Positions 1 to 64,000 of a stretch of 64,000 bases of DNA are shown here, piece by piece. The notes beneath the pieces are model-generated. The model was given only the letters and a program-made list of their open reading frames with translations, searched no databases and was not told the origin of the DNA. How positions within the stretch are numbered: the first letter of the stretch is position 1; each line of letters starts with the position of its first letter. Both the position numbers and the translations under genes were made by a program. Where the stretch lies: the NCBI GenBank assembly GCA_047602405.1, contig JASGHJ010000001.1:480001-544000 (forward strand), written 5' to 3'. This stretch comes from Anaeromyxobacteraceae bacterium. GTDB taxonomy: Bacteria > Myxococcota > Myxococcia > Myxococcales > Anaeromyxobacteraceae.

Positions 1-36
1 GACGCCGTCGTCTTCGAGCCCCAGGAGCGCTGACCC

Positions 37-1050
37 ATGAACGTCCTCCTCACCGGCGGCGCCGGCTTCATCGGCTCCAACCTCGTCCGGCTGCTCCTCG
101 CCGAGCGGCCCGGCTGGCGCGTCATCGTGCTCGACAAGCTCACGTACGCCGGCAACGCCGAGAACCTGGCCGGGCTCGAGGGGGACCCGCGCTACCGGTT
201 CGTCCGCGGCGACATCTGCAACGGCGAGCTCGTCGCCGACCTCTTCAAGACCGAGCGCATCGACGCGGTCATGCACCTCGCGGCCGAGAGCCACGTGGAC
301 CGCTCGATCCTCGCGCCCTCGGTCTTCATCGAGACGAACGTGCGCGGCACCCAGGTGCTCCTCGAGGCCGCGCGCGAGCTCGGGGTGAAGCGCTTCCTGC
401 ACGTGTCGACCGACGAGGTGTACGGCTCGCTCGGGCCGACCGGCCTCTTCACCGAGAAGACCCCGCTCGATCCGTCGTCGCCGTACTCGGCCTCGAAGGC
501 GTCGAGCGACCTGCTCGCCCTGGCCTACGCGCACACCTTCAAGGTGCCCGTGGTGGTGACGCGCTGCTCGAACAACTACGGGCCGTGGCAGTTCCCGGAG
601 AAGCTCATCCCGCTCATGATCGCGAACGCCGTCCGCGACCTGCCGCTGCCGGTGTACGGCGACGGCATGAACGTGCGCGACTGGATCCACGTCGAGGACC
701 ACTGCCGCGGGCTCCTCGCCGCGCTCGAGCAGGGGCGCGACGGGCAGGTCTACAACTTCGGCGCCTCGAGCGAGCGGCACAACATCGACATCGTGAAGCA
801 GGTGCTCGGGCTCACCGGCAAGCCCGAGGCGCTCATCCGCCACGTGAAGGACCGCCCCGGCCACGACCGCCGCTACGCGATCGACTCGACGAAGGCGCGG
901 GACGAGCTCGGGTGGAAGCCGCGGCACGCCTTCGAGCAGGCGCTCGCCGAGACCGTCCGGTGGTACGTCGAGCACCGCCCGTGGTGGGAGCGGATCATCT
1001 CCGGCGAGTACCTGAAGTACTACGAGCGGCAGTACGGGAAGGGCCCGTAG
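37..1050 (+). CDS. rfbB: dTDP-glucose 4,6-dehydratase
   Basis: TGGAGFIGSN Rossmann motif, HLAAESHVDRSI, STDEVYG, PYSASKA, DRPGHDRRY. Confidence 0.95.
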   Translation: MNVLLTGGAGFIGSNLVRLLLAERPGWRVIVLDKLTYAGNAENLAGLEGDPRYRFVRGDICNGELVADLFKTERIDAVMHLAAESHVDRSILAPSVFIETNVRGTQVLLEAARELGVKRFLHVSTDEVYGSLGPTGLFTEKTPLDPSSPYSASKASSDLLALAYAHTFKVPVVVTRCSNNYGPWQFPEKLIPLMIANAVRDLPLPVYGDGMNVRDWIHVEDHCRGLLAALEQGRDGQVYNFGASSERHNIDIVKQVLGLTGKPEALIRHVKDRPGHDRRYAIDSTKARDELGWKPRHAFEQALAETVRWYVEHRPWWERIISGEYLKYYERQYGKGP

Positions 1051-1083
1051 GCCGGCGGCGTCCCCGCGCGCCGGCCGCTCCGT

Positions 1084-2046
1084 TCACCCCGGCTCGCCGG
1101 TCCGCTCCGCCCGCACCATCCGCTCCACCGTCTCGGCCATCCCGACGTGGGGCGACCAGCCGAGCAGCTTCGCCGCCTTCCCCGGGTTCGCCTTGCCCTC
1201 CGAGATGTCGGAGGGGCGCAGCAGCGCGGGGTCGGTGTCGACGTGCGCGCGCCAGTCGAGCCCCACCGCCGCGAACGCGGCCGCGATGAAGTCCTCGAGC
1301 GAGCTCGTCCTGCCGGTCGCGATGATGAAGTCGTCGGGCCGCTCCTGCTGGAGCATGCGCCACATCGCGTCGACGTACTCCGGCGCCCAGCCCCAGTCGC
1401 GGCGCACGTTGATGTTGCCGAGCTTGAGCCGCTCGCCGCTGCCGCCGGCGATGCGGACGGCGGCGGAGACGATCTTGCGCGTCACGAAGCGCTCGGGGCG
1501 CAGCGGGGACTCGTGGTTGAAGAGCACGCCGTTGCACGCGAAGATCCGGTACGCCTCGCGGTAGTTCGCGACCACGAAGTGCGCCGCGGCCTTCGCGGCG
1601 GCGTACGGGCTGCGCGGGCGGAACGGCGTGTCCTCGGTGGCCGGCACGCCGAGCGTGTCGCCGAAGCACTCGCCGGAGCCCGCGTTGTAGAAGCGCACCG
1701 GCCGCTTGATGAACCGGATCGCCTCCAGGAGGTTGAGCGTCGCGAGCGTCACGCTCTCCATCGTCTCGACCGGCTGGTCGAAGGAGAGGCCGACCGAGCT
1801 CTGCCCGGAGAGGTTGTAGACCTCGTCCGGCTCGGTCTGCGCGAGGGCGGTGAGGACGCTCCGGAAGTCGTTCGGCGCGACCGAGAGGAGCTTCACCCGG
1901 TCGCGGATCTTCAGCGCCTTCAGCCCGTCGAAGCGGCTGAGGTTCGCGTCGCGCGAGGTGCCGAAGACCTCGTAGCCCTTCGCGAGGAGCAGGCGGGCCA
2001 GGTAGGCGCCGTCCTGACCGGAGACGCCGATGACGAGTGCGCGCAA
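1084..2046 (-). CDS. gmd: GDP-mannose 4,6-dehydratase
   Basis: GVSGQDGAYLA, FNHESPLRPERFVTRKI, RDWGWA; start placed at TTG 2046 after GGAGG. Confidence 0.9.
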   Translation of the reverse strand: MRALVIGVSGQDGAYLARLLLAKGYEVFGTSRDANLSRFDGLKALKIRDRVKLLSVAPNDFRSVLTALAQTEPDEVYNLSGQSSVGLSFDQPVETMESVTLATLNLLEAIRFIKRPVRFYNAGSGECFGDTLGVPATEDTPFRPRSPYAAAKAAAHFVVANYREAYRIFACNGVLFNHESPLRPERFVTRKIVSAAVRIAGGSGERLKLGNINVRRDWGWAPEYVDAMWRMLQQERPDDFIIATGRTSSLEDFIAAAFAAVGLDWRAHVDTDPALLRPSDISEGKANPGKAAKLLGWSPHVGMAETVERMVRAERTGEPG

Positions 2047-2060
2047 GGCGACCTCCCGGA

Positions 2061-3152
2061 CTACTTCGCCGCGATCCAGCCGTCCTTCACGAGCAGCTCG
2101 GCCGTGAGCACCGCCCCGCCCGCCGCGCCGCGCACCGTGTTGTGCGACAGCGAGACGAAGCGCCAGCCGAAGAGCGGGTCGGGCCGGAGCCGGCCGATGG
2201 CCACGCCCATGCCGTTGCCGATGTCGCGGTCGAGCCGCGTCTGCGGGCGGGCGTCGTCCTCGAAGTAGGTGAGGAACGGCCGCGGCGCGCTCGGGAGCTC
2301 GAGCTCCTGGGGGCGCGGCACCCAGGCCTTCCACGCGGCGAGGATCTCCTCGCGCGTCGGCTTCTTCTCGAACTCGACGAACGCGGCGGCCATGTGGCCG
2401 TCGGAGGCGGGGACGCGGATGCACTGCGCCGAGATCACCGGCGCGGTGGCCTTCTCGATCGCGCTCGCGCCGAGCTTGCCCCAGATCTTGAGCGGCTCGT
2501 TCTCGCTCTTCTCCTCCTCGCCCTTGATGAAGGGGATGAGGTTGTCCTGCATCTCGGGCCAGGTCTCGAAGGTCTTCCCGGCGCCGGAGATCGCCTGGTA
2601 GGTGCAGACCGCGACGCGCCGGGGGCCGAAGCCCATGAGCGGGTGGAGGGCCGGGACGTAGCTCTGGAGCGAGCAGTTCGGCTTCACCGCGACGAAGCCG
2701 CGCTTCGCGCCGAGGCGGCGCCGCTGGGCCTCGATGACCTTCGCGTGCTCCCAGTTGATCTCGGGGATCATCATCGGCACGTCGGGCGTGCCGCGGTGGG
2801 CCGAGTTGTTGGAGACGAGCGGGGTCTCGTGGCGCGCGTAGGCCTCCTCGAGCTTCGCCGTCTCCTCCTTCGACATGTCGACGGCGCAGAAGACGAAGTC
2901 GACCTCGGCGGAGATGGCCTCGACCTCGGCGGCGTTCTTCACGACGAGCCCGGCGACCGCCGACGGCATCGGCGCGGCGAGCGCCCAGCGTCCGCGCACC
3001 GCCTCGGCGTAGGGCTTGCCGGCCGAGGAGGGGCTCGCCGCGACGAGCGTCACCTCGAACCAGGGGTGCCTCTCGAGCAGCGTGAGGAACCGCTGCCCGA
3101 CCATGCCCGTCGCGCCCAGCACTCCGACCTTGAGCTTCCGCTGCGGTGCCAT
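2061..3152 (-). CDS. asd: aspartate-semialdehyde dehydrogenase
   Basis: VGVLGATGMVGQ, KPNCS catalytic Cys, QAISGAG, HNTVRGAAGG. Confidence 0.95.
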   Translation of the reverse strand: MAPQRKLKVGVLGATGMVGQRFLTLLERHPWFEVTLVAASPSSAGKPYAEAVRGRWALAAPMPSAVAGLVVKNAAEVEAISAEVDFVFCAVDMSKEETAKLEEAYARHETPLVSNNSAHRGTPDVPMMIPEINWEHAKVIEAQRRRLGAKRGFVAVKPNCSLQSYVPALHPLMGFGPRRVAVCTYQAISGAGKTFETWPEMQDNLIPFIKGEEEKSENEPLKIWGKLGASAIEKATAPVISAQCIRVPASDGHMAAAFVEFEKKPTREEILAAWKAWVPRPQELELPSAPRPFLTYFEDDARPQTRLDRDIGNGMGVAIGRLRPDPLFGWRFVSLSHNTVRGAAGGAVLTAELLVKDGWIAAK

Positions 3153-3280
3153 CCGTCCGTCCTCGCGAGAAAAGGGCCGCAGGATATCACCCCTGCCGGG
3201 TATCCGCCAAAGCGGATGCCCCGGGCCCTGGCCGCCGCCCGGCCGGAATGCAGCGGGCAGGCGCAGGGTTTCACGGGAGC

Positions 3281-3523
3281 ATGGCTGCCGCACCGCAGCG
3301 CGTTCGCCTGATCGTCCGTCCCGGGACCTCGCCGCAGCGCGTCCGGGCGCTCGCCGCCTGGGTGCGCGTCCTCTTGCCCGCGGCGATGCTGGTCATCGCC
3401 GCCCCCGGCGCGCTCGGCGACGCGGACGGCGACGACGTGCCGGACACGATCTCGGTCGACGCGGACGCGGTGCCCTCCGGGCCGCTGTCGCTCGCGTCGG
3501 CGCTCACCCGCGGGAAGCGTTGA
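3281..3523 (+). CDS. small hypothetical membrane protein
   Basis: ATG after GGGAG, one hydrophobic helix then an acidic tail; fills the asd-truA gap. Confidence 0.4.
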   Translation: MAAAPQRVRLIVRPGTSPQRVRALAAWVRVLLPAAMLVIAAPGALGDADGDDVPDTISVDADAVPSGPLSLASALTRGKR

Positions 3524-4262
3524 CTCCGTAAAAGACCTCGTCGAGGCACAGCCCCTGAGGCGGCGCGGTGCGGCCGGCCCTCGTGCGGTCCTTCGAGGCG
3601 AGCACCTCGGCGACCCACGCCGGCTCGCGGCGGCCCTGGCCGACCTCGACGAGCGTGCCGACGAAGTTGCGGATCATGTGCTTCACGAACGCGGTCGCCT
3701 CGACGAAGATCTCGATCCGCCCGCTCGCGGCCTCGACGAGCTCGAGCCGGCGCACGTCGCGCACCGCGTGCTCGGACGCGCAGTCGGCGGCCTGGAACGC
3801 GGCGAAGTCGTGGCGGCCGACGAGGTGCTCCGCGCCCGCGCGCATCGCGGCGACGTCGAGCCTCCCGAAGAGCTGCCAGGCGCGCCGCCGGGTGAGCGGG
3901 GCGCGCGTCTCGAGCTGCTCGATGGTGTAGACGTAGCGCTTGCCGAGCGCGCTCCGGCGCGCGTCGAAGCCGTCGGGCTCGACGCTCGCCGCGCGCACCG
4001 CGACGTCCTCGGGCAGGAGCGCGTTCATCCCCTTGACGTACGCGGTGAGCGGGAGCGGCCGCTCCTCCGGGAACGACACCACCTGCCCGCGCGCGTGCAC
4101 GCCCGCGTCGGTGCGGCCGGCCGCGGTGACGCGGCCCTCGACCTTGCGGAGCGTCGCGAGCGCGCGCTCGAGCTCGGCCTGGATGGACGGGCCGTTCGGC
4201 TGGACCTGCCAGCCCACGTAGCGCGTCCCGTCGTACTCCACGATGAGCTTCACGACCGGCAC
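3504..4262 (-). CDS. truA: tRNA pseudouridine(38-40) synthase
   Basis: YDGTRYVGWQVQ, AGRTDAGVHA, FVKHMIR, TAPPQGL. Confidence 0.95.
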   Translation of the reverse strand: MPVVKLIVEYDGTRYVGWQVQPNGPSIQAELERALATLRKVEGRVTAAGRTDAGVHARGQVVSFPEERPLPLTAYVKGMNALLPEDVAVRAASVEPDGFDARRSALGKRYVYTIEQLETRAPLTRRRAWQLFGRLDVAAMRAGAEHLVGRHDFAAFQAADCASEHAVRDVRRLELVEAASGRIEIFVEATAFVKHMIRNFVGTLVEVGQGRREPAWVAEVLASKDRTRAGRTAPPQGLCLDEVFYGVNASRG

Positions 4263-4296
4263 GGGCGGACGCTACCACCGGGGCACTCCGCTGTCC

Positions 4297-4356
4297 TTCC
4301 GGGGGGCTCGGCGCCCCCCGCCCCGCTGAGCGAAGCTCATCGAGGCCCCACCCCGG
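4297..4356. repeat. intergenic multi-hairpin (REP-like) element
   Basis: cggggggc-tcggc-gccccccg (4300-4320) and tgagc-gaa-gctca (4327-4339) stems; single copy in the window. Confidence 0.35.
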
Positions 4357-4383
4357 CAGCAGCCACGCCGCTAGGATGCGGCG

Positions 4384-5904
4384 GTGCCCTCACCCACCGA
4401 TCGCCTCGCCCGGCTCGGCCCGGCCGTGCTCGCGGGCGCGACCTTCGTCCTGCACGCCGCCGCCTGGGACCGCTACGGCGTCTTCCGCGACGAGCTGTAC
4501 TTCATCGCCTGCGGGCTCCGGCCGTCGGTGGGCTACCTCGACCAGCCGCCCGGCATCGCGCTCGTGGCCGGGCTCGCCCACGCGGTCTTCGGCACCTGGG
4601 TCCCCGGGCTGCGCCTGCCGGCGTGGCTGGCGGCCGCCGCGATCGTCTGGCTCGCCGGGCGGCTCGCCCTCCGGCTCGGCGGCGGCGGGCGCGCGGCGGT
4701 GCTGGCCTCGCTCGCCGTGACGTGCGCGCCGCTCCTGCGCGGCCTCGGCCACCTCCTCACGATGAACGTCTTCGAGGGGCTGCTCGTCCTCGCGCTCGCG
4801 AACGTGCTCGTCGACCTCGCGCGGGGCGAGGCCTCCCCCCGCGCCTGGGTGGCCGCCGGCGCCCTCGCGGCCGGCGCGGTGCTCATGAAGTACAGCTCCG
4901 CGATGCTGGTCCTCGCCTTCCTGGCGGGCCTCGTCGCGACGCCGGCGCGCGCCGTGCTCCGCACGCGGTGGGTCCTCGCCGGCGCCGCGCTCGGGCTCGC
5001 GCTCGTCCTGCCGAACGTGCTCTGGCAGGCGTCGCAGGGCTTCCCGTTCCTGGAGCTCGTCCGCAACGGGCAGCTCCACAAGAACGCGCCGTTCTCCCTC
5101 GGCGGCTTCCTCGGCTCGCTCGCGATGGACGGCGGCCCCTGGAACGCGCTCGTCGCGCTCGCGGGCCTCGCCTGGCTCCTGTCGCGCGCGGCGGGCCCGG
5201 CGCACTTCCTCGGGTTCGGCGCGCTCCTCTACCTCCTCGCCCTCCTCGCGACGAAGGGGAAGGCCTACTACTTCGGCATCGCGCTCCCGGTGCTGCTCGC
5301 GGCCGGCGCGGTCGCCCTCGCGCGTCTCCTCGAGCACCGCCCCCGGCTCCTCGTCGCGACCGCCGCGCTCGTCGCGACCCAGCTCGCCGCCGCGCCGCTC
5401 GCCATCCCGCTCCTCTCCGAGGAGAGGTTCGTCGCGTACCAGGCGGCGCTCGGCGTACGGCCGGCCGCGCTCGAGCGCGACCGCCAGGGCGCGCTCCCGC
5501 AGGTGTACGCCGACATGCACGGCTGGCAGGCGCTCGCGGATGCCGTGGCGCGCGTCGCCCGGACGCTGCCCGAGGCCGAGCGCGCCACCGCGGTCGTGTT
5601 CGGGGAGAACTACGGCCAGGCGGCCGCGGTCGACCTGCTCGCCGCGCCCGGCACGCCGCCTGCCGTGTCCGGGCACAACCACTACGGGCTGTGGGGCATC
5701 CCGCCCGGCCGCGGCGACCCGGTCATCGTCGTCGGCGACGACCACGAGGACTGCGCCCACGCCTTCCGCGAGGTCGTGAAGGTCGAGACCCTCCCGCACG
5801 ATCCCTGGGTCAGGCCGGCGGAGGACGGGAAGTCGCTCTGGATCTGCCGCGGCGCGACGCAGCCGCTCGGGGCGCTGTGGCCCCGGCTCCGGCACGTGAA
5901 CTGA
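4384..5904 (+). CDS. GT-C fold glycosyltransferase family 39 (ArnT/PMT-like) membrane protein
   Basis: FRDELYF..GYLDQPP motif, many TM helices, C-terminal NYGQAAA..SGHNHY. Confidence 0.8.
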   Translation: MPSPTDRLARLGPAVLAGATFVLHAAAWDRYGVFRDELYFIACGLRPSVGYLDQPPGIALVAGLAHAVFGTWVPGLRLPAWLAAAAIVWLAGRLALRLGGGGRAAVLASLAVTCAPLLRGLGHLLTMNVFEGLLVLALANVLVDLARGEASPRAWVAAGALAAGAVLMKYSSAMLVLAFLAGLVATPARAVLRTRWVLAGAALGLALVLPNVLWQASQGFPFLELVRNGQLHKNAPFSLGGFLGSLAMDGGPWNALVALAGLAWLLSRAAGPAHFLGFGALLYLLALLATKGKAYYFGIALPVLLAAGAVALARLLEHRPRLLVATAALVATQLAAAPLAIPLLSEERFVAYQAALGVRPAALERDRQGALPQVYADMHGWQALADAVARVARTLPEAERATAVVFGENYGQAAAVDLLAAPGTPPAVSGHNHYGLWGIPPGRGDPVIVVGDDHEDCAHAFREVVKVETLPHDPWVRPAEDGKSLWICRGATQPLGALWPRLRHVN

Positions 5905-5952
5905 TCGGTCCCTGGCCCTCCGGCGCGGCCGGCGATCCTGCGCTCGCGTTCG

Positions 5953-6002
5953 TTGACCGGGCGCCTCCGGCCGCGCTATATGCCTTCAACTTTCCTTGAA
6001 GG
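5953..6002 (+). promoter_or_regulatory. sigma70-like promoter with overlapping palindromic operator
   Basis: TTGACC (5953), 18 nt, TATATG (5977); CCTTCAA-ctttcc-TTGAAGG at 5983-6002. Confidence 0.55.
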
Positions 6003-6012
6003 AATTCTCCAC

Positions 6013-7056
6013 GTGAAGGATCAGGCCGTCCTCTCCCAGCTCGAAGAGAGCGCCCTGCGCGGCGTGCGCCCGGAGCGCGCGCAGGCCGCGCTCGCGGACG
6101 TGCCGAACCTCCTGGAGACGCTCTCCACGCTCGAGGCCGAGCTCACCCGCGCCACCGAGGACGCCGAGGCGAAGCTGCAGGCCGCCGCGCGCCACCTCGT
6201 CTCCGCGGGCGGCAAGCGCATCCGCCCGATGGTGACGCTGCTCTCCTGCGGCGCGTGCGGCGGCGAGATGTCGACCGCGGTGCCGTACGCCGTCTCGGCC
6301 GAGCTCACGCACTCGGCGACGCTGCTCCACGACGACGTCATCGACGACGGCCCGGTGCGCCGCGGCCAGCCCGCCTCGCGCGTCATCTGGGGGAACGCGG
6401 TCTCGGTGCTCTCGGGCGACTGGCTCCTCACCCGCGCGCTCGAGGTGGTGTCGCGCGAGCCCGGCCGCCCGGCCGCGCTCCCCGCGCTGCTCGCCACGAT
6501 GCGGCGGCTCGTCGAGGGCGAGGTGCTGCAGCTCTCCTTGCGGGGCACGTTCGCCGCGAGCGAGAAGGACTACCTCGACGTCGTCATCGGCAAGACCGCC
6601 TCGCTGTTCGGCTGGGCCGCCGCCGCGGGGGCCTGGGCCGCCGGGAAGAACGGCGCCCTCCCCGACGCGCTCTCCCGCTTCGGCGAGGGCATCGGCATCG
6701 CGTTCCAGCTCGTCGACGACGCGCTCGACTACGCGGCCGACCCCGCGCTGCTCGGCAAGCGGCTCGGCACCGATCTCATCGAGGGCAAGGCCACCCTGCC
6801 GCTCATCCGGGCCTGCGAGGCCGAGCCCCGGCTGCGCGAGCGGCTCGCCGCGCTCGTCGCCGGCAAGGACGAGGGCGACGCGGTCGCGGCCGACGTCATC
6901 GGCGTCGTGAAGAAGGTCGGCGGCGTCGAGGCCGCCCGCGCGATGGCCCGCGAGCACACGCACCGCGCGATGGCCGCGCTCGACGAGGTCCCGGACGGCG
7001 TGCACCGCCGGGCGCTCCGCGAGGCCGCGGGGCACCTCACCGAGCGGGCGTTCTAG
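6013..7056 (+). CDS. polyprenyl (octaprenyl-type) diphosphate synthase
   Basis: GGKRIRP, LLHDDVID, KTASLF, FQLVDDALD. Confidence 0.92.
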   Translation: MKDQAVLSQLEESALRGVRPERAQAALADVPNLLETLSTLEAELTRATEDAEAKLQAAARHLVSAGGKRIRPMVTLLSCGACGGEMSTAVPYAVSAELTHSATLLHDDVIDDGPVRRGQPASRVIWGNAVSVLSGDWLLTRALEVVSREPGRPAALPALLATMRRLVEGEVLQLSLRGTFAASEKDYLDVVIGKTASLFGWAAAAGAWAAGKNGALPDALSRFGEGIGIAFQLVDDALDYAADPALLGKRLGTDLIEGKATLPLIRACEAEPRLRERLAALVAGKDEGDAVAADVIGVVKKVGGVEAARAMAREHTHRAMAALDEVPDGVHRRALREAAGHLTERAF

Positions 7057-8612
7057 GGCGCGGGCGGCGGCGGCACGCCCAGCCGGGCCGGCAGGACACC
7101 ATCCGGCACGTCGGCGGGAGTCCGCGAGACCTCCACCCAGCTCGCACCGTCGTACTGGAAGTCGATCGCGCGGGAGGAGGCCGGGCCCGGGCTGGTCCAG
7201 GGCGAGAGCCGGAACACCGGGTGCCAGGACACGGCGCCGAGCGGTCCGCCGGACGCGTTGCGGATCCGGATGGTGATGCGCTGCCCCGGCGCGGGGTTGA
7301 TGGGCGGCTCCAGCCGGAAGGGGTCCCGCCGGGTCGCCGTGATGACGTGCTCGTTCCCCGCCGCGGCGTCGATGACGAGCCGCTCGGCGAAGACCGGCGT
7401 GACACGGCCCGTGACGAGCGCGGGGGCCCGCACCCGCGCCCCTTCCACCGCGAGCGTCGCCGCGCCGCGCTCCCCGGTCCTCCGGAGCTGCACGTCCGCG
7501 GTGCCGGTGGCGGCGCCCGCCTCGCCCGCCGGGAAGTCGAGCCCGTGGAAGACCATCGGGTGCTCCAGCCAGAGGTTGCTCTTCGACCCCGACATCCCCG
7601 CCGCGGGCACCTGCCGCTCGCCGAGCCTGATCGAGCCGGCGATGCTCAGCTCGCCCGACACCCAGCGGCCGAACCACGCCGTGGGCGTGCGCGCGAAGGG
7701 GAGCTCGACGGCGACCGCGCCCGCCCCGCCCGCGTCGTCGATCTCGCCTCCCTGGAGCTCCAGCGCCGGCTCGGGCGCCCACGAGCGCTCCAGCACGACG
7801 TGGCCCACCGCGTCGCCCGGCACGTCCACGTAGCACCCGCTGCAGCCGAGCCGCACGCTGTCGAGGTGGATCGCGGTGGCGCCCGGGGCGTTCCAGCCGT
7901 TGAAGTGCGCGTTCGCGGCGAAGATCGCGGTCACGAACCCCGGCCCGTACTCGGCCCGGAAGCCCGACCTGCGCGCCGCGGAGGTGTGGAAGTTCGAGAA
8001 CCAGATCGCGAAGCTCGAGGCCGTCGGCGTGGACTCGATGCGCACGTTGTCGCGGCCGAACCCGGTCGCGATCACGCCGTCCACCGTCACCCCCTGGGCA
8101 CCGCGCACGACGAGCCCGTCGCTCGAGCCACCCGCGCCCGTGCCGACCAGCGCCAGGTCGCGGATCGTGATGCCCTGGCGCCGGACCAGCCCCCCGCCCA
8201 CCTGGAGGACCGGGACCGTCGGATCACCCGGACGCAGGGACGTCGCGGCGAGGCCGCTGTCCACGTTGCCGGAGCCCGCGCCCTCGATCCGGACCCGATC
8301 GGCGTCGACGAGCAGGTTCATGCGGTAGGTGCCGCGTGGGACGACGATGGTCCCGCCGTTTCCCCGCACCGCGGCGTACGCGGCCTGGAAGGCGCCCGTG
8401 TCGTCGGCCACGCCGTCGCCGATCGCGCCGAAGTCCCTCACGTTGACCTGCTCGGCGAACCGGTCGGCGAGCGCGCGCTCAGCCGTGGCGCCGCGCGCCG
8501 TGACCACCACGTCCCCGTTCGTGATCCCGGACCCCTCCGTCGCCGGTGCGACCGGCTCCGCCCCGAGGGCGAGCCCCGGCAGGACCAGCAACGCGATCAG
8601 GCTCTTCGCCAT
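7053..8612 (-). CDS. secreted pectate-lyase-like (parallel beta-helix), tailspike-like protein
   Basis: signal peptide; VNVRDFGAIGDGVADDTGAFQAA Pectate_lyase_3-type motif. Confidence 0.7.
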   Translation of the reverse strand: MAKSLIALLVLPGLALGAEPVAPATEGSGITNGDVVVTARGATAERALADRFAEQVNVRDFGAIGDGVADDTGAFQAAYAAVRGNGGTIVVPRGTYRMNLLVDADRVRIEGAGSGNVDSGLAATSLRPGDPTVPVLQVGGGLVRRQGITIRDLALVGTGAGGSSDGLVVRGAQGVTVDGVIATGFGRDNVRIESTPTASSFAIWFSNFHTSAARRSGFRAEYGPGFVTAIFAANAHFNGWNAPGATAIHLDSVRLGCSGCYVDVPGDAVGHVVLERSWAPEPALELQGGEIDDAGGAGAVAVELPFARTPTAWFGRWVSGELSIAGSIRLGERQVPAAGMSGSKSNLWLEHPMVFHGLDFPAGEAGAATGTADVQLRRTGERGAATLAVEGARVRAPALVTGRVTPVFAERLVIDAAAGNEHVITATRRDPFRLEPPINPAPGQRITIRIRNASGGPLGAVSWHPVFRLSPWTSPGPASSRAIDFQYDGASWVEVSRTPADVPDGVLPARLGVPPPPAP

Positions 8613-8690
8613 GGACCTCTCCCTCCGGGCATCGTGACGAGCACCCTACGTGCGAGGCGGGACGTTGGGTAGCGCCCGACGGGAGTCGGG

Positions 8691-10301
8691 CTACGGCGCC
8701 GCGGGGGAGCGGACCGGCGCGACCGTGGCCGGGTACGCCACCGTCGCGCTCGCCTGCAGCCCCGGCAGGTTGATCCGCGAGAAGTCCCGGTTGGTCCGCT
8801 TCGAGCGCGCGAGCTGCGCGCCGAGCTCGAAGCCACCCACCAGCCAGACCGCGCGTCCGCCCGTGACGAGCTCGACGTCGTGGGCCGGGTACTGCGGCTC
8901 GGTGAACTCGTCGACCGCCCAGTAGTACGCGTCGTTGCGGCGGATCCGCTCGACGAAGCCGCCGAGGCGCCCCCACCCGGTGAACACGTCGACGCCGACG
9001 AACTGCGCGTCGCCTCCGGGCCCGATCGAGGCGCCGAGCATCTGGCCGTCGTGGGTGTATCCCGCGCCGTTGGGGTGCGTGTACCAGACCGGGACGCCCC
9101 GCGGATTCTCGAGCGGCCGCTGCTCCTGGAGGTGCGTGAGCTCCGCCTGAAGCCTCACCCACCCCGGCCCCGCGACCCAGAGCTTCTCGAGGCCGAGCAC
9201 GTACGCCTGGGTGTGATCCGGCTCGTTCACGTAGTTCCCGAGGCTCCACTCCGCGTCGTCGCGTCCCCACTCCGCGTGGATGCGCAGCCCGGCCTCCGGG
9301 AAGGCCCACCGGAAGAACAGCGACGCGAGCTGGTTGTCGGGCTCGAGCTGCTGGGTGACCCCCTGCGACACCGGCAGCAGCTTGTGGAGCGTGAAGTCGC
9401 CCCACCGCTGCACGAAGACGCGCATGGCACCCACCGTCAACCCCGGGATCCAGCGCGGCGTGTAGTCGAGCACGAGCCCGGTGACGAACCCCGCGCGCCG
9501 GTCGGCGGCGTACCGGGTCCGCTCGAGCCGCCCCCAGAACAGGAGCGCCTCCGCCTTCCCGATCCCGACGTCCGCCGGCCTCGACGTCCCGAGGAAGGCG
9601 TGCGGGAACCCAGGGCCCGCGTTCGTCATGAGGAGCGTGTTCCGGATGCCGGGGCCGAGCCAGAGGTTCTCGGTCGAGACCCCGGCGCCCACGTTCCAGG
9701 CGTCGACCCTCAGGTAGCTCTGGCCGGGCGACCACTCCGCGAAGGCACGATCACCGGGGCGGAGCGGGAAGTCGATGAGGTCGCCGTAGTACCGGTTCTG
9801 CCACCGCAGGTCCCCGGTGAGGCCGTTGCCGGGCAGGTAGAAGTCGCGGTTCTGGGAGGCCGCGAGCTCCGGCAGGATCGCCGCCGAGACCGCACCCCAC
9901 CGCAGCCGGAGCCCGCCCGACACCATCCCCGAGAGCCCCCGGCCCTGCCAGACCAGGCCGTCGTTGCCGCTCGCGGGGTACTTCGAGTTCTCGTGGGACG
10001 CGAGCCGGAGCGGGACCACCCCGAGCTCGACCGGGCCCAGGTTCACGGAGGGCGCGGCGGGGAGCGCCCAGGGCAGCGCCGCCCCCGCGCACGTGCCCGC
10101 CGCGCGCGCGCCGGCGCGCCGGATGACGCCGGGCTCCGCCGGCGCGGCGCCGACGAGCTCGGCCGTGCGCAGGAGCTCGACCGCCGGGGTGTCGAGGCCG
10201 TCGATCACCACCTCCGCCCCGGCGTCGCACGGCGCGGCCGCCCGCGCGGTGACGGAGGCGAGCGCGAGGACGGCCACGGCGAAGGGCCCGCGAACGTGCA
10301 T
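8691..10301 (-). CDS. capsule assembly Wzi family outer-membrane protein
   Basis: signal peptide; GVSTENLWLGPGIRNTLLMTNAGPGFPH, DNQLAS, GYTHDGQMLGASIGPG. Confidence 0.75.
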   Translation of the reverse strand: MHVRGPFAVAVLALASVTARAAAPCDAGAEVVIDGLDTPAVELLRTAELVGAAPAEPGVIRRAGARAAGTCAGAALPWALPAAPSVNLGPVELGVVPLRLASHENSKYPASGNDGLVWQGRGLSGMVSGGLRLRWGAVSAAILPELAASQNRDFYLPGNGLTGDLRWQNRYYGDLIDFPLRPGDRAFAEWSPGQSYLRVDAWNVGAGVSTENLWLGPGIRNTLLMTNAGPGFPHAFLGTSRPADVGIGKAEALLFWGRLERTRYAADRRAGFVTGLVLDYTPRWIPGLTVGAMRVFVQRWGDFTLHKLLPVSQGVTQQLEPDNQLASLFFRWAFPEAGLRIHAEWGRDDAEWSLGNYVNEPDHTQAYVLGLEKLWVAGPGWVRLQAELTHLQEQRPLENPRGVPVWYTHPNGAGYTHDGQMLGASIGPGGDAQFVGVDVFTGWGRLGGFVERIRRNDAYYWAVDEFTEPQYPAHDVELVTGGRAVWLVGGFELGAQLARSKRTNRDFSRINLPGLQASATVAYPATVAPVRSPAAP

Positions 10302-10389
10302 GGTCCGCACTCTACCTCACGCCGCGTCATTCCCCTGCGCCACCCATCCCGGCCCCTGTTCACGGCGGGCGCGATGCTACGCTCGGTTC

Positions 10390-13088
10390 ATGCGACTCCG
10401 CCCCCTCCTCGCGGTCGCCCTCGTGGCGACCGGCTGCGCCGCCTCGCTCCCGAAGCAGTACAAGGTGCGGCCCTTCCCGTACCAGGGCTTCACGGCGAAC
10501 TACCCGACCGGCATGCGACTCGTCGCGTTCCAGCTGCAGCACATGCCGGAGATGATGCTGTCGGCGTCCTACCGCGTCGGCAGCGTGGACGACCCGAAGG
10601 GCCGGGCCGGGCTCGCGCACCTCGTCGAGCACCTCACCTACCGCGCCCGGCCGGGCGGCGGCCCACGGACGTGGGATCGCTACGAGGCCATGGGCATCGA
10701 GTTCAACGCGCTCACCTACGCGGACTCGACCGACTACGTCGCGGTCTTTCCCCCGAGCGAGCTCCAGAAGGTGCTCGCCCTCGAGGCGGCGCGGCTCGCC
10801 GAGCCGCTCGCGGGCATCACCGAGCGTGACTTCCAGGCCGAACGTCAGGTCGTGCTGCGCGAGCTCGCGATGCGTCGGGACCCGGCCGCCGCCACCACGC
10901 ACCTCGGCTGGCTCACCTCCCGGCTCGTCCCCGAGTCCCCCTACGCGGTCGAGCCGACCGAGGACTCGGTCGCGTCGCTCACGCTCCAGGACGCCAGGGA
11001 CTTCGTGCGCTCCCACTACACCCCCGACCGCCTCCTCCTCGTCGTCACCGGGCCGACGCAGGGCGAGGCCGTGTCGCGCGCCGCCGTGCAGCACTTCGGC
11101 GAGCTCGCCACGAGCGGCCCGAAGTACCCGGAGGCGAACTCGGTCCAGCCGAACCCGCCCAGGGTGGCGCTCGACAAGCCCGCGACCGAGAAGGTGCTCG
11201 TGCGGGAGGGGCCGGCCGAGCTCCCGCTCCTGTGGGTGGGCTGGGCGCTGCCCGGCGACAAGGAGAAGGCCGGTCCGCAGGCGCTCGTGGCCGAGCAGTT
11301 CCTCGAGGGGATGGTGGGCTGGATCTCCTCGCACCGCGGCAACCGGGGCAAGATCCGCGGCATCACCACGTACGCCAACCGGATGGACGGGGTGACCATC
11401 GTCGCGGCGCGCATCGAGCTCCACGACGCCGAGGACGGGCCGAAGATCTTCGAGGCGATCCGGGACGGCCGGGACTTCCGCGGCGGCGTGAGCGGCGTCG
11501 AGCCGTGGGAGGCGCCTGGCCTGCGCACCCAGCTCCTCATGAACGCGCACCTCTCCCTCGACGCGCTGGAGCAGCTCGGCATGGCGCGCTTCATCCGCGT
11601 GAGCGGTCAGCCGGACTACATCGGGGAGTGGCCGAAGCAGGTCGCGCTCGCGCTCTCCGACGACGAGGGCATGCGGAGCTACTTCAAGAAGTACGCGACG
11701 TCCGAGCGGCTCGCGGGCCTGCTCGTCGTGCCGGCCGACACGGCGTCCCCGGTGCCCACCACGCGCGTCGCCGGCGCCACGGGCATGCTCGCCGCCGACC
11801 ACCACGGCCACCCGCCCGAGGAGCTCACCCCGGGCAACCCGCTCGACATCCCCCGCGTGCCGGAGCTCGCGAACGTGACCCGCAAGAAGCTCCCGAATGG
11901 CGTCGACCTCGTGGTCGCGCCGCGCTCCGGGTTCCGGGCGGTCTCGGCCGGGTTCTACGCCCGCACGCCGCCCGGCGGCCCCGCCGACGAGTACCTGCGC
12001 TGGATGGCGCTGTGGGCCACCCAATGCGCGGCGCCGGACGTGGACGACGCCGCCGTCTCGTTCCGGATGCGTCAGCCGACCGATCTCGCCGCCGAACGGC
12101 TGCACCGGTTCCCCTGCCTCGACGTCGGCCCGAAGCCGAACGCGCCCGAGCTCGCGCAGGGCCGGCGCTTCGTCGGTGACCAGCTCGAGCAGTTCCCGCC
12201 GAGCGCGCGGGAGCGTGCGTCGGCCGCGTTCCTCTCGGCCCTCTACCCCGACCACCCGTACGGCGACACCCTGATCACCGCGGCCCGCGTGCGGGGCTTC
12301 GGCGACGGCGAGGCGTCCGACTTCATCCGTGGCGCCATCCGGCCGGAGCGCACGACGGTGGTCGTCTCGGGCGACGTCGAGACCACGCCCGACGCGATGG
12401 AGGCGCTCGAGAGCCGCTTCGGCGGCTGGACCGCCGGCGGCACCGCCCTTCCCACCGCTGCGCCGAGGCCCGCGCTGCCCGCCGCGCGGCGGGTGCTGGT
12501 GGCGAACCGCACCGGCTGGACGACCGCCGAGCTCCTCGTGGGCGTCCGCGCGCCGCCCCGCGCCGAGCGCGACGAGCCCGCCTCCGCGCGCTCTCGTGGC
12601 AGCTCTCGAAGGTCCTCAACGACCGGCTGCGGATCTCGCGCGGCGACACCTATTGCGTGAACGTCCAGCTCCTGGAGCGCTCGCTCGGGTCGTCGATGGT
12701 GCTCTCGACGGTCGTGCCGACCGACCGCGTGATGACCGTGCTCGCGGAGGTCGTCGGCGACCTCTCCGCGCTCGCGGAGCCCCTCGACGAGCCGGCGCTC
12801 GCGCGCGCCCGCTGGCAGGTCGCGCGGCAGTTCGTCATGGGCTTCGGGACGACCGCGCGCAACCGCGAGCGCCTCGGCGAGCTCGCGCTGCACGGATTGC
12901 CGGCCGACGAGTGGGACACCTACCTCGCCCGCACCGCCTCGCTCACGCCCGATCGCCTCGTCGCGCAGGCGAAGGGGCTGGGGCTCGACCGGGAGATCGT
13001 GCTCGTGGTCGGCGACGCGGCGAAGATCGTCCCCGCGCTCGAGGCGCGCGGGATCACGGCGGAGGTGCTGCCGGACGCGAAGCGGTAG
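10390..13088 (+). CDS. M16 (insulinase) family zinc peptidase lipoprotein, frameshifted near 12583
   Basis: lipobox-like ATGC, GLAHLVEHL (HxxEH); adding one T at 12583 joins the frames as DEPAFRALSWQLSKVLNDRLR. Confidence 0.8.
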
Positions 13089-13098
13089 CGCCCTGGCG

Positions 13099-13941
13099 CT
13101 ACCGCTCCTGGAACTCGATCTTCACCTTCGGGGCGTACCCGCGCTCGGCCGCCTCGCCGAGGAAGCGGGCGACGGCCTCGCGGCCGCGCGGGCCGAGCTC
13201 GCTCGTCCACGCATTCACGTACATGCCGACGAACTTGTCGGCCTGCTCGCGCTCGAGGCCGCGCGCGAAGCTCATCGCGTAGTCGAGCGCCGGACCGCGC
13301 TGGGCGAGCCCGAGGTCGATCGACTGCTTCCAGGCGATCGCCGCCTTCCGCCGGACGTCGTCCGGCAGCGCGCGCTTCACCGCGTTCATCCCGAGCGGGA
13401 GCGGCAGGCCGGTGCGGCCGGTCCACCAGCGGCCGAGGTCCTCCACGACGCGCAGGCCCTCCTCGTGCGCGGTGAGCTGGCCCTCGTGGATGACGAGCGC
13501 GGCGTCGACCTCACCCCGCTTCGCCGCGGCGCCGACGGCCTTGAAGTCCATCGGCACGGCGACGTGCTCGGGGAGGCGGAGCTTCAGCGCGAGGGCGGCG
13601 CTCGTGCGCAGGCCCGGCACGGCGATGCGCTTCCCGGCGAGGTCCTCGGCCTTCATCGCCTTCGCCCCGACCGGCACGACCAGGATGGGCCCGTAGCCGT
13701 CCCCGAACGAGGCGCCGGAGTCGAGGAGCAGGTACTTCTCCGCGAGGTACGGGTACGCACCGACCGAGATCGCGGTGAGGTCGTACTCGGCGTCCTTCGC
13801 GGCGGCGGCGTTGGCGGACTCGATGTCCGACAGCGCCTGGACGAACTCGATCCCCTCGGCCTTCACCGCGCCCGTGGCGATGCCCCAGTACATGAACGCG
13901 TCGTCCGAGTCCGGGCTGTGGGCCACCTTGAGACGGAACAT
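13099..13941 (-). CDS. mqnD: 1,4-dihydroxy-6-naphthoate synthase
   Basis: AHSPDSDDAFM, GASFGDGYGP, IHEGQLT, LPLPLG, MYVN; lies in the futalosine cluster. Confidence 0.9.
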   Translation of the reverse strand: MFRLKVAHSPDSDDAFMYWGIATGAVKAEGIEFVQALSDIESANAAAAKDAEYDLTAISVGAYPYLAEKYLLLDSGASFGDGYGPILVVPVGAKAMKAEDLAGKRIAVPGLRTSAALALKLRLPEHVAVPMDFKAVGAAAKRGEVDAALVIHEGQLTAHEEGLRVVEDLGRWWTGRTGLPLPLGMNAVKRALPDDVRRKAAIAWKQSIDLGLAQRGPALDYAMSFARGLEREQADKFVGMYVNAWTSELGPRGREAVARFLGEAAERGYAPKVKIEFQER

Positions 13942-13959
13942 GCGGGGGGGTCTACCACC

Positions 13960-13977
13960 TTTCAACGTTCATTGAAA
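13960..13977. promoter_or_regulatory. palindromic operator between divergent mqnD and ubiD-mqn operon
   Basis: TTTCAA-cgttca-TTGAAA, same core as the site at 5985-6000. Confidence 0.55.
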
Positions 13978-14010
13978 TGAACCGGGCGCGCTGGTAAGGA
14001 TCCCCGCGCC

Positions 14011-15527
14011 ATGGCCTACCGCTCGCTCCGCGAGTTCCTGGATCGGCTCGATCGCGCGGGGGAGCTCCTGCGCATCCGGGAGCCGGTCTCGCTCGACCTC
14101 GAGATGGCCGCGCTCGCCGACCGCGCCGCGAAGCAGGGCGGGCCGGCGCTCCTCTTCGAGAACGTCAGGGAGCGGCCGGGCTCCATGCCGGTCGTGATGA
14201 ACCTCTTCGGCTCGAAGCGCCGCACGGCGTGGGCGCTCTCGTGCGAGGACGTCGAGCACCACGCGAACGAGCTGCGCGCGCTCCTCAAGACGGCGCCGCC
14301 GCAGGGGCTCTGGGACAAGCTCAAGATGCTCCCGAAGCTCGGGAAGCTCGCGACGCTCCCGCCGAAGCACGTCTCCGACGGCGCGGTGCAGGAGGTCGTG
14401 GTGAAGGAGCCCGACCTCTCGACGCTCCCCATCCTCAAGACCTGGCCGCACGACGGCGGGCCGTACATCACGCTCCCGCAGGTCATCACGCGCGACCCGG
14501 AGAACGGCTCGCGCAACGTCGGCATGTACCGGGTGCAGGTGCTCGGGCCGCGCCGGCTCGCGATGCACTGGCAGCTCCACAAGACCGCGAACGCCCACTG
14601 GCGCGGCTACCGCAAGAAGGGCGAGCGGATGCCGGTCGCGATCGCGCTCGGCGGCGACCCGGCGCTCGTGTGGGTCGGCTCGGCGCCGCTGCCGCCCGGG
14701 ATCGACGAGTACCTCTTCGCCGGGTTCCTCCGCGGCGAGTCGGTCCGGATGGTGAAGTGCGTGACGAACGACCTCGAGGTCCCCGCCGACGCGGACCTCG
14801 TGATCGAGGGCTACGTGGACCCGAACGCGCCGCTCGTGCGCGAGGGCCCGTTCGGCGACCACACCGGCTTCTACTCGCTCGCGGACGACTACCCGGCGAT
14901 GGAGGTCACCGCGATCACGCAGCGCCGCGACGCCATCTACCCGGCGACCGTCGTCGGGCCGCCGCCGGTCGAGGACCTGTGGATGGGCGGGGCGACGGGG
15001 CGCCTGTTCCTGCCGATGCTCCAGCTCGTCTTCCCCGAGATCCTCGACATGGCCTTCCCGCCGGAGGGCGTGTTCCACAACCTCTGCCTGATCCGGATGA
15101 AGAAGGAGTTCCCCGGCCACGCGAAGAAGCTCATGCACGGCCTGTGGGGCTCGGGGCAGATGTCGTCCACGAAGACGCTCGTCGTCTTCGACGAGGACGT
15201 CGACGTGCAGGACACCTCGCAGGCGGCCTGGCGCGCGTTCGCCAACGTGGACGCGAAGCGGGACCTCGTGGTGGTGGACGGGCCGGTCGACATCCTCGAC
15301 CACGCCGCGCCCCACCTCGGCCTCGGCGGCAAGATCGGCGTCGACGCGACACGGAAGTGGGTCGAGGAGGGCGGCCGGGAGTGGCCGGAGCCCTGCGTGC
15401 ACCCGCCCGAGGTCGTCGCCCGCATGGACGCGCTCTACGACCGGCTCGTCGCCGGCGCGGCGCCGCTCCGGCGGCCCGCCATCGCGCCACCGCCGGCGGC
15501 GGCGTGGACGCCCAGGAAGGCGAACGG

Positions 15528-15531
<4 letters not shown>
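14011..15531 (+). CDS. UbiD-family menaquinone biosynthesis decarboxylase
   Basis: NVGMYRVQ, EGPFGDHTGFY, KIGVDAT. Confidence 0.92.
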
Positions 15532-16231
<700 letters not shown>

Positions 16232-16235
<4 letters not shown>

Positions 16236-16825
16236 AGCTCGTCGTCGGCATCTCCGGCGCGACGGGCGCGCCCTACGCGAAGCGGTTCCTCGACTTCCTC
16301 GCCGAGCACGGCCCCGCGCACGGCGTCACGGCCGACCTCGTCTTCTCCTCGACCGGCAAGCAGGTCTGGATGCAGGAGATCGGCAAGGAGCCGAAGTACC
16401 CGTTCAAGATCTACAAGAACCAGGACTTCACGGCGCCCTTCGCGTCCGGCTCGTCGCAGTACGACGCGATGGTCGTCATCCCCTGCTCCTCCGGCGCGCT
16501 CGCCCGCATCGCCCACGGCATCTCGGTCGACCTCATCGGCCGCGCGGGCGACGTGATGCTGAAGGAGCGGAAGAAGCTCGTGCTCGTGCTGCGCGAGACC
16601 CCCATCTCGCTCGTGCACGCGCGCGCCATCACGCAGGTCATCGAGGCGGGCGCGATGGTGATGCCCGCCTCGCCGTCGTTCTACTCGCGGCCGAAGGACA
16701 TGGCCGCGCTCGTGGACACGGTGGTCGCGCGGGTGCTCGACCGCATCGGCCTGCCGAACGATCTCATGAAGCGCTGGGACGGGCTGTCGCCCGCGGCGCC
16801 CGAACCCGTGGAGGACGCCACATGA
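16232..16825 (+). CDS. ubiX: flavin prenyltransferase
   Basis: VGISGATG, ASGS, PCS, RETP, PSFY. Confidence 0.92.
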
Positions 16826-17985
16826 TCTCCGACCTCGCGCACCGCGCCCTGGAGCGCGACGGCCTCGGTCCCATCCGCGACCGCGTGCTCGCCGGCGAGC
16901 GGCTGACCGACGCCGAGGCGCTGAAGCTCTTCGAGGCGACCGACCTCGCCGCGGTGGGCGCGCTCGCGAACCACGTCCGCGAGGCGCGCCACGGCGACCT
17001 CGCCTTCTACAACCGCAACGTGCACCTCAACCCCACCAACGTCTGCGTGGCGAGCTGCAAGTTCTGCTCGTTCGCCCGCAAGGACGACCAGGTGGCGTCC
17101 GAGGGCTACACCATGAAGCTCGAGGAGGCCGTCGAGAAGGTCCTCTCGCGCAAGCCCCTGGGAATCACCGAGGTGCACATCGTCTCCGGTCTGCACCCGG
17201 ATCTCCCGTGGGAGTACTACACGGAGCTCCTCCGCCGGATCCGCGCCGGCTGGCCGGGGCTCGCCATCAAGGCGTTCACCGCCGTCGAGATCCAGTTCTT
17301 CGCGGACAAGTTCCAGAAGACCTACGCCCAGGTCCTCTCCGAGCTCCGCGACGCCGGCATGGACACGATGCCCGGCGGCGGCGCCGAGATCTTCGCGCCG
17401 CGCGTGCGCCGGAAGATCTGCGACGACAAGGCCACCGCCGACCAGTGGATCGAGATCCACCGCACGGCGCACCGGCTCGGCCTCAAGACCAACGCCACCA
17501 TGCTCTACGGGCACATCGAGCACCTGGACGAGCGGGTCGACCACATGCGCCGGCTGCGCGAGCTGCAGGACGAGACCCACGGCTTCCAGGTCTTCATCCC
17601 GCTCGCGTTCCACCCCGAGCACAACATGATCGGCAAGGCCTTCCCGAAGCCGACCGGGTACGACGCGCTCCGCACGCTCGCGGTCGCGCGCCTCTACCTC
17701 GACAACTTCGACCACGTGAAGGCGTACTGGGTCTCGCTCGGCGACCGGCTCGCCCAGACCGCGCTCGCGTTCGGCGTGGACGACCTCGACGGCACCGTGC
17801 TCGAGGAGCGCATCTACCACATGGCGGGCTCCACCGTGCCGCAGGCGCTCTCCGAGCCCGACCTCCACCGGCTCATCCGCGCCGCGGGCCGCGTGCCCGC
17901 CGAGCGCGACAGCCTCTACCACGTGCTGAAGGTCCACGACGGCGCCGCGCCCGGCGCCGGGGAAGTGGCCCGGGTGACCGCATGA
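16822..17985 (+). CDS. mqnE: aminofutalosine synthase (radical SAM)
   Basis: NPTNVCVASCKFC, PGGGAEIF, NATMLYGHIE, HVKAYW. Confidence 0.92.
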   Translation: MISDLAHRALERDGLGPIRDRVLAGERLTDAEALKLFEATDLAAVGALANHVREARHGDLAFYNRNVHLNPTNVCVASCKFCSFARKDDQVASEGYTMKLEEAVEKVLSRKPLGITEVHIVSGLHPDLPWEYYTELLRRIRAGWPGLAIKAFTAVEIQFFADKFQKTYAQVLSELRDAGMDTMPGGGAEIFAPRVRRKICDDKATADQWIEIHRTAHRLGLKTNATMLYGHIEHLDERVDHMRRLRELQDETHGFQVFIPLAFHPEHNMIGKAFPKPTGYDALRTLAVARLYLDNFDHVKAYWVSLGDRLAQTALAFGVDDLDGTVLEERIYHMAGSTVPQALSEPDLHRLIRAAGRVPAERDSLYHVLKVHDGAAPGAGEVARVTA

Positions 17986-19868
17986 CGACGAAGAAGCTCC
18001 GCGCCGCCGCCGTCTCGTTCCTCAACGCCTGGCCGCTCACCGAGGGCCTGGATCGCTCCGAGCGCATCGAGCTCGTCAAGGCGGAGCCGTCCGCCTGCGC
18101 CGCGATGCTCGAGGCCGGCGAGGTCGACCTCGCGCTCGTGTCGGTCGCCGCGCTCACGAAGGGCCAGTACGACATCGTGCCGGGGATGGCCATCGGCGCC
18201 GACGGGCCGGTGCAGACCGTGGTCCTCGCCGGCGAGCAGTCGCCGGCCATCTGGGACGAGGTCTTCCTCGACACCGCCTCCCGCACCTCGCACGTGCTCG
18301 CGAAGCTCGTGCTCGACGGCATGGGCGTGCACCCGGCCTACACCCCGGCCCCCGCCGCCGACGGCCTCGCGCGCGCGAAGGGCACGAAGGGCGCCCTCGT
18401 CATCGGCGACCGCGCCTTCGACGTCCGCGCGAACCAGGTGCTCGACCTCGGCCGCGAGTGGAACAAGCTCTCCGGCCTGCCGATGATCTTCGCGCTCTGG
18501 GCCGCGCGCCCGGGCACGGTCTCGCCGGAGGACGTGCAGGAGCTCACCCGGGCCGCGCAGCACGGCCTCGGCATGCGCACCGAGCTCGCCCAGCGCTTCG
18601 CGGCCGAGAAGGGCGGCGACCCGGAGCGCTACCGCCGCTACCTCACCCAGCGCATCCGCTACGGCCTCGGGCCGTACGAGCTGCAGGGGCTCGAGGCGTT
18701 CCTCGACCGCGCGGCGCGGAAGGGCTTCCTGCCCCCGATGAAGCTGCGCTTCGTGGACGACGTCGTGAAGACCCGCCGCGTCCGCCGGCAGGTCTCGCTC
18801 GACACCGCGCTCTCGAAGGGCGCGACCGGCGAGCGGCTCGACGCCGACGAGGCGGAGCTCCTCGACGAGAAGGCGAGCGTGCTCGACCTCGGCCTCGCCG
18901 CCGACGCCCGCCGCCGCGCGCTCCACCCGGACGGCGTCGTCACCTACATCGTCTCGCGCAACGTCAACTACACGAACGTCTGCACCACGGCCTGCCACTT
19001 CTGCGCGTTCTACCGGCCGCGCGGGCACGGCGAGGCGTACGTGCTCTCGCGCGAGCAGCTCACGAAGAAGATCGACGAGACCGTCGCGCTCGGCGGCATC
19101 GAGATCCTGCTCCAGGGCGGGCTCCACCCCGAGCTCGGCATCGAGTGGTACGAGGACCTCTTCCGCTGGGTGAAGCAGAAGTGGCCGATGATCAACCTGC
19201 ACGCGCTGTCGCCCGAGGAGATCTGGCACATCGCGCGCACGAGCGAGCTCTCGCTCGACGCGACCATGGACCGGCTCATCGCCTCCGGGCTCGACTCGAT
19301 CCCGGGCGGCGGCGCCGAGGTGCTCGACGACGAGGTCCGCCGCCGGATCGCGCCGCTCAAGTGCTCGACCGACGAGTGGCTCACGGTGATGCGCGCCGCC
19401 CACCAGCACGGCCTCCGCTCGACGGCGACGCTGATGTTCGGCGTCGGCGAGGAGGCGCGGCACCGGGTGGCGCACCTGATGCGCCTGCGCGAGCTGCAGG
19501 ACGAGACGAAGGGCTTCACGGCCTTCATCTGCTGGCCCTTCCAGCCGGACAACACGCGGCTCCAGCCCGGCGACGGCAGCGCCCAGGCGTACCTCCGCAC
19601 GAACGCGCTCAGCCGGCTCGTGCTCGACAACGTCCCGAACCTGCAGGCGTCGTGGGTCACGATGGGCGGCGGGGTCGCGCAGGCCTCGCTGCACATGGGC
19701 TGCAACGACTTCGGCTCGGTGATGATCGAGGAGAACGTCGTGTCGGCCGCCGGGACGACCTTCCAGATGGACTCGGAGGAGGTCGAGCGGCACATCCGCG
19801 ACGCCGGCTTCCAGGCCGCGCGCCGGAACATGAGGTACGAGATCGTCGGCGGGGGCGCGCAGGCGTGA
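17982..19868 (+). CDS. mqnC: fused chorismate dehydratase MqnA / cyclic dehypoxanthinyl futalosine synthase MqnC
   Basis: N-terminal SFLNAWPL, SRTS, LVIGDRA, DLGREW (MqnA); C-terminal RNVNYTNVCTTACHFC, FTAFICW, DFGSVMIEENVV (MqnC). Confidence 0.88.
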   Translation: MTTKKLRAAAVSFLNAWPLTEGLDRSERIELVKAEPSACAAMLEAGEVDLALVSVAALTKGQYDIVPGMAIGADGPVQTVVLAGEQSPAIWDEVFLDTASRTSHVLAKLVLDGMGVHPAYTPAPAADGLARAKGTKGALVIGDRAFDVRANQVLDLGREWNKLSGLPMIFALWAARPGTVSPEDVQELTRAAQHGLGMRTELAQRFAAEKGGDPERYRRYLTQRIRYGLGPYELQGLEAFLDRAARKGFLPPMKLRFVDDVVKTRRVRRQVSLDTALSKGATGERLDADEAELLDEKASVLDLGLAADARRRALHPDGVVTYIVSRNVNYTNVCTTACHFCAFYRPRGHGEAYVLSREQLTKKIDETVALGGIEILLQGGLHPELGIEWYEDLFRWVKQKWPMINLHALSPEEIWHIARTSELSLDATMDRLIASGLDSIPGGGAEVLDDEVRRRIAPLKCSTDEWLTVMRAAHQHGLRSTATLMFGVGEEARHRVAHLMRLRELQDETKGFTAFICWPFQPDNTRLQPGDGSAQAYLRTNALSRLVLDNVPNLQASWVTMGGGVAQASLHMGCNDFGSVMIEENVVSAAGTTFQMDSEEVERHIRDAGFQAARRNMRYEIVGGGAQA

Positions 19869-21070
19869 CCGTGAAGGTGTTCAGCGCGCCGTGGGTGCTC
19901 ACGGGCCTGGCGGTGGTGAAGGACGGCGCCGTGGCGCTCGACGGCGACGCCGTCGTCGCCGCCGGCCCGCGCGCCGAGATCGAGGCGACGCACGGCCCCG
20001 GCGAGCGGCTCGACGCGATCCTGCTGCCGGCGCTCGTGAACGCGCACCTGCACCTCGAGGTCTCGCACCTCGCGGGGCGGGTCCAGGGCGGCGAGGGGCT
20101 CGCGCCGTGGGTGCAGCTGTTCATCGCGACGCGCGCGACCGCCCGGCCGGAGGACGTCCAGCCGGCGATGGAGATGGCGGCGGAGGACATGGTGGCGGCC
20201 GGCGTCGCGGCGGTCGGCGACGTCACGAACACGCTCGGCTCGGTCGGCGCGCTCGCGCGGGCCGGCGTGGCGGGCTCGGTCTACCTCGAGGTGTTCGGCC
20301 TCACGCCCGAGCGCTACGAGCGGATGTACGCGACCGCCCGGGAGGCGCTCGAGCGCGCGAAGCTCCCGCCGGGCCTGCGCGTCCGGCTCTCGCCGCACGC
20401 CGTCTACTCCACGCTGCCCGACGCCGTCGCGACGCTGCTCGACGCGGGGCCCGGCTCCATTCATCTCGCGGAGGACCCGGAGGAGCGCGCGCTCGTCGCC
20501 CACGGCACCGGCGCCTTCGCGCGCATGGCCGCCTCCATGAAGGCCCCGCCCCCGCGGCCGCACGCGCGCTCGGCGGTGGCCGCGGTGGCGCCGCACCTGA
20601 AGCCCGGCCACCTCGCCGTGCACTGCGTGGACGTCGACGCCGAGGACGCGACCCTGCTCGCCCGCTCCGGCGCCACCGTCGTGCTCTGCCCGCGCTCGAA
20701 CCGGCACATCGGCGGACGGCTCCCGCCGCTCCCGCTCCTCCTCGAGACCGGCGCCTCGCTCGCGGTCGGCACCGACTCGCTCGCGTCCTCGCCGTCGCTC
20801 GCGCCGCTCGCGGAGCTCGCCGCGCTGCGCGAGGCCTTCCCGGCCGTGCCCGCCGCGCGCCTGTTGCCGCTCGCCTGGAACGGCGCCGCCGTCGGGGCCC
20901 CGCACGTGGGCCGCCTCGCGCCCGGCAAGGCCCCCGGCGTCCTCGCCGCGCCGCTCGCCGGCGCCCGGCCCGCCGACCCGTTCGAGCACCTCCTCGCCGC
21001 CTTCGGCGCCCCCTCGAAGCCGCCCCCCTTCCGCTGGCTCGCGCGCCAGCGCCCGGAGGCCACCGCGTGA
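19865..21070 (+). CDS. amidohydrolase, probable aminodeoxyfutalosine deaminase
   Basis: NAHLHLE, SPHAVYS, IHLAE, CPRSN, GTDS; position inside the mqn operon. Confidence 0.75.
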   Translation: MTVKVFSAPWVLTGLAVVKDGAVALDGDAVVAAGPRAEIEATHGPGERLDAILLPALVNAHLHLEVSHLAGRVQGGEGLAPWVQLFIATRATARPEDVQPAMEMAAEDMVAAGVAAVGDVTNTLGSVGALARAGVAGSVYLEVFGLTPERYERMYATAREALERAKLPPGLRVRLSPHAVYSTLPDAVATLLDAGPGSIHLAEDPEERALVAHGTGAFARMAASMKAPPPRPHARSAVAAVAPHLKPGHLAVHCVDVDAEDATLLARSGATVVLCPRSNRHIGGRLPPLPLLLETGASLAVGTDSLASSPSLAPLAELAALREAFPAVPAARLLPLAWNGAAVGAPHVGRLAPGKAPGVLAAPLAGARPADPFEHLLAAFGAPSKPPPFRWLARQRPEATA

Positions 21071-22029
21071 CGCATCCTTCGACTACGACCGTTCATCCTG
21101 AGCGTAGGCCCGCCGAAGGCGGGCCGAAGTCGAAGGACGCCCAGGATGAGCGGATGGGTGGAGGCCTCGGCGCCCTCGCGCGGATGGTGAAGCTCAGCCA
21201 CTCGCTCTTCGCGCTGCCCTTCGCCGCGAGCGCCGTCGTGCTCGTGGCGCGGGACGCGACGCTCGACCTCTGGCGCCTCGCGCTCGTCGCGGTCGCCGTG
21301 GTCGCCGCCCGCACCGCCGCGATGGCGATGAACCGCATCGCCGACCGGCGCTTCGACGCGAAGAACCCGCGCACGCAGCGGCGCGAGCTCGTCACCGGCG
21401 AGGTCAGCCCCGCCTCCGCCTGGGCGCTCCTCGTGGGCTCCTCCGCGGTCTTCGTCACCGCGGCCTTCCTGCTCCTCCCGCTCGCGGGCTGGCTGTCGCC
21501 CGCGGTGCTCGCGATCCTGCTCGGCTACTCCTTCGCGAAGCGGTTCACCTGGGCCTGCCACCTCTGGCTCGGCGTGGCCCAGGCGCTCGCGCCCGTCGGC
21601 GTCGCGATCGCGCTCACCGGCGCCGCGCCGGCGGCCTCCATCGTGCTCGGCCTCGGCGTGGGCGCCTGGATCGCCGGCTTCGACGTCTTCTACGCGATGC
21701 AGGACACCGAGTTCGACCGCGGCGAGGGGCTCCGGTCGATCCCGGTCCGCTTCGGCGTGAAGGGCGGGCTCGCCTGGGCGCGCGGGCTCCACGTGCTCAC
21801 CGCCGTGCTGGTCCCGCTCGCCGGCTGGCTCGCCGGCCGCGGCCCGGCCTGGTACCTCGGCTCGGCGATCATGACGGTGGTGGTCTTCCTCGAGCACCGG
21901 CACGTCGCGCCGGGCGGCGAGGTCAGGCCCGAGCGCATCAACGTCGCCTTCTTCAACTACAACGCCTTCGCCTCGGTCGCCTTCGCGCTCTGCGCCCTCG
22001 CCGACCTCTGGCTCGCGGGGGCCCGGTGA
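21067..22029 (+). CDS. UbiA-like polyprenyltransferase (MqnP-type); alternative start 21154
   Basis: HSLFALPF, NRIADRRFDAKNPRT, GYSFAKRFT, GFDVFYAMQD. Confidence 0.9.
   Translation: MTHPSTTTVHPERRPAEGGPKSKDAQDERMGGGLGALARMVKLSHSLFALPFAASAVVLVARDATLDLWRLALVAVAVVAARTAAMAMNRIADRRFDAKNPRTQRRELVTGEVSPASAWALLVGSSAVFVTAAFLLLPLAGWLSPAVLAILLGYSFAKRFTWACHLWLGVAQALAPVGVAIALTGAAPAASIVLGLGVGAWIAGFDVFYAMQDTEFDRGEGLRSIPVRFGVKGGLAWARGLHVLTAVLVPLAGWLAGRGPAWYLGSAIMTVVVFLEHRHVAPGGEVRPERINVAFFNYNAFASVAFALCALADLWLAGAR
21072..21153 (+). repeat. REP-like palindromic element, copy A (nested form)
   Basis: core ccgttcatcctgagcgtagg-cccgcc-gaa-ggcggg-ccgaagtcgaaggacgc (21089-21140) aligns with copies at 31064 and 34649. 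Confidence 0.75.
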
Positions 22030-22622
22030 GCGACGCCGGCGAGGCCCGCGCGAACGGCCGCGCCGCGCCGGCCGGCTCGCACGCCCTCGCCCGCGCCGAG
22101 CTCGGCGTCGCCGACGCCATCGGCGCGATCATGGAGTTCTGGGGGTTCCGCCGGCAGCTCGGGCGCGTGTGGGCGGTGCTCTTCCTCTCCGACCGGCCGC
22201 TCGCCGCCCCGGAGCTCTGCGACCGGCTGCACATCTCGACCGGGCTCCTCTCGATGAGCCTCGGCGAGCTTCGCCGCTGGGGCGTCGTCCGCAAGGTGGC
22301 GGTGCCGGGCGACCGCAAGGAGCACTTCGAGGCGGAGACGAACGTGTGGCGGATGGTGGCCCGGGTGTTGCGCGAGCGCGAGAAGGTCGCGGTCGAGGGC
22401 GCGCTCGCCACCTTCGAGCGGGCGATCGCCGACCTGCGCGCCGCGACCGCCGACGTGGACCCCGCGGTGAAGGCGGCCGCGCGGTTCAAGCTGAAGCGGG
22501 TCGAGCACCTCGCCGACCTCGCGCGCACCGCCCTCAACCTGCTGCGCATCCTGATCGACTCCGCCCGGGTGGACGCCGGGCCGATCAAGGCGATCTCCGA
22601 CGCGCTGACGCGGCGGCACTGA
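22026..22622 (+). CDS. GbsR/MarR-type winged-helix transcriptional regulator
   Basis: FWGFRRQLGRVWAVLFLS, LSMSLGELRRWGVV, PGDRKEHF. Confidence 0.8.
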   Translation: MSDAGEARANGRAAPAGSHALARAELGVADAIGAIMEFWGFRRQLGRVWAVLFLSDRPLAAPELCDRLHISTGLLSMSLGELRRWGVVRKVAVPGDRKEHFEAETNVWRMVARVLREREKVAVEGALATFERAIADLRAATADVDPAVKAAARFKLKRVEHLADLARTALNLLRILIDSARVDAGPIKAISDALTRRH

Positions 22623-22675
22623 CGCTTTCCGCGACGCGGAGTTGACCGGGCCGCCCGGCGCGGGATGATCCGTGG

Positions 22676-23965
22676 GTGGCGCCGCCCCCGACCCGTGAGC
22701 TCATCGCCCGCCTGACCCAGGGCGCGTTCCTCGACGCGGCCCGGGTGCTCGTCCCCGTGCTCGCCACGCCGGTGGTGGTGCTCACGGTCGTGGTGGAGGT
22801 CCTGACCGGAGCGCCGCTCGAGCCCGTGCTGGTCCAGGTCGGGGCGTTCCTCCTCCTGTCCGGAGGCGCGTTCGTCTTCCGGGGCCGCCCGGACGTCTCG
22901 GCCGGCTGCCTCGTCGCGCTGCTCGCGGCGGAGGGCGCGATCTCCGCCGCCATGTTCGGCCCGCTCGCCGGGAACGGCGCGCTCGTGCTCGCCGCGAGCC
23001 TGCTCGCGCTCGCCTTCTACGGCGCGCCCCGCGGCGTCGTCGCCTCGGCGCTCGCCTTCGGCGTCTACGCGGGCGTCGGCGCGCTCATGGTGGCCGGCGT
23101 CCTCCCCGCGCCGCACCCCGGCGGCGTGGACTTCTCCCGTGCGCTGCCCTGGCTCCGCGTGGCGATGACGCTCGCGGTCGCCATCGCGAGCCTGGGCGCC
23201 CTGCAGGGCATCCTGCACCGGGCGCTCGCGCGGGCGATGGAGCAGGGCGCCGAGGAACGGGCCCGCGCGCTCGCCGCCGCCCGCGAGCGCGAGGAGGCCT
23301 TCCGGGCGCTCTCGTCCGCGCAGCGGGTGGAGTCGATGGGCTACCTCGCGGGTGGGCTCGCGCACGACCTGCGCAACACGCTCACCGTCGTGCTCTCCGG
23401 CGCCCAGGCGCTCCGGGGGCAGCCCCGTCACGCGGCGGAGATCCTCGACGACCTCGAGCGCGCCGCGCGCACCGGCGTGCAGGGTGCGCAGCGGCTCCTG
23501 GCCCTCGCCCGGCCGCCGACCTCCGAGCGGTGCCGCCCCGCCGAGGTGATCGCCAGCCTCGGCCGGCTGCTGGCCCCGGTGCTCCCGCCCGACGTGCGGC
23601 TGCGCGTGGAGGCGCCGGCGACGCGCGAGGTGGCGATTCCCGAGGCCGCGCTCTCGCAGGCGGTGCTCAACCTGGCCGTGAACGCGCGGGACGCCATGCC
23701 GGCCGGGGGCGAGCTGTCGCTGCGGGCGCACGACGACGGCGGCGTGGGCCCGATCGTCGTCGAGGTGACCGACAGCGGGACGGGCATGGACGCCGGGACC
23801 CTCGAGCGCGCCTTCGAGCCGCTCTTCACGACGAAGCCCGGGCACGGCACCGGCCTCGGCCTGCCGATGGTCAAGCGCACCACGGAGGAGGCGGGCGGCT
23901 CGGTCGAGGTGGAGTCGACGCCCGGCCGCGGGACGCGGGTGCGCCTCCTGCTGCCGCTCGCGTGA
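22676..23965 (+). CDS. membrane sensor histidine kinase
   Basis: TM helices; LAGGLAHDLRN H-box, NLAVNARDAM, DSGTGM, FTTK, GTGLGL. Confidence 0.9.
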   Translation: MAPPPTRELIARLTQGAFLDAARVLVPVLATPVVVLTVVVEVLTGAPLEPVLVQVGAFLLLSGGAFVFRGRPDVSAGCLVALLAAEGAISAAMFGPLAGNGALVLAASLLALAFYGAPRGVVASALAFGVYAGVGALMVAGVLPAPHPGGVDFSRALPWLRVAMTLAVAIASLGALQGILHRALARAMEQGAEERARALAAAREREEAFRALSSAQRVESMGYLAGGLAHDLRNTLTVVLSGAQALRGQPRHAAEILDDLERAARTGVQGAQRLLALARPPTSERCRPAEVIASLGRLLAPVLPPDVRLRVEAPATREVAIPEAALSQAVLNLAVNARDAMPAGGELSLRAHDDGGVGPIVVEVTDSGTGMDAGTLERAFEPLFTTKPGHGTGLGLPMVKRTTEEAGGSVEVESTPGRGTRVRLLLPLA

Positions 23966-24188
23966 GGTCAGGCCGCGGGTGACGGTCCAGGCGTCCTTGG
24001 GGGGTCGAGGAGTCGGGCGGCCGGACCGTCAGGGAGGAGACCTCCCCGTGCCCCAACGTGGAGGCACGCGCGCGTGGCTCCAAGATGCGCGCCGCGGTCG
24101 TGGATCGGATCGGGCAGTTCGTCGCAGCCCCACGCGGCCGCGCGTGTCCCATACCAACCGTCAACGACCCACCCGAACGGCTCAGCCC

Positions 24189-25508
24189 TCAGGAGGCGAG
24201 CAGGGCCTCCGCCGCCGCGCTCGCCTCGGCGGCGATGCGGGCCTCGTCCTCGCCCAGCAGGCGGCCCTCGCGGAGCCGCACCTCGCCGTCGACGATCACC
24301 CAGGCGGCCGGTGCCCCGGCCCAGAGCAGCGCGAGGTCGCCCGGCGCGATCGCGGGCGGAGGCGGCGCGGACGGGCGCCACTCCAGCACGACGAGGTCCG
24401 CGAGCGCGCCGGTCTCGATCGCGCCGACGGTGTCGCCCACGAGCTCCGAGGCGAGCCGCGCCGCCGCGGGCCAGGCGAGCCCGCCCACGAGGCCGGCGGC
24501 CGCCGCCGCGCTGCGCTCCGCCTGGCGGAGCCACAGCGCCGCGGCGAGCGCCTCGCCCGCGACGTCCGGGAGGAGCCCGTCGGTGCCGAGCGCGACGGAG
24601 ACGCCCATCGTCGCGAACGCGAGCACCGGCGGCAGCGGCGCGCCCCAGTACGCGGCCGCGCGGGGGGTCAGGGCGAGCGTCGCCCCGGTGGTGGCGAGCG
24701 CGGCGGCCTCGGAGTGGATGGAGGTGCCGGCGTGCGCGACGACCGCGCGAGGCCCGAGGAGCCCGTGCCCGGCCAGCAGGTCGAGCGGCCGCCGCGAGAA
24801 GCGCGAGAAGACGTGGGCGAGGTCGGCCTCGTCCTCGGCGACCGAGGCGAGCAGCCCGTGCTCGGCGGCGTGCGCGGCGAGCTCGTCGAGCACGTCGGGG
24901 TCGACCCCGGAGAGCCCGCCGAGGCCGACGGCCCCGAGCTGCCGCGCGTCCGCCCCGCGGCTCCGCGCGAAGGCGGCGCCGTCCGCGACGTCCGCGCGGC
25001 GGGGCGGCTCGCCGCGCGGCCCGCGCGCCGCGTAGGCGTGCACGGTGCGCAGGCCCACCGGCGCGACACCGCGCGCGACGGCCTCGAGCGCGGCGACGCC
25101 CGCGCCCGGCGGCCCGGACACGAGATCGAGCGCGGTGGTGGTGCCCGCACGGAGCGCGGCGAGCGCGCCCGCCCGGGAGAGTGCGGTGAGCTGCGCCGGC
25201 GTGGCGCGGGCGGCGAGGCGATCCCGGAGGCCCGCGCGCAGATCGGCCACGGTCGCGGGCGGCCGGCCCGGGAGCCCGGCCCGGCGGAGCAGCGCGCCGA
25301 ACGCGAGGTTCGTGTGGGCGTCGACGAGCCCCGCGACGACGAGGCGGCCGTCGGCGTCGACCTCCCAGTCGCCCGGCAGGGAGGGCACCGCGGTCCCGGC
25401 GGGCGCCACGGCCGCGATCCGGCGGCCCTCGACGACGAGGGTGGTCCCGGGCCCGTGCGGTGGGAGGAGCGCGTTGCGGACGACGAGGCGGGCCACGGCG
25501 GCCATCAT
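24189..25508 (-). CDS. amidohydrolase-family (SsnA-like) protein with degenerate metal ligands
   Basis: GLVDAHTN, LGTDG, GAIETGALADLVV, VIVDG. Confidence 0.7.
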   Translation of the reverse strand: MMAAVARLVVRNALLPPHGPGTTLVVEGRRIAAVAPAGTAVPSLPGDWEVDADGRLVVAGLVDAHTNLAFGALLRRAGLPGRPPATVADLRAGLRDRLAARATPAQLTALSRAGALAALRAGTTTALDLVSGPPGAGVAALEAVARGVAPVGLRTVHAYAARGPRGEPPRRADVADGAAFARSRGADARQLGAVGLGGLSGVDPDVLDELAAHAAEHGLLASVAEDEADLAHVFSRFSRRPLDLLAGHGLLGPRAVVAHAGTSIHSEAAALATTGATLALTPRAAAYWGAPLPPVLAFATMGVSVALGTDGLLPDVAGEALAAALWLRQAERSAAAAAGLVGGLAWPAAARLASELVGDTVGAIETGALADLVVLEWRPSAPPPPAIAPGDLALLWAGAPAAWVIVDGEVRLREGRLLGEDEARIAAEASAAAEALLAS

Positions 25509-25600
25509 GGTCCCGGGAGGCCGCGGTTGCCAACGGGGCAGGGCACACCCGGCGGCCAACCTTGCCCACCCCCAGCGGATCGCATAGATAAGGCCCCCTC

Positions 25601-26694
<1,094 letters not shown>

Positions 26695-26698
<4 letters not shown>

Positions 26699-27657
26699 CC
26701 CTTCCTCGTGAACACCAGCACCGCCGGATCGATCTCCGGCGGGAGCAGCATCCGCGAGAGGCGCTCGTCGACGGTCCACGCGAACCCGGTCTGCTCCTCG
26801 TAGGCCTTCCAGTCGCCGGCGGCGTGGCGCTGGCGGCTCCCGAGGACCACGTAGGTCTCGACGTGCGGGGCCTCGAGGATCTTCCGCTCGAAGCGGTTGC
26901 CCGGGGGCGGGAAGGAACACACAACCACCGGCGCCCGGTGGCGCGCGAGCGCGGCCACGGCGTCGAGGCGCTCCACGGACGCCGGGATCCCGGCGCCCTT
27001 CCAGCTGTGGTCGTCGGTGGCGGTGACGGAGACACCCTCCGCCGCGAGGAACCGCGCGAGCGTCCCGTCGCCCGCGGCGACCTCGAGCACCGGACGGCCT
27101 GCGGCGAGCGCCGCGAGCTCCCGCACGAGCGCCCGCGAGTAGAAGCACCAGATGCCGCGCGGCTGCACGAGCGGCATGAGGAGCCGCCGGTCGCCCACGA
27201 GCGGCCAGAGCGCCCGGAACCAGCCGAGCGACGCCGGCCTCCGCGCGAGGCCCTCGCCCTCGAACAGGAGCGCGTTCACGAGCGAGCCCGACCAGCGGCC
27301 CATCCGCACGCTGGCGGAGGCCGTGCCGTCCGACGACCGTCCGGTCGCGGCCGCCTGGAGCGTCCGCTCCACCGCGAGCTTCGCCATCCGGGCCGCGATC
27401 ACCTTCGGCAACGCCTGCTCGAGCACCTCGGGGTTCCCGTGGCTCTTCTTGACCCGCTCGCGCCACGGCGCCGCCGCCGCGAGCGCCCGCTCCACGAACG
27501 CCGCGAGCGCCTCCGGCGAGCGCTTCGCGGAGGCCGCCACGAGCCCCTGCCCCACCTCGCGCCAGAGCGCCGGGTGCGCCTGCATGAGCTCGTCGAGGCT
27601 CGCCTGGTCGACCCGCTCGAGCTCGCGGTGCGTCCGGTCGGATGAGGCCCGCGCCAT
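26695..27657 (-). CDS. hypothetical protein with C-terminal class I SAM-methyltransferase-like domain
   Basis: [12 protein letters not shown]-binding motif followed by ATDD. Confidence 0.6.
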
Positions 27658-27707
27658 CGCCCGGACCTTACCATCCGCCGCGTTTCCAGCTACCTTGCAC
27701 GCCTCCC

Positions 27708-28568
27708 GTGGCCGAGATCTGGACCCCGCTCAAGCTCCTCGCCTGGACGCAGGACTACTTCGCGAAGAAGTCGGTCGACTCGCCCCGGCTCACCGCGGAG
27801 CTGCTCCTCGCCCACGCGCTCGGCTGCGACCGGGTGCGGCTCTACCTCGACTTCGAGAAGCCCATCCAGGAGCCCGAGCTCGCGACCTTCCGCGCGCTCG
27901 TGAAGCGCCGCGCCGACGGGGAGCCGACGGCGTACCTGCTCGGCAAGCGCGAGTTCTTCGGCCACGGCTTCGCGGTCTCACCCGCGGTGCTCGTCCCCCG
28001 CCCCGAGACCGAGGCGCTCGTCGAGGCCGCCCTCGCGGCGCTGCCCAGGGAGGGCCCCGGGAGCGTGCTCGACCTGTGCACCGGCTCCGGCGCCATCGCC
28101 GTCTCGGTCGCGCTCGGCCGGCCCGGCACCCGGGTGGTCGCGACCGATCTCTCGGAGGAGGCGCTGGCGGTCGCCCGGGCGAACGCGGAGAAGCTCGGCG
28201 CCGTGGTCGAGTTCGCCCACGGCGACCTGTGGGCGGCCGTCCACGCCGGCGATCGGTTCGACGTCATCCTCTCCAACCCCCCGTACATCCCCAGCGCCGA
28301 GCTCGCCGGGCTGTCCCGGGAGGTGCGGCGCGAGCCCTGCATTGCGCTCGATGGCGGGCCCGACGGGCTCGACGTCCTGCGCCGGGTGGTCGCAGGTGCG
28401 CCGTCCCGGCTCGCGCCGGGCGGCGTGCTCGCCGTCGAGCTGCACGAGGGCCACGCCGAGAGGGTGGTGGCGCTGTGCAGGGAAGCTGGCTTCGAGCAGG
28501 CGGAGGGGCGGAAGGATCTGGCGGGGCTGCCGCGTTACGTGGTCGCCCGCATGGCGGCCGGGCGGTAG
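27708..28568 (+). CDS. prmC: release factor glutamine methyltransferase
   Basis: [21 protein letters not shown]. Confidence 0.95.
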
Positions 28569-28609
28569 GCCCTGTAGTATCCGCGCGGTTTTCCGGGACC
28601 CAGGAGCTC

Positions 28610-29868
<1,259 letters not shown>

Positions 29869-29872
<4 letters not shown>

Positions 29873-30525
29873 CGGGCGAGCTCATCACGGTGGCCGTGCC
29901 GAAGGGCCGGCTCCTCGAGGAGGCCTCCCTCCTCTTCGAGCGGGCGGTCGGCGTCTCGCCGAAGGCGCTCCTCACGAACACCCGCAGGCTCCGGGCGGAC
30001 GCGCCCGAGGCCGGGCTGTCGTTCATCTCGATCCGGGCCGCCGACGTCGCGACCTACGTCGAGGGCGGCGCCGCGGCGGTGGGCATCGTGGGCCTGGACG
30101 TGCTCCGGGAGGAGCCGCGCGACCTGTACGAGCCGCTCGACCTCGGCATCGGCCGGTGTGCCGTGATCGTGGCCCGCCCGAAGGGGGCGAAGCCCTTGCC
30201 GCGGGGCGTCGCGCCCCGGATCGCGACCAAGTACGTCCAGCTCGCCACCCGGTACTTCGCCGAGCAGGGCCTCCCGGCCGAGATCGTGCCCCTCCACGGC
30301 TCCATCGAGGTCGCCCCCTCGCTCGGCCTCGCCGACGCCATCGTGGACATCACCGAGACGGGCGAGACCCTCAAGGCCAACGGGCTCGTGGTGGAGGAGC
30401 AGGTGCTCGAGGTGACCGCCCGGCTGGTCGTGAACCGGGTGGCCCTGAAGCTCCACGCCGAGCGCCTCCGGCGCCTCATCGGGGCGCTGCGCAAGGCCGT
30501 CGCCGAGCACAGGACCGGGGCGTGA
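29869..30525 (+). CDS. hisG: ATP phosphoribosyltransferase (short form)
   Basis: [29 protein letters not shown]. Confidence 0.93.
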
Positions 30526-30671
30526 AGATCGGCGCCGCGGCGGTTGCCCGTTGAAAGCGCTCGCCTGATCCCGCTAGACTCCCGGTTGCCCCACCTACCC
30601 GGCCGCTCGCTTGTCTCCCGCCTAACGAACGCTCTGTCGTGATGGGTCCCCGAAGGAGGACCTGAATCGTC

Positions 30672-31055
30672 ATGGATTGCCCGCGTTGCTCCGTCGAGCT
30701 CACCGAACTGAAGCAGGACGAGAGCACGATCAACCGCTGCGCCGAGTGCGGTGGTCAGTGGATCGACGTGACGGACCTGAACAAGGTCCTGCTTCACGCG
30801 AACCTGCCCGCGCTCACGTCCATCGCCGGAACGGCGAACCCCGACGAGATCACCGGCGACTGCCCCGCCTGCAACGTGGAGATGGTGGTGGTCGAGGGCG
30901 GTGACAAGAAGTCGATGAGCTACGACACCTGCGAGTCGTGCGGGGGGATCTGGCTCGACGGCGACGAGGACGAGCCCGCCGAGACGATCACCTTCCCGGC
31001 CGCCGAGGGGAACTTCGTCTCCTTCTTCCGGAAGTTCTCGCAGAAGAAGAAGTAG
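30672..31055 (+). CDS. double zinc-ribbon (zf-TFIIB-like) protein
   Basis: two CxxC...CxxCGGxW units; upstream TTGAAA (30551), 18 nt, TAGACT promoter-like site. Confidence 0.8.
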   Translation: MDCPRCSVELTELKQDESTINRCAECGGQWIDVTDLNKVLLHANLPALTSIAGTANPDEITGDCPACNVEMVVVEGGDKKSMSYDTCESCGGIWLDGDEDEPAETITFPAAEGNFVSFFRKFSQKKK

Positions 31056-31063
31056 CCCCTGAT

Positions 31064-31115
31064 CCGTCAGCCCCGAGCATAGGGGCCGCGCAGCGGCCCC
31101 GGAGACGAGGGGCGC
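31064..31115 (+). repeat. REP-like palindromic element, copy B (simple form, between convergent genes)
   Basis: ccgtcagccccgagcatagg-ggccgc-gca-gcggcc-ccggagacgaggggcgc. Confidence 0.7.
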
Positions 31116-31119
31116 CCGC

Positions 31120-31812
31120 TCACCAGCTCCGATCGTCCCGCCACGGGTGGGCCGTGTTGCTGTACCCACGGATCTCCCAGTAGCCGCGGCGATCGTGCGT
31201 GAGCAGCTCGAGCCGGCGCAGCCACTTCGCGCCCTTCCACGCCCACAGCTGCGGCGTGACGATCCGCACCGGCCCGCCGTGCGCGGCCGGGAGCGGCGCG
31301 CCCTCCGCCGTGTGCACGACGAGCACGTCCGGCTTCGTCGCCTCCTCGAGCGGGAGGTTGGTCGAGTAGCCGTCGGCGCCGTGGCACATGAGGTGGGTCG
31401 CGTCGGCGCGGGGGCGGGCGAGCGCGAGCACCGTCTCGAGTGCCACGCCGCCGAGCGCGAGGTCGAGCACCGACCACCCGGTCACGCAGTGGAAGTCCGC
31501 CTCGGCCGCCACCTGCGGCAGCGCGAGGAGGTCGGCCATCGTGATCGTGATCGGCGCCTCGCACGCGCCGTCCACCTCGAGCCGCCAGTCGGCCCGCTCG
31601 ACGAGCGGCGTCTCGCCGAGGTCGAGCACCGGCCAGGAGGTCTTCGAGACGACGTTCTGGTTCGGCGGGCACTGCGGCATGCCGTGGCGGTTACGGGGCC
31701 CGGTCCCGAGCGGCGTGGGGTCGGCGAGCGAGGGGGTCCCCCGCTGCCGCTCCCCGAAGCGCGCCCTCAGCGCCGCCACCGCCTCCGCGATCCGCCGGTC
31801 CCGCTCATCCAC
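31120..31812 (-). CDS. molybdopterin-dependent oxidoreductase (sulfite-oxidase-like)
   Basis: DFHCVTGWS, HGGPVR, WKGAKW, GYWE. Confidence 0.88.
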   Translation of the reverse strand: MDERDRRIAEAVAALRARFGERQRGTPSLADPTPLGTGPRNRHGMPQCPPNQNVVSKTSWPVLDLGETPLVERADWRLEVDGACEAPITITMADLLALPQVAAEADFHCVTGWSVLDLALGGVALETVLALARPRADATHLMCHGADGYSTNLPLEEATKPDVLVVHTAEGAPLPAAHGGPVRIVTPQLWAWKGAKWLRRLELLTHDRRGYWEIRGYSNTAHPWRDDRSW

Positions 31813-32021
31813 AGGCCCACTCTAAGGCCGAGGTCACCCCACGGGGCAGGTCGATGGAGGCGGGGGGGTGAGGGCCGACCCGCCCGCCCGGACGTCCCGG
31901 GCACGGACAGAGGGTCGCGAATGCGGCAAAATCCGAATGGATCGTCAGAGCTTGGGCGATCGCACGGTCCGTTCGTCCCAGGGTCGTTCCGGGCCCGGAA
32001 GTTGCTCCTCGGACCCTCGCG

Positions 32022-34802
32022 ATGAGGCCCCTGCTCGAGTCCACCTGCAAGTCCGTCCTGCGCCGCCGCGAGCTGCTCGCGACGACCGTGCTCGTCCCCT
32101 TCGCCGTCTACTTCGTGATCTTCACGACCGGGCTCACCGGCGAGCAGCTGAAGTGGGTCCTGCCGATCACGGTCCTCGCGGTGGCCGCGACCCGGCTCGG
32201 GAGCGCCGCCCTCACCCGCGGGGCGGTCGCGCGGGTGATCGCGATCGTGGAGCGGGGCGACGCCCGCGCGCCCCGCGAGGCGAAGGTCGCGCTCGCGAAG
32301 CTGCCCTGGGCCGACGCGCTGTTCGCCGCCGGGCGCTGGCCCGCGGGCGTCCTCGTCATCCTCGTGCTCTCCTCGGCCACGGTCGGCCTCACCGGCCTGC
32401 AGGCCGGGACCATCGCCGTCCTCCCGGTGATGCTCTGCCCGTACACCGGGCTCCTCGCCTACTTCATCTCCGAGAACGCCTACGCGCCGCTCATGGAGCG
32501 GGCGCCGCTCGCCGAGGTCCGGCTCACGCGGGCGGAGACCGTCCGGCTCTCGGAGAACGCCCGCCGGCTCTGGATGGCCCTCGGCGTCGGCGTGCTCCCG
32601 GTCACGACGCTCGCCGTGCTCTTCGCGCTCGCCGCGACGGACGCCGCGCAGTTCGACCACCTCCCCATCCACCTCGCCGTGATCGGCGCGCTCACCGCGA
32701 CCGGGCTCGCCATCGTGGTCCGCGAGTCGGCGCTCGGCTCGAACCGCCGCATCGAGGCGCTGGTGGGCGGGATCGAGGCCGTCGCCCGCGGCGACTTCGC
32801 CGCGCGCGAGTGGGGCTCCGGTGCGACGAGCGAGCTCGGGTTCGTCGCGCAGCACCTCGCCGACCTCTCTCGCACCGTCGAGCGCCTCCTCGAGGAGCTC
32901 GGGCAGGTGAGCCGCGCCCAGGCCGCCGGCGACCTCGACGCCGCGCTCCGCGTGGACGCGTTCCAGGGCGCCTACCGCGAGCTCGCCCGCGAGGTGAACG
33001 CGATGGTGGCCGGCCACGTCGCGCTCGAGCGCCGCGCCATGGCGACCTTCACCGACGTCGCGCACGGCGACTTCGGGGCCACGCTCCCGCCGCTCCCCGG
33101 CAAGCAGCGCTTCGTGAACGAGGCGCTCGACGGCGTGCGCGCGGCGCTCCAGGGCCTCGTGGCCGAGCTGACCCGCGTGACGACCGCCCACAAGGCCGGC
33201 GACGTCGACGCCGCGCTCGACGCCGCGCGCTTCCAGGGCGGCTTCCGCGCGATCGCCGAGGGCGTGAACGGCATGGCCGAGGACCAGGCCGAGCTCACGC
33301 GGAAGCTCCTCGCCTGCATCTCGGCCTTCGGCCAGGGCGACTTCGCGGCGCCGCTCGAGCGCTTCCCGGGCAAGAAGGCCGAGGTGAACGAGACGGTCGA
33401 GTACGTCCGCGAGCGGCTCAAGGCGCTCGTCGCCGACGCGCACCGGCTCTCGAGCGCCGCCGTCGAGGGCCGCTTCGGCGAGCGCGCCGACGCCTCGCTG
33501 CACGCCGGCGACTTCCGGAAGATCGTGCAGGGCGTGAACGACACGCTGGACGCGATCCTGAAGCCGGTGAACGAGATCGCCGCGCTCCTCGACGCGCTCG
33601 CCGGGGGGAAGCTCGCGTCCCGGCTCGACGCCTCCCGCTACAGGAACGACGCCCGCGCGCTCGCCGACCGCGTGAACGCCACCGTGGGCGCGCTGCTCGC
33701 CCCGGCCGAGGAGGCGACGAGCGTGCTCGAGGCGCTCGCCCGGCACGACCTCTGCGCCCGGATGCAGGGCGAGTACCGCGGCGACCACGCCCGCATGAAG
33801 GTGGCCGTGAACTCGACCGGCACCTCGCTGCACGACGCGCTCGTGAAGATGTCGGCGGCGGCCCAGGAGGTCTCCCGCGCCGCCTCGCAGATCGCCTCGT
33901 CCTCGCAGTCGGTGGCGAGCGGCGCCACCGAGCAGGCCGCGTCCCTCCAGGAGACGTCCTTCACCGTCGACTCGGTCAAGTCGATGACCGAGCAGGCGGC
34001 CGGGAGCGCCGAGCAGGCGAACGGCGTCGCGCGCTCGGCCCGCGGCGCCGCGCAGGAGGGCGTCGCCGCCATGACCTCGCTCCAGGGCACCATGGGCGGC
34101 ATCAAGCAGAGCGCCGAGGCGACCTCCGCCATCATCCGCGATGTCTCCGAGATCGCGTTCCAGACGAACCTCCTCGCGCTCAACGCCGCCGTCGAGGCCG
34201 CCCGCGCCGGCGACGCCGGCCGCGGCTTCGCGGTCGTCGCCGAGGAGGTGCGCTCGCTCGCGATGCGCGCGAAGGAGGCCGCCCAGCGCACCGAGTCGCT
34301 CATCCGTGAGTCGGTCCGCCAGGCCGCCGACGGCGAGACCGCCGCCGTGAAGACCGCCGGCCAGCTGAAGGGCCTGCTCGACGGCGTCGACAAGGTGAGC
34401 GCCCTCGTGGACGAGATGGCCGCCCTCTCCCGCGAGCAGGCGAGCGGCATCGGGAGCGTGGCCACCGCCGTCGCCGAGATGGACAAGGTGATCCAGCAGA
34501 ACGCCGCGTCGTCCGAGCAGTCGTCGTCCGCGGCGTCCGAGCTCAACTCGCAGGCCGAGGAGCTCGCCGCGATGGTGGCCGGGTTCAAGCTGGAGCGGGG
34601 CCAGGTCGTACCCGCCTCGGGCGCCCTTCCCCCTTCCGTTCGTCCCGAGCGTCCCTCGACTCCGGGCCCGCTTCGCGGGCCCTACGCTCGGGATGAGCGG
34701 CCGGAGACGAGGGACGTCCCCGTCTCAACTCCCACCCGCTACGGCAAGCCCCACGAGTCGTTCCCGATGGAGGACGACCTCTCGACCATCCCGGACTTCT
34801 GA
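32022..34802 (+). CDS. methyl-accepting chemotaxis protein with multiple HAMP domains
   Basis: N-terminal TM bundle, repeated HAMP units, [20 protein letters not shown]. Confidence 0.93.
34636..34716 (-). repeat. REP-like palindromic element, copy C (nested form, inside MCP coding sequence)
   Basis: reverse complement of 34649-34700 is ccgctcatcccgagcgtagggcccgc-gaa-gcgggcccggagtcgagggacgc. Confidence 0.75.
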
Positions 34803-34864
34803 GCGGAACCCCTTCGCGCGCGCTTGACTCCCGGGGAGCTTCGGGGCAGATCAGGAGCCGCGAC

Positions 34865-34940
34865 GCGGGAATAGCTCAGTTGGTAGAGCATCAGCTTCCC
34901 AAGCTGAGGGTCGCCGGTTCGAACCCGGTTTCCCGCTCCA
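34865..34940 (+). tRNA. tRNA-Gly(CCC)
   Basis: 76 nt cloverleaf: GCGGGAA acceptor, tcagc-TTCCCAA-gctga anticodon arm, GGTTCGAA T-loop, CCA end. Confidence 0.97.
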
Positions 34941-34946
34941 GACTTT

Positions 34947-34985
34947 CCGAGGGGTTCCGTCACCAGGCGGGACCCCTCGGTCGTT
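34947..34985 (+). terminator. hairpin after tRNA-Gly
   Basis: ccgaggggttccg...cgggacccctcgg stem followed by tcgtt. Confidence 0.5.
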
Positions 34986-35120
34986 CTGGACAACCGCGCG
35001 GACAACCTTTTCGCGGGTCTCAGCCGGGAAGCTACGCCCTGATCCCTGCTCGGTGGGTGTGTTCCGGCGGGCGGCCACGGACCGCGCTGAGCAGTGGGCG
35101 GGTCTGATAGTCTCTTCACG

Positions 35121-35677
35121 ATGGGTATCTTGGCGCGCGCAGGCTTGCTGGCTGCTGCCCTCGTGTTGGGGGCTGGCTCTCAGCCCACGACGGGGAGCGA
35201 TCCAGTCGAGACGGTCCGCGAGGTCTACCGCCTGGAAAAGGCGAGTCTGCAGGATGCAGGCCCCTCGCCTCTGTCCGAATCCGAACGGGGCAAGCTCTTC
35301 AGCCAGGTGTTCGTGACGCTCTGGGCCCAGGACGAGAAGTTCATGCGCGTACGACCGGGGACATCGGCAACGTCGTCGGGGACTACGACGTGCTCCTCAA
35401 TGCCCAGGACTACGACGAGACGACGCTCAGTGATCTGCGGCTCACGTTGACCAAGCGCAGCCCGAGCCGCGCCGAGGTCCAAGCGTCATTCCACGTGTTC
35501 GCTCACGAGCCCATTCAGGAGGTCCTCTTCGACCTCGTCGCCCAGGGCGGGCGTTGGGTGATCGACGACATCCGGTCCAAGGGCCACTCGGTCCGGAAGG
35601 CGCTCTCGCGGCCTCGCCCGTGCGTGGAGGGCCTCGACCTCCCGTGTGAGAAGGCCAAGGATCGCTCCGGCAAATGA
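35121..35677 (+). pseudogene. DUF3828/YbjP-like secreted protein, frameshifted near 35357-35360
   Basis: signal peptide, DPVETVREVY, DYDVLLNAQD, LVAQGGRWVIDDI; one extra G in the G4 run joins the frames. Confidence 0.6.
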
Positions 35678-35681
35678 TCCC

Positions 35682-36785
35682 CTAGCCCACGACGTCGGCG
35701 CCCTGCGGCGCCGTGGTCGGGTTCGCCAGGGGACGACGACGGAGCGTTACCGAGGCACGAACGGCCCCCGGCATCCCGATCGACACCACGTTCCGCGCCC
35801 TCGCGAGCCGCTCCGGCAGCATGTGCTGGTAGAGCCTCGTGACGCTCTCCTCGCTGTGCCCGAGGATCTCGGCGAGGAGGCCCAGGTCGGGCACCTTCGC
35901 GAGGAAGTGTGACGCGAAGGTGTGACGCAGCGTGTGCGGCCCGCCGGTCACGCCCGCCTTCTTGCGGACCGCGTTGAACTGCCGCTTCGGCCAGAACTTC
36001 CAGCGGTCGCCGGTACGGCTGGGGAACACCCACTTCTCGGACGCTCGCGCCCCAGAGAGGAGCGGCCAGAGCCCGTTCGAGATCGGCACCTCGCGCGGCT
36101 TGCCGTTCTTCGGCTGCCACTCGTCGGACGGCCAGATCCGGAGCTCCCGGCGCTGGGCGTCCACCTGCGGCCAGGTGAGCGCCAGCGCCTCGCCCTTGCG
36201 CATTCCGGTGTTCAGGAGACAGACCACGATCGGCAGGATCTCCGGCTCGAGCTCCTGACAGGCGACGAGGAACCGGTCGATCTCGTCGAGCGACCACGCC
36301 CGGACACGCCGCGTCTCCTCGGGGAGGAGCTTCACCGCCACGTCCGCGACCGGGAGCTTCCGCTCCTTCCGCGCGAAGTTGATGACGATGCGGAGGACGC
36401 GCAGCTCGTTGTTAATGGAGACGTTGCGGAGCCCGGCCGCGCGGCGGCGCTCGATGTAGTCGTCGATGAGCCTGGAGTGGAGCTCTGTGAGCTTCCAGCG
36501 CCCGAAGTGCTCCATCAGGAACGCGAGGAGCGAGGCGCGCTTCTGCCAGGTGTTCGCCTTGACGTACTTCTCAGCGTGCGGGCGGTAGTGGGTCACGCAG
36601 AAGCTTGAGAAGGTCGGCACGGTTCGCGGATCGAGGTCCGGGTCGGCCGCCTCGAGCTTGAGCCGCTCGCGCGCCTCGAACGCCTTCGCCTCCTCCTTCG
36701 AGCCGTGGACGACCCAGTCCTTCCGCTTCCCGCGGAACTTGATGACCACCGTCCAGCGGCCCTTCCCCTTCGTATAGACCGGCAC
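35682..36785 (-). CDS. tyrosine recombinase / phage integrase
   Basis: complete catalytic set: TGMRKGE, KNGK, HTLRH, LGH, RLY. Confidence 0.93.
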   Translation of the reverse strand: MPVYTKGKGRWTVVIKFRGKRKDWVVHGSKEEAKAFEARERLKLEAADPDLDPRTVPTFSSFCVTHYRPHAEKYVKANTWQKRASLLAFLMEHFGRWKLTELHSRLIDDYIERRRAAGLRNVSINNELRVLRIVINFARKERKLPVADVAVKLLPEETRRVRAWSLDEIDRFLVACQELEPEILPIVVCLLNTGMRKGEALALTWPQVDAQRRELRIWPSDEWQPKNGKPREVPISNGLWPLLSGARASEKWVFPSRTGDRWKFWPKRQFNAVRKKAGVTGGPHTLRHTFASHFLAKVPDLGLLAEILGHSEESVTRLYQHMLPERLARARNVVSIGMPGAVRASVTLRRRPLANPTTAPQGADVVG

Positions 36786-37113
36786 CGGCCACCTCCCTGG
36801 CCATGAGCGCGACGTGCACTTCGAGGGCAGCCCGCGCGACGCGCCAGTGCTTGCCGAGCTTCCGCGCGCCCGGGATACGCCCGAGCCGGCAGTACTCGAC
36901 CACCGTGGTCACCGGGAGCTGCAGGTGCTCCGCCACCTGCTGCGGCGTCAGGAACGTCGGGGCTCGACGGTCGCCGAGGGCGGCACCGCGCTGCTCCCTG
37001 AGCGGCCAGCTCGACGCTCGGGGCTGCGCGGGGTCCGAGCTCCCACGCGAGCTCGGAGGCGCAGAGCCCTCCCACTCAAAGGTCGCCTGCCCGATGTCCA
37101 CGCGCCTCGTCAT
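36571..37113 (-). CDS. excisionase-like HTH protein (overlaps integrase start)
   Basis: FLTPQQVAEHLQLPVTTVVEYCRLGRIPGARKLGKHWRV. Confidence 0.7.
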   Translation of the reverse strand: MTRRVDIGQATFEWEGSAPPSSRGSSDPAQPRASSWPLREQRGAALGDRRAPTFLTPQQVAEHLQLPVTTVVEYCRLGRIPGARKLGKHWRVARAALEVHVALMAREVAGAGLYEGEGPLDGGHQVPREAEGLGRPRLEGGGEGVRGARAAQARGGRPGPRSANRADLLKLLRDPLPPAR

Positions 37114-37123
37114 GGCAGGTCGG

Positions 37124-37489
37124 TCAGCGCCTCGAAGGCTTCCCGCCCTCCGCGCCGGAGCGGTCGAACCCAGGCCCGCGCTCCTTGACCTGGTCGTACC
37201 GGAACGTGAGGAGCCGCATGAGGTACTCGCGGCGGCCCACGCCGAGCGCGGCGCAGTCGGCCTCGAGCTTCTCGACCATCGGGTCGGGGAGCCCGTACCA
37301 GTTGTAGAGGTCGTTCAGGATGCCGACCGCGAACTCGTTGAACGAGACGCCGCGTGCGTCGGCCTGGGAACGACACCACCCGCCGAGATCGGCCGGCATC
37401 CGGAAGGTGACCACCGTCTTCTCGGTGGTGACGACCTCCCTCATGGCGGGGATCGGGTCCTGGGGCGGCTTCTGGGCAGCCATCGACAT
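37124..37489 (-). CDS. ribbon-helix-helix-like DNA-binding protein
   Basis: VVTFRMPADL...ARGVSFNEF alternating strand plus helix-G-helix pattern. Confidence 0.55.
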   Translation of the reverse strand: MSMAAQKPPQDPIPAMREVVTTEKTVVTFRMPADLGGWCRSQADARGVSFNEFAVGILNDLYNWYGLPDPMVEKLEADCAALGVGRREYLMRLLTFRYDQVKERGPGFDRSGAEGGKPSRR

Positions 37490-37549
37490 CACCTCGTCAG
37501 GGTAGTGGGTTCGCGCATCGAGGCGCAAGCGTTTTCGGTTCACTATTGA

Positions 37550-37567
37550 ATCCGGTTTAAACCGGAT
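37550..37567. promoter_or_regulatory. perfect 18-bp palindrome (candidate operator)
   Basis: ATCCGGTTT|AAACCGGAT upstream of the RHH-xis-int genes. Confidence 0.5.
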
Positions 37568-37725
37568 CCGACCACGACCGCGCGACCGTAGCCTGCCTTG
37601 GGCAGGCACGTCTCTGCGTTCCGGTGGTTGCAGGGATCGGGCGCCTTAGGCACAGGCACCGCAACAGCCCAGGCGCGGTGCCCCGGCGAGCCGTCAGAAT
37701 GAATTTCATAACGCGTTCATAACGA

Positions 37726-39420
37726 TCATTTCGTCGGCCCCGCGGCCAGCCGCGGACCGGGCCGGTACTGCGCGCCGCGCCGCTCGCCTTCCGCGAGGAG
37801 GTAGCCCTGACTGACGAGCCGGCCCAGCTCTCGCGTCGCGACGGGGCGTGCGACACCGATCAGGTCGCGGTAGTCCGCGTTCTTCAGCACCTCGTGCGTC
37901 GCGAAGAAGGTTCGGAGCGCCGGTAGCCGGGCCTCCAGCCAGGCCCTCGTCTCGTGGAGCTCGGGCGAGATCCGCCAGGTGGCGCTGCGACCGTGCCCCT
38001 CCGCTCTGAGGACGCCCATCGCGACCATCTCCTGGATCTCGCGGTAGGCCTGATCGCGATCGACCTGGTTGAGCTCGCGGTACTCCTCGTTCGTGAACCC
38101 TACCGGGTGGCCGAGGAGAACTCGCCGCTGGGGCGTGGAGAGCGGCAAGCGCTCGACCAGCTGCTTCCACTCCACGCTCGGGCCCTCGAATACGGGCGTG
38201 TTCCTGAGGATGACGCGGAAGGTGGAGTCCCTGACGTCGAACTCGGGATGGCGCAGAAACGACTCGCTCATCTCGGCGAACATCCTCGGGACGCCCTCAC
38301 CCTCCTCCCGCATGATCCCCGCCTCGACGAGGACCCTCGCGATGAGCGGGTTGCGGCTCGAGTGCACCGGCGTGCCCTCTCGCAGCTGGTCGAGCGTGAC
38401 CGGCGGGACGAGCTCGCCCGGGCTGACCACCTCCATGCGGTCGTCGAAGAACCAGACCTCGATTCCCCGGCCCTGGTCTCCGTAGTCGCGGTGTGCGACC
38501 GCGTTGACGATCGCCTCCTGCCACGCGAAGTCCGGGTACTCCGGCACCTCCTTGAAGAAAAGGTGGTGTAGCTTCTCCGACTTCCGGACGTGCTGCGCCG
38601 CGTTCCGGTACGCCTCGGCGATCGCAGCCGCGATCGGCAGATCGACCCTGGGCAGCTGCGTGACATTCCGTGAGCCGCCGTGCCGGCGCTCCGTGCCGTC
38701 CACACGGAAGAACCGGATGTCGAGGTGCGGGTGCCACCTCGAGAGCGGCGCCTTGCCGAAGAGCAGCAGAGCGGCATTCGTCACCGCGATCCCGCCCGCC
38801 CGCGGGAGGACCAGGCCGTACGCCTCCAGGAGCGCCGGGATCGGGAGGTCCCCGCGGATCAGGTTCGGGACGAGCGATCGCACGAGCTCCAGATCGAGAT
38901 CGTCGAGGCCTGCGTCCGTGCGCACCCGCTGCTCGAAGCCGACCCGCCGGTACGCCTGCTTGCGCTCGTTGATGACCTCCTGCGGCTCCCGGATGACGCG
39001 GTCTCCGACACGGAACGGGAAGCCGTCCCCGTCGACCATGACGGCGCTGGGCGAGGGCGCCACCTCGAAGACGATGAGCTCCTTCCCGTCCAGGGAGACC
39101 ACCTGGCCGGCGGCGACGACCGGGCCGTCCCCGGCGGCCGACCGGAGCCGCGACGCGGGGACCTCGAGGAACTTCGCGACCTCGTCGGGCGGGTAGCCGT
39201 GGCCCGAGATCGTCCCGTCATCGTCCACGCCCACGACGAGCGTGCCGCCTTCGGCGTTCGCGAAGGCTGCGACGTACTCGGCGATGAAGTCCCGGACCTT
39301 CTTGCGCTCGAGCGGCTTCCTGGCCGCGCCCGAGAGATCCCACGCGGACTTGAACTCGAGGAACTGACCTTCCTGCCTCGTGAGCAGTGCTCGCAGCTCG
39401 GGCTCGGTCAGCTGGGTCAT
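37726..39420 (-). CDS. Schlafen-like AlbA_2 + HATPase_c_4 + wHTH protein (often annotated RecG-like)
   Basis: EGQFLEFKS, AFANAEGGTLVVGVDDDG, EAIVNAVAHRDY, SRNPLIA, GEGVPRM, two C-terminal wHTH-like units. Confidence 0.85.
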   Translation of the reverse strand: MTQLTEPELRALLTRQEGQFLEFKSAWDLSGAARKPLERKKVRDFIAEYVAAFANAEGGTLVVGVDDDGTISGHGYPPDEVAKFLEVPASRLRSAAGDGPVVAAGQVVSLDGKELIVFEVAPSPSAVMVDGDGFPFRVGDRVIREPQEVINERKQAYRRVGFEQRVRTDAGLDDLDLELVRSLVPNLIRGDLPIPALLEAYGLVLPRAGGIAVTNAALLLFGKAPLSRWHPHLDIRFFRVDGTERRHGGSRNVTQLPRVDLPIAAAIAEAYRNAAQHVRKSEKLHHLFFKEVPEYPDFAWQEAIVNAVAHRDYGDQGRGIEVWFFDDRMEVVSPGELVPPVTLDQLREGTPVHSSRNPLIARVLVEAGIMREEGEGVPRMFAEMSESFLRHPEFDVRDSTFRVILRNTPVFEGPSVEWKQLVERLPLSTPQRRVLLGHPVGFTNEEYRELNQVDRDQAYREIQEMVAMGVLRAEGHGRSATWRISPELHETRAWLEARLPALRTFFATHEVLKNADYRDLIGVARPVATRELGRLVSQGYLLAEGERRGAQYRPGPRLAAGPTK

Positions 39421-39549
39421 GGCTCGCCGGAGCTTACCGCCCACCCCTGGCCTTCGCACCAACCCGTTCCCGCGGTGCCTCCCCGATTCGCACTCCTTCG
39501 CGTTCCTTCGCGCATCTCGCCGACTGCTCGCTTCTCTCTTGCGCGCGCG

Positions 39550-40901
39550 TGTGCAACCGGGAGGAGGGGTGACGTTTTAGACCGGGCTGATGGGTGACAC
39601 CCGCCTCGGGTTTTCCTCGAGGAGGTCGAGGTCAGGCCGCTTCGGTTCCGGTCACCTCCTGGGGTTGGGTGCCAATCGCGGTGAAGCGCTTCGTGCGGGC
39701 GTCGAAGTGCCCCAGGTCGAGCTGCATGAACGAGACGACCCAGCGGCCATCGTCGATCTCGCGCATGCCTACCAGCTCTCCCACGAGCACGGTCGACAGG
39801 AAGAACCGTTCGCCTTTGCGAACGACGATGTCGCCGTTTCCTCGCACGCGCTGCACGCGGTCGTGCATCGGGTACTCGGGCTCAGGCAGCTTCTCCGGCA
39901 TCTCGCGCCCTGACTTCACGTAGAAGTCGGCCGGCAGCTTCTGGCCGAGCGCCTCGTGAGGCCGGTCGTGGTTGTAGACGTCGATGAACTTGTCGAAGCG
40001 CTCTTGCTGCTGCAGGAGGTTGTCGCCCGCGGGGCGGGTCGTCTCTTCCTTGAGCACGAGGTGCATCCGTTCGTGCTGCCCATTTTGTTCTGGGTGCGCG
40101 GGCGCGATCCGCTCGGGCCAGATCCCCAACCTGAGCCATCTCGCGGAGAGCCTGCTCAGGCCCCAGAGCCCTGGCGCGGCGAACGGGTTGCCGTTGTCGG
40201 TCCGGATGACGAGTGGCAGGCCGAACTCGCGAAATGCCTGGTCGAACACGGTGATCGCCGTGTCGACGTGCGTGCCCTCGAGCGCCTCACAGCGAATGAG
40301 GTAGCGGCTGAACCGGTCGGTGATCGTGAGCGGGTAGCAGTACCGACCTGTTCCCAGCTTGAACTCGCCCTTGAAGTCGGCGCACCAGATGTCGTTCGGC
40401 CGCTCCGCCTTGCGCAGCGGAGCTCCGCGCGGCATCACGCTGCGCCGGCGGCGTTTCCGGAGCATCACGCCGTTCCGCTTCAGGATGTCGCCGATCGTGC
40501 TCGCGCAGGGTACGGCGAGCTCCGGTTGTCGAAGCAGCAGATGCGCCCGGATCTTCTTCGGCCCCCAGGTCGGATGCTCCTGGCGAAACTCGACCAGGAA
40601 CTTCTCGACCTCCGCTGGCGTGCGGTGCGGGATCCTCCTCGGAGCGTGCGAGCGGTCGAACAACGCTCGCGCACCGTCCTCTTCGTAGCGCTCCCGCAGC
40701 TTGTAGGCCGTCTTCCGGCTGATGCCGAACTCGTAGCAGAGGTCGACGACCCGCTCCCCCTGCTCCCACCGCTTCACGAACTCCAGACGCTCCGACACAG
40801 GGTCACGTTCTCTCCAGGGCACGCGCACCTCCAGGCACGTACCCAGCGTGTGTCACCCATCAGCCCGGTCCAGTTCGTCACCTATCTACCCGGTTCAGAC
40901 C
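39550..40901 (-). mobile_element. IS481-family insertion sequence
   Basis: imperfect ~50-bp terminal inverted repeats sharing gaccgggctgatgggtgacac, flanking the transposase; exact ends uncertain. Confidence 0.85.
39632..40822 (-). CDS. IS481-family DDE transposase
   Basis: MPWRE start, WGPKKI, WCADFKG, RTDNG, QNGQHERMH, YNHDRPHEAL. Confidence 0.92.
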   Translation of the reverse strand: MPWRERDPVSERLEFVKRWEQGERVVDLCYEFGISRKTAYKLRERYEEDGARALFDRSHAPRRIPHRTPAEVEKFLVEFRQEHPTWGPKKIRAHLLLRQPELAVPCASTIGDILKRNGVMLRKRRRRSVMPRGAPLRKAERPNDIWCADFKGEFKLGTGRYCYPLTITDRFSRYLIRCEALEGTHVDTAITVFDQAFREFGLPLVIRTDNGNPFAAPGLWGLSRLSARWLRLGIWPERIAPAHPEQNGQHERMHLVLKEETTRPAGDNLLQQQERFDKFIDVYNHDRPHEALGQKLPADFYVKSGREMPEKLPEPEYPMHDRVQRVRGNGDIVVRKGERFFLSTVLVGELVGMREIDDGRWVVSFMQLDLGHFDARTKRFTAIGTQPQEVTGTEAA

Positions 40902-41058
40902 TTATCCTGTCGCTCTACACGGCCTCGCTCCCCCAACTGCTCTTCCTGGTTTCTCATCGTTTCCTACCACCACATCCGTTCCTCTCCTCACCTCCTTCCT
41001 TGCTTCCTTGCCTTCCTTGTCCTTGCCCCACCCACCCTCACCACCTCTTCTTCCTCTC

Positions 41059-41123
41059 GGGTCCCAGTGTCCCGACCCCTCTCTCCAAGTCGTTGGGAGG
41101 GAGGGGTCGGGACACTGGGACCC
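41059..41123. repeat. 23-bp perfect inverted repeat (hairpin)
   Basis: gggtcccagtgtcccgacccctc (41059-41081) / gaggggtcgggacactgggaccc (41101-41123). Confidence 0.85.
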
Positions 41124-41200
41124 CCTTGCTCTCTCTCGAACGGCCTCTCCCGGTGGGTGGGGCAAGGACCGCGGTTTCGGGCGCTTGGATCGGCTTTGCC

Positions 41201-41298
41201 TGCCTAATGGCCTGCCGAACAGGGTGCCTACCAGGGTGCCGAACCGACTCGGCACCCCGTTCGGCAGCTCCATTCGGGCTGCCTAACGGGTGCCGAAG
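41201..41298. repeat. cluster of TGCC(G/T)AAC-like short repeats
   Basis: direct copies at 41201, 41213, 41225, 41237 (12-bp period), 41280 and 41291; inverted copies at 41249 and 41259. Confidence 0.7.
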
Positions 41299-41423
41299 AT
41301 CGGACGTCAGTGCTGACGTCTACGCACCGTGCACTTCACGGCGGGTCGCGAGCTGGCGGACCGCCTTCTCGGCTTGCCCGGTGTTGGCGAACACCGAGAT
41401 CCGCAGGAATCTGAACTTGCCGG

Positions 41424-42197
41424 TCACGACTTCTTCTTGCGGCGCCGGGTAGCGGTCGCCTCCTTGGAGAGCTCGGCCTCGCGCCTCCGGTAGCTCTCGC
41501 CCTCGATGCTGATGATCTCGGAGTGGTGGACGAGGCGGTCGATGAGGGCGGTCGTGCAGGCGGCGTTCGGGAAGATCGTCGGCCAGTCCGCGAACGCCAG
41601 GTTCGAGGTGATGACGACGCTCTTGCGCTCGTAGCGGCGCGAGACGACCTGGAAGAGCAGGTCGGCGTTGCGGTTGTCGTAGGAGAGGTAGCCGATCTCG
41701 TCGATGACGAGCAGGCCGGTGCGCGTGCAGTAGTGGCGGAGCCGCTGGTCGAGGGCGCGGGCCGACTCCTGGGCGCCGAGGTCGAGGAGGAGCTGGGCGG
41801 CGGTCGTGAAGAGCACGGAGTGGCCGGCGAGCACGGCGGCGCTGGCGATGTTCTGGGCGATCATCGTCTTGCCGAGGCCCTGGGGCGCGACCAGGACGAC
41901 GTTGTGGGCCTTCTCGAGGAAGTCGAGCGAGACGGCGCTCTCGACCGCGTCGCGGTCGATGCGTTTCGGCCAGGCCCAGTCGAAGTCGGCCATGGGCTTG
42001 AAGGCCCCGAGCTTGCTGCGGCCCAGGCGGCGCTCCAGGCTGCGGCGGGCGCGGTCCTCGGCCTCGATCCGCGCGACGTGCTCGAAGATCTGGTGGGCAC
42101 CCCAGCGGTTCTTGGTGGCGAGGGCGACGAGGTCGTCGAGGATGTCGGCGGTGTGGCGCAGGCCGAGGGTGCGGAGCTGGTCCTTGATGTCGTTCAC
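41424..42197 (-). CDS. istB: IS21 helper ATPase
   Basis: APQGLGKT Walker A, LLVIDEIGY Walker B, ALIDRLVHH. Confidence 0.93.
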   Translation of the reverse strand: MNDIKDQLRTLGLRHTADILDDLVALATKNRWGAHQIFEHVARIEAEDRARRSLERRLGRSKLGAFKPMADFDWAWPKRIDRDAVESAVSLDFLEKAHNVVLVAPQGLGKTMIAQNIASAAVLAGHSVLFTTAAQLLLDLGAQESARALDQRLRHYCTRTGLLVIDEIGYLSYDNRNADLLFQVVSRRYERKSVVITSNLAFADWPTIFPNAACTTALIDRLVHHSEIISIEGESYRRREAELSKEATATRRRKKKS

Positions 42198-43693
42198 GGC
42201 GTCTCCTTCTTGGGCTTGGCGAGGGCGTCGTAGCTGTCGAGGGCGTGCGGGGTGACGCGGAGATCGCGCACGCGGGGATCGTCGGGGAGGACCACGTCGA
42301 GCTTCGGGGCCTGCCGGCGCGCGCGGGTCCGCTGATCGAGGACGTGCGCGACGGAGGCGGCCCCGATGGCGCCGCGCGCGAGGGCATCCTTGAGCGCCGC
42401 CTCGAGCTGAGCGGAGTCGTAGCGGTCGAGGAGCCTGAGCAGCCGGGTGACCTGGCCGCCGAGGTGCTCGCCACGGACGGCGAGCGCCTCCAGGAAGGGA
42501 TCGGCGCTCGGGCAGGCCGCGCGGAGCCGGTCCCGGCCGCGCAGGTCGTGGGCGCGGCGCTTCTCCCGCGCGAGTTCCTCGATGTGGGCGGAGTCCTCGA
42601 TCACCTGCTTCTCGTCCCAGCTCCGCTTGTGCGTCGCGAAGACGTGCGAGCCGTTGGTGATCCGGACCTCGTCCTCGGTGGCGACGAGGACGAGCGGCTT
42701 GCCGACCAGGTGGTGGGGGATCGAGTAGTCGTTGCGGTCGAAGCGGATGTAGGGCTGCTTGCCGGACGTGACCCAGCGGGTGGCGTGGCAGTCGTAGGGG
42801 TGCTCGGGGAGCGCGAGCAGGCGAGGCCGCTCCTCGGCGAGGGCGTCTCGCACGAGCCGGCCCTCGGGGTCACCCGGCACCTTGCGCGCGTGCGCGGTGC
42901 GCTCGACCCAGGCAGCGAGCTGGGCGTTGAGGTCCTGGACCGAGGAGAAGCGCCGGGCGGCGAAGAAGCCGTGGCGCAGGTACTGGATGGTGCGCTCGAC
43001 CTTGCCCTTCTCGTTGCCGCGATACGGCGCGCAGGGCTTGGGCGCGAAGTGGTAGTGCCCGGCGAAGAACAGCATCGCCTCGTTGAACCGGACGTGGTCG
43101 CCGGCGCGTTCGAGGACGACGCTCTTCAGGTTGTCGTAGAGGATGGTCCTTGGCACGCCACCGAGCGCCTCGAACGCCGCGACGTGGCCGCGCTGGAAGC
43201 TCTCGAGCGTCTGGTCGAGCGCGAAGCGGGCGTAGATCGCGCGCGACCACGAGAGCACCATCACGAAGCACGACAGCGCCCGCTTCGCGTGGCCAACCCT
43301 GATCGTGCCGAAGTGTCCCCAGTCCACCTGCGCTTGCTCGCCCGGGAGCGTCTGCAGGCGCAGGTACGCCTCGCTCCGCGGCGCCGGCCGTACCGTGGCG
43401 ACGTACCGGCGAAGCTGGATGACCGAGCCCCGGTAGCCGCGATCCCGGGCCATCTCGAACAGGCGCGTCGCGCGGAGACGCGGGTGCTGCTCGAGCGTCT
43501 CGCCTACGAACGCCTTGTAGGGATCGAGCATCGAGGGCCTGTGGACCACGGCCGGCCGCAAGAACCGCTCGGCCTCGATGGCTCGCCGGACGGCGTCGTG
43601 ATGGACGCCGAGCTCGCCGGCGATGGTGCCGATGCGCCAGTGCTCGGCGAAGAACAGCCGGCGGATGCGGGCGCGCAGCTCGGCCGGGATCAT
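42194..43693 (-). CDS. istA: IS21 transposase
   Basis: PGEQAQVDWG, YDNLKS, EKGKVERTI. Confidence 0.93.
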   Translation of the reverse strand: MIPAELRARIRRLFFAEHWRIGTIAGELGVHHDAVRRAIEAERFLRPAVVHRPSMLDPYKAFVGETLEQHPRLRATRLFEMARDRGYRGSVIQLRRYVATVRPAPRSEAYLRLQTLPGEQAQVDWGHFGTIRVGHAKRALSCFVMVLSWSRAIYARFALDQTLESFQRGHVAAFEALGGVPRTILYDNLKSVVLERAGDHVRFNEAMLFFAGHYHFAPKPCAPYRGNEKGKVERTIQYLRHGFFAARRFSSVQDLNAQLAAWVERTAHARKVPGDPEGRLVRDALAEERPRLLALPEHPYDCHATRWVTSGKQPYIRFDRNDYSIPHHLVGKPLVLVATEDEVRITNGSHVFATHKRSWDEKQVIEDSAHIEELAREKRRAHDLRGRDRLRAACPSADPFLEALAVRGEHLGGQVTRLLRLLDRYDSAQLEAALKDALARGAIGAASVAHVLDQRTRARRQAPKLDVVLPDDPRVRDLRVTPHALDSYDALAKPKKETP

Positions 43694-43702
43694 CGAACTG
43701 CC

Positions 43703-44173
43703 TCACCGTGGCGCGCGGGACCGAAAGCGTCGCTGCCGCTCGGGGCGGCCGGTGCGGGCAAGCGTGTCGTGGCGAACGAATCGGCCGCGGATCCCGCAGC
43801 GCGCGCAGCAGAGGCGCCGCGCGCCCGGGCAGGCGTGGGAGTGAGCATGGGCGGTGACCTCGGCGCCGGTCGAGCTCGGCGCCGACATGGCGCCCGCCGC
43901 CGGCGAGGCGCGCACCATCGCGGAGGAGGCCGCCGCCTCGCGACCGTGATGCGTCACTTTCGAGCGAGCGCGACCGCGGTATCGCCGCTGGCGGTCGGCG
44001 TGGGCGTGCCGCCCCTCGATGCTGAGCTGGTACCGCCGCCCGGCCGCGGCGAGGCACGCGCGCCGGGCCGTGCGCGCGCACGCAGCCCCGCAGTACCGGT
44101 GGCCCCGGTCGCAGTGTCGGCAGAGGAAGAACACCTGCCCGCACGCAGGAAGCGCGCAGGCCACGAACCGCAA
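43703..44173 (-). CDS. Cys-rich zinc-finger-like accessory ORF inside IS21
   Basis: CALPAC, CRHCDRGHRYC..C, CARCG; co-oriented just upstream of istA within the IRs. Confidence 0.65.
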   Translation of the reverse strand: MRFVACALPACGQVFFLCRHCDRGHRYCGAACARTARRACLAAAGRRYQLSIEGRHAHADRQRRYRGRARSKVTHHGREAAASSAMVRASPAAGAMSAPSSTGAEVTAHAHSHACPGARRLCCARCGIRGRFVRHDTLARTGRPERQRRFRSRAPR

Positions 44174-44459
44174 CGATTCCAGACGCCCTCAGCGAGGGCG
44201 CGTGGAAGTGGACCGGCGGCGTCAGGCGTGCGATCACCGGACCGCTGGTGATCAGGCGCCCTGCTTGAACCGGCCGAAGGCTCGGAGCGCGAACTCCGGG
44301 CCTTCACTCTTTCGCCCTGCCGATACCTGGCTACCCGTGAACGGCTGACCCGGCCAGTTCCCGGCCGATCCTCACGCCGTCGGCGGGGCGTCCAGAATCA
44401 CGCTCTTCCTGGTGACCGCCAACACCCGGGGCGGAGCCGGGCGGGTAATCACTGCGCGA

Positions 44460-44700
44460 CCGACGACCGACTCGGTCGGCAGTAGCTTCAGGGGGCTGGC
44501 AGTCCACCCGTTCGAGCAGCTTCCGACGGCTCGCGCCGTAGATCCGCATCCCTTCAGCGCCTCGGGCGAGAGGAGAGTCTCGTGCCGTAGCCTGGCCATG
44601 ATCCACCGCTCGGCGATCAGCACGGCGACCTGGCCTTGGCCTTGTTGTCGCGCGGCGTTGCGGTACGCGCGGGCAGTACTGTCGCGCCGTGGTGCCGCAC
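44460..44700 (-). pseudogene. degenerate fragment of a second IS21-family transposase
   Basis: frameshifted HHGATVLPAR..PRD, VAVLIAERWIMARLRHET, MRIYGASRRKLLER. Confidence 0.65.
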
Positions 44701-44706
44701 CAGGTC

Positions 44707-45034
44707 CTAGTAGGTGAGCTGGAACCCCAGTACGTACCGGCGGCCCGGCGGCCCGGGTACGGTCGGCGTCTCCAGCCACGTCATCAGCGTGTGCCGCTTC
44801 ACGGCGAGCTCGCGCGAGATCGCCGCCACAGGGGCGTCGGCCGCCCGCCGTCGCAGGAAGTACACTTCCGGAGCGCGGCCGGGTACAACCGCGCCGCGCC
44901 TGGTGGGCCGCCCGCCGCACCGCTCCCGGAACTCCGCCGCCGTCTTCTCCGTCTCCATCGCGCGCCTCCTGTGCAAGCCCGCGAGAATCAGAGCGCTGCA
45001 GCTGAAGTCACGACAGGGCGGAGCGAGGACTTAC
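44707..45034 (-). pseudogene. degenerate IS (IS66 TnpA-like HTH) fragment
   Basis: VAAISRELAVKRHTLMTW HTH; GTAAG-type end at 45034. Confidence 0.4.
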
Positions 45035-45210
45035 GCCAGCCGGACGTGGAGGAGTTCCGCCGGACGCGCTGGTCCCGAAACCGGCGGAGCAGCTCCTCCG
45101 CCGTGCGCGCACTTGGGCGCTCAACTGACCGATCGCTCTGCGCGAGCTCCGGTACGCCGACTGCCCCACCGGACGCCACGGAACAGATCAACCTCATCCG
45201 ACATCCACAT

Positions 45211-45681
45211 CTAAGGCGTAGGACCAAGGACGATACCGAAACACAGTGCGAGTTCTTCGTCGCAGTTCGGAGGGAACAGGGCCGGATCAGGACAGAAGCA
45301 AGACAGCAGGGTGCAACCCGCGGCGGAGTACTCTGCTAGCAACTTGTCGAGCCCGCTAGCGCGATTGGGGTTCACGGCGATGAAGCAAGGACCCGAACAG
45401 AGGCCCCTCAGCACCTCGGTTCCGTCTACCAAGACTTCGCTAATAGTACCAGGTCGCCCGAACGCGCATTGCCCCGACATGGAGGGATCGCACACGCGTG
45501 CATCTGGCAGGGCAACCTTGTAGTCGGTTGCAATCGCAAGGCACGAACGGGTCACGGGAGAGTCGGGGGGGGCCTCGGGGGGCGCGGGCGACGGCCCGCA
45601 ACCCCCGAGTACGAGGCTGATACAAAGCGCTATGCCGCCAGCCTGCACCTTATGTCCGTCCCTATTCGCAGTTGGGCACAC
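45211..45681 (-). CDS. Cys-rich putative lipoprotein
   Basis: LVLGGC lipobox-like motif, many Cys; start uncertain; GC visibly lower than the host backbone. Confidence 0.55.
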   Translation of the reverse strand: MCPTANRDGHKVQAGGIALCISLVLGGCGPSPAPPEAPPDSPVTRSCLAIATDYKVALPDARVCDPSMSGQCAFGRPGTISEVLVDGTEVLRGLCSGPCFIAVNPNRASGLDKLLAEYSAAGCTLLSCFCPDPALFPPNCDEELALCFGIVLGPTP

Positions 45682-46666
45682 ATGCCCCGTCGATACATGT
45701 CATCCCTGCCAGGTACCACCTGTGCGTCTCTGGGTCGAAGCACTTTGGACCGCGGGCACAGACGCCCGAGCACACATAGGTACCCCTACACCCGTCAGGA
45801 ACCACGGTTCCGCAGGCAGTGCCCGCCGGGCATACCGGGTTGGGGACGCAGTACGTGAGGTTAATGCTGCTCCCGGAGACAGACGCCGCGTATGAGCAAC
45901 TAGGCGCCAATGCGGTTGTGTAAGTTTCCCAAGGCAAGGATGAATTCGAGTAGCTGTTTCCACCTACGTCGCGTGCCTGGAAGTTCGAGAAGGTGACGCC
46001 AGTCGCGAGAGGCAGATGAGAGCAACTGTCCAAGTTGTACACTTCGAGGGCTCCACCCACTCCAAGCGTGACTGGACGTGTGACGTTTTGGACCTGAATG
46101 GTTGTGAGAACCGAGCTCATACCCGAGGTGGCACCTGTCGAAACCGTCCAATTCGAGCAAATCCCTGTCCCCGGCGAGCAGTTGGCGCCCTGGATCTGCC
46201 CGGTAACCGTGTTCCCAGGCTGGACCGGAATCGGGGTTGAATACGTGGAGTTGCCGTCTGGCCTGTAGTTCCAGCTTACAATGGTCCATCTGGGCCCATC
46301 CCAACCCAGATGATTCCAGGCAAGGACTGGCTGCAGGAGGAACTCGTTCGGAAGAGGTAGTGCACCGGGGAAGTAGTACAGAACCTGGTTGGCCACGACG
46401 CTGGGCGCCGAGGGGACCGTCCACGTGGCTTGGATGTTGGAGAGCGGCGTGTCGTAGAAGCGAGCTTCCGCAACCCAGGCCCAGTACATCGGTGGTAGCG
46501 AGGCGTTCGCGCTCGATGACGTTCCAGATGGACGCATCTCTCTGCCAGCCTTGTCGAAGCGCGTTCTTGCGCACGGAGACGGTCGCCTGACCGTTCCCAG
46601 GCGGGTATTTAGCAGCGAACCATCACTCTGAGTGATCTCATGCTCGTGAATGGGACGCCGATCCAC
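45662..46666 (-). CDS. secreted-type beta-sandwich (G1/A4 peptidase-like) protein with Cys-rich tail, probably 5'-truncated
   Basis: WTVPSAP, LLQPVLAW, LEVY pattern; C-terminal CVP..C...CG..PDGC. Confidence 0.5.
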   Translation of the reverse strand: MDRRPIHEHEITQSDGSLLNTRLGTVRRPSPCARTRFDKAGREMRPSGTSSSANASLPPMYWAWVAEARFYDTPLSNIQATWTVPSAPSVVANQVLYYFPGALPLPNEFLLQPVLAWNHLGWDGPRWTIVSWNYRPDGNSTYSTPIPVQPGNTVTGQIQGANCSPGTGICSNWTVSTGATSGMSSVLTTIQVQNVTRPVTLGVGGALEVYNLDSCSHLPLATGVTFSNFQARDVGGNSYSNSSLPWETYTTALAPSCSYAASVSGSSINLTYCVPNPVCPAGTACGTVVPDGCRGTYVCSGVCARGPKCFDPETHRWYLAGMTCIDGACVPNCE

Positions 46667-46834
46667 TCGACCGCGGAGAGCTTCACCGCCAAGTACGGGG
46701 GCCGGATCGAAAACGTGTTCGAGGATCTCGGTCTCCTCGTTCTGCAGGACATCGACGCCACGGTTGCTGAGCAGATCTCGAACGAGCCTTCGGTGTGCTT
46801 CGTCGAGCAGGACGACTACATCACCGGCGGCTGA
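46640..46834 (+). pseudogene. protease inhibitor I9 / subtilase propeptide-like fragment
   Basis: KYGGRIENVF...ISNEPSVCFVEQD; followed by a hairpin at 46850-46893. Confidence 0.5.
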
Positions 46835-46905
46835 TACTCACTTCTCAAGAACGGACGGGGCCGCCAGCACTTGCCGGCGGCCCCGTTTCGTTTCTCCTCG
46901 TCGCA

Positions 46906-47457
46906 CTAGCGGCGCGACGGCCGGCGCTTCGTGTTCTCGTCCTCGCCGTCCTCGTCGTCGGTGTCCTCCTCGACGTCCTCCAGCGAGTCCAGCTCCGGGT
47001 CCTCGATCCACTCCACGACGGTCTTGCGGTGCACGATGGCCATGGTGGCCTCCTTTCCATCCGACCTTACGGACGCGACCGTCTCCGGCCCAGGGGGCGG
47101 CACCAGTACCCCGTGACCGCGAGTCACGAACCGGCTCACCCGTTTCCGCAGTCGCGCCGCGAGGCGCAGGCGCCCACCGATGTCCTGCACCCTGCCGGCG
47201 GCCGCCGCCGCGCGATGCGCGACCTGGGCGGACGTGAGGCCGGACGCCATCAGCTGGGCGACCAGCCGGGCCTGCTCGGAGATGGCCAGCCGGAGGTTGT
47301 TCTTCGCCACCTCCACGGCCGACTCCGCGCTCAGCTCGGCGCGGACGGCGCCGGCGAACGCCTCCATGAGGGCGCGGTGCTTCGGCATGTTCCAGTACCC
47401 CGTAGCCCCACCCTTGTCGGTGGTCGCCGGGGGACGAGACGACCTCGCGGTGGCCAT
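46906..47457 (-). CDS. hypothetical protein with acidic tail (internal start possible at 47043)
   Basis: open frame; strong AAGGAGG before MAIVHRK; D/E-rich C-terminus. Confidence 0.5.
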   Translation of the reverse strand: MATARSSRPPATTDKGGATGYWNMPKHRALMEAFAGAVRAELSAESAVEVAKNNLRLAISEQARLVAQLMASGLTSAQVAHRAAAAAGRVQDIGGRLRLAARLRKRVSRFVTRGHGVLVPPPGPETVASVRSDGKEATMAIVHRKTVVEWIEDPELDSLEDVEEDTDDEDGEDENTKRRPSRR

Positions 47458-47627
47458 GATCCCCAGGACTGTCGAGGGTGATCCCCTGTCGCCTCGAACG
47501 CACCGGGCCGTGATCCCCTCCCGTCCTTGGCTGCGTTCGGCGCTGGATTCCCCCAGGTCGTTCGTGGGGTTCGCTGCGTTGCGTCCACCCCCACCGCGAA
47601 CATGACGGTCGCTTCGGGATCCCCTGC

Positions 47628-47850
47628 TCACCGGCGATCCCTCCCCATGAACTCGTCGAGGTCGCGGACCCGGACGCGCACCGCGTTGAGCACGCGGAAG
47701 GACCGCAGCTCGCCCGAGGCGCAGAGCTTGTAGACGGTCGCGGTGGAGCACCCCAGCGCCTCCGCCACGGCCCGCACGGTCAGCGCCTGAGTGCCTCTGA
47801 TGGCCCGCAGGCGCGGCCGCCGGCCTCCCGGGCCGTTCTGTGCGGTGGAT
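47628..47850 (-). CDS. excisionase-like HTH protein next to attR (start uncertain)
   Basis: LTVRAVAEALGCSTATVYKLCASGELRSFRVLNAVRV. Confidence 0.75.
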
Positions 47851-47974
47851 GTGACAAAACCTCTGCCACGGCCTGGGAACGCGTGGGACGGCTGGACCGG
47901 GACCGCGGCGTCGACTGTAGCCGTGGGGAACCCTTGCGAAGACGTGAGGACCGCTGGACCGCCACCCTCGAATT

Positions 47975-48021
47975 TTCCCAAGCTGAGGGTCGCCGGTTCG
48001 AACCCGGTTTCCCGCTCCAGA
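47975..48021 (+). repeat. att site: copy of tRNA-Gly 3' half
   Basis: identical to 34896-34942. Confidence 0.93.
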
Positions 48022-48207
48022 TTCGGGTGATTTGGCGAGGGCTTCCAGGGCGACCTGGAAGCCCTTCGTCGTTCCAGGTCTCTTCCGATGGTTGTCCGGC
48101 CGCGTTGTCACCCTGGCCCCGGCGCCTCGAACGCCTGTGTGAGCTCGTGGAGTTCGGCGCGCCGACCCTCAGCCTTCCTGCCTGCGCGCTGGCACCGTGA
48201 ACCATGG

Positions 48208-48236
48208 TTGACACCTTGCGGAGCCCGCCCTAGGTT
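48208..48236 (+). promoter_or_regulatory. sigma70 promoter, probably giving a leaderless toxin mRNA
   Basis: TTGACA (48208), 17 nt, TAGGTT (48231); ATG at 48243, no Shine-Dalgarno. Confidence 0.65.
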
Positions 48237-48242
48237 CTTCCC

Positions 48243-48533
48243 ATGTGGACGGTCCTCACGACGGAGGCCTTCGACGCCTGGTTCTCGGCGCTGAGGGACC
48301 GGAGGGCGGCCCGCCGCATCCAGGCGCGCATCGACCGCGCGGAGGCCGGGAACTTCGGCGACTGCGCCCCGGTGGGCGAAGGCGTCTCGGAGATGCGGAT
48401 CCACCACGGCCCCGGCTACCGGGTCTACTTCGTCCAGCGTGGGCTGGAGGTCATCGTCCTCCTCGGCGGAGGAGACAAGGCCACGCAGGCAAAGGACATC
48501 GCGAGTGCGCTCGCGCTGGCGAAGCAGTTGTAG
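48243..48533 (+). CDS. RelE/ParE-family toxin (addiction module killer protein)
   Basis: GNFGD..VGEGVSEMRIHHGPGYRVYF, LLGGGDK.TQ.KDI. Confidence 0.9.
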   Translation: MWTVLTTEAFDAWFSALRDRRAARRIQARIDRAEAGNFGDCAPVGEGVSEMRIHHGPGYRVYFVQRGLEVIVLLGGGDKATQAKDIASALALAKQL

Positions 48534-48542
48534 GAGGTACCC

Positions 48543-48857
48543 ATGGCGACCAAGCCCAAGGCGAAGCTCAAGCTCAGGAAGTGGGACTCGGCCGAGCACC
48601 TCGAGACCGAGGAGGACATCGCTCTCTACTGGGAGGCCTGCCTCGAGGAGGCGGCCGGAGACCCGGCGTTCATCACCGCGGCCCTTGCCACCATCGCCAA
48701 GGCCCGCGGCATGACGGCGCTGGCCCGCGATACGGGCCTGACGCGAGAAGGGCTCTACAAGGCGCTCTCGCCCGACGGCAATCCCGAGTTCGCCACCGTG
48801 ATGAAGGTCATCCGCGCGCTCGGGCTTCATTTGCATGGCTCCGTGGCTCGGACCTGA
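48543..48857 (+). CDS. addiction module antidote protein (Xre-HTH antitoxin)
   Basis: WDSAEHL, IAKARGMT.LA..TGL.REGLYKALS..GNPEF. Confidence 0.9.
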   Translation: MATKPKAKLKLRKWDSAEHLETEEDIALYWEACLEEAAGDPAFITAALATIAKARGMTALARDTGLTREGLYKALSPDGNPEFATVMKVIRALGLHLHGSVART

Positions 48858-48916
48858 CCTCCGCGGCGAAGCTCGGGGAGCGACGGGCGCCGCCGGGCAG
48901 GTGATAGGCTCGCAGC

Positions 48917-50173
48917 GTGCCTCACCGTCCCGGCGCGCTCGGCTCCATCGACCCCCTCTCAGTCCCACTCCCTCACGGGACCGAGGTCACCACCCGCGTC
49001 GAGCGCACCCTCGGTGACCGCCGGATCCCGCAGGGTGTCGTGGGCAGGGTCGTCGCAGTGCGCGACGAGGGACTGGACGTCCTCGTGACCGGCATCGGCG
49101 TCGTCCGGTACGCCCGTGCGGAGCTCCTCCCTCGCCGCCCTGGTCAGGTCCGCTACGCCGAGCGCCGCGAAGCCGATTGGAGCGCGCTCCGGGGCTGCGT
49201 CGTGCTCGAGGCGACCGTTGGCTCGCGCGCCTGGGGCCTCGCCGACGAGGGTTCGGACACCGACTTGCGTGGCATCTTCGTGCTCCCGTTTCCGTGGACG
49301 ACGGCCCTTCTGGACCCACCGGACACGCTCACGAGCGCCGACGGCAGCGCCACCTACTGGGAGCACCGCAAGGGCATCCACCAGGCGCTCCGCGCCGATC
49401 CGAACACGCTCGAGCTCCTGTTCGTGCAGACCGCCGAGCCGAAGGACCCCATCGGCGAGTGGCTCCTCGAGGCGCGCGATGCGTTCGCGACGGCCGACCT
49501 TTTCGGGAGCTTCGGCCGCTACGCGGTGAGCCAGCTCGGCAAGCTATCCCGCTCCGCGCGCCTCGCGGAGCACCGCGGACTCGTCCTGGATTGGCTGCGC
49601 GAGGAGCCCGCGCCCGACCTGGAGGAGGTCGCGCGACGCCTGGCCCGCGTCTCTCCAAGACCCGCCCCGACGCCGTCAGAAGGGGTCCACGCGGCGAAGG
49701 AGTACGTGAAGCAACTCTATCGCTCACTGTCCGATCAGGGGCTCACGGCCTCGAACGACTTCGCCGGACTGGTCGCCTACGCGCGCGACGGCGGCGCGCA
49801 GCCCGAGCCCGCGCGCGAGCTCCGCCCCAAGAACGCGTACAACCTGCTGCGGCTCGTGCATGTCGCCACGGGATGGCTCCGCACCGGCCATCCCGACCTT
49901 GAGATGAAGGGAGCGGTCCGCGACCGGCTCCTCGCCGTGAAGCGGGGCGTGGTCTCGCTCGAGGAAGTGCTCGCCGAGGCGGAAGCGCTCGTCCCGGCAC
50001 TCGAGGCGGCACGCGACGCCACGCCGCTGCCGCGTGGGCCCGACCTCGTTAGCGCCGACAGGCTCCTTAGGCGAATCGGGGAGGAGGTGGCGCGGCGCTG
50101 GGTCGAGCGCGTGCCCGGTTCGTTCGGCGTGGCGGCGCCCCTGCCCCCAACGCGACCGGAGTCCGCGCCATGA
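48917..50173 (+). CDS. Pol-beta superfamily nucleotidyltransferase (RlaP/YcgL-like) with extra N-terminal beta domain
   Basis: GSRAWGLADEGSDTDLRG, ADPNTLE, KNAYNLLRL. Confidence 0.82.
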   Translation: MPHRPGALGSIDPLSVPLPHGTEVTTRVERTLGDRRIPQGVVGRVVAVRDEGLDVLVTGIGVVRYARAELLPRRPGQVRYAERREADWSALRGCVVLEATVGSRAWGLADEGSDTDLRGIFVLPFPWTTALLDPPDTLTSADGSATYWEHRKGIHQALRADPNTLELLFVQTAEPKDPIGEWLLEARDAFATADLFGSFGRYAVSQLGKLSRSARLAEHRGLVLDWLREEPAPDLEEVARRLARVSPRPAPTPSEGVHAAKEYVKQLYRSLSDQGLTASNDFAGLVAYARDGGAQPEPARELRPKNAYNLLRLVHVATGWLRTGHPDLEMKGAVRDRLLAVKRGVVSLEEVLAEAEALVPALEAARDATPLPRGPDLVSADRLLRRIGEEVARRWVERVPGSFGVAAPLPPTRPESAP

Positions 50174-50961
50174 AGGATCTGCTCACCCCGCACCAGCTCG
50201 CGGTGGCGGATCGGGTGCTCGACGAGGAGGACTCGGCGCGCCGCCACCTCGTCATCTCGCTCTCCGGCGGTCACGCCTACGGCTTCCCGTCGCCGGACTC
50301 CGACCTCGACCTCAAGGCGATCCACGTCGCACCGACCGAGGCGCTCCTCGGCCTCGCCCCGCCCGCCGCCAACGCGCCGGACCGCATCGAGGTCATCGAG
50401 GGCGTGGAGATCGACTACTCCTCGAACGAGCTCCAGCAGGTGCTCGTAGGGGTCCTGCAGGGGAACGGCAACTTCATCGAGCGGATCCTGTCCCGGTTCG
50501 TCCTTCGCTCGTCCCCTGAGCACGAGTCGCTGCGGCCGCTGGTGGCGCGAAGCCTCTCGCGCAGGCTCCACAGGCACTACCGCGGGTTCGCCTCCGGACA
50601 GCTCCGCGAGTGGGAGAAGGACGGGTATCGCTCGGCAAAGAAGCTCTTGTACGTGCTCCGGACGGCGCTCACAGGTACGCACGCGCTCCTGACCGGCGCG
50701 ATCGAGACCGACGTCACGCTCCTCCTCGATGCGCACGGGTTCGGTGCCGCGCGCGAGCTCGTCGACGCCAAGCGCCGGGGTGAGCGCGCCTCGCTGCCGC
50801 CTGAGGTCTCCGAACGCTGGAAGCTCGAGGTGGGCCGGGCGTTCGACGTCCTCGACGGAGCCCTCGCGAGCTCGGTGCTGCCCGAGGGGCCTCCGAACGC
50901 GGAGGACCTCGAGGCGTGGCTCCTCGACGTCAGGAGACGCGCCCTCGCGACCGGAACATGA
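50170..50961 (+). CDS. Pol-beta superfamily nucleotidyltransferase (RlaP/YcgL-like)
   Basis: SGGHAYGFPSPDSDLDLKAIH, GNGNFIE, HYRGFA, KKLLYVLR; ATGA overlap. Confidence 0.85.
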   Translation: MKDLLTPHQLAVADRVLDEEDSARRHLVISLSGGHAYGFPSPDSDLDLKAIHVAPTEALLGLAPPAANAPDRIEVIEGVEIDYSSNELQQVLVGVLQGNGNFIERILSRFVLRSSPEHESLRPLVARSLSRRLHRHYRGFASGQLREWEKDGYRSAKKLLYVLRTALTGTHALLTGAIETDVTLLLDAHGFGAARELVDAKRRGERASLPPEVSERWKLEVGRAFDVLDGALASSVLPEGPPNAEDLEAWLLDVRRRALATGT

Positions 50962-51065
50962 ACGCTATTCCTCAGTGGAGGATTTCGTGAGCTGGAACCT
51001 TCGGCCGTCGCAACGCCCCTCGTCCTTCCGGCAACTTGGCACCTGCGCGAAGACCGCCCTGAACA

Positions 51066-51110
51066 TTCCCAAGCTGAGGGTCGCCGTTTCGAACCCGGTT
51101 TCCCGCTCCA
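51066..51110 (+). repeat. second att copy of tRNA-Gly 3' half (one mismatch at 51087)
   Basis: ttcccaagctgagggtcgccgTttcgaacccggtttcccgctcca. Confidence 0.9.
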
Positions 51111-51124
51111 ATCCTGGATGAACC

Positions 51125-51152
51125 GAACGCCCGGTGACCCCGGGCGTTCTTT
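51125..51152 (+). terminator. intrinsic terminator
   Basis: gaacgcccgg-tgacc-ccgggcgttc followed by T residues. Confidence 0.65.
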
Positions 51153-51271
51153 CGTTCGGCCCCTGCACGAGGATCACGCGCGAATCGTCGCAGGTAAGGC
51201 TCGACCGGCTGACCTCCTATTCGCTTGACCCACTTTGAGCGAATCCTCGAAATGGACTCCGAGGGGAAACG

Positions 51272-51784
51272 ATGGAAGGCAGAGGCATCAGATCGTGGCC
51301 TGCCGGCGCGGGGATGCTGCCGTCGGTCAGAGGGGTCTCGACGCTGCTCGTCGTTGCCCTCGCGCTGGCGTCCCAGGCTTGCTCGGAGGACTCCACCCCG
51401 TCCCCGCGGACGCCCGGCCCGGCGGAGCTGAGGCTCACCGTCCCGAGCTCCGTCGCGCTGGAGGCGGGGTGCAGCCTCGCCCCGCAGCTGGAGCGGTCCG
51501 GCGACAACCTGGGCTGCGGCTCGGCGTGCCAAGACGATGCCACCACGTGCGTCGTGTGGTGCCCTCGGCAGACCGGCTTGGTCAGCGACACGCCCCACGA
51601 CCTCCGACTCGTGTACGTCGTCGGATTGCAGGAGGTGGCCCAGGCCGTGCTCGGCGCAGTGACCCTGGAGACCGGAGTGAACCGCCTCACCGTTCCCCTC
51701 GAGCAGGTCGTCTTGACCGACTCCGACGGGGACGGCACGCCAGACGTGTACGCGCTCTGCCCCTGGAATCGGGCAGCCCCGTGA
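51272..51784 (+). CDS. hypothetical lipoprotein (start possibly 51314)
   Basis: hydrophobic leader ending SQAC; DSDGDG motif. Confidence 0.5.
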   Translation: MEGRGIRSWPAGAGMLPSVRGVSTLLVVALALASQACSEDSTPSPRTPGPAELRLTVPSSVALEAGCSLAPQLERSGDNLGCGSACQDDATTCVVWCPRQTGLVSDTPHDLRLVYVVGLQEVAQAVLGAVTLETGVNRLTVPLEQVVLTDSDGDGTPDVYALCPWNRAAP

Positions 51785-51909
51785 CGTCCGGCTGGAGAGG
51801 CGCAGCGGGCGACGAGGGCCGGCGCAGACGTCTGCGCGGTGAGCTGCCACCTGGGACCCTGGCCGTCGGAAGGGCGGTGGCCGGCCTCCGGTGCGATTAG
51901 ACCTGGCAC

Positions 51910-52458
51910 GTGCCCCGCTCCGTCGAGACCCGCCCCGAGCTCCTCGCGAAGGCGTGGGCCTTGCCGGTGGCGGCGAGGTACGCCCCGCTGAGATCGCAGG
52001 GCTTCCGCGCGGTGTGCGGGCCCACCAGCGTCACCAACGTGCTCCGCTCCCTCGGACACGACCGCGGCGCCAACCCGCTCCGCGGCTTCGGCCTGCGCGC
52101 GATGAGCCTCGAGCAGGTGGTGCGCGAGGGCGGCGAGGTGATGCCGCCGGGCTGGACGGCGGCGGTGGTCCGCCCCTCGAGCGTCGCTGCCCTCCGGGAC
52201 GAGCTCCGCACGTCGAACGATCCCCGCCGGCGCTTCATCGCCAACTTCTCCCGGGCCCCGCTGTTCGGCCGGGGCGGTGGGCATCACTCACCCGTGGGCG
52301 GCTACCTCGAGGCCGAGGACCTCGCCTTCGTGCTGGACGTGAACTCGAGCTTCGGGCCCTGGCTGGTCCCGACCGAGCTCTTGCACCAGGCGATGAGCTC
52401 CGTCGACCGCGGCGACGGCCGCGCCCGCGGCCTGGCCCGGTTCGAGGCGGGTGGGTGA
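51910..52458 (+). CDS. phytochelatin synthase-like (papain-fold) protein
   Basis: CGPTS Cys, GGGHHSPVGGY His, VLDV Asp. Confidence 0.8.
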   Translation: MPRSVETRPELLAKAWALPVAARYAPLRSQGFRAVCGPTSVTNVLRSLGHDRGANPLRGFGLRAMSLEQVVREGGEVMPPGWTAAVVRPSSVAALRDELRTSNDPRRRFIANFSRAPLFGRGGGHHSPVGGYLEAEDLAFVLDVNSSFGPWLVPTELLHQAMSSVDRGDGRARGLARFEAGG

Positions 52459-52554
52459 GGCTGACCGCCGCGGACTGTCGGCCCCACATGCGATCTCCAC
52501 TCAGGGTCCGCGAGCCCGCACCAGGGCCGAGCCGCGGGCCGAAGGGAGCGCGCC

Positions 52555-53001
52555 ATGCAGCGAGGAGAGGACGTCATCCACGTGATCGCGACCGTCCCCC
52601 GGAGGTTCGGCGGCGGTTCGGAGGGGATGTGGGGCGAGCGCGTCGGAGCCGATCGCGTCCGCTTGCGGAACACGCCCTTCTCGGTCCCGGGGCTGAGCTA
52701 CAACGACGTCGTGTTCACCGAGCGGCGCAAGGGCATCCTCAGGATCGCCGGCGTCTCCCTGCGCGGCGGGCACTCGACCTACTGGATCCTGACCTGCGCG
52801 GGCGCTTCCTGGGAGGCCCTGTGGGCCCGGTTGAGGGCGCTCGGATGCTCCTACGAGAGCACGCGGGTCGGTGACGACCGGGTCTGCCTGGCGGCGGACG
52901 TCCCTCCGCACGCGCAGATCGACGACGTGCTCGCGCTGCTCGACGAGGGCGTCGCCGAGGGGATCTGGGAGTACGAGGAGGGCCACCGCGAGCATCCGTG
53001 A
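52555..53001 (+). CDS. DUF4265-like protein
   Basis: EGMW..RLRNTPF..GLSYNDVV, GGHST, LGCSYE, AADVPP, WEYEE. Confidence 0.7.
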   Translation: MQRGEDVIHVIATVPRRFGGGSEGMWGERVGADRVRLRNTPFSVPGLSYNDVVFTERRKGILRIAGVSLRGGHSTYWILTCAGASWEALWARLRALGCSYESTRVGDDRVCLAADVPPHAQIDDVLALLDEGVAEGIWEYEEGHREHP

Positions 53002-53042
53002 AAGAACACACAGGTGCGACCTGGCGTGGAAAGCTCCCGCGC

Positions 53043-53463
53043 ATGCCCCCTGCGTTCACCGACCCCGCCGCCCGCCCCACGCCGAAGGCCATCGCGAGCG
53101 CGCTCGGGCGCGCCGCGTCGACCTGGACGGAGCCTCTTCGATCGCCTGCGCGCCGAGGTCCCCGGCCTCGAGGAGACCTGGCGCTACTTCCCCGACGGGA
53201 AAAGCTGGCTCCTCAAGGTCGACCGCAAGGGCAAGACCGTGTGCTGGGTCTCGGTGGAGCGCGGCCAGTTCAAGGTCGCGTTCTACTTCGCCGCCCGGCT
53301 CGACGCTGCGTTGCTCGAGAGCGATCTCTCCGCAGCGTGCAAGGCGGCCATCCGGGACGGGAAGCCGGCCGGCAAGCTCCGACCGGTGCCGGTGACCTTC
53401 GGGCCGCGGCGGGGGTTGGAGGACGTGCTGACGCTCGTGCGGCTCAAGGCGACGCTGAAGTGA
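53043..53463 (+). pseudogene. DUF3788-like protein, frameshifted near 53129-53133
   Basis: FTDPAARPT..ALG in one frame, WRYFPDGKSWLLKV..KGKTVCW in the next. Confidence 0.6.
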
Positions 53464-53514
53464 GGCGATCCCTTGCCGCCCTCGATCCACCGTGCCACCG
53501 TCGGTCCGACCGGC

Positions 53515-54837
53515 ATGCGCATCCTGCTCATCCACACGCAGCACGCGATCCAGCGGCTCGGCACCGGGGTGTACGGCAAGTACCTGCGCTACGCGCCGAT
53601 CACCATGCCGACCCTGGCCGCGCTCGTGCCGCCGGAGCTGGGCGCCGAGGTGCGGGTGGTGGACGAGATGGTCGAGGCGGTCGACCTCGACGCGAAGGCC
53701 GACCTCGTCGGCCTCACCGCGATCACGAGCGCCGCCCCGCGCGCGTACGAGCTCGCGCGCCACTTCCGCGCCCGCGGCGCGAAGGTGGTGCTGGGCGGCG
53801 TCCACGCGACGCTCATGCCGGACGAGGCGTCCGAGCACGTGGACGTGGTGGTCCAAGGCTACGCCGAGGAGACCTGGCCCCGGCTCCTGCGCGACTTCCA
53901 CGCGGGCCGCCTCCAGCGCCGGTACGTCCACGACCGGAGCGTGCCGCTCGAGCGGATCGCCACGCCGGACCGCAGCCACATCAAGGCCTCGCGCTACGTC
54001 GCGTCGAACACCGTGGAGATGAGCCGCGGCTGCAACCGGCGCTGCCACTACTGCGTCACCCACCGGCTCAACGAGGGCTACGTCCGGCGCGACCCCGAGG
54101 CGGTGCTGAACGAGATCCGCCGGCTGCCGGGGCGCCTCGTCACCTTCCTCGACCCGAACGTCTTCGGCGACCACGCCCACGCCCGCGCGCTGTTCACGGG
54201 CCTCAAGGAGCTCGAGAAGCGCTGGGTCGGCTGCGTCACCGCCGACGTCGCGCGCCACCCCGAGCTCCTCGACCTCCTCGTGGAGAGCGGCGCGCGCGGC
54301 TTCCTCGTCGGCTTCGAGTCGCTCTCGCAGGAGGCCCTCGACGGCTCGAACAAGGCCTTCAACCACGTGGACGAGTACCTCTCGGCCATCGAGCGCTTCC
54401 ACGCGAAGGGCGTGATGGTGCAGGGGAGCTTCATGTTCGGCTTCGACGCCGACGACGCCGGCGTCTTCGACCGCACCGTGGACTTCATCCTGCGCGCGCG
54501 CATCGAGCTGCCGCAGTTCACGGTCTACACGCCCTTCCCCGGCACGCCGGCCTTCGACACCCTCGACGCCGCCGGCCGGATCCTGACCCGGGACTGGTCC
54601 CGCTACGACGGTCACCAGGTGGTCTTCCGGCCCGCGCGCATGACCCCGGCCGAGCTCGCCGATGGGGTGCGCCACGCCTGGCGCCGCGCCTACGCGCTCC
54701 CCTCGATCGCGCGGCGCCTCGCCTCGCCACCCTGGCGCTACAAGCCCGTCGCGCTCCTCTCCAACCTCAACTTCCGCCGCTTCATGCGCAGGGTCCACGC
54801 GCTGCCCGCCGCCGCCACGCCCGGCTTCTCCGGATGA
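53515..54837 (+). CDS. cobalamin-binding radical SAM protein
   Basis: VVLGGVHAT B12-binding region, SRGCNRRCHYC, GFES, TPFPGT. Confidence 0.88.
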   Translation: MRILLIHTQHAIQRLGTGVYGKYLRYAPITMPTLAALVPPELGAEVRVVDEMVEAVDLDAKADLVGLTAITSAAPRAYELARHFRARGAKVVLGGVHATLMPDEASEHVDVVVQGYAEETWPRLLRDFHAGRLQRRYVHDRSVPLERIATPDRSHIKASRYVASNTVEMSRGCNRRCHYCVTHRLNEGYVRRDPEAVLNEIRRLPGRLVTFLDPNVFGDHAHARALFTGLKELEKRWVGCVTADVARHPELLDLLVESGARGFLVGFESLSQEALDGSNKAFNHVDEYLSAIERFHAKGVMVQGSFMFGFDADDAGVFDRTVDFILRARIELPQFTVYTPFPGTPAFDTLDAAGRILTRDWSRYDGHQVVFRPARMTPAELADGVRHAWRRAYALPSIARRLASPPWRYKPVALLSNLNFRRFMRRVHALPAAATPGFSG

Positions 54838-54840
54838 CCC

Positions 54841-57057
54841 ATGGCCCGGCCCGCGCCCCACCTCCGCCGCCCGTCGCGCCGCGCGCTGCGGTGGCTGGCC
54901 TGGCAGCTCCACCGGCTCCACCGGCAGGCCGTGCGCCACCCGCGGGCCACGCTCCTCGCCGCGGGCCTCCTCGTCGCGGTGACCGCCGCCGGGCTGCCCC
55001 GCACGCGGGTCCACCTCTCCATCCGCGAGCTCGCCGATCCGGCGCTGCCCTCGCTCGCGTGGTCGTCCGCGGAGGAGGCCTCGTTCGGCGCCGGGTACCA
55101 GCTCGTCCTCTTCTTCGCCCCGCGACCGCCGCGGGAGCGCCTCGACGCCGCGGACCTCGCCGCCATCCGCGCGTGGGTGACGGCCGAGCGGGCCCGCAAC
55201 CCCGAGATCCTGCGCGCGGCGTCGCCGTTCGACGCCGTCCGGGCGGAGCGCGACGCGACCGGGCGGCTCCGGCTCGTCCCGGCGCTGGCCGCGGACACGC
55301 CGGAGGCGCTGCGCGCGCTCGCCGCCGGCCCCTGGGGCGGGCTCCTCACGGACCGCGAGGGGCGGGACGTGGCGGTCGACTTCACCCTGCGTGCCGCACC
55401 TGGCGGCTCGCGGTTCGGCCGGTTCGACCCGTCGGTGGTCGCGCCCATCGAGCGGCGCTGCCGGGACGAGCTCCTCGCCGCGCACCCCGGGGTCGCGCTG
55501 CACCTCGGCGGCACCGCCGCGTTCGATCACTTCGCCCTGCGCGGTCTCGCGCGCTTCCAGGTCCTCAACGCGGCGGTGCTGGTCCTGCTGATCGTCGTCA
55601 TGCGGGTGCTCTTCGGCACCTGGAGGAGCGGCCTCCTCCTCGCGGCCTCGATCCTGTTCGCCGGCCTCGTGGTCCAGGGCGCGATGGCGCTCGCCGGCGT
55701 GCCGATGGACCTCCTCTCCACCGGCCTCTTCCTCATGCTCTCGGTGGCCGGGGTGGAGGACTTCGTCTTCCTCTCCCACGAGCGCCTGGTGCACCGGACG
55801 CGCTGGCGCGCCGCGTTCCGCCGCCTGCTCCTGCCCGGCTTCCTCACCTCGGCCACCACCATCATCGGCTTCGGCAGCCTCTGCACCTCCGAGCTCCAGC
55901 TCGTGCGCAGGTTCGGGTTCTGGGGGGCCCTCGGCGCGGGGCTCGAGTGGGCGGCCACCTTCCTCGTGCTGCCCGCCCTGCTCGCGCTCGCGCCGCGCTG
56001 GCGCGACTGGACCGAGCCGGCGCGGGCCCTCGGCGCGGGCGCCTGGACGCGGGTCGCCGCCTGGCGGCTGCCGCGCCCGGTGGCGCTCGCCGCGCTCTCG
56101 GCGCTCGCCCTCGCGGCGGCGGCCTCGGGCCACCTCACCTACGCCGACTCCCCGGCCGGCATGTTCCCCGCCGGCCACCCGTTCCGCGCGGGGCTCGAGT
56201 ACGCGGAGGCGACGCGCGGCTGGGTGGGGCAGCTCGACCTGGTCTTCCCGGAGGACGCGAGCCACGCCGACGTGGAGCGGATGGCGTCGATGCTCGGGAA
56301 GGACCCGGCGGTGGCGCGGGTGGTGGACCCGGCCTCCTTGCAGCGCGACCTCACCGGCGGCGACCCGCTCGCGCTCTACGAGCTCGCGGCGGAGCGGGAG
56401 AAGGTCGGCGGGGCGGCGCAGACGTTCACCGCGGCCGATGGCCGGCTGCGCGCGTCGGTCCTCCTGCGCGAGGCCGACCTCCTCACGCTCCAGGGCCTGC
56501 GCGACCGCATCGCGGCCCTCTTCCCCGCGGGCGACGGCTTCCCCGCGGGCGACCTCGTGACCTACGCCGACGTCGGCAGCGCGGTGCCCCGCACGCTCCT
56601 CTTCAGCCTGCTCACGTGCCTCGCGCTCGTGGGGCTCCTCGTGGCCGGGCTCTTCCACGCCCTCGCGCGGCCGGGCGCGCCGTGGGCCGTGCTCGCCTCG
56701 TTCTGGGGGCCTTCGCTCGTGCTGCTGGCCCTGTGGGGCCTGCGGGTGCCCATCAACTTCGTGTCGGTCTCGTTCGCCTCGGTGCTGGTGGGGCTCACCG
56801 GCGACAACGCCGTGCAGTTCGCCTGCGCGTCCGGCACCGGCCGCGCCCCGCTCGCGCGCGGCATCGCCCGCCGCGCCGGGGCCGCCACGCTCGTGGTGGT
56901 GCTGATGGGGCTCGGCGCCCTCACCTTCCTCGGCTCGGCGTTCCTCCCGCCGCGGCTGCTCGGGCTCCTGCTCGCGGGCGGCCTCGTGGCGGCGCTCGTG
57001 GGCGACGTCTCGATCCTGGGGGCGCTGGTGCGACCGGGCCGCGGCGAGGATCGCTGA
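54841..57057 (+). CDS. MMPL/RND-family lipid transporter
   Basis: two TM bundles with AGVED and GLTGDNAV, TSATTIIGFGSL. Confidence 0.8.
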   Translation: MARPAPHLRRPSRRALRWLAWQLHRLHRQAVRHPRATLLAAGLLVAVTAAGLPRTRVHLSIRELADPALPSLAWSSAEEASFGAGYQLVLFFAPRPPRERLDAADLAAIRAWVTAERARNPEILRAASPFDAVRAERDATGRLRLVPALAADTPEALRALAAGPWGGLLTDREGRDVAVDFTLRAAPGGSRFGRFDPSVVAPIERRCRDELLAAHPGVALHLGGTAAFDHFALRGLARFQVLNAAVLVLLIVVMRVLFGTWRSGLLLAASILFAGLVVQGAMALAGVPMDLLSTGLFLMLSVAGVEDFVFLSHERLVHRTRWRAAFRRLLLPGFLTSATTIIGFGSLCTSELQLVRRFGFWGALGAGLEWAATFLVLPALLALAPRWRDWTEPARALGAGAWTRVAAWRLPRPVALAALSALALAAAASGHLTYADSPAGMFPAGHPFRAGLEYAEATRGWVGQLDLVFPEDASHADVERMASMLGKDPAVARVVDPASLQRDLTGGDPLALYELAAEREKVGGAAQTFTAADGRLRASVLLREADLLTLQGLRDRIAALFPAGDGFPAGDLVTYADVGSAVPRTLLFSLLTCLALVGLLVAGLFHALARPGAPWAVLASFWGPSLVLLALWGLRVPINFVSVSFASVLVGLTGDNAVQFACASGTGRAPLARGIARRAGAATLVVVLMGLGALTFLGSAFLPPRLLGLLLAGGLVAALVGDVSILGALVRPGRGEDR

Positions 57058-57065
57058 CGGGCGGG

Positions 57066-57932
57066 TCACTCCCGCTCGCACGCCCACGGCGCCCTGCGCC
57101 AGGCGCCGATGCTCTCCCGACGCGCGGGCTGCACGCAGGTCCGGCCGCGCTTCGTCTTCGCGGCCCGGTAGAGCCCGTCCTTCGGGAAGACGGCCTGGAA
57201 CGCCTCGGCGCTCGGGAAGATCCTCTCCCAGTTTCGCCGCCGGATCGTGCGCGCGGCGTCCACGGCGGTGACGATGCGGCCGCCGCGGACGCGCACCGCG
57301 AGCACCGGGTTGAGCGGCCGCGGGTCGCCGTCCACGGAGACGAGCACGTCGCCGTCGGGCAGGTGCAGGCGGTCCTCCACCGAGCGGATCAGCTCCCCGT
57401 GAGCGACCTCGCGGCTCCCTGCCGGCTGGTACCAGAGGACCCCGTCGCCGCGCTCCACGAAGTCGCCCTCGGGGCCGAGGCGCCGGAGGTCGAGCACGGC
57501 GTGGCGTGCCACGTCGTAGAGCACCCCCACCTCCACGTCCTCCTGGGGGCGCCCGCTCGTGCGGAGGAAGAGGAGCAGGCGCGCGCCGCCGACCGGGACC
57601 GCGTCCACGACCCCGCAGATCGGGCCGGGCTCCCACTCGCGCGGCAGCTTGCCGCGCGGGTCCAGCATCCACCAGGCGGCCGGGAACCGGCCGGGCCAGC
57701 GAGCCTGCACCGGCCTGCGCCCCCGCTGCTCGAAGGTGAGGAGCATGTCGTCCTCCTCCGGGAACCCGGTCGGCGACGGCAGCGTGAGCTGGAAGGTGCG
57801 GCCCGCGAACCTGCAGGTGTCCTCGTCCACGATGGTCGGGGCGGGGAGCGCGCCGTGCGGGCGGTAGTGCGGGCCCGGCTCGTGGGGGCCTGCCTGGGCG
57901 AGCGCGAGGGCGGTGAGCGCCGCGGCGAGCAC
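57066..57932 (-). CDS. hypothetical secreted protein
   Basis: GTG start, LAAALTALALAQ leader. Confidence 0.5.
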   Translation of the reverse strand: MLAAALTALALAQAGPHEPGPHYRPHGALPAPTIVDEDTCRFAGRTFQLTLPSPTGFPEEDDMLLTFEQRGRRPVQARWPGRFPAAWWMLDPRGKLPREWEPGPICGVVDAVPVGGARLLLFLRTSGRPQEDVEVGVLYDVARHAVLDLRRLGPEGDFVERGDGVLWYQPAGSREVAHGELIRSVEDRLHLPDGDVLVSVDGDPRPLNPVLAVRVRGGRIVTAVDAARTIRRRNWERIFPSAEAFQAVFPKDGLYRAAKTKRGRTCVQPARRESIGAWRRAPWACERE

Positions 57933-58217
57933 GGCGCGACCATAGCCCTTCGTGCAGGGCTCCGCACGAAACCGTACACACGCCCCGGCGGGCCTCACCC
58001 GGTCGTACGGCGGGCTTCACACGGCGTGACGACGCGCCGCGGCTCCCGGCGGCGTTCGACGCGGCGAGGCGTACGCGGACGTTCATTGCCTGAGAGTGAA
58101 TGAGCGCTTCGCGCCGCGCACCCGCCCCACCCGGCGAGCGCGTCGGCCGCCGCCCGCCCCTAGGAACGCCGCGCGGCCTCGGGTCGCGTCCAGCGACCGC
58201 GCCGCAAAGGGGGCACC

Positions 58218-59762
58218 ATGCACTTCAGGTGGATCGTCGCGACGGGCCTGCTCCTGGGCACGGGCGTGGAGGCGCGGGCGGGCGACACGGGCGGAGGGCT
58301 GTGGCTGTCCGCCGGGCAGGACCTCGGCAACACGCGGAACCAGGGGACGGAGCGCACCCTCTCCGTCGCCACCGTGGGCGGACTCCAGGTGAAGTGGGCG
58401 TTCACCACGGCCGGCGACGTCTCGGCGACCCCCTCGGTGGACGGCGCGCGGGTCTACTTCCCGGACTGGGCCGGGTGGCTCTACGCGGTGGACCGGCGCA
58501 CCGGCCAGGAGCTGTGGCGCGCGTCGATCCCGCAGGCGTCGGGCGTCCCCGGCGACAAGGCGCGGGCGTCGCCGCTCGTCGCCGGCGGCAAGGTGATCGT
58601 CGGCACGCAGGGGCCGTTCGGCGGCGGCGGGAAGCTCCTCGCCTTCGAGAAGGACACCGGCCTCCTGGTCTGGTCGACGGTCGTCGAGAACCACCCCGCC
58701 GCGATCATCACCCAGTCGGCGAGCGCGTTCGACGGGCGCGTCTACGTGGGGGTGGCCTCGCAGGAGGAGGCCCTCGCGGCGCAGGCCATCTCCGGCGGGT
58801 TCTACCCGTGCTGCAGCTTCCGGGGCAGCGTCGCCGCGGTCGACCTCGAGACGGGCGCGCTCCTGTGGAAGACGTACATGGTGCCCCCGGGCTACAGCGG
58901 CGGCGCGGTGTGGGGCAGCGCGCCCGCGATCGACGTGCGGCGCGGGCAGGTGTACATCGCGACGGGCAACAACTACACGGTCCCGCCGCCGGTCCAGGCG
59001 TGCGTCGCCGCGAACCCCTCCAGCCCGGGCGGCTGCATCGCGGCCGACGATCTCTTCGACTCGGTCGTGGCGCTCGATCTCCTCACCGGCGCGGTGCGGT
59101 GGGCGACCCGCGCCATCCCCTTCGACGCGTGGACGGTCGACTGCCTGCCGTTCTTCGGCGACGGTGACAACTGCCCGCAGCCCGCCGGACCCGACTACGA
59201 CTTCGGCCAGGCCCCCGCGCTCTTCACGACCCAGCGCGGCGCCCAGGTCGTCGGCGCCGGCCAGAAGAGCGGCCAGTACTGGGCGATGAGCCCGGACACG
59301 GGCCAGGTGCTCTGGGTGACGCAGGCCGGCCCCGGGGGCACCGCCGGCGGCCTGCAGTGGGGCTCCGCCGTCGACGGCCGCCGCGTCTACACGGCGAACG
59401 CCAACTCGAACCTCGTCCCCTGGACGCTGCCCGGCGGCGCCACGGTGGTCTCGGGCGTCTGGAGCGGGCTCGACGCCGCGACCGGGGCGATCCTCTGGCA
59501 GGCGGTGCCGCCGTTCGGCGGCGGGACCTCCGGCCCGGTCACGACCGCGAACGGCGTCGTGTTCGGGTGCTCGCTGGACGCCCTCGGCCACATGTACGCG
59601 CTCGACGGCGCCACGGGCGCGATCCTCTGGTCCTTCGCGAGCGGCGGCTCCTGCCTCTCCGGCGCCGCGATCTCGAACGGAGATCTGTTCTGGGGGTCCG
59701 GCTACAGCAACTTCGGCTTCGGGACCCCGAACCACAAGCTCTACGCCTTCACGGTCCGCTGA
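58218..59762 (+). CDS. PQQ-type beta-propeller protein (polyvinyl-alcohol dehydrogenase-like)
   Basis: repeated AxDxxTGxxxW motifs, CCSFRGS, GPDYDFG, GQKSG. Confidence 0.85.
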   Translation: MHFRWIVATGLLLGTGVEARAGDTGGGLWLSAGQDLGNTRNQGTERTLSVATVGGLQVKWAFTTAGDVSATPSVDGARVYFPDWAGWLYAVDRRTGQELWRASIPQASGVPGDKARASPLVAGGKVIVGTQGPFGGGGKLLAFEKDTGLLVWSTVVENHPAAIITQSASAFDGRVYVGVASQEEALAAQAISGGFYPCCSFRGSVAAVDLETGALLWKTYMVPPGYSGGAVWGSAPAIDVRRGQVYIATGNNYTVPPPVQACVAANPSSPGGCIAADDLFDSVVALDLLTGAVRWATRAIPFDAWTVDCLPFFGDGDNCPQPAGPDYDFGQAPALFTTQRGAQVVGAGQKSGQYWAMSPDTGQVLWVTQAGPGGTAGGLQWGSAVDGRRVYTANANSNLVPWTLPGGATVVSGVWSGLDAATGAILWQAVPPFGGGTSGPVTTANGVVFGCSLDALGHMYALDGATGAILWSFASGGSCLSGAAISNGDLFWGSGYSNFGFGTPNHKLYAFTVR

Positions 59763-59771
59763 CGCACGGTC

Positions 59772-59795
59772 GGCCCACGCCGGGTGGCGTGGGCC
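59772..59795. terminator. hairpin between convergent genes
   Basis: ggcccacgcc-gggt-ggcgtgggcc. Confidence 0.45.
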
Positions 59796-59803
59796 GGCCC
59801 GGT

Positions 59804-60805
59804 TCACAGGTGGGCGTTCGCCACCGGGAGCCAGCGCAGGCCCGGCGGGTTGTTGCCCGCGTAGTTGAGGAGCCCGAGCTGCACGCCCTCGAGGTGCGCG
59901 GCGTAGTTGAGGATGCCGATCGCCACGCCGCGCTGCTCGCCCAGGATCCGGTTGAAGGCGCTCACCGAGACGCCGGTCATCCTGCCCTGCGGCTCGACGT
60001 GCAGGTACGCGGGCGCGAGGAAGATCCCGGTGAGGTCGACGCCCCCGACCGCGAGCGCCGCCGCGACCCCGCGGATCCGCGGCGCGCCGAGCCCGAGCCC
60101 CGCCACCGCGATCCCGTCGAGGCCGCCGCCGGCCCCGAGCCCGAGCAGCGCGACGCCGATCCCGCGCAGGCTCCCGCCCGCGCCGGCGCCGAGGCCGCCC
60201 AAGAGGAGGCCGTTCACGTCGCCCCCGGTCCCGGCGCCGACGCCGCCCGCGAGGATGCCGTTCACGTCGCCGCCGGTGCCCGCGCCGACGAGGCCGAGCA
60301 CGGCCCCGGTGGCGCCGCCACCCGCGCCCACGCCGACGCCCGAGACGAAGATCCCGTTGAGCCGGCCGCCGGCGCCCACGCCGAGGAGGCCGAGGCCGAG
60401 GCCGTCGAAGTCGCCCGCGGTGCCGACGCCGAGGAGCCCGACGCCGAGGCCGCGCACCGTGCCCGCGCCGCCGAGCGGCAGCCCGAGGACGAGCCCGGTC
60501 ACCGCGCCGCCCTCGTCGGCGTGCTCGTCGTGGCCCGGGTACGGCGTCCAGACCGTCGCGCTCACGCCGTGGACGACGTACGGGGCGGCGTCCCGGAAGT
60601 TGAGGCGCAGCCCGTCGACGTGGCGGGTGTTGCCGATCCCGAGGCCGACGTCGTGGAAGGTGAGGTCGAGGCTCCAGGGCGCCGTCTCGGCGGTGGGCGC
60701 CGGCGCGGGGCCCGGGGGCGAGGGCTCCACGGCGGGCGCGGCGGCCGGAGCGGAGGCCTGCCCGGCGAGGGCGACGAGGACGAGGGGTGCGAGCGCGGGG
60801 TGCAT
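59804..60805 (-). CDS. secreted Gly-rich repeat protein (LA_2272-like surface repeats)
   Basis: signal peptide; ~15-aa G(V/L)GAGGx(L/V)xG repeats; GVQLGLLN end. Confidence 0.7.
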   Translation of the reverse strand: MHPALAPLVLVALAGQASAPAAAPAVEPSPPGPAPAPTAETAPWSLDLTFHDVGLGIGNTRHVDGLRLNFRDAAPYVVHGVSATVWTPYPGHDEHADEGGAVTGLVLGLPLGGAGTVRGLGVGLLGVGTAGDFDGLGLGLLGVGAGGRLNGIFVSGVGVGAGGGATGAVLGLVGAGTGGDVNGILAGGVGAGTGGDVNGLLLGGLGAGAGGSLRGIGVALLGLGAGGGLDGIAVAGLGLGAPRIRGVAAALAVGGVDLTGIFLAPAYLHVEPQGRMTGVSVSAFNRILGEQRGVAIGILNYAAHLEGVQLGLLNYAGNNPPGLRWLPVANAHL

Positions 60806-60908
60806 GTCGGCCGTCCTGGCGAGAGGGTATGGACACCCTACGCCAGGACGGCCGCGTTCTTTCACGCCCTCCGCATCGCCTGGGCGATGAGCTCGAGCTC
60901 GGTCCGCC

Positions 60909-61292
60909 TCACGCCTGCTCCGGGGCCGGGTGGTACACGCGCAGCCGGTGGCCGTCCGGGTCGAGGGCGACGAAGGTGTCGCCGAAGTCCATGCGCGTGG
61001 GCGCCTGGGCGATGCGGATCCCGCGGGCCCTCCAGGCCTCGTGGGTGGCGCGGACCTGGGCGGGCGCCGGCACCTTGAAGCAGAGCTCGACGCTGCCGGG
61101 TCCGCCGGCAGGCGAGGGCTCCACCGTGTGCCGCGACCAGAGGCCGAGCATCTGCCCCTCGCGCAGCGGGAACGTCACGAAGGTGGGGGAGGACTCGACG
61201 GGCTTCCTCCCGAGGAGCTCCTCGTAGAAGGCTCCGCTCGCGAGGGGGTCGGCGACGTACAGGAGGACGAAGTTCGGATCGAGTGGGGTCAT
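60909..61292 (-). CDS. VOC/glyoxalase-bleomycin resistance family protein
   Basis: LLYVADP..S..FY, MDFG.TF...DPDGHRLRV. Confidence 0.88.
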   Translation of the reverse strand: MTPLDPNFVLLYVADPLASGAFYEELLGRKPVESSPTFVTFPLREGQMLGLWSRHTVEPSPAGGPGSVELCFKVPAPAQVRATHEAWRARGIRIAQAPTRMDFGDTFVALDPDGHRLRVYHPAPEQA

Positions 61293-61315
61293 GCGAGGAA
61301 CCTAGGGCGGGCTCG

Positions 61316-61330
61316 TGACAGTTCCTGTCA
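61316..61330. promoter_or_regulatory. candidate YafY/WYL operator
   Basis: TGACAG-ttc-CTGTCA palindrome just upstream of the VOC gene. Confidence 0.6.
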
Positions 61331-61371
61331 GCAGCCGCACGCCCTGGCCGGGCACCGGGGCCCGGGCCCGC

Positions 61372-62055
61372 TCACGGCGCCGGGATGCCCTCGCGCTCGC
61401 GCCACTCCGCGAGCAGCACCTGCCGGCGGCGAGGGTAGCGGTCGTCCAGGGGCTCGATCTTGGCGATCCGGTCCACCCGGAAGGCCCGGAATCCCCGGCG
61501 CCGCTCGCACCAGGCCGCGACGACGCGGACCCGCTCGAAGTAGGCGAGCATGAAGGGCCAGATGGTCCGCTCGCTGCGCGCACCCTTCCCGTCCTCGTAC
61601 GCGATGAAGAGCTTCCGCTCCCCGCGGATCGCGGCGCGGACGACGGGCAGGTCCCGCTCGCCCGGCTCCACGTCGCCGGGCACGAGCAGCGCCGGGACGT
61701 CGATCCCGTCGCGCAGCTCGCCCGGCAGCACCGCCGCGATCTTCGCGAGCGCGTTCCGCGCCGCGTCGCCGAGCCGCGCGTCGGCGCGCTTCGCGACCCA
61801 CTGCCCGCCGAGCACGAGCGCCTCGAGCTCCTCCTCCGAGAGCATGAGCGGCGGCAGGAGGTAGCCGGGCTTCATCACGAACCCGAGCCCGGCCTCGCCG
61901 CGGATCGCGGCGCCCTGCGCCTGGAGCGTCGCGATGTCACGGTAGACGGTCCGCAAGGAGACCCGGAGCTCGGACGCGAGCGCGGCGCCGGTCACCGGCC
62001 GGCGGTGGCGCCGGAGGGCCTGCAGGAGCGAGAGGAGTCGCGAGGCGCGGGACAT
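61372..62055 (-). CDS. YafY-family HTH-WYL transcriptional regulator
   Basis: VSLRTVYRDI, LPPLML, AWCERR.GFR.FRVDRI. Confidence 0.92.
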   Translation of the reverse strand: MSRASRLLSLLQALRRHRRPVTGAALASELRVSLRTVYRDIATLQAQGAAIRGEAGLGFVMKPGYLLPPLMLSEEELEALVLGGQWVAKRADARLGDAARNALAKIAAVLPGELRDGIDVPALLVPGDVEPGERDLPVVRAAIRGERKLFIAYEDGKGARSERTIWPFMLAYFERVRVVAAWCERRRGFRAFRVDRIAKIEPLDDRYPRRRQVLLAEWREREGIPAP

Positions 62056-62100
62056 GGGATCCTGGAGGCCGTGTCGAGGACGGGCCGCTGCTCCCCCGGC

Positions 62101-62619
62101 TCACTCCCCCGCCCGCGAGTTGTCCCGGTCGCCGGCGCCGTCCACGGTCGCGGGGCCGGACACCGGCACCTCCGCCTCGCCCGCGAGGCCGGGGATGCCC
62201 TCGAGGCCCGTCGACACCCGGACGCTGCCCGAGAGCTCGAGCTCGAGCGCGAGGGTGATCCGTCCGGCCGTGTCGACCCCCGCCCTCGCGCCGCGGAGCA
62301 CCGCCCGCACCTGCCCGCGGGCGCCGGGGTCATCGAGCGCGATCGTGCACGCCTGGCCCGGCGCGAACGTGATCGCGCCTCCCTCGCGGACGCGGCCCTC
62401 GAGCGCGCACGCGTGCCCCCGCGCGGCGAGCCGCGCCGAGACGCCGCCCGGGCCGGGCCCGGGCCGGAGCACCACGTCGCCGCGGAGCTCGACGGTGCCG
62501 AGCACCGGCACGGAGGGCATGCGCACGGTGGCGCGCACGCGGTACGTGCCCGCGACCGCGTCTGCAGGGGGCGGCGGCGCGGCCAGCACCGCAGCGATCA
62601 CGAGGCCGAGGAAGGTCAC
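62101..62619 (-). CDS. hypothetical secreted protein
   Basis: signal-like N-terminus, beta-rich sequence. Confidence 0.5.
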   Translation of the reverse strand: MTFLGLVIAAVLAAPPPPADAVAGTYRVRATVRMPSVPVLGTVELRGDVVLRPGPGPGGVSARLAARGHACALEGRVREGGAITFAPGQACTIALDDPGARGQVRAVLRGARAGVDTAGRITLALELELSGSVRVSTGLEGIPGLAGEAEVPVSGPATVDGAGDRDNSRAGE

Positions 62620-62679
62620 GTCCCGGTTCTATCCCGCTCGCGGGGCGCCGGCAGCGACCCCGTCTGGTAAGCTCCGCGC

Positions 62680-62985
62680 ATGCGCCTCGCACGAACGCTG
62701 CTCGTCCTCGCCGCCCTGGTCGGGGCCTCCGCCCGCGCCGACGACGCGCCCACCGTGGTGCTGGAGGTGGGAGAGACGTGGTCGAGGCCCGGCAGCGGCG
62801 CCCGGTGCGACGACCTCTCCGTCGCCGACATCACCGTGAACGGCTTCACCATCACCGCGAGGAAGCCAGGCCGGACCATCTGCGGCTGGGCGGTGGGCCA
62901 CGCCGGCGGCGCGCGCACCTGGGTGAACGTGGTCGTCGTCGAGAAGGGGCAGAAGAAGGAGCAGGCCGAGCCGGGCAAGAAGTGA
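62680..62985 (+). CDS. small hypothetical secreted protein
   Basis: signal peptide ending ARA; two Cys. Confidence 0.55.
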   Translation: MRLARTLLVLAALVGASARADDAPTVVLEVGETWSRPGSGARCDDLSVADITVNGFTITARKPGRTICGWAVGHAGGARTWVNVVVVEKGQKKEQAEPGKK

Positions 62986-62992
62986 GCGGCGC

Positions 62993-64000
62993 CTACTCGC
63001 CCGCCGCCTTGAGCTCGCCGGTCGTGACCCGCAGCCGGTAGGAGATCACCCGCGCGATGCGCGCGGGCAGCTCCGCGCCGAGCGCCGGCTCGTCCTCCAG
63101 CGCGGCCTCGAAGCCGGTCCGGTCGAGGACGAAGACCTCGGTGTCCACCGTCGCGGTCGCGTTCGCGGAGCGCGGCCGCGCGTCCACGAACGCGAGCTCG
63201 CCGAAGACGTCGCCGCGGCCGAACGCGCCGATCATGAGCTCGCGGCCGCCCGCCGCCGGCACCGCCACGCGCACGCGGCCGAGGCGGACCATGTACAGGG
63301 CGTCCCCGGGGTCGCCGGCGCGGAACACCGGCTGGCCCGCCGGCACGGCCACCGTGCGGACCCGCCGCTCGATCGCCGCGAGCGACGCGGGCGGGAGCCC
63401 CGCCAGGAGGTCCGTCTCGGAGAGCTCGAGCCGGCGGTGCACCACCCGCTCGTCGAGGTGGAGCTCGAGGAGCTGCTCCTCCATCCACTCGAGCGCCTCG
63501 TCGCGGCTCGTGAAGAGGCGCGGCGGCGGCGCCCCGGGGTCGACCGACACGTCCGCGAGCGCGGCCTCGAGCTCGTCGGGGGCGCGCGAGCCCGCGAGGA
63601 GGAGCCGCGCGCCGCGCCCGGCGAGGCGCGCCTGCGCCTGGGCGAGGATGCGCGCGGCGGTGAGGTCGACGTCGGACACGCGGGCGAGGTCGAGCAGCAC
63701 GAAGCGGCAGCGCGCGAGGTCCGGGCCGAGCTCGGTGAGCAGGCGGTCGGCGGTGCCGAAGAAGAGGTCGCCCTGCAGGGTCACCACCGCGGCCTCCGGG
63801 CCGTGCGCGGTGAGCACCTGGTCCTCGGGCGGGAGCCGGCGCCGGGTCGAGCGCGTGCGGGCGAGGTCGCCCCGCGCGCGCACCGGCGACTGGCCCATCC
63901 GATCGCGCAGGAAGAGGACGATGACGAGCGCGATGCCGGCCCCCGCGGCGACGACGAGCCCCCGCCAGAGCGCGATCGCGACGACCGCCGCCACCACCGC
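62993..64000 (-). CDS. SulP-family transporter C-terminus with STAS and cNMP-binding domains (partial)
   Basis: LQGDLFFGTA, DLARVSDVDLTA, FGELAF...PRSA. Confidence 0.85.
   Translation of the reverse strand, partial: AVVAAVVAIALWRGLVVAAGAGIALVIVLFLRDRMGQSPVRARGDLARTRSTRRRLPPEDQVLTAHGPEAAVVTLQGDLFFGTADRLLTELGPDLARCRFVLLDLARVSDVDLTAARILAQAQARLAGRGARLLLAGSRAPDELEAALADVSVDPGAPPPRLFTSRDEALEWMEEQLLELHLDERVVHRRLELSETDLLAGLPPASLAAIERRVRTVAVPAGQPVFRAGDPGDALYMVRLGRVRVAVPAAGGRELMIGAFGRGDVFGELAFVDARPRSANATATVDTEVFVLDRTGFEAALEDEPALGAELPARIARVISYRLRVTTGELKAAGE

Follow-up and report, generated by a model that had tools for sequence, protein, structure and literature searches.

We found that two overlapping genes in a tRNA-Gly islet of an Anaeromyxobacteraceae genome encode PF10127 (RlaP) nucleotidyltransferases (NTases), RlaP-A and RlaP-B, which, judged from their sequences, are a real coupled unit widespread in myxobacteria. 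On balance, A and B probably act as one complex, a physical heterodimer that would extend the 3'-OH ends of broken RNA by one or two nucleotides prior to ligation, with B as the likely catalytic subunit and A as a likely nucleotide- and RNA-binding or regulatory partner. We infer the RNA substrate from the reported biochemistry of PfRlaP and from the hen1 and pnkp neighbours of related pairs; the assignment of catalysis to B and of a blunted role to A from the absence of the third carboxylate in A; and a targeting of RNA or ribosomes by the SH3/KOW barrel of A from its predicted fold. The analysis itself shows that both proteins belong to the RlaP family, that they are coupled and occur fused, which motifs each keeps, that both are under purifying selection, and that they are independent of the neighbouring toxin-antitoxin (TA) pair; the islet locus is probably not a new defence system.

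The window is the whole 64,000-nucleotide stretch of DNA that was analysed, and it holds the following features of the islet and its surroundings.

34865–34940, plus strand: tRNA-Gly(CCC), integration target of the whole array (ARAGORN)
35682–36785, minus strand: tyrosine integrase of the upstream island, outside the islet (PF00589, E 3e-23)
47628–47981, minus strand: HTH_17 ORF resembling an excisionase, at the distal end of the upstream island (PF12728, E 3e-11)
47975–48019, plus strand: first att copy, exact 3' 45 nt of tRNA-Gly (BLAST)
48020–48110, plus strand: left arm of the islet, a hairpin-like inverted repeat plus a pair of TTGTC motifs (from sequence)
48208–48236, plus strand: promoter-like element TTGACA-17-TAGGTT (read by eye)
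48243–48533, plus strand: toxin of the HI1419-type RelE/ParE family, 96 aa (TIGR02683, 133 bits against a cut-off of 62.9)
48543–48857, plus strand: antitoxin, HI1420-type HTH, 104 aa (TIGR02684, 119.5 bits; PF21716)
48905–48910, plus strand: TAGGCT, a -10-like hexamer 6 nt 5' of the GTG of A (cross-locus comparison)
48917–50173, plus strand: RlaP-A, 418 aa (PF10127, E 5e-16)
50170–50961, plus strand: RlaP-B, 263 aa (PF10127, E 5e-28)
51005–51065, plus strand: right arm of the islet, a remnant (comparison with related cassettes)
51066–51110, plus strand: second att copy, 1 mismatch (BLAST)
51125–51149, plus strand: terminator-like hairpin of the right flank (from sequence)

The last 45 nt of tRNA-Gly(CCC) are repeated with 0 mismatches at 47975–48019 and 1 mismatch at 51066–51110 (E 8e-20 and 4e-17, BLAST within the window), and these are the only near-perfect copies of the tRNA-Gly 3' end in the whole genome. 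They enclose four plus-strand ORFs (toxin, antitoxin, RlaP-A and RlaP-B), confirming the four co-oriented genes between tRNA-Gly att copies reported in a preliminary description of this DNA. The cassette qualifies as a tRNA-integrated islet because the tRNA 3' end is repeated directly at either side and because relatives have the same ends around other cargo: the close relative G010 has the same islet ends with a different TA pair and no RlaP, L028 has the arrangement att-A-B-att with no TA, and G144 carries the same TA family in a separate att-bounded cassette. All four copies of the pair among 37 genomes of the genus, together with those of G144, L028 and L073, lie within or adjoin tRNA-Gly arrays. 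The islet is a single cassette of a tandem tRNA-Gly array, and the integrase is a property of the upstream island; the earlier term integrase-less fits the cassette, but the integrase (35682–36785) and the excisionase-like ORF are parts of the island that separates the tRNA from the first att copy. The real start of the HTH_17 ORF is probably 3' of the listed TTG. The left arm, whose inverted repeat and TTGTC motifs (48092–48096 and 48105–48109) are common to other integrase-less cassettes, may have an arm-site role. The right arm looks eroded and has no GACAA motifs, which related cassettes carry 101–112 nt before att. The right flank with its hairpin directly follows an intact tRNA in L098, L099 and L073.

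Both proteins score above the curated PF10127 cut-off of 23 bits (A 59.5, B 98.8), and their genes overlap by ATGA at 50170–50173, as previously noted. RlaP-A comprises an SH3/KOW barrel (residues ~14–76), an NTase core (93–212), a helical insert of ~75 residues (217–292) and a helical C-terminal domain. The SH3/Tudor-like N-terminus described earlier was recovered on the predicted model; the insert had gone unmentioned. AlphaFold2 models (pLDDT 88 for A and 92 for B) contain the NTase and helical C-terminal domains in both proteins, and their fold matches were NTases and HEPN-like bundles, with the PfRlaP structure not among them. PDB sequence searches with A and B gave no match, Foldseek with A gave none at E ≤ 0.001, and the SH3 region and insert had no significant Pfam family or solved-sequence match (Atlas matches < 0.9). 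The idea that the insert is a winged-helix or Z-alpha domain was unsupported. A search for stand-alone short SH3 forms returned 29 matches; each is closely related to the N-terminus of A, and a good number are probably fragments.

That both NTases keep the GS and DxD motifs, as had been claimed, was borne out: A has G102-S103, D114 and D116, and B has G33-G34-H35, D45 and D47, with B types varying between Ala, Ser and Gly at the second GS position (residue 34 is Ala in 34 of 35 aligned rows). The earlier description did not cover the third motif, the third carboxylate, in which the subunits differ. The third Asp of PfRlaP lies five residues before a conserved Glu, and the equivalents are D82...E87 in B and S144...E149 in A; D82 is present in 35 of 35 rows in the PfRlaP register, and A has Ser144 there, a residue shared by 53 of 54 aligned rows and by 120 of 120 homologs. 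Because this Asp is lost, we class A as a divergent RlaP-fold partner and not as a canonical RlaP enzyme. The GS and DxD motifs, R118, K305/N306 and R312 are invariant in A, and Asp142 is conserved in 119 of 121. Two features speak against the proposed division of labour: the GS motif of B is without its Ser, and Asp142 could substitute for the lost carboxylate of A. Both proteins are under purifying selection, with dN/dS of 0.13–0.18 in both genes and 0.08 in the NTase core of A. Newly described here is an A subunit that combines an SH3/KOW barrel and a helical insert with Ser in place of the third catalytic Asp, next to a B that keeps all three Asp.

We regard A and B as a coupled unit because of their gene overlap, co-occurrence and fusions. 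At 58 of 66 loci A is followed by B; three of the remaining eight are at a contig edge, one has another A type, and four have no B within 8 kb. An ATGA or GTGA overlap is found in 40 of 48 intact pairs, and the pairwise distances of A and B are correlated (rho 0.77 over 48 pairs, which are not independent). Full A-B fusions account for 23 of 150 profile matches (distant relatives), with more in three Myxococcota genomes, L066 and 5 of 80 metagenome loci; the metagenome search gave no matches with one fusion protein as query and did with an alignment. Stand-alone B-type genes (L119, L120, L124–126 and L133) and intact A genes with no B nearby (L020 and L062) also occur. Our literature searches found no account of paired RlaP, and tandem or fused forms may already appear in Burroughs and Aravind (2016) or its supplements.

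The sister family f6 carries PF10127 in 129 of 171 genomes, at positions fixed within genera. RlaP is near-core there, and the pair is island-borne only in the islet's own family, where we propose that it was captured into tRNA-Gly(CCC) cassettes. The preliminary description had held that core, syntenic homologs with no defence or island association and no phage or RNA-related phenotype would speak against its proposal; homologs are core and syntenic elsewhere, and island association persists in the islet's family. Its coupled RNA-end-modifying pair fared better, with the unit and the tRNA-Gly array setting both borne out and an RNA-end role the most likely one. The tRNA-Gly and glyQ/glyS neighbours in Corallococcus were judged a coincidence, since contexts differ in other genera.

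The RelE-type toxin and Xre antitoxin of the earlier account correspond to TIGR02683 and TIGR02684, and form an ordinary HI1419/HI1420 addiction module, toxin first, with both genes above curated cut-offs and nothing distinctive. The TTGACA-17-TAGGTT element ends 6 nt upstream of the toxin ATG; a promoter scan returned 0 sites, the element falling below the tool threshold. Of 69 loci, 18 have a TAnnnT hexamer 5–8 nt before an in-frame start, with a spacing of 6 nt in 17, versus 1 of 255 control positions, and the TAGGCT hexamer suggests that the A-B pair may have a promoter of its own. An islet-type TA adjoins the A-B pair at only 1 of 66 loci, and that pair carries an internal deletion; L073 has a near-identical TA upstream of A, and L021 a TA homolog at 43–46% identity, 6 kb from the pair. 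Given this single adjoining case and the other TA without RlaP between the same islet ends in G010, the TA is likely a passenger that shares the cassette as separate cargo and is not part of the A-B unit. It may help to retain the islet cassette. These counts, together with the -10-like element of A, argue against the earlier idea that the TA stabilises or works with the NTases.

The RlaP family already has a name and one of its branches has been characterised biochemically, so the label of an undescribed system does not apply. PfRlaP is reported to be a single protein that acts alone, is encoded in an rtcB-rtcA operon, and adds 1–2 NMP to RNA 3'-OH ends in a reaction that requires three Asp (Carruthers et al., bioRxiv 10.64898/2025.12.29.696909). 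In the same preprint, by Carruthers, Fatma and Huang, PfRlaP shows little nucleotide choice, restoration of the right base is left open, and neither PfRlaP nor PaRlaP labelled proteins or DNA of E. coli. Because PfRlaP, as reported there, works alone, a partner is not needed for RlaP chemistry. Like these two proteins, the islet pair has PF10127, an NTase followed by a helical C-terminal domain, and the GS/DxD/third-Asp register, with all three Asp in B; unlike PfRlaP, it consists of coupled or fused paralogs with no adjacent ligase, and A has the barrel, the insert and the Ser.

The hen1-rlaP-rlaP-(pnkp) operons of Deinococcus (DGO_RS18445–18460 and two others) share the tandem order A then B, the 4-bp overlap, and an A with an SH3-like region and the third acid lost (Gln): two plasmids carry hen1-A-B-pnkp and a third hen1-A-B, whose A also has an SH3 region. 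In contrast to the islet, they have no helical insert, TA or att copies and lie inside a Hen1/Pnkp repair operon. Of 55 scanned metagenome loci, 5 have Pnkp within two genes of the pair, and the source genome has hen1-pnkp and two rtcB genes away from the islet. No RNA ligase lies beside A-B at the islet, whereas related pairs have ligase neighbours; these ligase-adjacent pairs are other subtypes, in which the third residue is D or Q, or was not read, and which have no insert. In the Ser-type clade, neighbours include TROVE in one genome and, at five Myxococcus/Pyxidicoccus loci, MJ1316 encoded on the opposite strand, and RNA-repair neighbours are weaker than for the ligase-adjacent subtypes. 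Pnkp is present in only 38 of 156 RlaP-positive Myxococcota genomes. RlaP occurs in 38 of 52 Pnkp-positive versus 118 of 303 Pnkp-negative genomes, a comparison confounded by kinship and genome size and not counted as evidence here.

A more specific version, which we put forward tentatively, is an obligate heterodimer of a catalytic and a pseudo-catalytic RlaP, in which A would have lost primer activation, kept NTP binding and come to aim B at damaged RNA. Where SH3-bearing A subunits have Ser or Gln in place of the third carboxylate, primer activation would have been given up, and the KOW-like barrel and helical insert would direct B to a particular damaged RNA, for example nicked tRNA or the ribosome. 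If true, such a heterodimer would lend specificity to a reaction that PfRlaP is reported to perform with little nucleotide choice. A two-subunit RlaP in which one partner is likely blunted and an RNA-binding-type domain is added offers a handle on the base-restoration question, made accessible by a pair that is near-core in many myxobacteria and by natural fusions.

It is rather unlikely that both subunits are active as RNA-end transferases, differing in nucleotide or end preference and acting sequentially, with Asp142 replacing the lost carboxylate of A. Split CC- and A-adding enzymes are an analogy for two sequential RNA-end transferases. The invariant residues of A, the lowest dN/dS in its NTase core, the conserved Asp142, and the D/E kept at the third carboxylate in the A halves of most fusions and in most non-SH3 pairs are consistent with this. 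However, Asp142 sits in an Asp-Gly turn between model strands 137–139 and 145–149, where a structural role could explain its conservation, and other SH3-bearing A subunits have also lost the canonical position, as Gln.

Modification of a target other than RNA ends, either protein AMPylation or an oligonucleotide signal comparable to MNT antitoxins or Hailong HalB, seems improbable. The nearest solved folds include HalB (Z 9.0–9.6, rmsd ~4), DrrA, GlnE and aminoglycoside transferases, and the helical domain of B resembles HEPN folds (Z ~10), but such Z-scores are general to the superfamily at 11–15% identity. Hailong HalB, HEPN-MNT and other Pol-beta defence or TA transferases share the fold with the islet pair (Z 8–10) and belong to another family; no effector gene is conserved next to the pair, and the lack of protein or DNA labelling reported for PfRlaP and PaRlaP also counts against it.

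Least probable of all is an anti-phage system of the four genes, or of the pair alone, working with the TA module: the tRNA-Gly array setting, IetAS directly 3' of the pair in G023, HEC-01 and PIN/Phd neighbours at Sorangium loci, the TA before A in L073, and RNA repair being itself a conflict function point that way, but PADLOC 2.0 assigned none of its families to the toxin, A or B and gave the antitoxin a single weak AriB row of 11 bits, G010, L028 and G144 show TA and RlaP cargo apart from each other, the TA adjoins the pair at one of 66 loci, and RlaP is near-core and syntenic within sister-family genera. Small samples showed no excess of defence genes near homologous pairs, with specific PADLOC matches for 4 of 105 RlaP neighbours versus 4 of 127 random genes, the random matches all coming from one region.

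Stand-alone phage RlaP proteins (T4 NrdC.11 type; Streptomyces and Arthrobacter phages; IMG/VR loci) share the A-type NTase core with GS and DxD. Unlike A, they have no SH3 region or insert, and of 84 cores taken from viral loci 80 keep the third Asp intact; they have no myxo-type B partner, except for two viral contigs with the myxobacterial pair. B-specific patterns had no match in viral contigs, yet B was found beside A in L138 and L139.

The conserved unit of the islet, the cassette lying between two copies of the tRNA-Gly 3' end (att), is the gene pair RlaP-A (A; 48917-50173, +) and RlaP-B (B; 50170-50961, +), which encode 418 and 263 aa, both match PF10127 (RlaP), and overlap by ATGA. 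In a sample of at least 66 loci from genome contigs, B followed A in 58 of the 66 listed, 40 of 48 intact pairs had an ATGA or GTGA overlap, and complete A-B fusions made up 23 of the best 150 matches to the A profile (50%-identity representatives); these counts bear out the coupling of the two nucleotidyltransferases put forward in the preliminary description. Further fusions occurred in three Myxococcota genomes, in locus L066 and in 5/80 metagenome loci, and the closest titled homologs were from Anaeromyxobacteraceae and other Myxococcota. Two IMG/VR viral contigs (L138 and L139; 135 and 203 kb) carry a full myxobacterial-type A-B pair. A 2H phosphoesterase (LigT/ThpR-like) gene followed by a solitary B-type RlaP was observed in several genomes of f6, a sister family in Myxococcota (loci L124, L125, L126, and L133).

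PF10127 was found in 156 of 355 Myxococcota genomes, 147 of which had two matches, not always adjacent. It was present in 129/171 f6 genomes, with genera at 16/16, 21/21, and 7/7, and in 5/58 genomes of the window's family. Gene order around the pair was constant inside Corallococcus, Myxococcus, Archangium, and Sorangium and differed from one genus to another. A quickly computed tree from 39 rows of B agreed roughly with taxonomy and placed the window's B in a five-row clade (SH-aLRT 97) with those of L028, L069, G023, and G144. We infer that the pair was mostly kept vertically and is carried in tRNA-Gly arrays by the window's family. The window copy is intact, with dN/dS of 0.13-0.18 against G144 and L028; in the three other copies of the genus, A is disrupted by a frameshift or a deletion, and the pair is therefore dispensable there.

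The islet is a cassette whose cargo is exchangeable. It holds four co-oriented genes, a toxin-antitoxin (TA) pair followed by A and B, in about 3 kb between the att copies, and the 13 kb from the tRNA to the first att copy form an upstream island that contains insertion sequences, genes for a tyrosine integrase and a Schlafen/RecG-C protein, and an excisionase-like gene:

34865-34940, tRNA-Gly(CCC), the sole one of the window
34941-47974, upstream island, with the integrase, unassigned ORFs, and the excisionase-like gene among its contents
37726-39462, Schlafen-AlbA_2/RecG-C protein, upstream island
39632-40828, rve-type insertion sequence, upstream island
41424-43693, IS21 istA/istB, upstream island
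47975-48019 and 51066-51110, copies of the last 45 nt of the tRNA-Gly

Extra tRNA-Gly 3' copies lie downstream of the tRNA in many genomes of the genus. In the close relative G010, whose flanks share 88-90% DNA identity with the window, the upstream island is missing at this site and a 1.1-kb cassette sits directly at the tRNA, with the left and right ends of the islet and a different TA pair as cargo, without RlaP. L028 reads att-A-B-att without TA, and G144 has a TA of the same family in its own att-bounded cassette, adjoining the cassette with A and B; in L073, a near-identical TA lies immediately 5' of A, but an internal deletion has merged A with B. The four-gene system of the preliminary description is not supported.

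TTGTC at +72/+85 is common to left arms, and GACAA at -112/-101 is found in intact right arms. Given that the window's right arm has none of these GACAA motifs, the islet may, on sequence grounds, be immobile. GACAA motifs also occur at both ends of the window's integrase island, whose integrase could be the helper for integrase-less cassettes. A family of such cassettes at tRNA-Gly(CCC), in arrays of up to four, was seen in the window (48020-48110 and 51005-51065), L103, L073, L104, L110, and L115, with varied cargo and a common left end consisting of a hairpin, followed in some by TTGTC motifs. Upstream of the tRNA, the window has a methyl-accepting chemotaxis gene (32022-34802) that most of the relatives compared do not have; in these, the tRNA directly adjoins the gene upstream. 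A stand-alone phytochelatin-synthase-family gene (PF05023; 51910-52458) lies just beyond the islet, and G010 has it too.

The toxin (HI1419-type) and antitoxin (HI1420-type) both exceed NCBIfam cut-offs. TIGR02683 was found in 10 of 37 genus genomes; among the three other RlaP carriers of the genus, it had no match in G006 or G009 and only a weak, distant one in G023. A TTGACA-17-TAGGTT element precedes the toxin. A has a TAnnnT hexamer of its own, 6 nt upstream of the start codon; 18/69 loci show this feature, versus 1/255 control positions. The promoter scan tool detected neither element. A -10-like hexamer 6 nt before the start of both toxin (48208-48243) and A (48905-48917) is the pattern of leaderless transcripts.

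AlphaFold2 models of A and B were confident (pLDDT 88 and 92). The modeled N-terminus of A is an SH3-type barrel, an assignment that covers the fold and not a ligand, with Hpy99I as best match (Z 9.3, rmsd 1.2 over 54 residues) and NusG/Spt5 KOW, ribosomal eL21, and Tudor domains at Z 7-8, in agreement with the SH3/Tudor-like N-terminus described previously. One database entry for A begins at residue 57 and so omits this domain. Fold comparison of the nucleotidyltransferase parts gave HalB, aminoglycoside transferases, GlnE, and DrrA at Z 8-10, the helical domain of B matches HEPN folds, and the insert of A (residues 217-292) is helical, with no significant match to a Pfam family or a solved sequence.

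The pair probably works like RlaP. PfRlaP, a single RlaP enzyme, extends RNA 3'-OH ends by one or two NMP, with a preference for cleaved-tRNA mimics, and labels neither DNA nor E. coli proteins. Three Asp are conserved in it, the third lying five residues before a conserved Glu as read from the printed alignment of the Fig. S3 text (Carruthers et al., bioRxiv 10.64898/2025.12.29.696909). B is a member of this family by tested sequence and fold features, although no ligase gene is adjacent, and has Asp (D82) in the third register in 35/35 rows. A has Ser144 there in 53/54 rows (the exception being another A type) and in 120/120 homologs, and because it lacks the third Asp, A is best called a divergent RlaP partner. 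Cores from viral loci have Asp at this position in 80/84 cases, D/E is retained in most fusions and SH3-less forms, and in metagenome pairs an A with SH3 and insert has Ser or Thr, and an SH3-only A mostly Gln. With the family already named and one branch of it characterized biochemically, the undescribed system once proposed is not supported; our literature search, which did not reach the family's naming paper, found no report of paired, fused, or SH3-bearing RlaP.

In the established two-metal chemistry of Pol-beta enzymes, the third carboxylate coordinates the metal responsible for activating the acceptor hydroxyl, and A would for this reason bind NTP but transfer poorly. Since A is without this carboxylate, we favor, by a modest preference, B as the catalyst and A as a binding or regulatory partner. 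Asp142 of A is conserved, which is a caveat to poor transfer and speaks for two active enzymes, a reading we consider unlikely. A non-RNA substrate for the pair seems more doubtful still.

Genomic context favors RNA repair over defense. In two Deinococcus plasmids, the same A-B arrangement, SH3 region included, is flanked by hen1 and pnkp, and in a third plasmid it follows hen1. Pnkp was within two genes of the pair in 5/55 metagenome loci scanned (55 of 80 loci, 136 of 178 candidate neighbors), one of the five also with Hen1. Other neighbors included KptA, TROVE, MJ1316, and, ahead of solitary B genes, a 2H phosphoesterase. At sites other than the islet, hen1-pnkp and two rtcB genes are present in the window's genome. 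However, ligase-adjacent pairs belong to other subtypes, and Pnkp is in only 38 of the 156 RlaP-positive genomes. The hen1-pnkp operon (G000:C2:375817-379754) makes the window's genome the only one with Pnkp among 59 searched in the family.

The preliminary description had suggested looking for enrichment of pairs near defense genes, and we found no excess in the small samples compared. PADLOC gave four specific matches (HEC-01A, HEC-01B, PDC-M17, and AbiEi) among 105 dereplicated near neighbors of the 66 loci listed, with matches to five kinases, an ABC ATPase, and a patatin not counted, versus four, all in one region, among 127 genes of 20 arbitrary regions, where an ABC ATPase and two sigma-54 activators were likewise not counted (127 of 129 genes called; kinases and proteins >1000 aa omitted). 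Toxin, A, and B themselves had no PADLOC match. A TA-linked anti-phage system is, by a small margin, the least probable reading. Some islands do have defense genes nearby: among ten further hand-picked genes were IetAS, downstream of G023's pair, and PDC-S54, close to a fusion. The IetA/IetS-like genes lie directly downstream of G023's broken pair (L085:12151-15519), with Nmad3, a methylase, and a PLD-domain gene in the island upstream.
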